Below are positions 1 through 64,000 of a DNA stretch of 64,000 bases, piece after piece (within the stretch, counting starts at the first letter, position 1; each line of letters starts with the position of its first letter). The stretch is from Azolla caroliniana. Lineage: Eukaryota; Plantae; Polypodiophyta. A program made the position numbers and the translations under genes. The DNA lies in contig JBHGNT010000090.1 of NCBI GenBank assembly GCA_043228905.1, positions 29,965 to 93,964 of the forward strand, given 5' to 3'. Below the pieces are notes generated by a model. It ran no database searches. It saw only the letters and a program-made list of their open reading frames with translations, and was not told the origin of the DNA.

Positions 1-2332
1 AGAAACAAAATGCAAATTTCATGATGCCTCTAGAGAATGAGGAGAATGGATAGAGAGAAATTTTAATTTATCTATAGCCACGCTGACAAATGCACATACT
101 GTGATTACATTATAGAACGTTCTGTATTAGAATGATATATAATGGCTATAAATGGCCTATGCAAAAGTAAACAAAATAGTTAATATCATGTGAAATATTC
201 ATACCAATTAATTACATTGTGGCGCCATGGAAGTTTGGGTTTTGGTATTGCATTTGTAAGAATATCAACAACTTCTTTATTTGTAGGGGTGTCTAGTTGT
301 AGAGTAGTGTTGTTTTGACGCTTATAAGATAAGCTGACTGTACTTGTTGATTTGACATTTGTCAATGCTTTCTGGGATTAGAGTATCCCAAAGTAGCTTC
401 TTGGGATCAGGGCATCCCAATGTAGCAGAAATCAGTTCTAGTACAAGATATAGTAAACTGCCTAACTTTTTTCTGCAAGGATGATTTACCATCTCCTTTA
501 TCTCTTCAGGGTCCTTTGGTGCCACATCAGAGCTAAGAGAAAGAGTTGGATCAACAGGTTCATACAGGTGATCTTCCTATGCTCATCATTTCTTTAAACT
601 TTCTTTGGCATGGCTGTGCGCTTTCATCTAGATCTTGTAAGTTAAACTCAATGCCTAATATGTAGCGGAGTGCAAGTTTTACTGGTATGCTCCAATGTGA
701 TTTACCTGCAATCTAAATTCTTGGAGATTGCTTCAATTCATATAAGGTTTTCTTCAGGACACAAACATAATTAGGATGCTTGCAGGTATCCTTGAAGTAC
801 TTGGTTGCTCAGTGTAGATAGGTTGGCCTAAATCACCATTAAGGCAAGTTGTTTTTATATTATCAATTATGGTGGATATGCTGTTCTATTTAGGTAGCTA
901 CATCTACACTTGCGATGATGAGCATTGGTGAGAAGGTTTCATGAAAGTGGGAACATGCTAGTGGTTTTGGGTGCAAAGTTGATTGGGAATGGAATGCAAA
1001 GGTAGTGAGATATTAGGCAGTGTAGTATGTAGGTTCCAGAAAACTTGAAGGATGTTGTGAATTAATTCAAGAGTAGTTATTGGAATATCTGGTAGAGTTG
1101 TCAACACTAAGTTATGTGGCGGATGATAGATATCTAATGCATAATCTAAATTAGAATCGTCTTCATCGATGATTGGATAATGTGAATGATTATCAAAGGT
1201 GTTGTGGTTGGAGAAGTTGTGTGTAGATGGCAATAAAACCTAACTTTCAAAGAAATGCAACTTCAGCTAAATTGGAACTTATAGTTGGATTGTAAGCTTT
1301 AGCATGGAACAAGTAATATCCATAAGTCTCTTATACTTTCCTCCACCCTACCCATTTTGTTGAGGATTAATATAATGAGATACAGATTACTGGTGAAATA
1401 TTCATGAGTTTGTATGACTTTGTCATAGTTTTCTGAAGTGAAATTGCCACCATTACCACTTCATACAATTTTGATTCTTCAATTTACTTGCTTTCCAACC
1501 AAGTTTTCGTACATTGAGGAGTGGGATTGAATTTCAGTTTTCTTGTGAAGACAGATAATGATAGCAAAGTGGGAAAAACCATGAAGGGAAGTGAGGAAGT
1601 GCAATATAGCTTCTATTTGAAATAAGATGGGCATATATAGGTATGCATAGATTTGTGTATGAGTGGACTGGGAGTGTGATAAAGCATATGGATGAGATGC
1701 CCTTCTTTTCTAAATTAGAGACAACCTTCAAAGAAATACAAGTGGGTTAAAGATCCAATTATTCCATTTGCAAGGTCTTGTTTTCAGATATTACGTGTGG
1801 GTCGCCTAACCTAAAACTGCAATTTGTGGTGTTCTAAATTGCATTGTGGAGGGTTCAATCCCTTTCCAGCTAGTGTCTTGGTTGGGTCGTTTACAATAGC
1901 TGCAAAAGGATGTTTTTTGTGGTTATTGTTGTTGGGTGGGTCTTATCGGTTTGTTGTCCAGGTATTAACGGTTTAATTTTTGGATATTGGCAGTGAATGA
2001 ATGGCGTGGCGTTGTGATTGGAAACTGCTGTTTGGTCTCTTGTGGCGGTGTTGTTGCTAAGTTTGGAGGAAGATGGTTTTGCTTCATTTCATTCCTTTTT
2101 GTTGATCATGAAAAGCATTGTTTCTGCAGGAATGAAAGCATCAAGATTCTTCTAAGAATGTCAGACATGAATGATTAGAATAGACTGGAAGATGTGTGAT
2201 CATCAACTCTCTCGAGTGCCTATGCTCGTTCCTCCACATCCATCCATACATACATATTGGATCCTAAGCTATAGAACGAGTGGATTTATGAAGAAAATTA
2301 AGGGATGAGAGATGTAGTCTCTCTTCTTCTTC

Positions 2333-2541
2333 TTTTTCGTAAATAATGGCTTTCATTCCGAAAGAAAAACCACCACCATGACTAACTTACTACAAAAGTA
2401 TAGAACTCTTGTATCTATCTATCTATCTAGGGATCTAAAGAGTACTACGACTCCAAACTCAATGTCACCCTACACACCAATTCAAATGGCGAAAATGATG
2501 ATATGTAACCTTGCAGAGTTCTCTCTCTTCCTGGTTGAGAT
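2333..2541 (-). mobile_element. About 210 bp SINE-like element or LINE 3'-end retrocopy (copy 1)
   Basis: Close homologue at 63724-63922. On the minus strand it ends AATGAAAGCCATTATTTACG plus an A-tail. Flanked by a 15/16 identical direct repeat GAGATGTA(G/T)TCTCTCT at 2309-2324 and 2537-2552, consistent with a TSD. Confidence 0.75.
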
Positions 2542-3984
2542 GTATTCTCTCTCTCTATCATAGTAAGGTCTAACTCTATAGTGTTCATTATATTGTCTGC
2601 ATTTGGTAATATAATTGAATCCTCCTCTCATTTCAAGTTGTTCTATTGCAACACCATTGCATTAAGTCACACATTTGTGGTGGTGCATTCCCCTCTTAAG
2701 TTTTCCTAACCAATATTCTTACAAACTATCATGATGATCAATGGTTTTTCTTAGTGGGTCGATGGAGTACCAAAAGTTAGCCAAAATACGATGTCGGCTT
2801 CTCTAGAAAAAGTGAAGCACGAATGAACAACCTAGGAAACAAATGTTTCACCACCATGCATGTCAATGAATAATGCTAAAAAAGATGTGAATCACATGAA
2901 GTTTGATCATGGTCAAAGCCACCATTGGACTCTAGCTCCTACTATTCCTTTTACACATAAAAACATGCGCATAATAATTGTATTTTATGTGATTGTTTGG
3001 AAAGGTGTGAATTGCATGATTTTAACTTGACGAAGATGTCAAGTTGGCCTGGTCACATTTTTCTCTTACGAAAGTATGTACTTGAAAGCCGATTTCAACA
3101 TTCCAACTATATATTATTTATGCAATGCGCATGTTTTTTTGTTTGATTGAAACGAGTCAAAGGTCTAATAATTCAAATTTATTTTACCATTTTTAGCCAA
3201 GACATAAACTCTTATTGGGAATCTTCCAACATCCACTAAGTATGACTTGGGAAGTTATGGGTTCGAGAAGTAAAGAAGTAGGGCATAAACAGAAGTTGAA
3301 ATGGCCATATCATGTCACAAATTGATTATTCTACGAAGAGCAGATGCCAGAGAGCACTAGTAGGAGAAGGGGTAAGACCCTCTATAGAAGTTTCCCAATG
3401 AGGAAACCTCCCAAACTTTCGAAAAGGAGTATATATAGCGCAAAAAATGCTTAGGGCTAATCATTTTCACATGCTACCAATAACTTAAGAGTTTGAGTAT
3501 AAGGTAATTGCTAGGAGAGATCTGGAAAATGAATGAGATACTTGTGAGTGAGGGAGAAAGACTTGTTGGTCTACAAGACTTCTGGGAGTAGTCCTTTCGA
3601 GTGTAAACCTGAATGATGAAGACGAATATTTGCAAGTTAATGCGAATGAAATTAACAAGTGATGTTGGACCAAGAAAAGCAACATTAAAGCACATTATTA
3701 ATTTATATGTCCTCTCCATTCATATTCAACCTTAGTTCACGCGAGTATCCATCGGGTTGAAGGGAGGGAGGGAAGGGTTGTTTCCAAGACGCAACGAACA
3801 TCATCATCATCGGTCTGTGAGAAACAAAAAGCAAAAAAGCATGAGCAGTATTAACAATATGTACATATATGTATGTGAATGAAAGAATGAACATTTCACA
3901 AAAATGAGTGTAAAATCACAGGTTAAATAACACCCCGCCTCACCAGCCCCCCAACACTAACCAACCAAACAAGAAGAAGGATGA

Positions 3985-4020
3985 TTAAGGTTAGGGTTAG
4001 GGTTAGGGTTAGGGTTAAGG
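3985..4020 (+). repeat. (TTAGGG)4 telomere-like tract flanked by TTAAGG variants
   Basis: Four perfect TTAGGG units at 3991-4014, with TTAAGG at 3985-3990 and 4015-4020, about 440 bp upstream of the phosphate-carrier ATG. Confidence 0.9.
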
Positions 4021-4457
4021 GAAAGGTTTAAAAATAAAAATAGAAAACAAAGAAGTAGGAAGAGAGGGAAGAAGCCAAAGAAGAAAAGAGAAGGCAAGAA
4101 AGTAGGAGGCAAAAAAGAAAAGGCAAGAAAAATAAAGGAAGGAATAAATAACTAAATAATTAATAATTAATAATAATAAAGGGACTCTCTTCCTTAGGGC
4201 TAAAACCTAACTATCGTCAGAGAAGGGAAGCCAAGCAGAAACACAAACAGAGAGAGAGAGAGAGAAAAGAGAGAGAAGACAGAGTCACAGTCACAGACAG
4301 ACACACAGAGAGAAAGAGAGAGAGAGAGACAGAGCTTAATCATCATCACACAGAGAGAGGAAAGAAACAACTGCAAGCAGCAGCGGAAGAAGAAGAAGAA
4401 GAAAGCAACACACACTTAGAATTGCTTCTTTCTTCTTCTTCTCCTAGACAGACAGCG

Positions 4458-7400
4458 ATGGCTCCCTCCGACAAGAGATCTTCGTCTCCCTTGATCCCTA
4501 GCAGCCTCTACGCATACAGTGCAAGGAGGATCGGCGGCGGCGGCGGAGGAGGATATGGCGCAATCGCAGCATTCCGACCTCCTTCAGTCGCCTCTTCTTT
4601 CTCTTCTCCTTCTCCTTCTCCTTCTCCTTCTCCATCTCCTCCTTCTCCTTCCACTCGCTTCGCTATTGCTGCTCCAAGCGAACCAGCGGTAGGGAAGAAG
4701 ATCACCATGTATTCCCCTGAGTTCTATGCCGTATGCACGGTTGGAGGGATCCTGAGCTGTGGCCTCACCCACATGGCCGTCACCCCCCTCGATCTTGTCA
4801 AATGCAACATGCAGGTCAGTTTGTCTTCGTATGTGCTCTCGCCCTGTTTGTGCTCAAATCTGTTTTCCTTTTGCGATGGTTTTGACGTGATATGATTCCA
4901 GATCCGTGTCTTAGGGGGTTTGAACTCCTCTGTTTTTGCATCTTCTAGGGTTTTCTTTTGTATTTTGGGCTCGTTTCCCTTTTTTCTCTTTGCACATCTC
5001 ATAGTATTTCTTATCTATCCGTCTACTTTGTAAGCTAATACCAAATTAGAGACTCAAAATCTTCTATATTTTTGGGCCTTTTGTTCATTCTAGATCAGTC
5101 TTTTGGTCTGTCTAGTACGTTATTGAGGATATGCTTGAGTGGTTGGTAGGATGTGCGCCATTTGTTAGGATTCGGAGTATATGGTGAGGTGACTCAAAGG
5201 ATGCCTGCCAAGGATTAAGGGTCTGAATATGTGTTATGGTGTTTCAAGAACTTCTCTCAATGATTAGCATTTTTGTATGTAAGTTTAGCCTTCTGACGAC
5301 TGTTTGTTTCACGGGTTTAGTTGGAAAATGATTTGTGGTTTATAGAAATCTGTGTATTAGTAGCCATTTTCCTGTAGCATTAGGTTTGTCTTATTTTAGT
5401 ATATTGATATCTTATTTGAGAGTCACCTTTTCATTGATTACTCTCAATTTTTCTATATTAGTATTTACTGTATTTCGTTGTATGCAAGGTGTTTTTTTAA
5501 AGTGTTCATATCACACCATAGGGTTTTCCTTTAAATGCTAGGAACGTTTTTAAAGTGTTTATTATTGTTCTCTATAGTACCGTATTTATCTGTGTCCTTT
5601 TGGGCGATATCAAAAACAAAACTTGATCTTTTTTTTTACTGTTTTGATGTATTTAGTGTTTCCATTAGACCCTCAGATAGTTGAAAGAAGCTTTCCTGTA
5701 TACAGTGGGATATCTGAAAAGAAGATCTTCTATTGAGTTCCGAATATTTTACAAAAATTACTGCTGTTTGTTTGGGATTGCGCTGTAAGAAAGTTGTTTT
5801 TAAAGTATGCATGCCTGTAGACATTCGATCCTTTTTGTAAATGTTGCAGATAGATCCAGTAAAATACAAGACAATTGGTAGTGGCTTTGGCATTCTATTG
5901 AAAGAACAAGGACCCAAGGGATTCTTCCGAGGATGGGTACCCACTCTATTAGGCTACAGTGCCCAAGGAGCATGCAAATTTGGCTTTTATGAGTACTTCA
6001 AGAAGTACTATGCTGATCTTGCTGGTCCTGAGAATGCTGAGAAGTACAAGACTTTGATCTATTTGGCAGGGTCAGCCTCAGCTGAGTTCATTGCGGATCT
6101 CGCTCTATGTCCTTTTGAGGCTGTCAAAGTTCGAGTCCAGACCCAACCAGGATTTGCCCGAGGATTGTCAGATGGTTTCCCCAAGTTTGTTGCTTCTGAG
6201 GGTTATGCCGGGTATGTCTTTTCACGTTCTGCTGTAATCAACTGAGAATACAATGTACATAACACCATAATACCAGAACACCAGAATACAATGTACAGAA
6301 CATAGTACCTTTAACAGTGAATTAACAAAATAAATGCCAAGAATATCACCATCCTTTTAGATATACTAGAATATTTTAAACCCTCTTGTCTCTGAAAGAG
6401 ACCTGAATATATGTTGTAGTACGAAAATGCCTTTTACTACCGAAGAGTAGCCTAATAAACTTGATTCTTTATTGTTGTAAACTTTAGTGAGCGTGTACAC
6501 AATTTAGTCTTGTTTTTATAAGTCAAACTTTGTGGATATTTACCAGAATCTGTAACTATGAGGATATTTATGATGGTTGCTGTCAGATCATCTCTCTACA
6601 GTAATGAACTCTAATATACTTTATAGTATTCTAATGTCTTAGAAGCTTAGGGCATATTTTAGTAAATGCCGTACAAGTTAGGGGTATTTTTCCAATATAC
6701 AAGTTCATAATACCTCATTCATATAATTGGTTAACTCATACTTATAAACATTGTTTATAGAAGTCCCTCTATGTTTGTTTCTTTGTTGCTAAAAAAAATT
6801 GTTGTTACTGGGTATTTGATGATTTTGTATTTGAATTTTTTTGGCAGGTTATACAAGGGCCTTGTACCGCTATGGGGCAGACAGATTCCTTGTAAGTATA
6901 TAAGATGTAGTTAGCCTTTTTGTCTCCATTGATTGCTATTTTTCTATTCAGTTCTGGAAATTCTGGCATCTGTTCTTCCCATTTATTGTCAATTTTGTGG
7001 AGTCTTGGTTTTGCTTTCTCGCTGGACAAGTATGAAGACTTGATAATGCTGAATGCAGACACAATGATGAAGTTTGCAAGCTTTGAGAAGACCGTGGAGT
7101 TGCTTTACCAACATGTTGTGCCAATCCCTAAAAATGAATGCTCGAAGACTACCCAGTTGGGGGTTAGTTTTGCTGGAGGCTACATTGCTGGAGTCTTTTG
7201 TGCTATTGTGTCTCATCCTGCTGATAATCTTGTCTCCTTCTTGAACAATTCAAAGGGTGCTACTGTTGGCGATGTAAGTTATTGAAATCTTTACTCTTTG
7301 GGTTCCCTTTGGCTATTTATTTTGTAACTTGCCTAACTTTTGTAGTAATCTAATTATGGTTGTTGTTGTTCACATTTGCTTTTCTATCTGAAGGCTGTAA

Positions 7401-7833
7401 AGAAGATGGGCCTTATGGGATTGTTCACCCGAGGGCTGCCTCTTCGAATTGTCATGATTGGTACTTTGACTGGTGCACAATGGGGAATTTACGATGCCTT
7501 CAAAGTGTTTGTGGGATTGTAAGTGTTTCTTACGTTGTTTCCAATTTCTTTTGATGCTGCTCTATGCATGGCTGTTTGTCCAGATTGCATATTCTTTTTT
7601 AAGTATTTCAGAGTCTCAGGTAAAGGCAAATGGCTCTCTAGAGCACATCTAATTCATTTATAGGCATTCTGAATAGATAAATATGTGCTCTAGACAGACG
7701 AAGTTGTTATTGTCTCTGACTTAACACAAAATGGAAGAATTATCTAGTGTTCTTTTGCAAGGAACTTTTGGCCTCATCTAAGCTGCCTTCTCTGAATTTC
7801 AGGCCAACTACTGGAGGTGTTGCGAAGAAATAA
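4458..7833 (+). CDS. PHT3: Mitochondrial phosphate carrier (SLC25 family, PHT3/MPT-type), 6 coding exons, 377 aa
   Basis: Exons 4458-4814, 5850-6211, 6848-6891, 7059-7273, 7394-7518 and 7803-7833, all with GT-AG introns and compatible phases (1134 nt including TAA). Carrier motifs [20 protein letters not shown] and HPADNLVS; also [30 protein letters not shown] and [17 protein letters not shown]. Confidence 0.96.
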
Positions 7834-10800
7834 GCATTTTGGGTGGCTAATAAAGGTTCCTGAATTTTTAAACACTAACTCATTAGATTGCTGAGTGGAC
7901 ATAATGCCAAAAGGTGGATAATAAATAGAAGATTTTGTTTCAGAGCTTATTCGAACTCAAGTGTAAGCACTCACTACATATGCTTACAAATATTAATCCG
8001 TAGCTCTATTGAGACACTGGGCAGTGTGTTGCGTCCCAATCTTTGCAGCACGATTTTGGGAAGGCTTGACATATAAATGGTTTATGCTATACATTCATAA
8101 ACATCTGCGCTATTGATATATCACAGGCTGTAGGTGTTGACTTAATAATGCGTTTTTTTAATGCTTTTTCTATTGTTTGTTTAGTTTAAGTTGAATGATT
8201 ATGATCACATTGCATGGTGGTTTTATACATGCGCTTTTCTGTTGTATGTGTTGATTCACCATACTTAATTGTTATAACTTTCATTTGCAGTGTTTTAGTG
8301 TAACATTGAATAATCATAATAAACATGTGCATCAGTGGTGTAGGAAAGCAGAGTAGGGAATAGGAAAGTCAGTGGGGATAATGAAGTATTCCTTGCTAGG
8401 ATAATGTAAGTTTCCATAGAAGTATAAAATTGTTGTAGATTTTTCCATTTGTTGTATGGAAGAGTTCTCCCTTTTAGTTGTTAGGTAGTTTTACTGTATA
8501 ATATAGCCTGTAAATTCATGGTAGTTGTATTCATAAACACAGCATTCTTAGCTGTAGATAATGGAATTTTGATCTTTTTCATTCGATTAAGGGAAACACC
8601 TTGATAATTATTGATGTAAAAAATGATAGCTTAATTAAAAATTAGCAAGCCTTCAAAGTCAACCTTTCATACTAATGTGAGAATGATTAAATTTGAAAAT
8701 GCTGGATTAGCAGATTGACGTTGTTCTCCAGTAGTCATTGATGTAGTTGGCAACTAATGTGGGACGGGGAAATTTACAGTTAGTTTTTCGAAGGGACAAT
8801 TGTTTTCTTTTGTTTGCCCTTTACCATTTGTCTACATCCTTTGCGATTGTAGAGGTAAGTTGGAATGGTAGCTTTGCTATTTAACTTCATATTTATACAT
8901 TGCACCAAGGGTTGGGAGTCAATATTGAGACTTAAGGTTAGAAACATTATGAAAACCAAGTGATATAGTGTTCTTGTGCATTTTATTCCTCTTTTATATT
9001 TGATCTCATATTCTTTTTAGTGAGTACGACCTCCTTAGTTTCTTCCATTCTCAACTTTGCATAAAAGGGCCAAAACATGGTTCCTTACCCTATCTATGAT
9101 TAGATATCCTGTCCTTCACCTTTTTGCTAATAATGATTTTCATCAACATTGTTTATGTTGTTTGACGCCCCTATCTAAAAATGCATGACACTTGCCTTTT
9201 TAGTGCTTCAGCTCTTATGATCTCAAGAAATTTTTCTTGAGGTACTTATCTATTATAATTGTTTCCTTATTTTGTTGGATATATTCTTTAGCTATCTTTG
9301 TACCTTGTAAACCTAATGCTTTATTGCTTTGGTCATGAAGCATGTTATCTTCCCGTTTACAATTCCCTCTAAGGATTGTTGATCCATATAGTTTTTGAGT
9401 CTTGGGAGTGTGCAACCATTATATTTTATCCGGGAACATCTAGACTTTAATTTCCCCAACCCTCTCTATACCTATTTTTTCATCAAGCATTTACAACTCA
9501 CTTTTTCGTGGCTTTAATATGAGCAATATAAAGGTCCTCTAGAGCATCTTCTAGCCCTTCTTTACTTCAGCAATGTCTAAGGATTTGGTGTTTTTTGGCC
9601 TCATATGTGCCTTCTTCTCGTTTCACCTTGAAGCTCGAAACCTTGAATATGCTTGTTCCGAAAGTTTTTAAGTTGTGTGGCTATACATGACCTCTCCACA
9701 TTTTTATTACCCTACTTGCTTACAAATTCATACGCTTGCAAATATTATTTATTATTTGGAGGATAGTGTTGTAAATAAGGGAAGTATTTTGGCATATGGG
9801 AGCTAATCATATTAGGGATAATGGCATTGCAAATAAGACGAATGAACATGTTCACAATTATAGTTGTGGCATTGATAATGATGAGAATATACCGTATAAT
9901 GTGTAGTCAACTTTGTAAATTTGATCGTGGTCGAAGTTGTCAAAGATTGTCAAATGGAGACAACAATAGCAACAATGGTGGATGTATAGGTAGCTTATCC
10001 CCTCTTTACACCCAAAGAGTCCATGCAAGACACCATAATTTATAGGGATGGAAAATGTGCATTTTTTCTCCCTTGTATTTCTATTGTTCGGATCATGCAT
10101 AAGCTAACATGATGCAACTGCGAAGCTCATGCATTGTAGGTACATTCTCTTGGCACACGCACTTGTGTGCATCCTACAAGAGTTGGACACATGACAAGTG
10201 AACTTTCATCAATGACACTTGAAATTAATGTCTAATTACGACCAATATTAGCATATATTCTTTGAAGCATGAATATATAGGTTTTAGCACGATTTGAGCT
10301 CATAATTGTACAAGTCAATCAAATATCCCAATTTTTTCTTAATATGAAAACATATAGAAGTTCGTTTAAACATTAAGAAGCGTTAGAATATATTCATTTT
10401 GATGCACAAATCTTTGTACAAAAGATTTATTGTCTTTCATAAAAACAAAGTCATAACCCTACACGATATCATGTCTATGGAGTTGCATCAATCTTTTCTT
10501 CTATGGTAGAAATGAACAATAGCAAATGTTTTTTGACGGCTCATTATAATAAATGAATAAAAAGAGAGAACAAGAGATTCACAAACAACGATACTCTCTA
10601 TGTTATGCATTTTGGAAGCCTAAGTATGCCTTGCATGCAAATCAAGACAACGTTAATCAAGGAAACCACGCCTCCCATGTATCTCAAGATGACGTTAATC
10701 ACGGAAACCTTGTTAACTATCACTTTGGATATTGAATGTATCATCGTTCATGAACTCAATTGTGTTCATAAATGGATTAAATAAAAATACATTGTGCAAT

Positions 10801-12940
10801 GATCGAACACATGGACATTTCCCTTGGATAACATGGAGATTTGTGTACATCCACCCAATAAGATTTGGATTGATAGGGACAAAAGAAACACGAACCATAT
10901 TAAAATCCAAGTAATATAGTTGTTGAAGGTTAGAATGAGAGACCCCAAAAATAGACTTCCATCAAAAATATTTTCTATGGTAGTTTGTGTGCATGGGAAA
11001 ACATTACTAAAGACATTCTACACACATGCAACAAGGTACGTTGTCCCATGTAGACGGGGATGGGAATAAGCTATAAAGTCAAAATCAAGTTACAAAAGGA
11101 GAAAATATGTATTCATCATTTAGAGAACTCATGAACTGCATAGTCTAGACTTGGTTATCCATCATAGTTTATTCCTTGTTGATGACAACATTGAGGATGT
11201 AAAAAATGAAGACGAAGATCAACCCAATAATGAAGAAGAAGATCGACTCGAACCAACGGAGAACTGTTTATAGATTAGTTATAAAGCCAAACATGGTAAG
11301 GAGGAGTGGATTTATTCTCATGATTCACTTGGGTTTGTCAAATTTGGACTAGCATATAGAAAGGCATTAAAGTGGACAATTATTCAACCAAATTTGAAGT
11401 GTGAAAAGCTTAATGTTTACAAAAACTAATGACATTAGAATTTCCCAAACAAAACATTAGATGCCAGAGCACATTATGAACATTGAAAACAATAGAGGTT
11501 CCATTTATGAGCAACGCTTCTTTTGGGTGTTCTATCTCAATTCTTATTAATGAGGATATTGTTGTCATTCTCTATGTTCTATGTTGATTCCTTTGATGAG
11601 AAGATTGTTGTCATTCTTTACCTATCATATCATTTGGTGAGGAGGAAAAAGGTCAAAATTGGGGTTGCAAGAACACTAACACTCCCTATCTAATTTGAAT
11701 TGATGAAAGTCTAAAGAAAATGAGACCAACGAAGACCTTAGGATAGAATGTCATGAGGGGTAGATTCTTCTTCCCACTAAGAGTGAAGAATAGAATGGTT
11801 AGTGAGAAATTGAAGATGGCTCACAAATCACTACAATCCGTATAAATTGAAAAAGGTTTGCAAGTCACTACTATTGATATAAATAAGCATACATGATCAA
11901 AACTTGGTAATGAATGGTTAGATATAACAAAACATACAAAGAGGCACCCGATATGTTAGGGATGGAAATTTGTGGAATATTTGTGACATGGTAATACTAG
12001 GACTCGCCCATAGTGTAACAATTTGTTGGTGGCAACAAAATCATCATTAAGGTTGTTTACAGTGGCTCAAGTTGATTGTTGCACGCATATCAAATGTAGG
12101 GCTCTTGTGGTGCCTTTTTATGCAAGGAGACCTAACATATCATGGGTTATGTTAATGCGTCATTGTTAATGGGTTGTGGTGTCCTACCTAAACAAGAGAC
12201 AAATTGTCGAAATAAGGAATGGGTCTTTTAGGATACCAGTAGGAATGAGGGTGTTGAAGGAACAATTCGCAAATCTATCAAACATGCCAACAACAAATAT
12301 TTTGTTCTCAAGAAAGATAAGTAACCGAAGCATCAATTTGTATCTTGAGAATTGGGCTGTGTGTGTGGGGATGGATGAACAATGAACAACCATTGTACAA
12401 CAAAGCCTACGTTATGGGAGTCTAGTTTTTGGACATTTGCTTTCTCGTTTTCCTTTTGGTGACATCTTTATAAATTTCGCCGATCGAAAGGATTTTGGGG
12501 AATCAATAAAATCTACGTTTTTGACTAACCGCCAAACTCAAATTTCAAAGTCAAATGAACTCCTCCAACGTCCAACATACACACATCTTTACATATTTAA
12601 AAAAACACACCCTCTCTTTCTCTCTGTGAGTGTGTGTGTGAATTTAAAGAGGTAAAGAGGGCAGTATTAATAAATGGAAGAGGAGGAGCATTGATCTAAG
12701 AAGATAAGCCGTCGGTTATGATGTGTAAGGAAGGGGGAGGGGTGTATAGAAGATGTTGTCCACCAAATCCAGAAGATTTGGTTTTTGGAAGAAGAGAGGA
12801 AAATAAAGAGGGTAAAGAGAACAAGAACCAACAAACGAACAAACAAATATATTTTGCCAATTGGTCAAGGGTCAAGGGTCAAAGGTCAAGGGCAGCATCA
12901 GAGGCAGAGGCAGAAGAAGAGGGTCTTTTCGGGGCACGGC

Positions 12941-13357
12941 TCTCTCTCTCTCTCTCTCTCTGGCGGTGTGGCCACACCCACTGTGAAAAAAGTTATATGT
13001 GTGTATATAATCATAATATGTTATCCCTCCCTCAGGAACAAAGAAGAGGTAGGGAGGGGTAGGGGAGCTGAAAACATAAATAAAATCAAATAGACACAGA
13101 TGATCTGAAGGAAGAGACAGCGGAAGGAACTACGTCTATTTTTTTATATGTCACTACACTAATAATAATAATAATTCTAAGAAATAAATAATAATACTAA
13201 TAATAATAATAATAAGAGAAGTAGTAGTAGTAGTAGTAGACTGTAGTAGTATTTTTAGTTTTTCTGTTGCGTGCTTCTGACTCCACAGACCGGGCGTGCT
13301 CAAAACCAAAATTGCCTCGGACACCGGGCGCACGTGTGTGTGTGTGTATATGATATG

Positions 13358-13394
<37 letters not shown>

Positions 13395-13763
13395 CATCCC
13401 TCTTCCCGGGGGGCCCCGACCCCTTTTTCTTTCCTTTGATTTCTCATTTCATGCAGAGAGACACACAGAAAGCAGCCAAACCCTAAACCGAAGGAAGGAT
13501 AGGAGGAATGAATATAGTGAAGGAAGGAAGGGAAAGAAACCGCAAAAACGGTTTCCCGGCGGCTCACTTTCCCGTCCCAACCCTATTTGTCTTCACGTTT
13601 TCTCGACAAATACGCCTGCCACGTGTACGGCAGAAGCGCGGCCTCGCCACTAACACGCGCTCTGCTCCTCCTCCTCCTCCTTCTCATCTCTCTCTCTCTC
13701 TCCGACTCCTCTTTTTCCGCGACCATTTTATTTTCTCTCTCACTCTCTCTCATTGACTGTCAA

Positions 13764-13795
<32 letters not shown>

Positions 13796-14340
13796 CACAC
13801 ATCGCCATATAATATACATACATACATATACATTTATATATACATACATATATATATATATATATATATGAATATGTATATCATATATGTATGTATGTGT
13901 GTGTGTGTGTGAATAGAGAGCTCTCATAAAATCTGGTAATCCTCACTGTCGCTGAAATTCCTCTCACCTTATACTATATAGTCCTCGTAGTTATAATAAT
14001 TTATATTGTATCGTACCTTCTCTCCTTCCCTTCCCTTCCCTTTGAGCTCTCTGCTCAGAAACTGTTGTTATTATTATTATTGTAGTTGCTGCTGTAATTG
14101 TCGTTTTTATTAACTCACGGGCTTTCATTTACATACAAAACTACTACTACTACTACTACTCAAGCAGCAAAAAGGAAGAAGCTGCTCTGCTCGATCACTC
14201 CCTCCCCTCCCTCACTTTCACTCTCACACTCCCTGCGTCAAATTTTACTGCGCCATTTTTTGTCGCACTACACTGCCCCATCACAATCATACTACATTTC
14301 TCTCATTTATACACATCTATCTATCTATCTATCTATCTAT
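12941..14340. repeat. Microsatellite-dense region upstream of CYCD: (CT)n, (TAA)n, (TAG)n, (GA)n, (CTGT)n, (TA)n, (ATCT)n
   Basis: Simple repeats directly visible, for example (GA)n at 13361-13390 and a TA-rich tract at about 13812-13870. Confidence 0.85.
13478..13625 (+). promoter_or_regulatory. Candidate cis-element cluster upstream of CYCD: telo-box, E2F-like site, G-box
   Basis: AAACCCTAA at 13478-13486, TTTCCCGG at 13552-13559 (fits TTTSSCGS) and CACGTG at 13620-13625, in a GC-richer island about 1 kb upstream of the ATG. Motif match only. Confidence 0.45.
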
Positions 14341-14540
14341 CTATATATTACATCTGTATCCCTCCTTCGCTCTCTCATACATATTATCAAATTCCTCATC
14401 TTCTACGCCATTCCCTTTTCTATAACCCATACACTCCATCATTACTCTCTCATACATTCACAGATATACTCACATCCTATAATCTCAATAATACAATCCT
14501 ACTTCCGCTGATCCCTATTTCAGTCTACAGATCCAGTGCA

Positions 14541-16329
14541 ATGGACTTCGATCTCCTCCTCTACTGCGAAGAGCTACTCATTAACGAGGATGATTATATT
14601 GGTGGCGGACTTGATGATGATCTGGCTGTAATCGATGAATATAATCCGATGCATGCTCATGATAACAATGTGTCATTAATTAGCTGCATTTCTCATAACA
14701 GCTCGCAGCTAATTAACGATCACATTGATGTCGATGAGGACGACCTGATTACCTTCGGGATCCTTCTTGAAAAGGAATGTGAATTCCATCCTGGGGTTAA
14801 TTCCTATCTTCCTAAATTGCGAGCCAATGATGAAATAATCAACCAGATGTCTGCCCAATTGCGTTGCAGATCAGTCCACTGGCTCCTCAAGGTACATTAC
14901 TGTTTACCACTGCTCTTGAGTATCTGTCCACACTCATCACCTCCGTAGTTTCATCGTTAAATCTCGTTTAATCTCTGTAATAACGTGTCAGGCATGCAAG
15001 ACATTCGGCTTCTGTCCGCTCACAGCTGCCCTGTCTGTTAATTACCTCGACCGCTATCTGGCCCAGAATCTCTACTCTGCAGATGTAAGTAAGCATGGCA
15101 ACTGACCCCAAGATTGTGATCGCGAATGCTGTTAGTGCTTGTGTAATGCCATGTGGCTTGATATGTGATTACTGACCTAATGGTTGTCTCTACCTGGTTA
15201 TTTACTATCTATATGACAGTCATGGAAGCCCTGGATGTTCGAGCTGCTCTCTGTGGCTTGTCTGTCCATAGCTGCGAAGATGGAAGAAGTAGATGTGCCT
15301 TTACTACGAGATCTACAGGTAACCTATTAACATTTGAGTCATCCCGAAGTTAAGAAATATGATTAGAAAGGTTTCTAGTGCGGCACGGCCATCACCTAAC
15401 TACTCATACATTTTATCTTATTTTTGGACAGGTGGATGGATTGGAACACTATTTCCACGATAATACGGTTCAAAGGATGGAATTAGCAGTCATGAATAGC
15501 TTAGGTTGGAAGCTTCGATCCATCACTCCCATCGCATTCGCAGAGAAAGCTATTAATGGCCTTAATTACCTCAGTAATCAGGCAAAGGGCATGCTGTTAG
15601 AGCGCGTCTCGGAGCTGATTCTGGGAACCTTGCCTGGTAAATAATTCTATCTCAATCACCTACCTCTCTCTCTCTCTCTCTCCACAGATAAGATTAATGA
15701 ATCTCGCTTAACGATGGAGAATGAATGTGTTGCAGGATTAGAGTTCCTAGAGTTTCGAGCTTCAGTGATTGCTCTGACGTCTATCCAATGTGCGCTGGAC
15801 GAGAGCTTCCCAATCCAAGCCACATCTCACGGCCGAAGAGAAGCCTTGCTAAAATGCATCCCTGCTGATCAGGTGCAAAAAAGAAGATGGGGAGCATTTA
15901 AAATGATGTCCCTACTTATTACAATTAAAATTCTGTCTGAGTCGCGGTCTGAATAAAAGAATTCCCCTTTGTTTGTGTTTGCGTACGCAGAGTGAGGTGG
16001 TCCACTGTGCTGGACTTCTGGACGAGCTCGTCGTGGACCCCATGACATCACCTTGCGCGATGCTGACGTCGTCCCACGACTTCGACGGCGCTAAGTCGCC
16101 GCCGAGCCCGACCGGCGTTATCCAGCAGCCGCCGCTTGTCTCCGGCCCACGCTGCCGGACAACTGAATTTGAAGTCAACGAACTCGGGATGGACGCCACG
16201 TGGCCCGGCGCCGGGGACGGCTGGGCAATGCCACTGCTGAAGGAGGAGGAGGAGGAGGAGGAGGAGCACCACCACCATCACCATCACCACCACTTACGGA
16301 TGCCCAAACGGCAGCGGAGGGAGGAATAA
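14541..16329 (+). CDS. CYCD: D-type cyclin, 6 coding exons, 407 aa
   Basis: Exons 14541-14891, 14992-15084, 15220-15318, 15432-15636, 15736-15872 and 15991-16329 (GT-AG, in phase, 1224 nt). N-terminal LxCxE (LYCEE); cyclin box with WLLK, TAALSVNYLDRYL, LLSVACLSIAAKMEE and QRMELAVMNSLGWKLRSITP; FLEFRASVIA. Confidence 0.95.
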
Positions 16330-16716
16330 CAACAACAAAAGAAATAGAAGAATAAAAAGGCTGTTTACGTTCGGCTGGTATGGAATGATCGGCGGCGGGA
16401 TGAAATGTGGTGTTAAGCTACCAGCCAGCCGTTTCTGATCCATTCATTGCCCGGGAATCTGGAGCGGCATTATTCATAAATGTGGTGCTCGAATTCCATC
16501 ATACCCCCCCACACACAGAAAAACCACCCACTCACACAGACATGTACATGTCCCTCTCTCTCTCTCTCTCTTTCTCCCCCTATCTTTAATCTAATCCTCT
16601 CTTTCTATCTCTCTCTCTCTCTAGGTTTAGCAGCTACATAATAATAATACATATATATTAGAGGCAATGGATGCCTAGTTGCCTGTCCCCCGTGATCTTG
16701 CTTGCACACTTCTGTC

Positions 16717-16771
<55 letters not shown>

Positions 16772-19700
16772 GTTCAAAACAACAAATACGGAGGAATGGA
16801 TTGATCGGAGATGACTGGAGAGTAATAGAGAGAGAAAGAGGAAGAGAGAGAGAGAGAAGAGAAGGAGACGCTGCTAAGGAGGGGTCGTACGTGGAATTAT
16901 AAGAGAAGTAGGTAGGTAGGTAGGTATATAGCTTAGGCTTTTAGCTTAGATTTCGGCTGCATGCCTGCCTGCCTGCCTGCTTCTCTTTTGTTTTTACGTC
17001 ACCATCAATCTCACACTCTGCTGCTATAATTCCTCGGATTTCGTAAAGCTGTTCCCCCAGTTTAAACAAGGTTAACAACAACTTACTTACATTATACATA
17101 CACGATACATATACATATTATGTATATGTGTGTGTAACTGCTACATGTATCATGTAATATATGTGTACATGTATGTATGTATGTATGTATGTATAACCAA
17201 CCAACGCAGACCAGCCCAAGGCCAAGCCCACTCTAACCAACTTAACTACCCCCCCAACCTGCTTGCTGCCTTTTTTATTGGACTGCGTGGCCTTCATGGG
17301 TTTTAACAGCCCCCCTCCCGCATTGTCTCTCTTCGATGCAAATGGATGATGATTTTATTCATGTCGGATCCAGAGAAGAAGACAGCAAATAACATTAGAA
17401 ACAAATGATGTTGTAATCTAAGCTCTTCTCATCCCCCCCCCTACACCCTCCGATGGTTGGTTGGTCGTTTGTTATCTTTGGATTCTTCTCGGCAATGTTA
17501 CTTCAAGATCTAAACACACTTGGTGATTTACCCATTCACAAGCTTCAAGATCTAAACACACTTGGTTTGACGAAATGTAGAATCAACATGGAGACTTTAA
17601 CGCCACATATAGTGCTTCAATGACAGAAGTCAGGAGGAAGATATATATAAGTAGGACTTCAGTGATCACAATGATGTAAATGACAATGAAAATACTCTTA
17701 CACTAAAAATTCACTTTAGAAACTTTAAAATTTTGCAATTTTAGTGGCAACTTTCTTGCAGTATTAAATGCTTCCATGTGTTTAGAATCTTGAGCTGATT
17801 TATGTCAAGATCTTTGACTTTCAAGCACATCATAACTTATCTTTGTTTTAATAATGGGTACACAATCGATGTAATGGCTTGGGAGTGTCATGAATTGTAC
17901 AGATCTTGATATTACCACTACAATTTGGATAACAATATCTTATGAAAATAACAACACCTCAATTTATATATTACAAACGTTCGGCACAAACTATTATACA
18001 TAAACTGCTCTTTACCTATTATACACCCATTCTGGTATGCTTCTCAAAATCCTATGTGATTTCCTTACTTCAAGCAAGCATTTGAACAGTGATCTACACA
18101 TGCACACTTGCAAACTACATGCGGTACTTGGGTAAGTTTTTAGCCTTTCATTAAATCTTGGAATCCTATCCATGCACCAAGCCCATCTTGTAATCCAACT
18201 ATATGGTGTCATCATTAGATGGAGTACACACACACAATAAAAGATTTGAACACTTTCATTTCATTGTTACACAATGGCTTTCATAACCATTCTGTATGAT
18301 AATGATTGCTTGATTGTACGTGCATCCTTAGACACATATGCTTAGGGTTTAATTTATGTAGTACATCCCATGTTAGGAGCAAGAAAAACAATGGTCTTGT
18401 ACAATTTTTGGAGCTCCTAGATTAATAGCTTTCAAGTAGGATGATATTTATCTCGCCAACCACGTAACTAAGCATTGCCACATTGATTATGAATGTACAG
18501 TGTCATCCTACACGGATTTTCCCATAGAAAATAATAAGTTGGGGTTATACATCGATGAGAAAAGATTTGGATCATCTTTGGTAAGATGGAGGGGGTAAAA
18601 GGATACAAATGTGGCAAAAGAAAGCATGCGAGTAGATAGAACCCTCCATTGTATCAACATTAGACAATATTTACTCTTAGTAGATCTACATAATAACATG
18701 GGTAAAGCTTTTGTTAGTGTACGTTGCAATTTTATAAACTTTGATGGATATATCTAGAACTTCCATTTATGAGCCTCTTCAAGACTATGGCAGGAAAAGT
18801 TGTGGGAAATTTAATCTAGTATGGCAATCACATTTGGCCATTTATCATGATCATAATTTCATGGTCACGTCTTTGTACTATGTATGATTGTGAATTATCA
18901 TGAATGGTTAATGATTTATAAACTTCACATTGAATTGAATGAGTTTTGTTTCTCACACATTCACCAATTTACGTGTATCATGCCCATGCACGTGTGAATG
19001 AACATAAAGACATGTAGTATGGCGTGATTGTGTTTAGATGATTGTGTAGGCTATTGATCGAGAATGAAACATATGCATACACAAGCACATGTTGGCATGA
19101 AGGTCATGCATGATACAAACTCTACATGCATGCACATTCATTTGGCGAAATTTTATAGTGTTGCGTGTTGGCATAATTAGTGCATAAATTCTTAGCATTC
19201 AAACAAAGACATTTTGCGTCTTGTACTCACAAGAAAAAGTGTCTCATCTTGAACGGACTTAGATGAACACATTTACTTGTTTTCAAAGCTATGGGATTCT
19301 GTGCTTAAAATCACTTCAACCTAATATTATTGTGTATGCTATGAGCACAAACCATAAGCCTTAGGATATTTATACAATAGAAGCATATCAAAAGAATACT
19401 ACCATCAGATACTTTGTTAAAGTTACTTCTTAAGTGTCTTCCCATGGTGAGAACTCAATTGAGTAATTGCTAAATTTATATAATAACTTCTCGTGTATTG
19501 TAGCGTATTGGCCAAAATGAAATACAATCATTTGTTGGTCATAACAAGCTCATTTCTGTGACATCTCTAATAAGTGAATACCCACATCCTTCTCAAATAG
19601 CTATCTAATTATCTCAACTTTTACTTGACAAGGCATAGAACACCTACTTGAGATTTAAAAGATGGTGAGTCTCGAGGGCAATGAAACAAATGAATGGAGG

Positions 19701-22520
19701 TGTGAAGAATCTCATCAATTGGATAGAATTCTCGTAACATATTACTAAATCATATTATAAGCACATATATAAGACCAAGGCCATTTCTACGCCATCTCTA
19801 ACAACTCAATACCATTTGTATCTAATTAATATCTCAATTTCAGTTTAAAAGACACGCAACACTTGTTGATATTTGAAAGATGACTAGTCTAGAAGGTTAT
19901 CAAATAAAAGGGTGGCCATATGTTTGGAAACAGTGTCATCGATTGTATAGAAATTTCCTCCATTGTTACTAAGTCATTTTATGAGCATGTATGTATGACC
20001 CGATCACACACACTTATTTCTAGACGTGAACATTTCATGGAATGTTTGAGTTCTTTTCGGATAAGGTATACCATTTTGTAATATGGATAGAGGTAATAAA
20101 AGGCAATGTTGAGTTCAAATGTGCACAAAGTGCTTGCACGATTTTTAAAACTTTTAGTTTTCAAAAACTGCCATTAAAACAATATTCTATCCTCATGTTA
20201 TCCTTAACTTTCTGTGTAATGTCGTATTAATGAATATATTTAATCAAACAATGGGGTCCACCTCATAAACCAACATTTCTAGTTTATTGTATAAATGCTC
20301 ATATAAAACCAACCCAATGCTTTTTGAAATGTTGAATGTCAAAGGAGTCTTCAATGGATTTTGCCCAATTTTACCTAAAACTTTTGAGGTCGAACATTTT
20401 GAAAGGAGAGAAGTTCAACATTATTAGATCTCAATATGTTTGTTAGGAAATACTAACATTAGATCGTACAAAGTATATGGCACTCACTTAAAATAACTTA
20501 ATAATGACAACATGATTATAAGAATAAGCTCTGGTGAGAAAGTTGGGGAATTTCCAAAAGGCGGTAACTAATCATAATGTTGTGAAGTTCATAAAAAGAA
20601 CAACTTTTGAGTGCATATAATGTGTGAACATCTTGGAGAAGATCCTCTTGTTTATTCACCAACACATTATTACGTAAGTGAAGGGGAGAAAAAACCAAGC
20701 GGAAAAACATAATAAGAACAAGTTTTTTTCCACCAAGGTATGCATACAAGTGCAACTAACCTTGTGGTAATAGCAGTAATGATCATTCTCATTCGCATGA
20801 TCCGCTTTGTTACTACAATAATAATGTGATTATAGTCATCATAGACAAAACATTGTGTCCCTTTGGAACCATGTTGAAACTATTGACATTTCTAACATAT
20901 TCCTTCCTTGCAAGTTTGTCATTTTGAATGTGTTGATGGGACAACATATTGCCACACACACACATTTGGAGTTCACTTGCTCGTCGATTCACTCTTTGGC
21001 TCGTGATTCCATTCGAAAAGAAAGAGCAAGTTCAATTCTCCCCCTCTCTCTTGTTTGTCTTTGTATATGAGAAAAAGAGCAAAAAAGTGTCCTTTGTATC
21101 CTCTTCTTTTCTATTTTGTTGTTCTTTTTGTTTTAATTTCAACTTTTGGGATGATTCGAACACACAAGAGACATTGCTTCCTTTCTACTACAACACCAAA
21201 ACAATAAACAAATCAAGTGATGATAATAATAACAATGCAGGTAGGTACTCATTATTATTATGTGTGCACATATAATGAGAAACTCGACTAACATTTTGTC
21301 GTGTGCATATTCGAGTGGACATGAAGCACAACTCCCTCCCTCTCTAATGTCCACCAATAACGAGGCCACTCTCTCGAACTTCCATACACCTACAATGTTC
21401 ATCCCTAAATTGACAATTATGTCTTGCTCTTTAAAGTTACACATGAGGTTATCCTCCCTCTAAAGTTCAACCCACAATACGGTCAATCTTTCTAAGGTTC
21501 CATCGACAAAGGTATTTGCATCTCTCTCTAAACTCCTTCCAAAGTTGCTTTGTGCGTGTGCGTGTGCGTGTATGTGTAAGTAGTCCCAAACAACGATTCC
21601 TCTCAAAAAGTCCCATGATGTTTTTTATTTTGGTTTGAATTTATCAGCTTTTTCACAGATTATCACGATTCACACAATTGAGTCCATCTATAAGTATCTT
21701 CCTTTGTCCTCAAAAGAATTTAAATGTTTCTTTCACATAAGTCCACTCCTCACCATATCACATCTGCCCTTTTCCCCTCCCACGAAACTCTTGTTTTGAA
21801 ATTCCATCAACGTGGAGTTGACATAAAATCGCCTTTGCATTTTTTCCCATTCTTTTTTGAATAGGAGTGTCTTTTTTGAAGAATTTGTACCATTGCGTAG
21901 TTCCTTTCGGCATTTTAATTGTTCTTTAAGTTTTTAAAGTCTATGACCTAGTAGTTAGCTGCAAGTTTGTATGAAGAATTAAGCCAATTCTTGGATGTAT
22001 TCATACCCAAGTATTCCATGATGACATGCCGTATGTACGTTCCTAACATTTATAGGCAAAAAACTTAACATGTCTCCTGGTTGGAAGAATTTTATCCCAA
22101 TTGTAATATATGTTCAATAGAATTTAATACCAAGCAAGAGACAATGTCTAAATTTACGATACCTAGCATATGAAATCACGACAATCTAAATATTCGGAGC
22201 AAAACATGAAGTGAATTCGAGATTTTGAGACTTATTGGTAGATTTCCTTACCAAAAACAATTGAGTGAACTTTAAGCATTCATGATTTGGAAGTCTTCGA
22301 TTCTAGAAATGCATGAAAGTTTACCTCCTAGTAAAATATTACATTTTTAGAATATGTTTATTCTTTAGCCAATTTCACAACCACACCTCCCATCTTATCC
22401 TTTAACTTATGGAATGATAAACACCGTCTATTCTAAATGCAATACATGACGTTCCATTTTCGTATTCTTCAAGTCTTTAACACATGGTATTCCATGTTCT
22501 AAATATGCTTTCAAATTCCT

Positions 22521-22879
22521 CTGTTCTAGGACCAAAATGATGGTTTTGTCATACAACATACTATTTGATTTTTTGAGGCTTGGGTTCATTTATTTGCCTG
22601 CTATACATTAACTTCATTACATTCTCTTTGTATTCACATATTACATTGTTCTCTTGCTGTTCAACATCAATAAAACATTTTGCTTCTTTCCCCTTGGGCC
22701 TGTTCTAGGACCAAAATGATGGTTTTGTCATACAACATACTATTTGATTTTTTGAGGGTTGGGTTCATTTATTTGCCTGCTATACATGAACTTTATTACA
22801 TTCTCTTTGTATTCACATATTACATTGTTCTCTTGTTGTTCAACATCAATAAAACATTTTGCTTCTTTCCCCTTGGGCC
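22521..22879. repeat. Tandem duplication, 179 bp x2
   Basis: Units start CTGTTCTAGGACCAAAATGATGG at 22521 and 22700 and are nearly identical. Confidence 0.92.
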
Positions 22880-24596
22880 TTGACACCCGGTGCATCTTAA
22901 ATAGTGAAATACAAAGAAATATTGTAGAATCAGTTAATAGCATTTGCCATTGGCGATGTCCATTCCGCTAGTTTTTTAGAATTACATAAAGAAATAAATA
23001 TAATTTTCCATAGCTTATGTAATTTGTTGAAAAAAGTAAGACAATATGAAATACAATACTACTTCAAATGGGATGTAATACAACCTTTCGTAATGAATAT
23101 AAAATATCGAACAATAAGATGTTAGCCTAGTAGTCAGGATTGTCAAAACTTTTGTTCAATGTCTCATAAAAATGTCTTTTCAAGAACCTAATATGGCGAT
23201 GTTTGCGCTTACAAATCAACGTGCATGGTATAACCTTCTTGCTATTGGTACTATGTTAATGTTCATTTATAGCCTCAATATTCATTGTACATATGTTATA
23301 TCGAAGTTGGAGCATGGCAGTCTTACATCAACTAACATGTATGTTGTCAATATTATGAGACCTAGAGTGGTTGTGTTGTATTCAATGAGATAATCTTAAA
23401 TTTGACATTATTTTTTTACCAAAAAAAAACACTACTTAGCATTAGTTGGCAAAAAAATACAACAAAGTTCAAACATTAAGATCCACAAGGACTTTGATAT
23501 TATAATTTATAGTTTCATGTATTTGAAAAGAAAAGAACGTGTAATAAGTTGTCCTATTTGTATGCTTATGATATTACCAATTTATTTTTCGGGGATGGTT
23601 GATACCCTTAACCCATTCCAGTCATAAAATGGCTTCCATGGGGTTCTCATCCACCAAGTTTAAAGGACAATGATACATTTCGGTGTTAGCATACAAATCG
23701 ACGTGAACCTTTACAATGTATGCACATGACAACGTCCATCACATACTAATAAGATGAACATGTTGATGAAAAAATATATTTCACATTGATAGTCGATATT
23801 GAAATATTGGGCAATATTGTGCAATGATCATGTAGTGTCATCAACCCTATGAGACCACTCTACTATATGATTCTAGCATTTGTTGGATGGAGACCATGCA
23901 TGACCTACTACTAATGTTGGTGTTACAATACCACATAACGCAACTGTCCATGTCAACATCCATCACGTGCTTATAGGATGAGCAAGTTGGTGCAAACAAG
24001 TACTCTACATAAACAAGCAAGTCCACAATCTTGAACAATATGGTCGGGTAGAATCGTTGAACCATGCGAGATTGGTTAACCATATGGTTCTAATATGTGT
24101 GCTATGTAGAGTGTAAAATATCTCAAATTATGCTTAACACTTGACTATTGTTGTTCCTAAGTGTAGCTCCATTCTAAAAAAGACTATAAACTCAGGAAAT
24201 GAAATATAACCCTCGAGTTGTTGACTAGATTTGTGCATAAGAGAATTGCCCTTAGCCTAGAGGACATGACTTCTAATGTATGAATAATTGCTCCTTAAAA
24301 AAAGTAGCATTTTGCGTATAAGTAACAAATTCCATATACAAGACTCGCGGTAACCCAATGAAGCTCATGCAACCTTTGTCATTGTTGATGCTCTCCAATG
24401 TGCATGAGTTTCTAAAACTTTAACTATCACTATAACAACCTCGATTACATGAAGGTATTTGATGGATGTTGAAGACCATAGTTGAGCATTTAGTATTATA
24501 TTGTTGGCAAAAAAGGATAGGTGTCGCACAACTCCATCTAAATGCTCACAACAAGAAGTTTTTCTTTAGTTTTTAGCAATTCTCGTTGTTTATTTA

Positions 24597-24684
24597 CCCT
24601 CAAGGCATTGATAACTAAGGTTGTTACATGGAAACTAGGGTCCAAACCCTCAAGGCATTGATAACTAAGCTTGTTACATGGAAA
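24597..24684. repeat. Short direct repeat (about 38 bp, period 50)
   Basis: CCCTCAAGGCATTGATAACTAAG(G/C)TTGTTACATGGAAA occurs twice. Confidence 0.85.
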
Positions 24685-26601
24685 TCGAAACCAACGACAC
24701 AATACAATAAAAAGGAAATATCAACATTATTTTTTGTAGTAAGAGTATGTTGCCTTTATCCCTTGTTTTACCAATAATATTGATTTGTATGTAACAATCG
24801 GCAACGGTTTGGTTAAAAACACAATATTAAGGGGATTCAATATCAACGGAGAAAATATAAATAATTAATATGAAGGGAATATTAAGGGAAATAATGCCAT
24901 GATATTTGGTTTTAACAACTTTATGAGGCTTAATATCTCTAATCTAGAATATTACTCATCAAGAAACATGGCCATGTTATAATGTGTGGGGAAATATCCT
25001 TTATTAAATTATAATGGCTAATGTCTAGCGGGGTTGTAATATGAAAGGGACTTTGGAGAGTTTTAAACATATAAAAGGACAACAACTCTCATGTAAGGGG
25101 GGCTTTAGGTTACTGAACTATTGACTATCATTTGGTCTTGATTCTCTTCCTTTTAAATCCATTAAGAGCCACTCTCCTCCATGCAGCTTTCACATGCTAA
25201 CAACTAATTTAGACATAAATGTTTTTTTACCTCACAACTATTGATTTAATTTAGACAATTCACATGTCTATTATCTAGTAATTATCTATTTAGTTAAGAC
25301 AAACATATTTCTTGATTAGTGTAAAGATTAGGTGTGTATTAATGCTAAATTAACAATCCAAAACTCGAAGTTCCCGTTGGAAAAACTAGGTGTTGGGAAT
25401 ATGTCCCTCCAATGGGAGGAGCTGACTATTTGGGCCAAGAAGTGCCGATAGTCGAAGAATATGAGGAGCCAACTATTTAGGCCGAGTGCCGATGGTTGAA
25501 GAGTCGACTGCGAGAAAGTCGATTGTGAGAGTCAATTGGGCGAGTCGACAGAAAGGATATCCAAGTCGTAGACACGACCGACTAGTCGGACCAATTGGAC
25601 AGTCGACACTAGAGTCGGCTGATGGCTACTTATTATTATAGATAATAATAGTAGTGATGTGTAGTAGGGGCTACATTTGTAAATAGCCCATGTGATGTAT
25701 GAGTATAAATGCATCTAGGGAAAACGAAGAATATGAGAAAAAAAACTGTGTGTGCTGAGAAGTGTGTGTAGGTAGAACAAAAGAGTAAGAAAGGAGAGAG
25801 CGGCACCATAACTAAGTGAGCTTGGATGTCAAGAGCCATGTGCGGCTTTTACACTCGGTTTTAGAGTGTTGTAATGTGTGATATCACCTTGTATTTCTCT
25901 CTGTATAGTGGAATCTTTGTTCCCGTGGTTTCCCCCTATTTAGGGTTTCCACGTAAATCACAATGTAATGTGCATTTGTTGTTTCCACGTGTTGTTGTGT
26001 ATTTTCAGAGTTAATCTTTCTCACAGATTTGAGATTCGACTCTCAACAAACTTGTATTAGAGCTTGAGGTGCAAGTATGGAAGGAGCTGTGAGTGGCTTC
26101 CAAGGCATGATAGTTATAAACTCTCAGAACTATGCAGACTGGAAGATAAAGATGGAGGACCTTCTCATAGTCAAAGACCTGTACGAGCCGATTGACAAAG
26201 CAGAAATACCCACGGGGGGTATTAGAGTTGGAATGGAAACTTCTTAATAGAAAGGTGGTGGCTACCCTCCGATAGTGCGTCGATGTAAGTGTCCTTCAAC
26301 ATGTGGCGAACAACACAAATGCCAACGAGATGTGGCAGAAGCTGTCAGGCTTATATGAGATGAAGAACACCCTCAACAAAACATCCTTGATGAGAAAGAT
26401 CGTGAGATTAAAATACAGGGACTGGGAAAGCATAGTCGAGCACGTCAACACATTCATGGGGTATGTCACATTCTAGACTCGAACCTCTAACTTTTAACAC
26501 ACATAGTACATTGTGTTGTGTTAACCATATGAAAACTCTTGTGAACTATCCACATTTGATTGTAAACTTCTATATATTGTAGAGTCTAGTGTATCTAGTA
26601 C

Positions 26602-26616
26602 ATTCGAGAATATTCT
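26602..26616. promoter_or_regulatory. Heat-shock element (3 units) in the LTR of element B
   Basis: aTTCgaGAAtaTTCt, followed by further TTCtaGAA-type half-sites before TATAAAT at 26720-26726. Confidence 0.62.
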
Positions 26617-27279
26617 AGTCGTTAGTATATTCTAGAATTTTTCTATGGTATATTGTAAATGGGTATATTCTCGAGATGTTTCTTGAGTATATTCTAGAGA
26701 TATTCAATGTTGGAAATTGTATAAATACTTGTAACATCCTTGGTCCCTTTCAAGGGATTCAACACCAGTCATTGACACATCCATCTAGTATTCTCTTTTC
26801 GCCTCATCTTTGTCTCCTTGATCTTTATTTTTGTCTTCATGCCCTCATGTCTCTCACAACACCTAGAGTTCCTAGCCTCGTCACATCTAGCTTCAAGTTC
26901 ATCCGTCGCTTGTAGCCCCATCATCTGTGCTCTGTCCTAGTCTGCGCTTGGTGTGTACGTGGCAGTTTGAATCCCTTCCAACTGGGAGCACCACCCGTCT
27001 TCGTCATCGCCTTTGCTTCTAGAGTTACCATCATCACTGTCCTTGCTTCTGGAGTTACCGTCATCAACATCCTTGTCTTCGACGTCATCACTTTCAACAC
27101 CTCTTCGCCCAACCATCGTCGTCATCAACACTACTTGTGATCATTTTTAGGTATCATTTTGCATCAAGGTTTTGGTGAGGAGTGCTTTCAATCGCTTTCC
27201 TTACCTATTTCGGTGGGGGTCACAACCACTCACTTTCCTGGTGGGGATCGGATCATTGCTCGCTTGCACTGCATTTTCT

Positions 27280-27815
27280 GGTCGCTCACATCCGTTCCTG
27301 TTCTAGTTCTCAGTGAGGGCCGCATGGTCGCTCACGCCCGTTGGTGTTCATGTTCCAACTCTCGGCGAGGACCGACATGGTTTTTGATGCCCGTTGGTGT
27401 TCTTGTTCCCTGTGAGGACCGCACGTGGTCTCTCACGCTTGCTGGTATTCGTGGTCCAGTCTTCAGTGAGGACCGCATATGGTCGCTCACTCCAGCTATT
27501 GTTCATGTTCTAGATCTCGGCATGGACCGACATGGTCACTCATGCCTGCTATTGTTCATCTTCCAGTTCCCGGTAAGGACCACACATGGTCACTCACGCC
27601 TGTTGGTGGTCGTGTTCCAACTCTCAACGAGGAACAACATGGTCTCTCATGCCTATAAGTGTTCGTGTTCCCCGTGAGGACCACACATGGTCACTTACGC
27701 CTGTTGGTATTTGTGTTCTAGTTCCCGACGAGGACCGCACATGGTTGCTCATGCCCATTGGTGTTTGTGCTCCCCGTGAGGACCGCACATGGTCGCTCAT
27801 GTCTGTTGGTGTTCA
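27280..27815 (+). repeat. Degenerate tandem array, about 10 units of 47-54 bp, inside element B
   Basis: Core GAGGACCGCACATGGTCGCTCAYGCCYGTTGGTGTTC recurs at about 27315, 27367, 27414, 27468, 27523, 27575, 27629, 27676, 27730 and 27778. Confidence 0.85.
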
Positions 27816-28491
27816 ATACCTCGTCTCCTGGAAGGGTTACTCCTTGTCTAGGATTTACAAAATACTTTGGGGGTGATCTAAGATTTTCATCAACAGTATC
27901 CCCTTAAGCCAAGGACTGGTTTGGGAAGGCGGCGTAAGAGGGGGGATAATGTCACATTCTAGACTTGAACCTCTCACTTTTAACACACACAGTACATTGT
28001 GTTGTGTTAACCATATGGAAACTCTTGTGAACTGTCCACATTCGATTGTGAACTTCTATATATTGTAGAGTCTAGTGTATCTAGTACATTTGAGAATATT
28101 CTCATCATTAGTATATTCTAGAATTATTCTATGGTATATTCTAAACGGGTATATTCTCGAGATATTTCTCGAGTATATTCTAGAGATATTCAATCTCGGA
28201 AATTGTATAATGTAATATCCGTGGTTCCTTTCAAGGGATTCAACACTAGTCATTGACAAATCAATCTAGTATTCTCATTTCACCTCATCTTTGTCTCCTT
28301 GATCTTTATTTCTGTCTTCATGCCCTCATGTCTCTCACAACACCCAGAGTTCCTAGCCTCGTCACATCTAGCTCCAAGTTCATCCGTTGATTGTAGCCCC
28401 ATCATTGTCAGGAATAATACTAAAACAGAGAGAGAATTAGTACTAGAGAAGGGAAGTACTATTAGTACTAAGAGGACGAACTGCGTAAGAC

Positions 28492-28552
<61 letters not shown>

Positions 28553-28814
28553 ATGATAACAGATGATATATTATGTGAAGAGTAAGTACAAAATAACTAT
28601 GAGGCTTAAGACTGGCGTTGAACCAATTTGGTTTGAAATAATGCCTTGTGCCTCTTTTATAGTGTCCTCAGGAGTAGTCTTGAAGCTTCTAAAATGTTCT
28701 TGAGAAATCTGGAATATACAATAATTTTCTATAGTAAAACTTAAATGAAAATAATATTTTACGTATTACAATAGATAATGTAATGGTCAAGAGCTTGACC
28801 CATATAACATAAGG

Positions 28815-31800
28815 TTATGGGTTCGAGTCTTGCCATATCATGACACTATCCCCCCCCTTAAGACGATGAGTGTCATGAGTCGGCGTTGATTGTGGATCGG
28901 GTTTGTCCTGATACTTTTGCTGGAAATCAGCAAGAAGATCCTGAGCATTGGCAACAAACTCGGCGGGTTGCCAAGTACGTTCGCTCGGACTATAGCCGAG
29001 CCAATCGACCAAATAATAAAGTTTGTTACGAACAAACTTGGAGTCGAGGACGACAACAACTTCATACTCCAGGCCGGTGTCCAACTCAAGCGGGGGCGAC
29101 GGTGGTGTAACATGATCGGGAATAATGTTGGCCTAATAAGGTTCGAGAAGAGAACTATGGAAGACCGGATGTATCTGAAGGTGCGGAGGAAGATCAAGGC
29201 GGAACGTGACATCATTAATTTTGCTGGTAATACAGAAAGGACCGAGTTGTCGATAATCCAATTTGTCGCACGGTCTAGTTGTCTTGATGTGACGACGTAA
29301 GAGCTATACTCGATCTCCGATGGCCTCTCTAGATGACCCTCAACACGAGGATTGGTAGGTAGCTCCGGAGTGTCGATCACAGACCAGTGAGGATGAGAAC
29401 CGGTATAAGCGTAAATGGTGAGACTCAAGTCGAGGAGTGAATAGCGTTGTTATACGCAAACTCTGCAAAGTGGAGAATATCAGCCCAATCATCCGGTTGA
29501 TAACTCAAAAAATACCAAAGATATTAATCCAACGTTTGATTCGTTCGTTCCGCTTGCCCATCGGTTTGGGGATGGTAGCTGGAGGAGAGGTTGCAAGAGA
29601 CCTTGAGCATCTTGAAGAGATGCTTCCAAAATTTGGAGACGAATTGAGGTCCTCGGTCACTGATGATACTATCTGGGAGGCCATGATGTCGAAATACCTC
29701 ACGCATGACCAGGGTTGCGGTTTCCTCACTAGTGATGGCCTTAGTACAAGGCACAGAATGTGCCATCTTAGTATATCGATCGACGATGGTTAAGATAGCA
29801 TCGAAACCTTTTGAGACTGGAAGCTCTATGATAAAATCAAGACAAATGGACTGCCACGGCTTATTTGGAATTGGTAAGGATTCCAACAAGCCATATGGAT
29901 GATGTCGCGGCATTTTTGCTCGGCAACAAGCATCAAAGGTTCGAACATAGTCGTCACAAAACGTCGCATATGGGGCCACCAAAAGGATCGTTGAATGAGA
30001 TCCGACGTCTTAGTACTACCGAAATGTCCAGTTGTATGGGTGTCGTGACAACTTTGGACGATTTGAAGGTGACAGGAGCAATCAGGAACATACACGAGCT
30101 TTTTAAAGAATAATAAACCATCATGATATTTGAATTGTCGGTAGTCCATACTTGGTTGTTGAGACTGGGAATAGGATGCCCTAGAGGCATCAATTTGCTC
30201 TAGAATGGCTTAATCAAAACTATCTATCTTCAAGTTGGCACATATGGCATCGATAATCCGGGAATCCAGTGAAGTGTGAAAACTCTGCGTTGTGTGCAAA
30301 CGTGTTGGTCCCAAGATTACCTGCTTTGATTATCAAATGTTGGATCACCCGGACGAGGTGCAAGATATGAATGTCGCGATAGTGCATCTGCTTTTCCTCG
30401 CCCGAAATGTGATTTTGAAGTCAAAACGCGTGAGGAATTGGGCCCACCGAGCTTGCCGTCGATTTAGTACACGAGCGTTCTGGAAGTAAGCAAGATTTTT
30501 GTGATCACTGAAGACAATGACCTGATGAGGAAAGCCCTCTAAGAAGTGCCGCCATTGCACAAACGAATCCACGATGGCTAATAACTCCTTGTCATGTATC
30601 TCGTAGTTAATTTCCGCGGCATCAAATTTGCATGAGTGGAAAGCCACATGATGTAACTTTGCTTTATCTCCTTGTTGTGAAAGGATGCTACCGAGGGCGA
30701 AATCCGATGCATCGGCCTCCATGATGAATGGTTTGTTTGTATCCACATGAGCTAGAATAAGAGCTGATGTAAAGGCTTTCTTAAGATGCATAAAAGCCAT
30801 GTCCGCTTCATTGGACCAAAGAAATGATTGTCCCTTCTTGGTAAGATGTGTGAGAGGTAAAATAATCTTTGAGTAATCTTGTATAAACTTGCGGTAGAAG
30901 TTAGCAAATCCTAGGGAACATTGCACATCTCGTAACGAACGTGGAGTTTGCCACTCTAGCACAGTTTGGACTTTAGCTGGATCTATGGAGATGCCTTTTG
31001 AGAAGATGACGTAGGCTAGAAATTCCACTTGCTTGTAGTCAAAGCTACATTTTTCTAGTTTGGCATAAAGACCATGCTCTCATAGTTGTTTTAGTACTAA
31101 TAGTACATGAGAATCATGCTCTTCCTGGGCCTTCAAATAAATCAATAGATCATCCAGGTAGATGATCAAACAGATATCCAAGAGATGTCTGAATATATCA
31201 TTTGCCATGTGTTGGAAGACTCGAAGTACCCATATCGGGTGCGAAAAGCGGTCTTCCATTCGTCTCCTAGTAGGATCCGCACGAGGTTATATGCTCCTCG
31301 TAAGTCGATTTTTGTAAAAAACTTGGCACCATTTACACGTTCTAATAGAGTTGATATAAGGGGAAGAAGTGCATACCTATTCTGAATGGTGACCTTATTC
31401 AAGCTGCGGTAATCAACGACGTGACGAAGGGATCCATCTTTCTTTTTGACAAAGGAAATGGGTGCACCGGCCGGAGATTTCGAATGAAGAATAAACCCAC
31501 TTGCCAAATTCTCTTCTATGTAGGCTCGAAGGACTTCCAACTCGGCTGGTGACAAGTTGTAAATCGGTCCCCATGATGGTTTTGTTCCTGGTTGTAAATC
31601 GATGGGACAATCATAGGGACGACGATGAGGAAGAGTACCAACTCTGACCTTGTCAAATACATCAGCATAAGGATGATATTTCGCAGGAAGTTGAACTAAG
31701 GATTCCTTTTTAATATGTTGGAAGGATGTACTGATATTACAAATAGAAACCTTGACTCCTTCAAACCAAGGTAAATTTATGGAGCGAAATGGTCGAAACT

Positions 31801-32243
31801 CGATGAATAGATTCTCGAGGTTGTCGATACTGGACTTCTCTTGTTCTCTAATCTATGTCTGGATTATGTACTTCAAACCAAGGTAATCCCAAGACAATGG
31901 GATGCTCTGGACTACTAATTATATTAAATGATACCACACAGACAAAGCTATCTAGGACAACCTGAATGGGTTCTAACTCTTCTACGATATTCCCAGAAGC
32001 AATGGGACGACCATCAATGACTACTACAGATGTGGGGCAAGGAAGTTTTCTTAAGGATATCTGAGAAGCTTGGGCAAAATTGCGATCCATGAAACAGGAA
32101 TTGGCTCCGGAATCTAAAAGTGCTAAGACATGTATTGGAGGGGTACTTTTAGTACTAATAATGACTTGGGCTAAGAACACATTGCTAACTTGCTTAGAGG
32201 GAATGGAACCACTAATGGGCTGCACAGATCTAGGGTTGTCCAA
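28815..32243 (-). pseudogene. Chromovirus C pol: protease, RT, RNase H, integrase, chromodomain
   Basis: ALLDSGA; KIDLRGAYNL and IIYLDDLLI; EADASDFALG and YEIHDKELLA; HDTHTTGH, DFI, SDRGPQF and HPQTDGQAER; chromodomain EYEVVVVLD...YYLVDWLGYSPSERTWQP (29084-28815). Frameshifted. Confidence 0.93.
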
Positions 32244-32361
32244 CCAAATGACTCCTATTTTGGTTGAACTTAGTGTTTAACTCTTCCTCTAATTGACTAA
32301 GGATTTCAAATTTGTTTGAGATACTTGGGCTATCAATATTATTAATACTATTAGACACTCC

Positions 32362-32954
32362 TGTTGGGAAACAAGTCCCTCCGGATGGGAAGGGAGAAGC
32401 ACAGTGCCTCGGCCGAAACCGGATGAGTAGCACCCAGCTACGGAGAGTCGGATGGTGCAGGCCCGGTATGAACCGGATGAGGAGTACCCGGCTACGGAGA
32501 GCCGGATGGTGCAGGCCCGGTATGAACCGGATGAGGAGCACCCGGCTTCGGAGAGCCGGATGGTGCAGGCCCGGTATGAACCGGATGAGGAGCACCCGAC
32601 TATGGAGAGCCGGATGGTGCAGGCCCGGTATGAACCGGATGAGGAGCACCTGGCTTCGGAGAGCCGGATGGTGCAGGCCCGGTATGAACCGGATGAGGAG
32701 TACCTGGCTACGGAGAGCCGGATGGTGCAGGCCCGGTGTGAACCGGATGAGGAGTACCCGGCTACGGAGAGCCGGATGGTGCAGAACCAGTGAGAACCGG
32801 AGGAAGAGACATATTCGTAAATATGTTTCTGAGAGCCCATCGAGGCTATATTTGTAAATAGCCGAAAAGTCATATTAGTATAAATATGACTTAGGGTAAA
32901 CTTTTAGTTGTTGTTGTCATTTTCTGTTTTGCACGAGATTAGTGTGCGTAACTG

Positions 32955-33003
<49 letters not shown>

Positions 33004-33273
33004 GTTGTTGCCTCTGTTGTAACCGCCGCCTGTGGCGAAGATTTGTGAGCACGAGGTCGGTGCCTCAGTGAACTCACTGTTGTATATTCCTACATAGTGA
33101 CAGTTTGTAGCCTGTGGGCTGCCGTGGTTTTTCCCCTAGTTTGGGGTTTTCCACGTAAACCTCCTGTGTATTCTCTCCTTCTTTGTGTCGCGTTTTATTT
33201 CCCGTTTTCTGTGTATCATTCTAAGCTCGGTTGTGGCCGAGCGTTGCGCATAAGGAACGTTGGGTTCCCGTCA
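32362..33273 (+). mobile_element. Copia solo LTR (family of element F) inserted between gag and protease of C
   Basis: TGTTGGGA...CCCGTCA, homologous to 50577-51303; TSD ACTCC/ACTGC (1 mismatch). Confidence 0.9.
32415..32790 (+). repeat. 54 bp tandem repeat x7 in U3 of the solo LTR
   Basis: GAACCGGATGAGGAGYACCCGGCTWCGGAGAGCCGGATGGTGCAGGCCCGGTRT at 54 bp spacing. Confidence 0.93.
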
Positions 33274-33329
33274 ACTGCTAGGGGAATTGACTCGGGTTTA
33301 GTATAGGCTACGATTTGATTTACCTATCT

Positions 33330-34244
33330 TCTTGGCCTATGGGGACAGTTGATGGTGATATGCCCTGGTCCACCGCAATAAAGACATAATCGATTTGCAT
33401 GTCGTCTTTGCTTTTCTTCTTCCGATAACGGGCCACGTCGACGCATGGTGTCAATCTCCATCGGTGTCGGAGTATTTGCCTGAGATACATCTCATGCAAC
33501 CGGTTTAGCTGCGATTGAGGCATAGGTGGGCTCTGGCCTAGTCCGTGGCATTTGAAATTGACGTTCTGAACGTCATTCGAAAAGGCGGTTGTCGCATTGG
33601 ACCTCTCAACTTATTGCCTTTGTAAGAGATTTTGGTTCTTCGAGAAAGGTTAAAAGTAAATCTTTGACGTCGTTTTGCAGGTCGTAGTGGAACTACTCCA
33701 TTAGTGCTTGATCATCCTAGGGGATATCTGAGGTGAGTAGACAGAAATCCGTCGCGTAGGCAGAGGCTAGACGATCGCCTTGACGCAATCGTCAGATTTT
33801 GTTGATCGTCGTCCTGATGTTGTCGGTATCTCCAAAGCAGGCTTTAAACTCGCTAATAAAGTCTTCAAAGTTATTAAGCAAGGGAGATTGTTTTTCCAAA
33901 AGCGGAGTGAACCATGTCAAGGCTAAGCCGCTGAGCAACGTGCCTATTAGGCCTACTCGGGATGCATTAGTGGGGTATCGGGAAGGATGCATTTGCATGA
34001 CTAAGCGTACCTGATTAAGGAATCCTCTGAATTGTGAGCGTGTTCCATCAAATTTCACAGGAAGACCAATCTTGGGCTCTTTATGAAGTTCTTGGGGACT
34101 TGATCCTTGTTGTTGTAACGCTACGATGGTTGCTTCGAGTTGTTGTACGCGTAACGCTAACTCCCCATGTTGTTGTTGTGTTTGTTGTTTTTCTAAAGCA
34201 ATTTGTTGAAGATCCCCTAACAATCGTTGGTTTTCTTGTTCCAA
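33330..34244 (-). pseudogene. Chromovirus C gag (retrotransposon gag domain plus CCHC knuckle)
   Basis: EPKIGLPVKFDGTRSQFRGFLNQV...LLSGLALTWF; RLCLYCGGPGHITINCP at about 33340-33392; internal stops and frameshifts. Confidence 0.88.
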
Positions 34245-34475
34245 TGCAACGAATTTTTCTTTTAGACAATGTAGCTTGGAAAAAACGGATTGATATTTCT
34301 AGGTGCTAACAGTAGCCATAGTATTGAAAAAAGGGGTAAGAGGATGAGGGAAACCGAAAAGAAAACCAGAGGGAAATTTTGGTTCAAACTTTCAGGAATA
34401 GTACTAAAATAGAGAGAGAATTAATACTAGAGAAGGGAAGTACTATTAGTACTAAGAGGACGGACTGCGTAAGAC

Positions 34476-34530
<55 letters not shown>

Positions 34531-34658
34531 GTGATAATAGATGATATATTATGTGAAGAGTACGTACAAAATAGCTATGAGGCTTAAGACTGGCGTTGAA
34601 CCAATTTGGTTCGAAATAATGCCATATGCCTCTTATATAGTGTCCTCAGTAATAGTCT

Positions 34659-34678
34659 TGAAGCTTCTAGAATGTTCC
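34659..34678. promoter_or_regulatory. Heat-shock element (4 alternating nGAAn units) in the 5' LTR of chromovirus C
   Basis: tGAAgcTTCtaGAAtgTTCc, about 20 bp upstream of the minus-strand TATATAA (34633-34639). Confidence 0.7.
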
Positions 34679-35453
34679 AGAGAAATCTGGAATATACAAT
34701 AATTTTCTATAGTAAAACTTAAATGAAAAATAGTAATATTCTACGTATTACAATAGATAATGTAATGGTCAAGAGCTTGACCCATATAACATAAGGTTAT
34801 GGGTTCGAGTCTTGCCATATCATGACAATCATCTGTGCTCCATCCTAGTCCGCCCTTGGTGTGTCCGTGATAGGTACTTTCCGCAACCAAGTTTCCCCTT
34901 GAAGATGCAATGCAGGCCATCTTGCTGTTGTGTACCCTACTGGACAACTGGGAGAATCTAGTGGTGACTCTTAGCACCTCGTGTCAAGAAGAAAACTTGT
35001 CTCTACAAGCCGTAAAGACAAGCACCTTGAACGAGGAGACCAAAAGGAAGGACAAGGGTGTCCTAGTCCAGTCGGAGACAAATTTGACTCAACACACCGA
35101 CAGAGGAAGAAATCGGCAAAGGAGCCCACAAAGAAGGGAGAAGTACCAAGTCCGGAGGCAAGCTAACATGTTTTTATTGTGGAAAACCTGAATACTTCCA
35201 AAAGGATTGCCGACACATGATAAAGGATAAAGGTGTCGGTAATGGCGTCGAACCCAAGAAGATTCCAGAAGAAAAGGGCACTTCGGCCATTGCTACGAGC
35301 AATGAAGAACTCTTGTTCATTTGTGAACAAGCAAGACTTGCAAACCTTGCAAGCAAAGAATGCACTTGGGTGATCGACTCTGGTGCATCTTTCCATATAA
35401 CTCCGTCGAGAGAGTACTTCTCGACTTACATAGTCGGGGATCATGGTTTTGTA

Positions 35454-35786
35454 AAGGTGGGTGACAATGGAGAGTGCAAGATAGCTGGAGTCGGAAGTCT
35501 CTGCTTTATGACATCGACAGGGTGTCGGCTGACTCTTAAGGATGTGCGGCACGTCCCCGATATCAAGGTGGGTGACAATGGAGAGTGCAAGATAGCTGGA
35601 GTCGGAAGTGTCTACTTGATGACATCGATAGGGTGTCGGCTGACTCTTAAGGATGTGCGGCACGTCCCCGATATCAAGGTGGGTGACAATGGAGAGTGCA
35701 AGATAGCTGGAGTCGGAAGTGTCTACTTGATGACATCGATAGGGTGTTGGCTGACTCTTAAGGATGTGTGGCACGTCCCCGATATC
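35454..35786 (+). repeat. In-frame 111 bp triplication in the protease region of element A
   Basis: The 37 aa unit KVGDNGECKIAGVGS...LKDVRHVPDI starts at 35454, 35565 and 35676. Confidence 0.93.
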
Positions 35787-35875
35787 AGACTGAATTTGAT
35801 ATCAACTAAAGATTAGATGACGAAGGCTACATTGGTAGTTTTCGAAACGACAAGTGGAAGTTCTTCCAAGGAAAC

Positions 35876-38800
35876 TGTCGAATACATGTGTATAATGGAC
35901 GTATTCACACTATCCCGTTTCGGCCATTTATGTAATTAGCATAAAGGGTAGTTGCCCTAAGTCGGTCACTATATATAGTGACCTTGTAACCTCTTTGTGA
36001 GGTTGGGTGTTGTATTATTTGCTTTATGGAATAAAGAGTCTTTTGTGTCTCTCTCTCTCTCTCACTCTCTCTGTGCAACGACCTACAAACTGTCATACGC
36101 AGGTATACAGAAAACAATCGAATGCTTCTTGATCTTCCGCACAGACGACTTTGTCTCCAACATCTGGTATCAGAGCAGAGGTTCGGCCGTCATCACCGCC
36201 TGCACAGCATTCGGTTCTTCACTTCATCACGGCCTGCACAGTATTCGCGTCATTCGAAGAAAGAGAGAAGAAGAACAAAAACGAGGTTTGCACCTCATCG
36301 CGTTAGATCCTCTTGCTTGGAGTAAGCCATCAGGTTGTACTCTGTTCCTTGTGATCGTAACCACTCGAGGTGAAATCCCCTTGTGCAACATCGACACGAT
36401 CGTGCTCCACTCGGTTAAACGGCATCCGAAGAGGTAATCAAACGCTGCTCGTTGTAACCACTCGGTGCAGATCGGTCTCAAGAAAACAACCCCAATTCGT
36501 GCTTCATCCGGCTGATCGACATTCGAGAGGATCAGTTGGATCTGTCTCTCTCGTCGCTGCAGCCACCCGAAGCAGAATCGGTCCAGATAATCGGTTTCAA
36601 TAATCGGTATTCGGCACATATATCCGAAGCGAACCGGGCTCACTCCGACTCGGCAACATTCGGGAAGACCAGTCGGTTCTGTCCCTCAAGTTACCGGAGT
36701 CAATTCGAGCAAGTTCCGAAGCCGAACCGACTCGGGTTCAAATCCGACTAGAGCGATATCGGGTGAGCCAACCGGCTGCACTCCAACAAGGTTCGTAGTC
36801 AACTCCGAACCGAGCTTCGTCAACCGAAACCGAATTTGATGGCATCAACATCCGGCTCGTCAGAAATGAGTCTACGAAAGTTCGATGGATCGAACTTCAA
36901 CTTCTGGAAGGAGCAAATGCAGGACTATCTCATAGTCAAGGGGCAAATCGATCCCATCGAAAATGAAGAACCTCCAGAAGGATACAAACCAATTGAGTGG
37001 CAGAAGCTGGACAGAATCGTCCGCGCCACGATTCGGATGCACCTATCGGAATCGGTATACTTTACGGTGCAATCGTGTACGACAGCATTCGAACTGTGGA
37101 AAACACTGTCGGACACTTACGAAAAGAAGGTCGCCGCAACAAAGATGTTTCTGATTCGGCGCCTCTACAACTTGCGGATGAAAGAATCCGATTCGGTTCA
37201 AGCACACCTCAATGAGTACGAAAGCATAAGCTCCCAAATCTCGTCACAGGGGACGGCAATCGAGGATGAACTCAGAGCAATGATACTCATGAGCAGCCTT
37301 CCCCCATCATGGGAAACTTTCGTCACAACTGTGTGCAACGCGTCAACCACGGCTGTTAAATACTCCGAAGTCACGAGCGCAATCCTGACCGAAGCAGCTC
37401 GGAGAAAGTCTTTCGCCAAAGACTCAACAGACGACGCTTATGTAGTGCAAGGTTCGACAGACCGATCGAACATACGAGGAAGAGACTCCTCACGGCCGCC
37501 GAACAATCAGCGAAGACGGAGCCAGTCACGGGATAACCGAATCTGCAACTATTGCAAGAAACCCGGACACATCAAAGCCGACTGCCGCGCACTCAAGAAC
37601 AAGAACAACAAGAAGAGTGGCCGGCATGAGGAGATCAATTACGTCAGCTTCTCAGCTGATGTACTACCGGACGACCCGAATATACTATCAATCGAAAATC
37701 CAGTCGGATCAGAAGTTCTGCTCACGACTGAAGAATCGAGCACATGGCTCTTGGATTCGGGCGCGTCATTTCACGTGACTCCTCATCGATCCCAATTTCG
37801 GCAATATACGATCCGTCACTCCGACTCAGTTCGAGTCGGTAACTCGCAACACTGTGACATCATCGGAATCGGCACAGTAGAGCTCAACCTTGCCGGTGGC
37901 TCTACACTTGTACTCCACAATGTCCGACATGTACCCGAGCTCTCAAGGCCATTGATCTCAGTCGGACAACTAGATGAAGACGGCATTCGTGCCGGTTTTT
38001 CTTCGGGAGGGTGGACACTCCACAGGGGGAACCTCCTGCTTGCTAGAGGACCCAAGATACACTCCCTGTATCCGTTACATGTTACGCTCCGAGAGGGTAA
38101 CCTGTTTTTGGTGGACATTCCTGTGTCATCACTATGGCACAGAAGATTAGGACACCTCAGCAAGGCCGGCATCACGCACCTATCTAGAGCCGGATACATC
38201 CCCAAACTCTCCTTCTCCGACCATCAATTCTGCGAGCATTGCCAGTATGGCAAACAAGCAGCCGCATCACACCCGACATCAGCCCCAAGAGAAACGAGAC
38301 CTCTCGATTTGGTCCACTCGGACGTCTGTGGCCCAATGCCGCATCAGTCTCTTGGCGGTGCCTCTTACTTCGTCACTTTTATTGACGATTCGACTCGAAA
38401 GGTGTGGGCGTATCCAATTCGCACGAAAGATCGTGTTTTCTCGATCTTCTCAGATTGGCTCGCTATGGTAGAAAATCAAACCGACCGAAAACTGAAATGC
38501 TTTCGGACAGACAATGGGGGAGAGTTCAAATCCGAAGAATTCGTCAAATTCTGCCGACAACGCGGCATCCGACGTGAATTTACGGCACCACACAGTCCGG
38601 AGCAAAACGGGATTGCCGAACGCATGAATCGGACAATCCAAGAACGGATAGTTTCCATGCTCCAACACTCCGGACTGTCGGATGGCTTCTGGGCAGAGGC
38701 TCTACTCACGGCAGTACACATAATCAATATGTCGCCAAGTAGACCTCTAGGACTTCAAATTCCTCAGGAACTATGGATCGGCAGTAAGCCGAATTACGAC

Positions 38801-41332
38801 AAGCTGAGGATCTTCGGATGCGAGGCGTACGCCCTTATTCCGAAAGATGATCGCCGAAAACTTGCACCTCGGTCCAGGAAATGCATTTTCCTTGGATATG
38901 GATCCGACGGCGAAATGGGATACCGACTCTGGGACCCCGAACGCAGACAAATCGTTCGAAGTTCGGACGTTGTGTTCAACGAGTCGGCTATGAATCCATC
39001 AGTCGAAAAACCGATCAAAGTCCGAAGGGTAACATTTTCCGATGTGCCGACCCTTCAAGAAGGCCCCGCTCTTAACACACGGTCAGCTTCACGGGTAGCT
39101 GAACCTTACACTACCGACTCGGACAACTCTGACTCGGCACAGCCGAATGATTCGCTTTCGGACCATCCGACCTCGATACCCGATGCGACCAGTCCAATCT
39201 TACCTCGACGATCCGAGAGACTGTCGCAACCTCCGGAGAGGTATTCTCCTGGAATTTTCTTCACCGACGCCGGCGAACCGACGTCTTACGAAGAAGCATC
39301 GACATCTGTCGATTCAGCCACCTGGCATCTGGCGATGGAGTCGGAAATGCACTCCATTCGGGCAAACAAGACTTGGGATCTGGTCGAATTACCTAGGAAC
39401 CGACGTGCTCTTCCTTGCAAGTGGGTTTATCGACTAAAAGAGACGTCTGATTCGACCACCCCAAAGTACAAGGCCAGATTAGTTGCGAAGGGCTTCCGAC
39501 AACAATATGGCGTCGACTTCGACGAGATTTTTTCACCAGTGGTGAAAATGACAACCCTTCGTTTTCTACTCGGCGTAGTGGCAGCCGACAACCTCGAGCT
39601 GATTCAGCTAGATGTCAAAACAGCCTTCCTCCATGGTGATCTTGAGGAGGAAATTTATATGGAGCAGCCAAAAGGCTTCGTGGCACCTGGCCAAGAACAT
39701 CTAGTCTGCCGACTCAGGAAGAGTCTATACGGCCTCAAACAGGCACCACGACAATGGTACAAGAAGTTCGACGACTTCATCCAATCGATCGGCTTCTCAA
39801 AAAGCGATGAGGACCATTGTCTCTTCACCAACACAGCTCAAGATGGATCACCCATCTTCCTCATCATTTACGTGGACGACATGCTAATTTCTGGACGCCA
39901 CGCGGGCGAACTTGCCGATCTCGTTCGGCAACTGCGGTTGAAGTTTGCCATGAAGGACCTCGGTCCGGCACGACACATCCTTGGCATGAAGATTAGTCGG
40001 CATCGCGATAAACGACATCTTTTTTTGTCTCAGACCGACTATATCGGACGTGTCTTGGAACGCTTCAACATGCAATCAGCCAAATCTGCTTCAACCCCGC
40101 TCCCCATGAATCTTCGGCTCTCTCAGCGAGACTGCCCGACATCCGGTTCGGAGGGGGAAGATATGAAGTCGGTACCATATGCACCGGCAGTCGGCTCCCT
40201 TATGTACCTGATGGTCGCGACACGGCCTGATATTTCTCACGCCGTAGGAGTCGTTAGCAGATTTATGCACAATCCTGGCCGATCGCATTGGAACGCAGTC
40301 AAGCATGTGTTCAGATATCTGGCTGGCACAAAAGACCACGACATTCTTTTCGGTCCGAACCGAACCTCAGGCGTAGTCGGTTACACCGACTCGGATTTCG
40401 CCGGCTGTATAGACAGTCGAAAATCAACAACCGGATACTGCTTCAAATTCGGCAATGGAGCAATCTCGTGGAAGTCGAAACTTCAGGAGTGCACAGCGAC
40501 CTCAACGACCGAAGCAGAATATGTAGCTGCGTCCGACGCAGCAAAAGAAGCCTTATGGCTTGGTCGGCTGGCGCACACGTTTCGGCAAGTCGACCATGAC
40601 TTGGCCCCAGTTGTCTATAGCGACAGTCAAGGCGTTGTTGCCCTGTCGAAAAATCCGGTTCACCACAACGCCTCCAAGCATATCGACGTTCGATATGACT
40701 TCGTTCGGGACTGCGTCATTTCAGGGAAAATCGGTCTAGAGAAAATATCCACAACCGACAATGTCGCAGATGGAATGACCAAATGTCTTTCGGCAGACCG
40801 CTTTCGGTCTCTTCGGCATCAGATGGGCGTAACGACAAACCAGTCCGGTTAGAGCCGGACACAGAGCAGGATGGTTCCCGACAACCGACATCAGTTCCTT
40901 AATGATCGGCTTCAACTGTTCCGACCCGACCAGTTCGGTCTTCTGCCTTCGGACCCTGCCGACTCGAACAAAGCTGATATGTCCGAGAACCTAAGTCTAT
41001 ACCTGTAATCTTAGATAACCCATGTATACGCCCATTACGGGGGAGTGTCGAATACATGTGTATAATGGACGTATTCACACTATCCCGTTTCGGCCATTTA
41101 TGTAATTAGCATAAAGGGTAGTTGCCCTAAGTCGGTCACTATATATAGTGACCTTGTAACCTCTTTGTGAGGTTGGGTGTTGTATTATTTGCTTTATGGA
41201 ATAAAGAGTCTTTTGTGTCTCTCTCTCTCTCTCACTCTCTCTGTGCAACGACCTACAAACTGTCATACGCAGGTATACAGAAAACAATCGAATGCTTCTT
41301 GATCTTCCGCACAGACGACTTTGTCTCCAACA
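35876..41332 (+). mobile_element. Intact, very young Ty1/Copia element D
   Basis: 287 bp LTRs at 35876-36162 and 41046-41332, identical on base-by-base reading; TSD GAAAC; PBS TGGTATCAGAGC (tRNA-iMet) at 36165-36176; PPT GGGGGAG. Confidence 0.97.
36839..40852 (+). CDS. Copia Gag-Pol polyprotein (1337 aa from the ATG), uninterrupted
   Basis: CNYCKKPGHIKADC knuckle; WLLDSGASFH protease; HRRLGH...CEHC; integrase HSD, RTDNGGEF and NGIAER; RT YGLKQAPR and YVDDML; RNase H YTDSD, TTEAEY and SDSQ. Confidence 0.96.
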   Translation: MASTSGSSEMSLRKFDGSNFNFWKEQMQDYLIVKGQIDPIENEEPPEGYKPIEWQKLDRIVRATIRMHLSESVYFTVQSCTTAFELWKTLSDTYEKKVAATKMFLIRRLYNLRMKESDSVQAHLNEYESISSQISSQGTAIEDELRAMILMSSLPPSWETFVTTVCNASTTAVKYSEVTSAILTEAARRKSFAKDSTDDAYVVQGSTDRSNIRGRDSSRPPNNQRRRSQSRDNRICNYCKKPGHIKADCRALKNKNNKKSGRHEEINYVSFSADVLPDDPNILSIENPVGSEVLLTTEESSTWLLDSGASFHVTPHRSQFRQYTIRHSDSVRVGNSQHCDIIGIGTVELNLAGGSTLVLHNVRHVPELSRPLISVGQLDEDGIRAGFSSGGWTLHRGNLLLARGPKIHSLYPLHVTLREGNLFLVDIPVSSLWHRRLGHLSKAGITHLSRAGYIPKLSFSDHQFCEHCQYGKQAAASHPTSAPRETRPLDLVHSDVCGPMPHQSLGGASYFVTFIDDSTRKVWAYPIRTKDRVFSIFSDWLAMVENQTDRKLKCFRTDNGGEFKSEEFVKFCRQRGIRREFTAPHSPEQNGIAERMNRTIQERIVSMLQHSGLSDGFWAEALLTAVHIINMSPSRPLGLQIPQELWIGSKPNYDKLRIFGCEAYALIPKDDRRKLAPRSRKCIFLGYGSDGEMGYRLWDPERRQIVRSSDVVFNESAMNPSVEKPIKVRRVTFSDVPTLQEGPALNTRSASRVAEPYTTDSDNSDSAQPNDSLSDHPTSIPDATSPILPRRSERLSQPPERYSPGIFFTDAGEPTSYEEASTSVDSATWHLAMESEMHSIRANKTWDLVELPRNRRALPCKWVYRLKETSDSTTPKYKARLVAKGFRQQYGVDFDEIFSPVVKMTTLRFLLGVVAADNLELIQLDVKTAFLHGDLEEEIYMEQPKGFVAPGQEHLVCRLRKSLYGLKQAPRQWYKKFDDFIQSIGFSKSDEDHCLFTNTAQDGSPIFLIIYVDDMLISGRHAGELADLVRQLRLKFAMKDLGPARHILGMKISRHRDKRHLFLSQTDYIGRVLERFNMQSAKSASTPLPMNLRLSQRDCPTSGSEGEDMKSVPYAPAVGSLMYLMVATRPDISHAVGVVSRFMHNPGRSHWNAVKHVFRYLAGTKDHDILFGPNRTSGVVGYTDSDFAGCIDSRKSTTGYCFKFGNGAISWKSKLQECTATSTTEAEYVAASDAAKEALWLGRLAHTFRQVDHDLAPVVYSDSQGVVALSKNPVHHNASKHIDVRYDFVRDCVISGKIGLEKISTTDNVADGMTKCLSADRFRSLRHQMGVTTNQSG

Positions 41333-42130
41333 GAAACCTCATAGCGGCTCGAGCACAGAAAGAGGGCACACTGTATATTATGCATGCCCGACTGTGTAAG
41401 TCAGAGGTGAGTGTGGCAACCAACTTGAGTGGAGAGTTATGGCATAAGAGGCTCGATCACATGAGTGAAAAAGGATTGCACATCTTGTCCAATTGGGAAC
41501 TTCTCCCAGAAGTGAAAGGAGCACACTTGGAGAAGTGTATCGATTGCTTAGTCGGAAAGCAAAATAGAGCAACATTCCACACAAGACCACCAAGAAGAAG
41601 AGAAGCAATATTGGAACTAGTACACACAGATATGTGCTATGTAGATGCTCCATCATATCGAGGTGGACAATACTTCATGACATTTATTGACGACCATAGT
41701 CGGAAGACATGGGCCTTCGTATTGAAGTCGAAGGATCAAGTATTGTCAATGTTTAAGGAGTTCCAAGCAAGAACTAAACGAGAGTAGGGTCGGAAGTTGA
41801 AGGTTGTCCGAACCGACAATGGTGGTGAATATAAAGGGCAATTTGAGGAATACTACAAGGCCCACCGTATTCGAATCGAATACACTATTCCAAGGACCCC
41901 GGAGTTGAATGGGCTTGTAGAGAGGATGAATAGAACAATCATGAAGAGAGTAAGAAGTGACCTCTCTCATGCTAAACTGCTGAAATCGTATTCGGCTGAG
42001 GGGATGCATACAATTGTTTATCTGATTAATAGGTTTCCCTTAGTACCGTTGAAAGGTGATGTCCCACAAAGGGTGTGGATAGGGAAGGATGTCTCCTACT
42101 GACACTTGAGGGTGTTCGGATGGTTGGCGT

Positions 42131-43085
42131 TGTCAAGAAGATTGTGGTTGTGTGTCGCAACTGCCGGGGTTCTGTGACTCGGGGATGATCAGGGTGAAAA
42201 CGCGTAATCGCAGATGGTGCGATGACAAGAAGCCGAGAAGGCAAGATAAATGCGACGTTGTCGTGAAAAGAATTTTATTTGTAAAACAATCACTTACAAT
42301 ATTTATTTGCCAAAAGTTACTTGGCAAGACTTGAACTCACAAACTCTATTCGAGAAGAAGCATTTGAGATAGACCACTTCAATCTCTTTGGTTCCTATTT
42401 TTTTGTCTTTCTCTTTCACTTTATATATACTAAATTTATATTTCAAAATTTGATTACCAAAAGAAGTTATTCAAACTCACAACATTCAATTTACGTGGAG
42501 GCATTTGAGATACACCACTTCAACTTCTTCCTTTTGTTTTATTTCTTTTCTTTCTTTAAGTCTTGTCATGATTTCTGCAAGCCACCATCTTCTTTGGCGA
42601 GCTCTGCATCTTACACCCACACTAGCTTATTCACTCATTTTTCCTTTCTCTTATTCTTCCCCTTCTTCCCCTTCTCCCTCTTTCCTCTTTCCCCTCTTTA
42701 GCCACCATACACGTGGCTTATATAGGGTGGTCAACCGCCCTACCACCCTCTTGAGGCGGTTATATTTATTATTTTTATTTTTATTTTATTGTATATTATT
42801 TATCTTTTTATTTTTATTTATGTATTCTACAAATTCGATTTTGTAGTTATACATTTGAGAAATTACAAAAATAACCCTTATTTAATTTCGACTATCCCTT
42901 TTGACATAATTACATTTGTGTCCTTAGTAACATTAATCCTTCCGAAGCTTGTATCTTGGGCTCTTGAACTCCGATTCACGAACCGAAAATTTGCATATGC
43001 TCCTCATCACAAGATCCATATGGGAAATTTCTTTTTATAGATTTTTGACATTGTTTTCACATCGTGAAGTGTCAATTTCATGACA
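42131..43085 (-). mobile_element. Solo LTR (Gypsy-type, probably related to the E/H LTRs) inserted in the integrase of A
   Basis: TGTCA...TGACA termini; 4 bp TSD GCGT/ACGT; removing it restores FG(W)LAY(K)HVA; TATA-like CTATATAAG on the minus strand at about 42717-42725. Confidence 0.8.
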
Positions 43086-46000
43086 ACGTATAAGCATGTG
43101 GCTTAGGATCAGAGGTCGAAGCTCAACAATATGTCGAAACCATGCATATTCATGGGATACTCGGAGGACGAGTTTGTCTACAGGCTATGGGACTTTGTTG
43201 ATAAGAAGGTGGTAAGGAGTTTGGATGTATTCTTCTTGGAAGACAACAATTGAGGACAAGAAGAAACAGATGTCGGAATCGACTCCCCAATCTCCCTTGA
43301 CTACCACATTAAGGCTAGTTGAACCGACACAATCGGCTAATCAGAGACAACTATATGGAAGAGCTGAATCGGAGTCCGTCGACTTAGAGTAACCGACCTA
43401 TGAGTCAGAGTCGACAAACCTATTGAAGTCGATTGAAGAATACGAATCGGAGTCAGTGGACATCCGACAACCGATCAACATGAATGAACCCAAGTCGAGA
43501 GAAGTGTTGGCAGAGATATCCGAGCAGGAGCCAAGGACGAATGGAAGGAGATATCCTTTCAGAGAGAGAAGAGCACCGACAACATATGCCAGTCAATACA
43601 TCCTCTTGATTGATGAAGGTGAACCAGAATGCTATGAAGAAGCCACAACCGACAAGCATAGTGAGAAGTGGCTAAATGCGATGCAAGAAGAGATGGATTC
43701 CTTGCACGAGAATTATACCTACGACCTAGTAGAGCTGCCGAAGGGTAAGAGAGCACTCAGGAATAAATGAGTCTACAAGGTGAAGACTAGAGAAGTCGAC
43801 AATGCCCCCCCAGGTATAAAGCATGCATTGTGGTGAAGGGTTTCCAACAAAAAAGGGGTGTCGACTTCAACGAAATATTCACGTTTGTCGTGAAGATGAC
43901 ATTCATCTGAACTGTTATGAGCATTGCTGCGAGCATGGATATGGAGATCGAATAGTTCGATGTCAAGACATCATTCTTGCATGGGGAGCTGGATGAAGAG
44001 ATCTACATGTAGTAGCCCGAAGGCTTTGTGGAGAAAGGGAAAGAGAATTTGGTGTGTTGACTGAAGAAAAGTTTGTATGGGTTGAAACAAGCTCCACACC
44101 AATGGTACAAGAAGTTTGAATCCTTCATGATGGAACATCGGTTCCAAAAAACATCGGTTGATCACTATGTGTTCGTCAAAAGGTATGAAGAAGGTGATTT
44201 CTTGATTCTCTTATTATATGTAGATGACATGTTGATAGTCGGTCAAGATACAAGGAAGATTGGAAGCTTGAAGAAAGCTCTAGGAAAATCGTTTGCCATG
44301 AAAGATCTTGGACCGACTAAACAAATCTTAGGGATTCACATAGTTCGGGACAGAACTAAGAAAGTGTTGTTGTTGTCACAAGAGAAATACGTGACGAAGA
44401 TCCTAGAAAGATTCAACATGTCGGAAGCAAAGGTTATCAGCTCTGTGTTATCGACCAACTGCAAGTTGAATGCAAAGCAGTGCCCGAGATGGGAGAAAGA
44501 AAAGGCTGAGATGAGGAAAGTACCATATGCCTCAGTCGTCGACAATTTAATGTACGCTATGGTTTGCACGAGACCAGACATAACATTTGTTGTGGGAACA
44601 TTAAGCCGATATATGAGTAATCCAGGACGAGAACACTGGGCAACAGTGAAATGGTACTCGTGTACTTAAAAGGCACCTCGGGGGTATGCCTAAAGTATGG
44701 TGTCAGATAACCCATGCTCAAAGGGTTTACCGATTCGGACATGTCGAGGGATGGGGACTCGAGCCGATCCACGTTAGGGTACGTGATGACATATGCAGGG
44801 GGAGCAGTGCCATGGCAGTCACGACTGCTGAAGTTTGTGGCCTTGTCGACCATAGAGGCAGAGTATATGGTAGCGGTAGAGGCTGGCAAGGAGCTGATTT
44901 GGATGAAGATTTTCCTCAGTGAACTCGAGATGAAGCAAGAATAATTCTTGCTCCACTATCATAATCAGAGTGCCATACATATTGCAAAGAACGTTGCATA
45001 CCACTCTCGGACAAAGCATATACAAAGGAGGTATCATTGGTTGCGAGAGAAGGTAGACGAAGGAGAGTTTTCCCTCGTGAAAATCCATACCGACGACAAT
45101 GGATCCGACATACTCACGAAGAACCTACCAATGGATAGACTGATAGTCTGTCGACAAAAGACAGGACCAGTCGACTCCCATCCATTGTAGTGAAGGGGGA
45201 GTTTGTTGGGAATATGTCCCTCCAGTGGGAGGAGCCGACTGTTTGGTCCAAGAAGTGTCGATAGTCGAAGACTAGGAGGAGCCAATTGTTCGGGCCGAGT
45301 GTCGATGGTTGAAGAGTCGATTGTGAGAGTCAACTGGGTGAGTTGACAGAAAGGAGATCCAGGTTGAAGACACGACTGACTAGTCGGGCCGATCGGATGG
45401 TCGATGACCAGGCCGACTAGTCGGACCGACTGGACAGTCGACACTAGAGTCGGCTAATGGTGACTTATTGTTATAGATAATAATAGTAGTGATGTATAGA
45501 AGGGGCTACATTTGTAAATAGCCCATTTGATGTATGAGTATAAATACATCTAGGGCAAACGTAGAATATGAGAAAAAAACAATGTGTGCTAAGAAGTGTG
45601 TGTAGGCAGAACAGAAGAGCGAGAAAGGAGAGAGCAGCGCCATAACTAAGTGAGCTTGGATGTCAAGAGCCCTGTGCAAATAATACATTCGGTTTTAGAG
45701 TGTTGTATTGTGTGATATCACCTTGTATTTCTCTCTGTATAGTGGAATCTCTGTTCACGTGGTTTTCCCCCATTTAGGGTTTCCATGTGCATTGTGCATT
45801 TGTTGTTTCAATGTGCTATTGTGTATTTTCCGAGTTAATCTTTCTCACAGTTTTGAGATTCGACTCTCAACACTAGGTTGTGTTGACTCCTTCAAGGAAG
45901 CTCCATTTAGGTGATAAAATGATTATTAGGAGCAGAACTCTATGAATAACAATGAGGGAAGAGACATGTTCTACTCTAATTCTAGGAGATGTGTTATGAG

Positions 46001-47931
46001 GCTGATTAGCTCTAGTTCCTCTCTCTCTCTCTATTCTTTTTGTCCTCTTCTCTCTAATCTAGAGGAGGTCAAGAGTTGGCAGTCCTATTGCATATATCGT
46101 TCACTTGTGTTGTGTTGAGAATCAAGCTCAACCTAGTGTGACGTGTGAACACACCCTTTGAGAATCTATGATCACTAAAAGGTCAATAATCATCTCTAGT
46201 GCGATGTGTTTTCTCTTCTCTCATCTCTTTCCTCTCACACATACACATAACACACATCTCTTCTGCTGCACAAGAATCATATCCGATTCTTTACATGTCG
46301 TAACGGGCGCGTCGATTGCACTACATTAAGTTCTTAACTTCTACTTTTTTATATATTTAATATATTCCTTAACATTCATAATTACATTGTAGTTTATAAT
46401 CGTGGAATGTTGTACTTCATTATGCCACCATTTGTCACCATGTTTGTCAGACAATGCCATAATGAACCCAAAATGAAAAGAATCATAAAAAATGCTATGT
46501 CTTCTTTTGCCCTCTAATGATCAAGAGCATATGATACAAATTGTTAGTGAGGGGAGGTTGCACAATGATCATATAGATCAACATGGTGGTCATTCTACCG
46601 TGGTAGTGTCTATGAATGTTAGGACTATTGTGGCTAGTTGTGGTGGTATCAAGGTGGCGTAGAGTGGTCACTGTGTTAAGGGTTGATACCATCAAAGGGT
46701 GTATTTATCTATTGATTAAGGGATTGTTGAGCTTCCTTGTCTGAGCTTATACAATGCCTAGATTTGTTGTAGACCTCATACACTATAGCAAGTTGCTCAA
46801 CTCGAACATGTTGGATAAGAGAATAACAATTGAAAGCAATATATCATGAAATTGTAAGCACGATGTGAGCAAGAATGATTAAAGTATGAGAATGAAAAAT
46901 ATGTTATCCCAAAAAAGCCTTACATTTTAAAAGAGGGTCAATCAATCCAAGACCACCCTCTTCCATTGGAGTTATAACAACTTTCCAAAACACTTGACGT
47001 TGACATATGAACAATATTTAGATCCCCAAAGGAAATTCCTAATAAGCCATTGTACAGTTTGTTGAGAATCGACTCGGCCACAACCAGTTGATACGTATGT
47101 GAATGTGGGTGCAAAGAGCGTGAATGATAGTACAAAGATAAACGATCTCGTGAAGATTTTCGGCAACAGTATGAAAATCGCGTGGAACAAGGGAAATCGA
47201 GAAGATGCAATATGCACACGTATGAAAGGAGTGATGGTTAGGCGTGTATGTTAACACGTGAATGTGCACGTGTAATGTGTGTTTAGGTGTTCATTACAGA
47301 AATATATAAAATAAGCCAAACGCATACAATGAGGTGCAAGGAAAGGTTTGAACCTTACACCTCTAAGACAAGAGGCAATTGACATACCATTAGACTAGGT
47401 TATTTCCTTTAAAACTTATTTTCTTCATTGTACTTTTCACACGAACTGCTGGTACATGAGAGCTTGGATGAGGTACATGGTCATCATGCATTGCATGTGA
47501 TGCATGAGCGCCAAATGGCAATCATGCATTGCATGCATTTCATGCATTGTATGCATGTACTACACCCTCACATGCACATATGCATGGGGGCATCTATATA
47601 AGAAGGAGAGGAAGGGAAAGGAAATCAAGTAATGTATGCAAAGTAATCCTAGTTATTTCATTGGCAATGTGTCTTGTATCTCAACTTTGAAGTCAAAAGT
47701 TCAAACCGGGAGTTGGGATTCTCATCCATATCTATCTTTAATACTTCTCGCAAGTGCTAATCCTTCCACCGTTCCATTGTCTTCAACGATCCTTTCGCTC
47801 CTCCATCACCACTTGCGGATAGAGGCCGGTGCTTGTCTGCGCACGTGTAACGCGCACATCGCAACGTTTGGCACATGTGTAGCGTGCTTCACGACATCTT
47901 TGTGGTGCGATAAATATTTTCACAATCTCTT

Positions 47932-47980
<49 letters not shown>

Positions 47981-50576
47981 AGTCAACCCACACAAGCATC
48001 TTCGACAACAAGAAGAACCCAATTGTAAACCTAAACAACGGTCGACTCCTTACAAGCACAAGTCACCCGATCCATCCTCCTTGGTCAAAGACCCCGGTGG
48101 TCCCCTTCGACCGACCCGCAGGCGCGGATTTCCGCGACATTAATTGGTGAACCCGACATGAAGAACGGTAAGGGAGGATGGCCGGAACTTCAAGTGCTAG
48201 AGACTCTAATGATAGTCTAGCACAAGCAATGGCGAGGATGATGGACCAAATGCTTCAAGAGAGAGACACCGTCGCAGGCCTTGACGTTGCCAGCGATAGG
48301 ATCGTGGATGCCAACGGATGCTTTGATGGTAGAGATGTGACACGATACCTTAAAACCTACAAAACAGAAATGCGGAAAAAGGGTATTTCTATGGCAAGAC
48401 AAGTGGCAAGCTTCTCAAGGATTGTAACTTCAAGTCTTTACTCTCGGGTCCTAGAGCTACAAGATGCCAATCCTGAATGGTCATTTTTCGAACAAAGTTT
48501 ACTTGAAGAATATGGGTTTGGTGACTCATCTCAAATGACGAAGAAAGATTTAATGGACTGGGTGGAGTCTTCTAACAAAGAGTTGAGTGCGAGTGCGACG
48601 CTCCACGAGTTCGAGCAAAGATTTGATTGTTTGCTTGCACTTGACAAAACGATTCTTGATAGCAAGGTGCTCCTATTTATCAAATCAGTAGATGAGAAAG
48701 ATCCGGAAGAGATCTTGGGCTACTATTAGAGAATGATGAAGGCCTCATTTCTGATTGGGCAGTAGTGAAGAGAGCATGTGGACGTTTTGATAAGCGTCAA
48801 CAATGGGACAACGAGACAAGATCGAATGTTGCAGCTCAAATTGGCCGGCAAGCTCACAACGTGAGACAAGAACCACAAGCCCAAAGACCGAGGGATGATG
48901 AAGTGGCTCAACCCACAGATGGAGCCAGAATGGATGAACTTGTAGACATGCTTCGAGAGATGAGAATTTCTCAAATTAGAAAGGACGAAACTCAAAGTTT
49001 TCCAGGTCGTCACTTGGACTTTCCCCATAGGTGTATTTGGTGTGACTCCTTGGAACACTAGCGGAGAGATTGCTCAGAATTCCAAAATGCCCTCCGACGA
49101 GATATCATTTATCTATCCAACAATCAGATTCACTCCTCGGTGACACAACGTCCTCTCAACACCAACTTTGGCCGAGGAGGTATGAAGAAGTTGATGGAAG
49201 AAATGGAAGAAAACAAAGTGAAAGTATTTACTATTCCTCATCAGCTGGAATTCGGGCTGGACACGAGACGAGAGCCCAAGAATCTCAAGTAGGAGAATTT
49301 TGGCCAATCATATTGAATCAAGTCGGATAAGGGAAGCTCTGCATGAACGAGGCACTCAAAGCATAACGAAGAGTCCAAGAAATGATGAGATGGGAGGACC
49401 CTGTGGAGGAGAAGTCTAGCTTCGTCGAGGCCATGTGTCAAAACTACGACGTCCTAGTTGAAGAGAAACGAAAAAGACCAGATGACCAATCAGGCCCTTC
49501 AAAGAAATATGACACAAGAGAAGTTGTTCGAAGAAGGGAGGAATCATCACCGCCCCGAATGATAACCAAAAGAGGGAAGGAAAGAATCAGACTAGCATTC
49601 AAACTACGCTCGGCAATAGAGCAATCCACCGACCTTAAGCGTGTGATGGAAGAAAGAATCCTAGATAGCCGAATCGAGTTCACACTACGAGAGGTCTTAG
49701 GAATTGCAAAGAAAGAATTTCACGATGTCATCATTGACTTGATAAAAAGGAAGAGACTAATGACAAGTGAAGAAGGGACTAGACCGACAAATGTCTCGAC
49801 GAGCGCTATCACAATAGAAGGTCTCGAAACTGAACAAGAATTTGTCGATAGCCAGTTTGCAAGGCCACATTGGGTTAGGGCTACTACCGAGACACCGGTG
49901 CGGATGGGAGATTTGAAAGATTCAGTGTTGGCGCTCATTGATCATGGCTTGGAGATCAACCTCATATCTCTTGACTTCTATCGAAAGGGTTGTTGGCCCA
50001 TTAATACTATGCATGGGTGGAAGATTCGAGCGGCAAGCAGGGCGATAGAAGAGCTTCATGGGGCCTGCCCTAATGTTAAGGTAACTATTGGTGACGTTGA
50101 GCATGATAAACACTTTTTTGTGCAGGAATCGGCGTCACATCTTGTCATCCTTGGCGAGCGTTACATAACAACATCCCGGATGGAGACAAAGGTACTTGAT
50201 AATGGTTCAGCATATGCGCGGATACGAAGTCAAGATGGGACAAGCTCAGTTCAATTCCTCACGGTACGACCGAACCATGAAAGAAGTAGGCATAGCTTAG
50301 GGAAAGAAGATAGGGAGGATTTTTAATTCGGGCTATTAGGGAGAGGGACAACAATAGTCCGGGACATCTAACTATGTCCCCAATTCAGTGTAATAAAAGT
50401 TGTCACCCCATTAATGAAAATGAAGTCTTGTTTTCTGAAAATGGGATGTGTAAATTTAACAACATGAATAGAGGAGATATTAAAATAGGAATCCTAGAGG
50501 AAGAATTTAGAGAAATCGGGATTATAAGCGAGGAAGAGCCAATAAAGGGGTACATGGAGATGATATCATTTGATGA

Positions 50577-53500
50577 TGTTGGGAGACAGGTCCCTCCGGA
50601 TGGGAAGGGAGAAGAACAGTGCCGACGAACAATCTCGGCCGAGGCCGAAACCGGATGAGGAGTACCCGGCTACGGAGAGCCGGATGGTGCAGACCTGATG
50701 TGAACCGGATGAGGAGTACCCGGCTACGAAGAGCCGGATGGTGCAGACTCGGTGTGAACCGGATGAGGAGTACCCGGCTACGGAGAGCAGACCCGGAGTG
50801 AACCGGATGAGGAGTACCCGGCTATGGAGAGCCGGATGGTGCAGACCCGGTGTGAACCGGAGGAAGAGACATATTCGTAAATATGTTTCTGAGAGCCCAT
50901 CGAGGCTATATTTGTAAATAGCTGAAAAGTCATATTAGTATAAATGTTGTTGTTATTTTTCTTGTTGGTGTAAGAAGAAGAGAGAGCACGTAACAGTGTA
51001 CAGAGAGAGAGAGAGAGAGAAAGAGGTCGCTGCCTCTGTTGTAACCGCCGCCTGTGGCGAAGATTGTGAGTACGAGGTCGTTGCCTCCGTGAACTCACTG
51101 CTTTTGTACATTCCAACATAGTGATAGTTTGCAGCCTGTGGGCTACCGTGGTTTTTTCCTCTTTGGGGTTTTTCCACGTAAACATTCTGTGTACCTTTTT
51201 TCTCTCCTTTGTGTCGCGTGCATTTGTTTCCCGTTTTTCTGTGTATGATCCTAAGCTCGGTTGTGGCCGAGTGTTGCGCATAAGGAGCCGTCAGTTCCCG
51301 TCAAGTGGTATCAGAGTCGAAACGACACAAAAATATGGACGAATCGTTTGGCGGCATGTTCAAGCTTACCAGCTCCAACTATTCGGTATGGAAGTCGAAG
51401 ATGAGGGACATGCTCGTGGTTAAAGACCTCTGGCTGCCGGTTCAGTTCGGGGACAAGAGACCGGACAAAATCGACGCCACGATATGGGAGGTGATGCACA
51501 TGAAGACAACGGTGTACATACGGTGCTTCATCGACATGAGCCTGTACAACAACTTCAATGAAGAGAGCAAGGCTCATGAGCTCTGGGAGAAGATCGGCAT
51601 AATGTTTCAAAACAAAAATGTTGTTAATCAGGTTTCGGTATTCCGGAAGCTAGTAAGACTCCGATACCAAGATGGCTCCAGCATGGCAGAGCATATGAAT
51701 GCCTTCCAGGGGTTGATACACCAGGCAACGTCATTGGAAGTACCTCTCGCCGATGAGGTACTAGCGCTACTCCTGCTCGGTTCCCTCCCGGATAGCTGGG
51801 AGACGTTGGTTGTCACTTTGGGCAACGCCGGACCGGAAGGAAAACGGTTATCCCTAGCAAGAGTAAAGTCGAGCTTGCTAGATGAGGAGGCGCGTCGGAA
51901 AGATAAAGATACGAGCTCCGACTCCAAAGCGCTCCTTACCGAATCGGAACGCGGAAGACATAGAAACCGTAGTCCCCAGAACCGGGAGAAGTCGGGGACA
52001 CGATCAAAGTCAAGGGGGAGGCCCACTTGCTTTTATTGCGGCAAGCCGGGTCACTTCCAAAAGAACTGTCGGCATTTCCGTAAAGACAAGGAAACCGACG
52101 GTACCGATTCGAAGCGAACCCCGGACCGAAACGGTAAAGACCGGAAGGGAACGACAACAATCGCGGCAAGTGAAGAAGAGTTGATGCTCATCACCGAGGA
52201 GAGTGAGATAAACCTTGCTGGCGACGAGATGACCTGGGTGGTAGACTCCGGAGCATCGTTCCACCTTACCCCGGACCGGAAATGCTTCTCATCCTACTCA
52301 GTCGGTGACCACGGCTGTGTCCGGATGGGGAATGAAGGTACATGCCGAATTGTCAGCATAGGAGACGTGTGGCTGTCAACACCAACCGGATGCAAGTTGC
52401 TGCTGAAGGATGTCCGACACGTTCCGGAGGTTCGTCTGAACTTGATATCAGCCAGTCGGCTAGATGATGAAGGCTACACGGGTAGCATCCGGAACGGTGT
52501 CATGAAGTTCAGCAAAGGGAGCCTGATTGTGGCTCGGGCCCGGAAGGTCAACACATTGTACCTGATGAATGCCCGGTTATGCCCGGAAGAAGTGAACGTG
52601 GCATCCGACACTGCTAGTGAGCTGTGGCACAAGAGGCTATGTCATATGAGCAAGAAGGGGATGAAGAGGCTTGCAGACGACAACCTCATTCCAGTAAAGA
52701 ACGTGCACTTAGAGAAGTGTACTGATTGTCTGGCCAGTAAGCAGAACCGGACCTCCTTCTGACCAAGGCCACCATTGAGACGTAATGCACCACTAGAGTT
52801 GGTGCATACGGATGTGTGTCAAGTAGACACGAAGTCACATGCCGGAGCGCAGTACTTCGTGACGTTCATAGATGACCACAGCCGGAAGTTGTGGGCCACA
52901 CCGTTGAAGACGAAGGATCAGGTGTTATCCGTCTTCAAAGAGCTCCACGCGAGAGTGGAAAGAGAAACTGGCCGGAAGCTGAAGGCGGTACGAGGAGACA
53001 ACGGAGGAGAATACCGGGGGCAGTTCGAGGAGTACTGCCGCTCGAAGGGAGTCCGGCTCGAATTTACCGTGCCGAAGACGCCGGAACTAAACGGACTGGC
53101 CGAGAGGATGAACCGGACCATAATGGAGAGGGTCCGGAGTATGCTAGCGCATGCAAAACTACCCAAGAAGTTTTGGGCTGAGGCATTGTCGACGGCGACA
53201 TACGTGATAAACAGATCACCCTCAGTACCCTTGGACGGAGACACGCCACAGAGAGTATGGACCGGTAAGGAAGTGTCCTACCGGCATCTAAAGGTGTTCG
53301 GGTGTCTCGCGTACGTGCATGTAGCAAAGGACCGGAGAGGAAAGTTAGACCCAAAGACCCGGCCATGCATATTCCTCGGTTACGGTGACGATGAGTTCGG
53401 CTACCAAGTGTGGGACCTGGTCGACAAGAAGGTATTCCGGAGTCGAGATATTATCTTCATGAAGGACAAGACGCTCGCCGACTAGGAGTCGGAGAAGAAG

Positions 53501-55882
53501 ATAATGAACTCCGAGTCGACCGGTAAGGATCGACTCTACGATGAGCAGACCCAACCGGCGAGAGACCGGTTAGCACTCGAAGAACCAGCCGGATACGGTG
53601 AGGATACGGCAGAAGAAGAAGTAGAGGAAGCTGAGACCGGAACCGGCCTAGACCCCGAATCGGATTCGGATGAAGAGCAAATGGAGGAGCCGACTACCGA
53701 AGCCCAAAGACGGACATATCCTCTCAGAGAGAGAAGGGCCCCCTGGAGATTTCCGGATGCAGAGCATGTTCTGCTGACCGATGAGGGGGAGCCGGAAAGC
53801 TTCAAAGAAGCGAAGGATGACACCCACAGCCGAAAATGGTTAAGTGCCATGCAGGACGAGATGGATTCCCTGCATGAGAACCATACGTACGAATTGGTGG
53901 AGTTGCCGAAAGGAAAGCGAGCACTCCGAAACAAGTGGGTGTACAAGTTGAAACCGGGAGATGCCGGAAACCCCCCGAGATACAAAGCCAGGATCGTAGT
54001 GAAGGGGTTCCAGCAGAAGAAGGGCGTGGACTTCGACGAGATATTTGCCCCGGTAGTAAAGATGACCTCCATTCGGACGGTGCTGAGTATAGCGGCAAGC
54101 ATGGATCTTGAGGTAGAGCAGCTGGACGTGAAGACGGCATTCCTTCACGGCGACCTCGAAGAGGAGATCTACATGCAGCAACCGGAAGGATTTGTGGAGA
54201 AAGGGAAGGAGCACCTAGTATGCCGGCTGAAGAAGAGCCTGTACGGACTAATGCAGGCTCCCTGACAATGGTACCGGAAGTTCGATTCCTTCATGACCGA
54301 TCAAGAGTACCACAAGACGCAGGCCGATCACTGCGTGTTTGTGAAGAAGTACGAAGGAGGCGACTTCTTGATACTCCTCCTGTACGTGGATGACATGTTG
54401 ATCGTCGGACGTGACCAAGTCAAAATACGGATGCTGAAGAAGGCTCTCAACCGGACCTTCTCAATGAAAGACTTGGGTCTGGCAAGACAGATGCTGGGGA
54501 TGCATATCATTCGGGACCGTTCATAGAAGCAATTATGGTTGTCACAGGAGAAGTACGTGACAAAGGTGCTTCACCGGTTCAACATGTCAGAAGCAAAACC
54601 GGTCGGATCGACACTTCCGGCAAACTGCAAGCTATCCAGTAAGCAAAGCCCGAAGACGAAAGCAGAGAAGGAGGATATGATGAAGATTCCATATGCCTCT
54701 GCCATCGGGAGCTTGATGTATGCAATGGTTTGTACCCGACCGGACATAGGATACGCAGTCGGAGTGGTGAGCCGGTTTATGAGCAATCTTGGCAAGGAGT
54801 ACTAGAACGCGGTCAAATGGATACTCCGGTATTTGAAGGGCACTTCAAATATGTGTCTCCGATTCGGCTTCGGAAAACCTCAACTGGACGGTTTCACCGA
54901 TTCGGACATGTCGGCTGATGTGGATACCAGCCGGTCTACATCCGGGTATGTAATGACATATGCAGGGGGAGTTGTTTCGTGGCAGTCGAGGCTGCAGAAG
55001 ACGGTTGCATTGTCGACCACAGAGGCGGAGTACATGGCGGCTGTGGAAGCCAGCAAGGAAATATTATGGATGAAGGACTTCATCGGAGAGCTCGGTATCC
55101 GGCAAGAGGAATACCGACTCTATTGCGACAGTCAAAGTGCCATCCACCTTGCTAAGAATGCGGCCTACCATTCTCGGACGAAGCACATCCAGCGAAGATA
55201 TCACTGGATCCGGGAAAGAGTAGATGACCAGGAGTTCGCGCTGACGAAGATCCACACGGCCGAGAACGGGTCAGATATGCTGACCAAAGTTCTGATACCC
55301 GACAAGCTGGATGCATGCCGGAAGCAGATCAGATTGATAAGACACCCCATGCCGGAGTGAAGGGGGAGTTTGTTGGGAGACAGGTCCCTCCGGATGGGAA
55401 GGGAGAAGAATAGTGAAGGGTGTGAACCGGAGGAAGAGACATATTCGTAAATATGTTTCTGAGAGCCCATCGAGGCTATATTTGTAAATAGCCGAAAAGT
55501 CATATTAGTATAAATATGACTTAGGGCAAATATGTGTATAATGTTGTTATTTTTCTTGTTGGTGTAAGAAGAAGAGAGAGCACGTAACAGTGTACAGAGA
55601 GAGAGAGAGAGAGAGAAAGAGGTCGCTGCCTCTGTTGTAACCGCCGCCTGTGGCGAAGATTGTGAGTATGAGGTCGTTGCCTCCGTGAACTCACTGCTTT
55701 TGTACATTCCAACATAGTGATAGTTTGCAGCCTGTGGGCTGCCGTGGTTTTTTCCTCTTTGGGGTTTTTCCAGGTAAACATTGTGTCGCGTGTCGCGTGC
55801 ATTTGTTTCCCGTTTTTCTGTGTATGATCCTAAGCTCGGTTGTGGCCGAGCATTGTGCATAAGGAGCCTTCAGTTCCCGTCA
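50577..55882 (+). mobile_element. Ty1/Copia element F inserted in E
   Basis: LTRs 50577-51303 (727 bp) and 55371-55882 (512 bp); TSD GATGA; PBS TGGTATCAGAG at 51306; PPT GAAGGGGGAG. Confidence 0.96.
51335..55360 (+). pseudogene. Copia F gag-pol in one reading frame with five premature stops
   Basis: ORF pieces starting at 51305, 52775, 53504, 54293, 54539 and 54833 share one frame; stops at 52760, 53483, 54263, 54524 and 54803; all Copia domains are recognisable. Confidence 0.93.
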
Positions 55883-58800
55883 GATGATACTCTTGGGGAA
55901 ATGGAGAAAGTCATCAAATCGAAATTGCAAGTCAACAAAATAATTCCAATCAACTTTGTCGCCTTATACACCGCCATCAACGAATACGAACAAGGTGTCG
56001 CGACAGATGAAGTCAAAGTTAATACCAAATACAAGACTGTGGATAAGAAGGTCAAACCTGTGGCGGCTCCCTTGCCTGAAGACGGTTGGCAACGAATAAA
56101 GGAGGTAGCACGAGATTCGTGCCTTAGAGACCCGAAAGGAGTAGGGCATGTCTTCACCGAGGAAACTCGACAGAAGCTCAAAGTTGGTGGGGGTGAGTTT
56201 TTGCTTCCCAAAGAAGAGTCCAAGTTCCGAAAAATGTTGGAGCAACATGGGAAAGCATTTGCCTTTTCCCCACAAGAAATCGGATGTGTGACCCAACGCT
56301 TGTGGAACCAATGGTTATCTTTACAATATCCCATGTGCCATGGAACTTGATGCCAATTCCGGTTCCAAGAGCTCACATTCCATGATTGTTGGAGTTGTTA
56401 AAAGAAAATATTAGAATGGGAATCCTTGAGCCATGTAATGCGCCTTATTCAAATAGGTGGTTCACAGTGCCGAAAAAAAATGGAGCGCTTCGATTTATCC
56501 AAGATCTGCAACTAGTAAACAAGGTCACCATTCGTAATGTTGGTATTGGACCCAGTGTTGATGAGTTTGCTAAAGCTTTTGCAGAAAGGTCGATTTACTC
56601 GATTGGAGACTTGTATTCTGGATACGACCAATTTCAATTGTCTTTGGATAGTCGAGACATCACAACGATGCGGACGCCCATCGGGCTAGTAAGGATGTGT
56701 ACAGTACCGCAAGGGGCAACTAACTCGGTGGCCCACATGATGAACGCCATGCACAAAGTACTAAGAGACTGCATCCCAGATATTACGATGCCTTTCCTCG
56801 ATGATATCCCTATAAAGGGGTGCCCCGAATCAGAGAATGACGAGTCTTTAGATCAAGATGGATGTCGAAGATTTGTTTCAAACCATATTAAAGACTGCGG
56901 AAGAGTGCTAGAAAGACTGGAAGGTGCAGGGCTCACATTCTCCGGTTTAGGAATTAGCATTTGGCCAACACAAGATCCTAGTAGTGGGACATCTTTGTGG
57001 ACCATATGGACGAAAATCCTCTCCCGCAAAGGTGAATGCTATTCAAGAGATTCTTAGGAGCATGTGTGTTCTACCACATTTGGATTCCACACTATGCTCA
57101 TGTGGCCGAACCCTTGTATAGCTTACTGAAAAAAGGGAGAAATTCAAATGGGAACCGATACACACAGAGGCGATGGAGAGGTTAAAAGGGCTACTAGTGG
57201 CAACACCAGCTTTAAGGAAAGTCGTCTACAAAGAAGGGATGCCCATCTACGTCACAGTAGATACGAGTCCAACGGGAATTGGATGGGTCATCAACCAAGA
57301 AGGAGAAGATAGCATACGGTACGTCATCCGGTTCGGAGAAAAGGTTCTTAGCGATTGACAACAAGGATACGCCCAAGTAAAGCGGGAACTCTGGGGTATC
57401 GTGTCTGTAGTAAAAGTAGACAAGGACTACCTGATCGGGTCAGAGGTGGTAATTGAAACGGATTGCCTCCCAATCCTTGGGATGATCTCCGGATGTGCGA
57501 CACCAGATTTGGCTATGTTAAGGTGGATTGCTTATATAAAGTATTTGAACCCGGAGATCCGCCACATTGCTGGGAAGAAAAATGCCATGGCTGACATGCT
57601 GTCAAGAGCAAGATTCGAGGATGAAAGTGATATGGTTTCAGAAGATGAAAACGTCGCCCTCGACTTCTTCAAGGCAGCCCAACTGTCGGCAAAAGACAGA
57701 GGCACACAACCCTCCACGCTTTCAACGAAAACGAGTATGAAGGGGAGTGGTTACTAATCGGAAGATTCTTGAGAACGATGATGGCAGATGCTTCATGGAC
57801 GAAGGAGGAGGCTCTACAAATATGAAAGAAAGCTTACCAGTACTTTTTGAAGGGAGGATTCCTCTGGCGGCATCCAAAGAGAAGGACAGGGATGCCACGA
57901 CGAGTAGTGGTGAAGAAAGATGACCAAAGAACGTTGATGTCTGAATTCCACGAAAGTCCGTGGGCAGGTCATAGAGGAACGTGGGCAACATTTGAAAAGC
58001 TAAAGGAAAAGTACTGGTGTCCGAGCATGTATAAAGATGTACTACATTTTGTGTCCACATGCAAAAGTTGTCAAGTACATTCGAACGTACGTCACCATGA
58101 TGGATTACGACCAACATACCCACTCACCATACACTTTAAATGGATGGTGGATCTGGTCTTGATGCCAATGGGAGTGGGACAGATGAAGTACTTGGTGCTA
58201 GCGAGGGAAGACCTGACAAACCAAGTAGAAGGACGAGCCTTAGTAAATAAGGCGACGACAGCCGTATGCAAATTTCTACTCGAAGAGGTCGTTTGCCGAT
58301 ACGGATATGTGAGAAAGATAGTGGCCGACCGAGGGGAGCTAGATGCACACGAAGCAATGGAGCTCTTCGAGCGACTAGGCGTAAACCTCTCCCTCACAAC
58401 TGCCTATAATCCGGAAGCAAATGGGAAGATCGAGTGAGGGCATGGGCCGATAGTCAAAGCCATCGTATGAGCATGCAATGGTTGAGTTGGGAATTGGCCG
58501 CGATTATTGCCCTATGCATTGTGGGACGATAGAACTACGGACAGTTCCGTGACAGGCTATATGCCAGCAGAGCTCATGTATGGACAAAAACCAATAATGC
58601 CCATCGAGAGGACGATCGTCTCATGGGTAGCAATACCATGGGAGAATGAGATGAGCCGAGAAGAATTATTGGTGGCACGAATAAGGCAACTCAAAAGAAG
58701 ACCCGAAGACCTAGAGAATGCGCGAAAGATAATGGAGACAGCCCTCGTGAAGAATAAGATTCGGTTTGATAAGACACACCGACTGTGTCCCAAGAAGATC

Positions 58801-59763
58801 GAAGAAGGAGATTGGGTATTGGTCTACGACAACAGCCTAGACAACCAACACAGGACGACAAGGAAGTTCGCAAGAAGGTGGTTTGGACCATATGTGGTGA
58901 TGAGTGCCAACGACAACGCCAGCTACCACCTCGCGGAGCTAGACGGATCAAGGTTGGCCATACCAATTGCAAGGAAAAGAGTAAAGATATTCAAGAAAAG
59001 ACAAGATGAGGGTCCTAACCTAGATGACCTCAACAATGAAGATAGTACGACGGAACCCACAAATGTGAGCGAGGTTGATGAGGACATGGAGGAAATTGAT
59101 CGATCACCGTAACCGAAATCTCACACTCACTTCTTGGCACGTACCGGAGGACGTGAGGTTTGGTGGGGGTGGATAGTTGAGATACAAGACACATTGCCAA
59201 TGAGATAACTAGGATTTATTAATTATTATTGATTGCATATATTGCTTGATTTCCTTTCCCTTCCTCTCCTTCTTATATAGATGCCCCCATGCATATGTGC
59301 ATGTGAGGGTGTAGTACATGCATACAATGCATGAAATGCATGCAATGCATGATTGCCATTTGGCGCTCATGCATCACATGCAATGCATGATGACCATGTA
59401 CCTCATCCAAGCTCTCATGTACCAGCAGTTCGTGTGAAAAGTACAATGAAGAAAATAAGTTTTAAAGGAAATAATCTAGTCTAATGGTATGTCAATTGCC
59501 TCCAATCTTAGAGGTGTAAGGTTCAAACCCTGCCTTGCACCTCATTGTATGTGTTTGACTTACTTTATATATTTCTGTAATGAACACCTAAACACACATT
59601 ACACATGCACATTCATGTGTTAACATACACGTCTAACCATCACTCCTTTCATACGTGTGCATATTGCATCTTCTCGATTTCCCTCGTTCCACACGATTTT
59701 CATACTGTTGCCGAAAATCTTCACGATCTTTGTGGTGCGGTAAATATTTTCACAATCTCTTTA

Positions 59764-59794
<31 letters not shown>

Positions 59795-60909
59795 AGTCAA
59801 CCCACACAAGCATCTTTGACAACAAGAACGACCCGATTGTAAACCTAAACAAAGGTCGACTCCTTACAAGCACAAGTCACCCGATCCATCCTCCTTGGTC
59901 AAAGACCCCGGTGGTCCTGTTCGACCAACCCGCAAGCGCGGATTTCCATGACAACGAGAACAAAAATACAGAAATACAAATGCAAGGATTTTACGTGGAA
60001 AACCCGGAAAGGGAAAAACCATGTGAAGTTCACAAACTCCAAACAGAACCACTATGATGGGAGGAATACAACAAGAAGCGTCAAGGCAACAACCTTGAGC
60101 TCTTCTTCATCACAGATAGTTATGGAGTTACTCACACACTCTCCCACTCTAGTTACACAAGCAACTACACCTTGTAACTTGTTCCACAATGATAATTCAC
60201 AATTATCATAACTACTTGCCCTAACTATATTTATACTCATATACACTATATACGCTATTTACAAATATAGCCCACTAAGGACACATATTGAGGTTATTTA
60301 CAATTATAGCCTCGAGTCGGCTTTGACCGATTCGGCTATTAGCCGAATAGATTATTATCCGATTTTCGGTTAGTTGATTTTTTGGCCTCGACTAAGTTCG
60401 CCATCGACCAATTCGGCTATTCTTCCCATCCGGAGGGACCTGTTTTCTCAACACTTGTGATAAAGCCGAACGTGAGCACAACCAAGCCGACAAAATGTAC
60501 CACATGAAAGCAAGCAATACTTGATTGTCAACAACCACCTTACCAGGCCGGGAGCCATGGAAAAACATTTTAAGGCAGAGAATGATTAAGGTGCCTTCTA
60601 CAGGTGGCAATTGGAAAGATAGTATTAGATGGTGGTTTTTAAGAGATTTTACTCATTCCATTGATATTTTTCGGCATGATAAAGTTTTTATGGGTATAAT
60701 GAAGGCATGGTTTGATTGGAAGCATAATTTAGTCCAATCTCTACCATCATTTATGGAGGAATGGTTGTGTCAACCCCTCGTAATGAACCCACTATTTCTA
60801 AAAGAGGAGAGAATAATGTTAGATAAAAGAACTAGGTTGAAGTGGGCTTATTTTGATAGAGGAGAAGGTGGGTTAGTAAGGAGTTCATTGTCTTTTTCTT
60901 CTTCGACAG

Positions 60910-62519
60910 TGTTGCGGAAATCCGCGCGTACGTGTTGGAAGAGGGCGGGACCACCGGGGTCTTGGACCGAGGAGCCGGTGAGAGAAGAAAGGTGGTCCGG
61001 ATTGACGTTCGGAAAGCTCCGCCAGATCGGTTTCCGGACACGTTGTCGAGAAAATCCTCGCGGATGCGTAGAAGTTGGGCAGGACCACGGGGGTCTTGAA
61101 CCAAGGAATCAAGAAGTAGGAAGAAGAGTTTGTGGTTTATGTAAGCCCTGAGATCGTGGTTAAATAGAGAAGGTTAGCGAAACAAGAGAGAGAGTGTGTG
61201 TGTAAGAGGATCGTGTGTAGACACAGGCGTAGACAGAGATGCTAAGAACAACTTGTGTTAGGTAGATAAGTTTCTATTAATCAAAACATGTGTGTGGCGC
61301 TGTGGGTGATTACAACCGGATCAGTGCCGGTGATAGAGCGTAGAGCTCTACAATAGTTAGATACAAAGATACGTAGGCATGCAGAAGGTCGATCCCCTAG
61401 TCGGGAGAACTCAGGCGTCTGGCGCGAGCAGGGGAAGCGCCTTCCGGTGTTCCGTCGTAGGACTCCTCATCTCCCCTCCTCTCTAGATGACATCCCTAAA
61501 ATGGTCAAAGGTCGCCCCTTTTATAGCACAAGGAGCGACCGTTAAAGAGCATTCATGACCTGTCGCTTTCCCTTCCTAGATTCTTCCCCCTTATTTGCTC
61601 TCCATGTAACTCTCCCTCCTTACGCAATGTCTGAATCCCTATTAATGCCTTAACTACCTAGTACACCTCTTTCTACCTATGCCTAGTACTTACACTATTT
61701 AATTCACTAGGGGTATGCATTTGTGCACACCAGTGTTCCTGCATGTTTCACATTGTTTCCACCTATGGCCCGGAATCTTCACGACAACGTATCCGATCCG
61801 AAACAGTGAGTGCACGGTCTCTGATATGTGTATTGTTTTGGACCATATGTCGGATATCAGCGATAAGCTCACGGGCTCACAGACTTGGACGTGCACACGC
61901 AACAAAAACAAAACGGGGATAAGAACATGAGCACGGGGCGCGACGAACATGCAATAAGTGGGAACAACTCGAAAATATCCGAACACAAGAAGAGACTCAA
62001 CAAAATACTAATGATTAACAGAGAACCAGAAAGAGTACAACCGGACATGGCCGGCAACAGAGATTCGAGCTCCTCACACACACGTACGCACGATAACAAG
62101 CCTTCGATGGGGTGCACAGGGGCTACCAACGCGAAACGGAGGTCTCACATCATGACGACATAAACAGAGATCGGGAAGGCCAAAGTCTTCACTTCGTCCT
62201 CCCAAAACGTTGATACCCTCCTCAGTCTTATCCCTTCCTTTTATAGCGCAAGGAGAGGAAGACCGTTACATCAAGCTTTTACTACAACTGCTTTTCCTCC
62301 TTGATTTTCTCCTTGATTTCCTCTTATCTATCACTATTATTCTTCTCTATACGTGTGGGATATTAAAGTACCCATCAAAACCCTATCCCCTAGTACTTAC
62401 CAGTCCTACGTTATTTGCACATATTGTGCATAGAGACAACCTTTGTGTGCATCCATCCACACCCCTATTCCTGCGCTCTCCGGCTCCCTTTCTCTCTATG
62501 GTCGGAATCCATCATGTCA
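60910..62519 (-). mobile_element. Solo LTR H (related to the E LTR) containing a nested solo LTR
   Basis: The left end is the reverse complement of the E-type LTR end (GACCCCGGTGGTCC...GCGCGGATTTCCGCAACA). The right end GGAATCCATCATGTCA resembles the family start. LINE sequence resumes after it. TSD not clean. Confidence 0.7.
61044..61786 (-). mobile_element. Solo LTR H2 nested in H
   Basis: TGTCG...CGACA termini; perfect 4 bp TSD ACGT; motifs shared with H (GGGGTCTTG, CCTTTTATAGC). Confidence 0.82.
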
Positions 62520-63503
62520 TCGATAAAAAACAAAAATCATGTTTGTAGAACAATTTGGGGAGGGAACATTATGTATTCTGAGATGGATAGAGTGTTTATG
62601 ATTTCTTCCTTTCAACCTTCTCAATTTTGTCTATTTTGGTATGGTATGTTTTCATCCTTACATGTCTTGTTGGGGATCATGGGCTATAAAAACCCTCATG
62701 AATGTCTTTATTTCAATGTTTTCATTTTGGATGGTTTGATTCTATCTTTATGGAAGATGATGTTGTAACTCAATAGAGTATGTTGCTTATTCGTATATCG
62801 TGGAAGAACGGTAAAAAATAGATATTGAATCCACATCCGAATGATATAAATAATTTATCTGAATTGTGGGTTTATGAGAATAAGTCCATGGACCACATTC
62901 TGTGGGATTCAAGTGAGTGGAAATGGCAAATCATATTAGCGCAAGGAATACTAGGTAAGCAATTCCCTTTTTTTCAGTACTCTGTAAAAATGGGTAAAGA
63001 ATTATTAAGGAGGTGGGTGTTGTGCTAGTGGCTCATAGATTTTGGAGATCAAGTAATGTAAGACTCTTGGTTGGATGCTTATTGGAAATGGCTATGGGCC
63101 ATGCAAATTCCTAAAAAAGTTGTATTCTTTGGATGGTTTTTGGTATATTATGGGATTCTTGTGAAGTCATGATTGAGGCATCACCTTGATTTAAAATATG
63201 ACTATAACAAAGTTAAAGAGGTTGCTAACATGGGTAGTGACTATAACAAAGTTATAACAAGGTTGATGTATTGGAAGTTACAATTGCCCCTTTTTAGGGA
63301 GAGTTAATGTTTTTTCATCACTTGGTCTGATAATCACTATTCCAAGAGTGGGAATGACGGTGAGGCAAAACCATGCCTTGGATCTTGAGGGATGAATAAT
63401 GGGGTGAGTTATCGATGTTGCAACCTTCTTGGTAGGGTCAAGGGGACCATCATGATAGGACATTAGCTCAGTTGGTAGATGGGCCTAGGGATCGACAACG
63501 ATT

Positions 63504-63560
63504 CGGTTTAGGCTTAGCCGGTTTGGCCTGATCCAAGCCAAACCGGCTAAGCCTAAACCG
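63504..63560. repeat. Perfect 24 bp inverted repeat (hairpin, 9 nt loop)
   Basis: CGGTTTAGGCTTAGCCGGTTTGGC (63504-63527) and its exact reverse complement (63537-63560). Confidence 0.9.
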
Positions 63561-63723
63561 TTTATGGGATCTCAAACCTGAACCGATCCAGTTCACAAAT
63601 TGGTTTTGCAAACCTCCCTCCCTCCCTCCCTCCCTCCCTCCCTCTCTCTCTCTCTCCCTCTCTCTAAGATGATTCACTATATACTATATAGTATACATTG
63701 TACAAGCTCTCCCTCCCACTCTC

Positions 63724-63922
63724 TTTTTTTCGTAAATAATGGCTTTCATTACAAAAGAAAAAACACCACCATGACTAACTTACAATAAACTATAGAACCC
63801 CTTCTATCTAGGGATCTAAAGAACACTATGACACCAAACTTAATGCCACCCTACACACCAATTCAAATGGCGAATATGATGATATGTGACCTTGCAGAGT
63901 TCTCTCTCTTCCTGGTTGAGAT
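63724..63922 (-). mobile_element. About 200 bp SINE-like element or LINE 3'-end retrocopy (copy 2)
   Basis: Aligns along its length with 2333-2541 and stops at the same point (CCTGGTTGAGAT). Confidence 0.7.
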
Positions 63923-64000
63923 TTTGTGACTTCTCTAGCATTGTCAATTGCCACAAAATAAGTCCTTTTAACTTTAGAACATATTTTCTCACCCCAACTT

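Follow-up and report, generated by a model that had tools for sequence, protein, structure and literature searches.

In the window, by which we mean the whole 64,000-nucleotide stretch of Azolla caroliniana DNA that was analysed, we found a non-coding LTR element of about 2 kb, here called B, at positions 26464–34872; a second element, A, splits its 3' LTR, and without the nested A, B measures about 1.98 kb. The site of insertion is the gag region of a copia-like element that is older than B (LTR pair 25391–26048 / 45204–45872, with RVT_2 inside). Its parts, all on the forward strand, are arranged in the order LTR, PBS, low-complexity leader of about 300 nt, about 10 tandem repeats, decayed chromodomain end, polypurine tract (PPT) and LTR. 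The left TSD, GGGTA (26459–26463), and the right copy, GGTAC (34873–34877), have GGTA in common, and we infer a 5-bp TSD from which one G has since been lost. The 501-bp 5' LTR (26464–26964) begins with TGTCAC and ends with GTGGCA, in contrast to most copies, in which the terminus is TGACA. It carries a TATA box (TATAAA, 26720–26725), an 11-mer that is a putative self-primer (AAGGGATTCAA, 26752–26762; the predicted first 11 nt of the RNA, with a presumed start at C|A) and an R stretch (26768–26779) that, judging from duplex energy, is predicted to pair with the LTR end as a second duplex resembling a U5-IR. Behind the LTR come a 2-nt spacer, GT (26965–26966), and the PBS (26967–26977).

The internal region of B contains degenerate tandem repeats of 48–54 nt each (27294–27814); one frame of the repeat unit reads GEDRTWSL, which recalls the TWEP motif of chromodomains. 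The repeats are followed by the remnant of a decayed chromointegrase C-terminus, or chromodomain (27811–27911), which was recognised by tblastx and blastn matches to the 3' ends of a coding chromovirus family, G, and which stays below the cut-off against Pfam Chromo (E 0.052). Next come the PPT (27936–27949), of the same type as that of G, the first part of the 3' LTR (27950–28405), which contains a second copy of the 11-mer, and, beyond A, the last 40 bp of that LTR (34833–34872). The two LTRs are 92.3% identical over 496 columns. A 178-aa ORF at 27141–27677 has no Pfam match at E ≤ 10, and the long internal ORFs of B copies (open frames of 140–350 codons) come from the repeats.

Element A (28406–34827, reverse strand) is a decayed 6.4-kb Ty3 chromovirus with gag, PR, RT, RH, IN and chromodomain, the TSD ATCAT and LTRs that are 95.6% identical. 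It has the Ty3 domain order with a group I chromodomain (Chromo E 6.7e-13), in which aromatic Y/W/Y positions are seen by eye; we take these to be the aromatic cage motif. Its layout is the same as that of B, with the pair AAATTGGTTCAA/TTGAACCAATTT: the putative 12-nt self-primer AAATTGGTTCAA (34596–34607, reverse strand) lies 33 nt after the TATA box, and the PBS (34376–34387, reverse strand), which follows a GT spacer, reads TTGAACCAAAAT in the window copy and TTGAACCAATTT in many copies. Among the best 240 hits listed for A and G, most of which are unnamed, the named relatives come from fungi, vertebrates, Closterium and a fern, with no seed plant named; when the 120 best near-length RH hits were considered, a fern, Adiantum, was the source of the one named relative. 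The relatives of A would fit Tf1/sushi-Tcn1, the proposed membership of A and G in Tcn1 resting on features and best hits.

Elsewhere in the window, a copia element (35876–41332) has a 1361-aa open frame (36767–40852) and 287-bp LTRs that are 100% identical, which indicates a very recent insertion. An inverted pair of 550-bp repeats with 94% identity (47148–47686 / 59175–59726; also 47887–48139 / 59719–59953) flanks or abuts a Ty3 element that is not chromovirus-like and whose 3' LTR has no evident PPT. Two host genes, one mitochondrial phosphate-carrier-like (Mito_carr match) and one that reads by eye like a D-type cyclin, lie at 4167–7554 and at about 14500–16330. Elsewhere in the genome there is a plastid-type locus, trnS-psbZ-trnG-trnC, with apparent editing sites.

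Copies of B and the coding family G

B belongs to a family of hundreds of copies. A query with B gave 1660 first-look candidates in the genome, a figure that is not a copy number and from which 40 were scored; the exact motif of LTR end, GT and PBS occurs 142 times (control, 0). We call this subfamily B1. In the first 40 of the 142 B1 loci, gag and pol are absent straight after the PBS in every case, and this, together with the origin of the long ORFs in the repeats, bears out the preliminary description of B as non-coding. Among 14 delimited B copies (two sets), 12 are 2.07–3.3 kb long and two are longer, with LTRs of 420–535 bp. TSDs in 14 copies with both ends located are exact 5-bp duplications in 7, carry one mismatch in 3 and are absent in 4; a 4-bp, Galadriel-like TSD, at which the window copy hinted, was ruled out by the other B copies.

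Of the 30 copies closest to the window B, 28 have an intact PBS and 20 an intact LTR 11-mer; over 330 cells, there are 3 differences in the PBS and 10 in the primer, with a background of about 5%. We drew no conclusion from the apparently stronger conservation of the PBS, since other 11-mers are equally conserved. Five close copies combine a mutated 5' 11-mer with a 3' LTR that is visible, and in each of them the two LTRs disagree, indicating that the primer mutations arose after insertion; inheritance of mutated primers from an untested 3' LTR is unsupported. Because the primer changes postdate insertion, close copies yield no covariation, and we found no compensatory changes among these 30 B1 copies.

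Family G was reached through the 3' end of B, where the last ~150–160 nt show a 68% match (E 4e-9 and 7e-6) to the chromodomain-PPT end of G. In the G LTR, AAGGTGAACAA lies 32 nt after the TATA box, and the G PBS, predicted before the search, was then found 192 times (control, 0). When 30 of these 192 loci were sorted, 15 were of G type, with a start codon close after the PBS and gag detected in 13, 10 belonged to B2, a non-coding sister subfamily of B1, and 5 were chimeric. Of 10 fetched G copies, L299 and L303 have pol flanked by an LTR on either side, and they alone match the 3' end of B in place. Since the match is to pol-bearing G copies, B likely derives from a G-like chromovirus, which lends support to the proposal in the preliminary description that B is a parasite of chromoviruses. 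We ruled out a TAR Ty1/copia origin, as the sole protein remnant of B matches Ty3 chromodomain ends. No coding family with the B1 primer was found in 40 of the 142 B1 loci, and these loci gave no candidate for a B1 helper.

Complementarity, covariation and predicted folding

The PBS TTGAATCCCTT, which starts 2 nt past the 5' LTR, is the exact reverse complement of AAGGGATTCAA, which starts 32 nt downstream of the start of TATAAA at 26720; the sequence thus confirms the pairing on which the preliminary description was built, along with its remark that no TGG-type tRNA PBS follows the 5' LTR of B, where GT leads directly into the 11-mer with no TGG. The chance of an 11-nt inverted match starting 0–5 nt past the LTR end, to anywhere in a 501-nt LTR, is about 7e-4. 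In 25 scorable B1 and B2 copies, the distance from TATA to the 11-mer is 32 nt in 20 and 31 or 33 nt in 3, and no TATA was found in 2. The GT spacer is also present in A, in families C, D and E and in most G copies, and the PBS slot between the spacer and the common downstream sequence is conserved at exactly 11 nt.

B2 shares the R-U5, leader, repeats and chromodomain remnant of B1 and differs from it in U3 and in the primer/PBS pair. The B2 pair, AAGGTGAACAA/TTGTTCACCTT, shows 4 compensatory changes as compared to B1, and both of its members are identical to the primer and PBS of family G; the U3 of B2 is unlike that of G past the first ~80 nt, yet the 11-mer is kept. When the PBS was left unspecified, 206 B-type elements were found, and the first 100 listed comprise 62 of the TTGAATCCCTT type (B1) and 38 of the TTGTTCACCTT type (B2), counted by eye with single-base variants included, with no intermediate class. 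The class of the LTR 11-mer equals the class of the PBS in 25 of 25 scorable copies (18 B1 and 7 B2; Fisher p 2e-6) from a set of 30, the other 5 having an R start that is not alignable. As copies of the same class are related, this concordance represents one historical switch and not 25 events.

Further primer/PBS pairs, beyond those of A and B, came from nested elements. In six copies (A, A', B, C, D and E), 65 of 66 cells pair, and 5 positions are changed on both sides; none of 500 shuffles reach this score, which is inflated by relatedness and in which the last 4 pairs are fixed by the search itself. The family E pair has one A–C mismatch, and several A copies match over 9–10 nt only. Overall, the elements contain at least five distinct PBS sequences, each in step with its own LTR. 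The expected compensatory changes among genomic copies are thus present between B1 and B2 and across families and absent among close B1 copies, and at the level of complementarity and covariation the self-priming put forward in the preliminary description is supported.

In the predicted fold of the putative RNA 5' end, the B primer and PBS pair with a mean probability of 0.91, and the central duplex is predicted with P of 0.91–0.93 in B, A and C. The second duplex, between R and the LTR end, has –16.2 kcal/mol in the window copy (p 0.063) and –21.6 in copy L004 (0 of 1000 shuffles), and it is not significant in the A, C, D and E examples. For the third duplex of a Tf1-like 'pretzel', which is weak, p is 0.037 in the window copy and 0.57 in L004. 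We also found that an arm of U3 complementary to the primer forms a hairpin in B2 (2/2), G (3/3) and A/A' (3/3), as opposed to B1 (0/3) and C/D/E (0/3); the inverted repeat of the primer lies just upstream in U3 (L252, L250 and L053), giving a 9–12-bp hairpin over the predicted start that is weak in B1. Our guess is that this hairpin may mask the primer copy at the RNA 3' end. Copy L248 has the loop of this hairpin in inverted form in its 3' LTR.

Chimeric insertions joined at the primer and PBS

In 5 of the 40 B1 loci, the PBS runs straight into the reverse complement of U3. Matches to this junction pattern number 15 for B1 (5 of them the known loci, and one an apparent assembly duplicate) and 42 for the A PBS; the latter consist of 32 A chimeras, which reach the LTR start by way of the inverted U3 (two of them being duplicates of each other), 6 normal elements with a lengthened PBS and 4 loci of another LTR family. 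The bases added in the lengthened PBSs are those upstream of the primer, five of the 6 matching over 16, 17 or 21 nt, and one B copy (L103) has a lengthened pair of 15 nt. Chimeric loci (L153, L196–L227, L131–L145, L243, L245, L251, L254 and L260) come from families A, B and G and a fourth LTR family. On the element strand, their order is U3, primer, AC and inverted U5/R, followed by a jump into the element.

At the 3' end of the family A primer, 39 of 53 purine-following sites run into AC and an inverted LTR end (3 of the 39 being lengthened-PBS elements and 6 uninspected), as compared to none of 33 at a control site located 11 nt beyond it, where one unrelated junction and one short insertion were seen. 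When 30 A chimeras were traced over 9 kb, a TSD with a U5 end was found in 15 (9 exact and 6 with one mismatch), and 15 are without a matching end. The best reading of these structures is that a plus-strand DNA end carrying a copy of the primer or PBS anneals to its complement during reverse transcription, and the chimeras likely record the primer/PBS pairing in action.

The chimeras could instead have formed after insertion, by template switching of a DNA polymerase or by recombination between the 11–12-bp inverted repeats, and would then be uninformative about reverse transcription. Most A chimeras do have ordinary U3/U5 ends with a TSD, as a rearranged resident element would, and other inversions occur near B LTRs (L091 and L119). 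However, in L153 (G000:C4:19608639-19611661), which consists of LTR, GT, PBS and inverted U3, U3 ends in inverted orientation lie on both sides, right inside one exact TSD, TCTAC, and the U3 copies are 98.1% identical; with U3 on both sides and a perfect TSD, L153 was most likely integrated in that form, which is not easily given by internal rearrangement of a normal insertion. The second jumps also land in distant, sometimes inverted, parts of the element, which speaks against a post-insertion origin. Among the 29 inverted pieces measured from BLAST ends, which are approximate, 25 end in R-U5, at or past the end of the primer; in 8 the distance to the primer end is 25 nt or less, and no piece ends in the primer (3 more are too short for measuring). 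In L212 and L222, the U3 copies are 100% identical over 214 nt, like fresh insertions, so some chimeras are recent. We consider a post-insertion origin of the chimeras unlikely and favour annealing during reverse transcription.

A proposed self-priming route for B and its alternatives

With an 11-mer that stands in place of a tRNA site and changes in step between sister families, B likely self-primes; we assign a probability of roughly 0.87 to the reading that B borrows chromovirus proteins and, like Tf1, uses the first 11 nt of its own RNA as the primer for reverse transcription. The transcript would begin with the A that lies 32 nt beyond the TATA box, and the 5' end of the RNA would fold onto the PBS, aided by the duplex between R and the LTR end; here complementarity and covariation are seen in the copies and the fold is predicted. 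By analogy with Tf1, RNase H of a helper would then cut after nucleotide 11 and yield a 3'-OH. Remaining attached, the primer would be copied into the plus strand and would thereby template the PBS, as is suggested by the lengthened PBSs with bases from upstream of the primer and by the block switch between B1 and B2. The integrase of the helper would insert the cDNA with the 5-bp TSD that is found at the copies. A likely cost is that a DNA end with the primer or the PBS may anneal to the other during reverse transcription, which would account for the observed chimeric structures.

A host tRNA or tRNA fragment might prime B instead, the self-complementarity then serving to hide the PBS in a fold with a role in regulation or packaging. 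In an incomplete set of 39 distinct tRNA genes, which cover 12 anticodon types and are in part plastid, tRNA-Arg(TCT) has an internal 8-nt match to the B1 PBS region, the best for B, and tRNA-Asn has a 9-nt T-loop match to that of A. These matches are internal and shorter than the 11–12-nt self-match. Without a TGG at the PBS, no tRNA CCA end can pair, and the exact 11-nt length of the slot and the way in which the different PBS sequences follow their own LTRs both speak against a tRNA; we regard such priming as extremely improbable. It is also very improbable that B is primed in trans by an 11-nt 5' fragment off a co-packaged helper RNA, its own LTR copy being merely inherited. The primer and PBS of B2 are those of coding family G, as trans-priming would have it, but all 18 scorable copies of B1 carry a concordant pair of their own while the 40 sampled B1 loci contain no coding element with that primer, and B2 retains the 11-mer in a U3 that has otherwise largely diverged from that of G. 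We therefore retain priming of B by its own RNA. Several small contigs of the genome (L061–L069, L078–L080 and L083–L090) also bear tRNA genes in tandem arrays (Lys-TTT, intronless Ile-TAT and Arg-TCT) and a Leu-Gln-His tRNA cluster that is repeated.

To our knowledge, self-priming has been proven only in fission yeast, and in plants it has been predicted from complementarity. In the accessible text of the papers cited here, the Tf1 primer fold is a three-duplex structure, the 'pretzel' (PMC10085805), and about 50% of Tf1 cDNA molecules retain a PBS tail that is single-stranded (PMC11042837). Self-priming is predicted there for 83% of 1500 plant Tcn1 elements, in moss and club-moss, with a criterion of at least 10 nt of complementarity 0–5 nt after the LTR, and for 89% of 203 TAR Ty1/copia elements (Houba, Osr-1) (PMC6317226); TRIMs are described as shorter than 1000 bp, with 100–250-bp repeats and a tRNA PBS (PMC6934838). 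Like Tf1/Tf2 of Schizosaccharomyces pombe and Tf1/sushi (PMC10085805, PMC5341516, PMC11042837), B has, just after the 5' LTR, a PBS to which an 11-nt R stretch is complementary, lacks a tRNA site, is predicted to form a duplex with the LTR end beside that of the primer and belongs to a chromodomain-bearing lineage; unlike Tf1 as described there, B, which is known from sequence alone, encodes no protein and has a 2-nt spacer, a weak third duplex and two primer classes in one lineage. As in plant Tcn1 (PMC6317226), A, B and G have at least 10 nt of complementarity within 0–5 nt of the LTR, with a 5-bp TSD and, in A and G, a group I chromodomain. B resembles TAR in that self-priming is predicted in plants for both, and differs in that its remnant is a Ty3 chromodomain and not copia (PMC6317226). 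With TRIMs (PMC6934838), B has in common that it is non-autonomous and has the order LTR-PBS-PPT-LTR; however, we ruled out that B is a TRIM, given its ~2–3 kb, its LTRs of 420–535 bp (about 500 bp in the window) and the lack of a tRNA-complementary PBS. In integrase-independent Tf1 insertion (PMC11042837), a retained PBS copy at the cDNA 3' end likewise anneals to its complement and gives rearranged or tandem elements; in contrast to the tandem direct structures at resident PBSs described for that route, the present chimeras join the primer of the element itself in inverted orientation, many of them with a TSD.

Since self-priming was already predicted for plant Tcn1 and TAR (PMC6317226), the mechanism itself is known, and the novelty for plants implied by the preliminary description, which had set B against tRNA-primed TRIMs, is reduced accordingly. 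In the accessible text of the literature searched (including PMC2864245, PMC3350952, PMC6088434 and PMC11899658, with subscription journals, Repbase entries and some supplements, e.g. Additional files 1 and 3 of PMC6317226, outside its coverage), we found no non-autonomous self-priming plant element, no primer switch and no inverted primer/PBS chimeras. We consider B real: a mechanism already known in plants by prediction is present here in a non-autonomous variant, for which the comparative support is unusually good and whose by-product is undescribed.

A wider joint reading is tentative, and we give it somewhat less than an even chance. In this reading, the self-primer would be a rewritable key, as the plus strand copies the primer, and a non-coding parasite could swap its promoter-plus-primer cassette and overwrite the PBS in one cycle (B1 versus B2, with four bases changed at once and no intermediates). 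The same duplex would misfire in roughly a tenth of 5'-LTR/PBS junctions, giving a regular class of integrase-inserted, 5'-inverted chimeras, and the U3 'anti-primer' hairpin in G, B2 and A would mask the primer copy at the RNA 3' end. If this is true, the genome would preserve a fossil record from which the primer end and the cleavage site can be mapped without bench work.

Taken together, these data give comparative support for self-priming in a plant genome, through a block switch in one lineage, a PBS predicted in advance and then found, and dozens of dated duplex-joined insertions. They suggest LTR end, spacer, PBS and inverted U3 as a genomic signature of self-priming in any assembly, and annotation tools that demand a tRNA PBS will miss such families. 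A non-coding element, it appears, can take the self-priming route with borrowed proteins.

Follow-up and report, generated by a model that had tools for sequence, protein, structure and literature searches.

Two lineages of Gypsy retrotransposons, both present in the window (the whole analyzed stretch of 64,000 nucleotides of Azolla caroliniana DNA), keep a tRNA-type pair of A-box and B-box back to front in the U3 of their LTRs. We assign a probability of about 45% to the reading that this module is a selected docking site for TFIIIC and TFIIIB, protecting the Pol II promoter of the LTR. TFIIIC would bind the B-box and TFIIIB would load upstream of the A-box, where an AT-rich stretch lies on the inner side, beside the Pol II promoter. 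The docked factors would hold this neighboring promoter open and screen it from silent chromatin, and any Pol III transcript would run away from the Pol II start. Since it points in the wrong direction, the module cannot be a promoter for genomic RNA. It may have originated from a captured tRNA or SINE head, and selection would act on the master copies that replicate, not on those already inserted.

Element C, a Tcn1-like chromovirus with broken gag-pol and a 5-bp target duplication, lies on the minus strand (28406–34827) and is inserted within the 3′ LTR of element B. Its LTRs (5′, 34390–34827; 3′, 28406–28845) are 93% identical. The 3′ LTR carries an A-box (28776–28786, 10.4 bits) and, 15 nt from the outer LTR end, a B-box (28820–28830, 16.4 bits), both on the plus strand and antisense to C. 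The module of the 5′ LTR (34758–34812, plus strand, 26.8 bits; A-box 34758–34768, B-box 34802–34812) faces out of C, and a TATA-like box of the predicted Pol II promoter is located approx. 115 nt inward of its A-box (34632–34640, minus strand). Element B (26464–34872, plus strand) is non-coding and about 2 kb long without the C insertion, which splits its 3′ LTR (27950–28405 and 34828–34872; 5′ LTR, 26464–26964). The B-box in the 5′ LTR of B (26475–26485, minus strand, 16.4 bits) is identical to that of C, and a second copy is found in the 3′ LTR (27961–27971, minus strand). The initial annotation had added a weak A-box to it; the B-box stands, but the A-box has negative scores (−1.5 and −2.0 bits, at a spacing of 40 nt, with a remnant near 26525–26533), and element B is in effect B-box only. 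In families of this kind, TFIIIC alone would bind, as at the ETC/COC sites of yeasts.

C and B belong to one self-priming, Tcn1-like chromovirus lineage. Consequently, the LTRs first counted as three different types represent two independent lineages. In the lineage of C and B, a self-priming site behind the 5′ LTR, complementary over 9–13 nt to the R region, replaces the tRNA primer-binding site. In C, this site (34377–34389, minus strand) matches no tRNA 3′ end and complements the R region of the element's own LTR, where the predicted self-primer directly follows the TATA-like box (34596–34606, minus strand); the complement measures 9 nt in the window copy and 12–13 nt in intact relatives. 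In B, a predicted self-primer of 11 nt (26752–26762, plus strand) complements 26967–26977. Relatives of C are 5.7 kb long with intact gag and pol, and one of them (L151) has a chromodomain integrase (PF00385 and PF24626). In a match list of the RT, fungi and vertebrates supply most of the named matches, with values of up to 66% across the full region, above those from seed plants (45–52%).

The B-box could also be a motif used when the element is reverse-transcribed or integrated, which only happens to resemble a Pol III element; it could then be an attachment site, imitate the self-priming site or form an RNA structure in U3. In chromoviruses it is found near the U3 end, and the primer-binding site of C is similar to its sense strand. 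However, the primers of B and C differ while their B-boxes are identical, and the interval between B-box and LTR end is not fixed, ranging from 5 to 52 nt in chromoviruses and from roughly 65 to 470 nt in the second lineage. Further, tRNA-primed elements carry the module too, and an A-box at tRNA spacing would be unexplained. We consider a motif of this type very improbable.

The second lineage is represented by element E (47146–59953, plus strand, with a Copia insertion inside), a non-chromovirus Gypsy element which encodes RT and integrase. E is likely Phygy-like, an assignment made by described features: its target-side flanks read NCGN in 10 of 12 cases and NTGN in the other two, and a preference for NCGN targets is a feature of Phygy (PMC6317226). 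RT-RNase H of this lineage is about 25% identical to that of the C lineage. The parts of E are a 5′ LTR (47146–48139), a PBS (48145–48157) and a 3′ LTR (about 59175–59953) whose U3 is inverted and partly deleted; judged by other copies of the family, the 5′ LTR has the native orientation. The U3 of the 5′ LTR contains the antisense module (47344–47397, minus strand, 24.9 bits; A-box 47387–47397, B-box 47344–47354), and a T4 run follows 33 nt past the B-box. In the 3′ LTR, the module (59477–59530, 28.5 bits) is on the plus strand due to the inversion of that segment. Unlike that of C, the module of E is not terminal but lies 200–250 nt inside U3. All motif coordinates initially given for C, B and E check, and the modules are antisense to their elements as claimed, with C on the minus strand and B and E on the plus strand.

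A TATA-like box of the E 5′ LTR (47594–47602, plus strand), 180–200 nt from the antisense A-box, is situated between two modules. The second one, weaker and in sense orientation (47654–47708, plus strand, 14.9 bits), lies approx. 60 nt past the TATA-like box and had escaped the first reading. It scores 9.9–15.8 bits in 13 of 19 copies of E, with none scored in the other 6, and 24.6–28.9 bits in sister families. Among Phygy-like elements, we found the antisense U3 module in 12 LTR types, three of which have it duplicated. Five of the 12 types carry a sense copy 59–129 nt past the TATA-like box, so that outward-facing modules bracket the promoter; the sense copies meet T-runs within the LTR. The weakness of the sense copy in E itself, together with its absence from 6 of the 12 LTR types, speaks against a docking site.

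The tRNA likeness of the modules was assessed with a weight matrix built solely from 12 tRNAs of the host genome, which themselves score 22.1–33.5 bits. C (26.8 bits) and E (24.9 and 28.5 bits) provide the top four module matches of the window, and full A+B modules score within the range of real tRNA genes. In the window, five matches reach at least 20 bits, versus 0.2 in 30 shuffles. Genome-wide, one strict A+B pattern gave 2894 matches versus 2 in the control, and there are 3845 terminal matches of a dominant LTR lineage; the boxes in U3 invariably face outward. A survey of three 200-kb regions, picked near known C or E copies and not at random, yielded 28 modules compared to 1 and 1 in two shuffles. 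The A-to-B spacing is 34 nt in C, 33 nt in E and 40 nt in B, with host tRNAs mostly at 32–34 nt. Recurrence and a tRNA-gene layout, both proposed in the initial annotation, are borne out far more widely than first seen, at a motif frequency well above shuffled controls.

A functional tRNA gene was rejected, as the stems are unpaired and neither ARAGORN nor Rfam made a call: ARAGORN detected no tRNA genes in the window and none in 390 loci (1.89 Mb), and Rfam returned no match for the module and no 5S match. Acceptor, anticodon and T stems form 4/7, 2/5 and 4/5 pairs in C and 1/7, 2/5 and 4/5 in E, compared to mostly 7/7, 5/5 and 5/5 in host tRNAs; the cloverleaf is lost in the modules and the boxes are kept. 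When spacers were compared with about 14 tRNA types, a single one of 16, that of family H against tRNA-Arg-TCT, scored above all 100 shuffles. This is suggestive only, with tRNA-Arg as a candidate donor for the Phygy side. The genome also contains a SINE-like repeat whose head is of the same kind.

Alternatively, the module may be an active Pol III promoter with a short antisense RNA as the selected product, which could serve copy-number control, act as a decoy in the small-RNA pathway or fold into a structure spanning the U3/PPT junction. The A+B scores in the tRNA gene range, the retained AT-rich and CAA elements upstream and the T4 run of E are all consistent with transcription. A transcript of the C 3′ LTR copy would stop 85 nt past the B-box, across the PPT, and the C module has a long hairpin (z = −5.0 on the module strand, −3.6 on the other). 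However, most families do not share the hairpin, and spacers are only about 40–70% alike between families. The C 5′ LTR is without a terminator of its own and would give a different RNA at each insertion site, and B-type families have lost the A-box yet retain the B-box. Selection for an antisense RNA is unlikely in our view. A shared RNA hairpin as a general feature was also rejected, as it is strong only in C and in the SINE-like repeat.

The spread of the module was examined in a box-independent sample, comprising the first 50 of 1293 PPT-anchored chromovirus LTR starts and 200 control windows. An antisense B-box of at least 9 bits was present in 23 of the 50 starts, in sense orientation in 3, and in 2 of the 200 controls; full modules of at least 17 bits occurred in 14/50 versus 0/200. 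Module-positive clusters amount to 11 of 18 in this sample, and the module is absent from three chromovirus clusters (14–16). Families bearing it include some whose integrase is about 50% identical to that of C. Over 13 clusters, which were anchored on their best-scoring members, making the comparison partly circular, column identity is 0.78 for the B-box and 0.62 for the A-box, where TGG is nearly invariant, and 0.47–0.56 for spacer and flanks. The A-to-B distance is 31–36 nt across chromovirus families and 39–41 nt in B-type families. Across C subfamilies, an AT-rich stretch and CAA are retained upstream of the A-box; comparable elements are described for plant tRNA genes (PMC7544208). The A-boxes of seven young C-lineage elements vary mostly where host tRNAs also vary. 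Outside the two lineages, 12 bits were reached by 0/16 Copia LTRs (11 clusters) and 0/3 Athila-like LTRs. In a metagenome scan, true tRNA genes made up most of the matches, alongside an abundant tRNA-like repeat that is unrelated; 3 of 80 loci examined were C-lineage LTRs, which does not settle the host range.

Conservation of the boxes relative to neighboring U3, as expected by the initial annotation, is seen across families but not within them, where the B-box is not clearly above context-matched U3 (ratios of 0.48 in C, 1.02 in B and 1.17 in E; L016, L030, L062, L063, L064, L068, L071 and L090 were left out as duplicates, partial or inverted). As within-family conservation gauges decay after insertion, cross-family tests were used. 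This near-neutral decay, the many families which have lost the module and the SINE-like repeat with a similar head would also suit a neutral relic, i.e., an old tRNA or SINE fragment hitch-hiking in the LTR. On the other hand, boxes and spacing persist where flanks are unalignable and integrases are about 50% identical, and the mutable CpG of the B-box is intact in 7/7 young intact C-lineage elements. The second lineage, moreover, repeats orientation and region, with duplications. A relic of this kind seems quite improbable. A landing pad for tRNA-targeting elements is not supported either, given that none of 86 C copies and none of 36 E copies is broken in the 60 nt preceding the A-box. Of 24 F-type alignments, six stop in this interval; among the five examined, four are diverged subfamilies and one (L335) is an unexplained break.

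In genomic copies, the decay proxy for the B-box CpG was 6/37 versus 79/246 in C (p = 0.055) and 14/36 versus 145/485 in B (p = 0.26). Most inserted copies are, therefore, not obviously protected from methylation. Without lasting protection, the module might be an enhancer-like input that does not block silencing, with TFIIIB supplying TBP and a nucleosome-free region beside the TATA-like box and thereby raising Pol II output. This would agree with TFIIIB being predicted to sit on the inner side and with the distances between A-box and TATA-like box in C and E. It would also agree with U3 composition, which suggests two promoter designs: 26/30 Trp-primed elements are without the module, and U3 is GC-rich in Trp-primed LTRs lacking it (46–59% GC) and AT-rich in those bearing it (30–40% GC). 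A second module downstream of the TATA-like box, however, is not explained by such an input. In yeast, moreover, active tRNA genes often repress adjacent Pol II promoters. We regard an enhancer-like input as rather improbable.

Taken together, a docking site for TFIIIC and TFIIIB is favored by the box enrichment in the box-independent sample, the deep spread across families, the fixed spacing combined with a free end distance, the intact B-box CpG of young elements, the retained AT-rich and CAA elements, the same placement in a second lineage, the absence from Copia and Athila-like LTRs and the loss of the cloverleaf as in Helenus. For yeast, TFIIIC/TFIIIB are described as having barrier activity (PMC9540200, PMC4370569). 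RLG1, a chromovirus of Physcomitrium, lies in heterochromatic islands and yet is transcribed without stress (PMC7466625). Against a docking site stand the near-neutral conservation of the B-box within families, the decay of its CpG in inserted copies, and the dispensability of the module, which Trp-primed elements and chromovirus clusters can lack. Further, Pol II must traverse the module in the 3′ LTR, and a complex bound there, or a transcript in antisense, would be a cost. Heterochromatic tRNA gene clusters of Arabidopsis are themselves methylated and silent (PMC7544208) and, thus, A- and B-boxes are no guarantee of open chromatin in plants.

A bolder reading, which we regard as doubtful, is that autonomous LTR retrotransposons acquired tRNA-gene promoters on two occasions and that these serve as portable insulators, with outward-facing TFIIIC/TFIIIB sites flanking the Pol II promoter. 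If true, this would be a cis-acting anti-silencing device built from host Pol III machinery, by which heterochromatin-targeting elements stay transcribable, with both sides of the promoter flanked in some Phygy-like families. Thousands of TFIIIC sites would have been seeded, probably including RLG1 of Physcomitrium patens, and Pol III factors would confront thousands of decoy sites in such genomes. The modules touch the open question of how abundant retrotransposons remain transcribed inside heterochromatin, and little is known about tRNA-type boxes as chromatin barriers in plants. Should RLG1 share the module, as it may, a single B-box mutation in this gene-targetable moss would address both questions.

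Among known systems, Tcn1 chromoviruses (RLG1 of P. patens) share with C the chromodomain, self-priming and fungal and vertebrate relatives (PMC6317226, PMC7466625, PMC2864245), and Phygy elements share with E the NCGN target preference (PMC6317226); A- or B-boxes in LTRs of either are not described in the available text of these papers. Yeast tDNA barriers and ETC/COC sites resemble the modules in their boxes, proposed action and B-box-only variants (PMC4370569, PMC9540200), but are fixed chromosomal sites with measured occupancy, whereas the modules are mobile, number in the thousands and have a predicted occupancy. The available text of a review on plant barriers names TFIIIC and tRNA barriers for yeast and animals only. 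In Cassandra TRIMs, a Pol III internal promoter has likewise been captured in a plant LTR (PMC10886601; 10.1101/2023.07.14.548913; PMC12786077). It is, however, of type 1 and derived from 5S, takes the place of the Pol II promoter and drives transcription of the element, which is non-autonomous.

The initial annotation did not recognize the module as described and missed the closest described system, Helenus (Kojima, 2024). Its novelty claim holds insofar as antisense A/B modules in autonomous plant LTRs are unreported in the open-access main texts searched. In Helenus, or TRIMp3, both LTRs contain sequence derived from a tRNA, with conservation centered on boxes A and B and mostly no functional tRNA, and a tRNA or SINE head is proposed as origin; Selaginella is the only plant case given, and "not a few" Repbase LTRs are said to resemble part of a tRNA, in an analysis limited to TRIMs (PMC10886601). 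Both systems have tRNA-type boxes in an LTR with the cloverleaf lost, and B-type families keep box B only. Helenus elements, however, are non-coding TRIMs of 311–1263 bp whose promoter is proposed to yield the template RNA (PMC10886601). In contrast, carriers of the present module include intact autonomous elements of 5.7 kb and E with its RT and integrase, the TATA-like box is kept, the module in U3 runs antisense, and two or three outward-facing modules occur in some LTRs.

The A/B-box modules are located among nested LTR retrotransposons. Element B (26464-34872, plus strand) is non-coding, and its 3' LTR is interrupted by element C (28406-34827, minus strand), which has LTRs that are 93% identical and a 5-bp target duplication. 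Element E (47146-59953, plus strand) codes for reverse transcriptase (RT) and integrase and carries a Copia insertion. All motifs reported in the initial annotation were found where it had placed them, and their antisense orientation holds for B, C and native E, in the last case because its 5' LTR has the same start as the other family copies. Of the module claimed for B, the B-box is the same as in C, but the A-box is not above background. Scored with a weight matrix trained on 12 host-assembly tRNAs, which themselves span 22.1-33.5 bits, the modules of C (26.8 bits) and E (24.9 and 28.5 bits) fall within the range of the training tRNAs and are the four best matches in the window. The motif also exceeds its frequency in shuffled controls, with five window matches at 20 bits or more vs. 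0.2 in 30 shuffles; genome-wide, a terminal B-box pattern yielded 3845 matches (control, 99) and an A+B pattern 2894 (control, 2). The module in these LTRs is real. Its A-to-B spacing, 34 nt in C and 33 nt in E, is like that of most host tRNAs. No tRNA gene calls were present at the modules in the window or the sampled loci, the cloverleaf stems are unpaired, and the surviving layout is promoter-like only (A-box, variable-loop-like AGGT, B-box).

Spacer and B-box of C (28788-28832) form a long hairpin (z=-5.0), kept with paired changes in relatives such as loci L153 and L339. The hairpin at the equivalent position of B is a different one. At 28777-28780, most depth in sequencing run X1 (probably DNA) represents an A-box closer to the canonical form than that of the window. 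A 27-bit module near 3109 of locus L049 is surrounded by AT-rich sequence, and no LTR was seen around it.

B and C belong to one lineage and E to a second. The primer site of E is presumably that of tRNA-Trp, and its RT-RNase H is about 25% identical to that of C. Target flanks of the E family read NCGN in 10/12 copies, a mark of Phygy in the available text of PMC6317226. C and B are without a tRNA primer site and self-priming: the bases behind the 5' LTR complement 9-13 nt just past the TATA box. The integrase of an intact C relative has a chromodomain, and the named relatives of the C-lineage RT are mostly fungal and vertebrate; this profile is that of Tcn1, described in the same text from mosses and club-mosses (PMC6317226). 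These element profiles point to a moss as the likely host. Within the C lineage, one very young subfamily (L151, L095-L120) has identical LTRs, and its intact 1194-aa pol frames are numerous across the chromosomes. LTRs 71-89% identical to C with the full antisense module occur in metagenome records L386, L422 and L443. The two LTRs of E (47146-47690, 59175-59726) match a second contig (L062, L064; G000:C77) with scores equal to the window copies, which suggests that the E region was assembled twice. The U3 of the 3' LTR (59175-59726) is inverted, about 200 nt shorter and partly deleted; an internal inverted copy of the LTR's own start, near 47887, is a likely recombination site.

The initial annotation had made conservation of the B-box relative to U3 a test of the module. 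Within families, the B-box is not clearly above context-matched U3 (ratios 0.48, 1.02 and 1.17 in 28, 30 and 24 copies). Its CpG had decayed in 6/37 copies of C vs. 79/246 at other CpGs (p=0.055), and in 14/36 copies of B vs. 145/485. It is kept in 7/7 young intact C-lineage elements. Since within-family decay and conservation measure what happens after insertion, we examined a box-independent sample, i.e., LTR starts chosen by polypurine tract alone (first 50 of 1293 matches scored), with 200 windows further inside as controls. At a cutoff of 9 bits, an antisense B-box was present in 23/50 LTR starts vs. 2/200 controls (Fisher p about 1e-16), and a sense one in 3/50; full modules reaching 17 bits were found in 14/50 vs. 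0/200 (p about 3e-11). The copies are not independent. Eleven of 18 clusters were positive, several others had a worn version, and clusters 14-16 of this sample were without the module; cluster 7 probably does not represent an LTR. Across module-positive families, whose integrases are as little as about 50% identical to that of C, the box columns are more alike (identity over 13 clusters 0.78 for the B-box, 0.62 for the A-box and 0.47-0.56 for spacer and flanks, a partly circular measure). Spacing is 31-36 nt (39-41 where the A-box is worn), and the distance to the LTR end varies from 5 to 52 nt. A neutral relic is improbable, and the module is likely some form of Pol III-factor element under selection.

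In the Phygy-like lineage, 12 LTR types carry the antisense U3 module when all loci are pooled, doubled in three. Among 30 elements (L341-L370) chosen by Trp-type primer site alone, the antisense module was strong in 3, weak in 1 and absent in 26; U3 regions with it are AT-rich (30-40% GC), often with ATGCAT repeats, and those without it GC- and CpG-rich (46-59% GC). In five of the 12 types a sense module follows 59-129 nt after the TATA box, so that a module on either side of the Pol II promoter faces away from it; one type has a sense match before TATA and six lack any sense module. Four sense modules scored 24.6, 28.9, 26.7 and 18.9 bits, and that of E itself is weak (9.9-15.8 bits in 13/19 copies). 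The bracket of E comprises the antisense module at 47344-47397, TATA at 47594-47602 and the sense module at 47654-47708. No match at 12 bits was found in 16 Copia LTRs (11 clusters) or 3 Athila-like LTRs.

Regarding origin, the spacer of one of 16 families tested resembles host tRNA-Arg beyond all 100 shuffles. Two copies of a repeat of about 320-350 bp (L337 4732-5049, L338 4707-5057), with no LTR seen, have a strong A/B module about 12 nt from their start; the repeat is a putative SINE with a tRNA head and may represent the donor type. Tandem tRNA-Lys, tRNA-Ile and tRNA-Arg gene arrays with mutated copies (L201-L209, L218-L220) are similar to the clustered tRNA genes of Arabidopsis. In one Gypsy family a tRNA-like end replaces the polypurine tract (G000:C16 about 14857455-14867274, C18 about 14551367-14561176); the LTRs of these elements are without an A/B module.

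Selected boxes and spacing together with a lost cloverleaf characterize a type 2 Pol III promoter. Pointing outward, the U3 module is unable to transcribe the element. A functional antisense RNA made from it is unlikely, as families with a B-box only fit protein binding better than a transcript; an enhancer-like input ranks between this and a neutral relic, and it is very doubtful that the module serves reverse transcription or integration. The test of a landing-pad role gave no support for it. We favor over these four rivals, at a probability of roughly 0.45, a predicted docking site protecting the promoter, because of the boxes and their spacing, the outward geometry, the B-box-only families, yeast TFIIIC/TFIIIB sites that limit silent chromatin according to the accessible parts of PMC9540200 and PMC4370569, and the moss chromovirus RLG1, whose young copies are described in part of PMC7466625 as transcribed despite their location in heterochromatic islands. 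Pol III factors docking at the module would protect the LTR's Pol II promoter, with TFIIIB predicted from the geometry to sit on the AT-rich stretch on the module's inner side, adjoining that promoter; the stretch is conserved. This putative mechanism is plausible. However, the CpG decays in a near-neutral way, the module is missing from many families, tRNA clusters that are methylated are silent in Arabidopsis (PMC7544208, available text), and Pol II has to cross the 3' LTR copy, all of which argue against promoter protection.

Our literature search found no report of autonomous plant LTRs with antisense or bracketing modules, a result that supplements and subscription papers could alter; the available description of the SM-Tcn1 LTR names only TATA and CAAT boxes (PMC2864245). 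In the accessible text on Helenus, tRNA-derived A/B boxes lie in LTRs of short non-coding TRIMs and are proposed to make template RNA (PMC10886601), as the 5S promoter of Cassandra does in the portions available (PMC12786077, bioRxiv 10.1101/2023.07.14.548913). Judged by these texts, the elements described here differ from both in size, coding capacity and orientation. Thus, while A/B boxes were already known from Helenus TRIMs, their antisense and bracketing arrangement in autonomous plant LTRs appears to be new.
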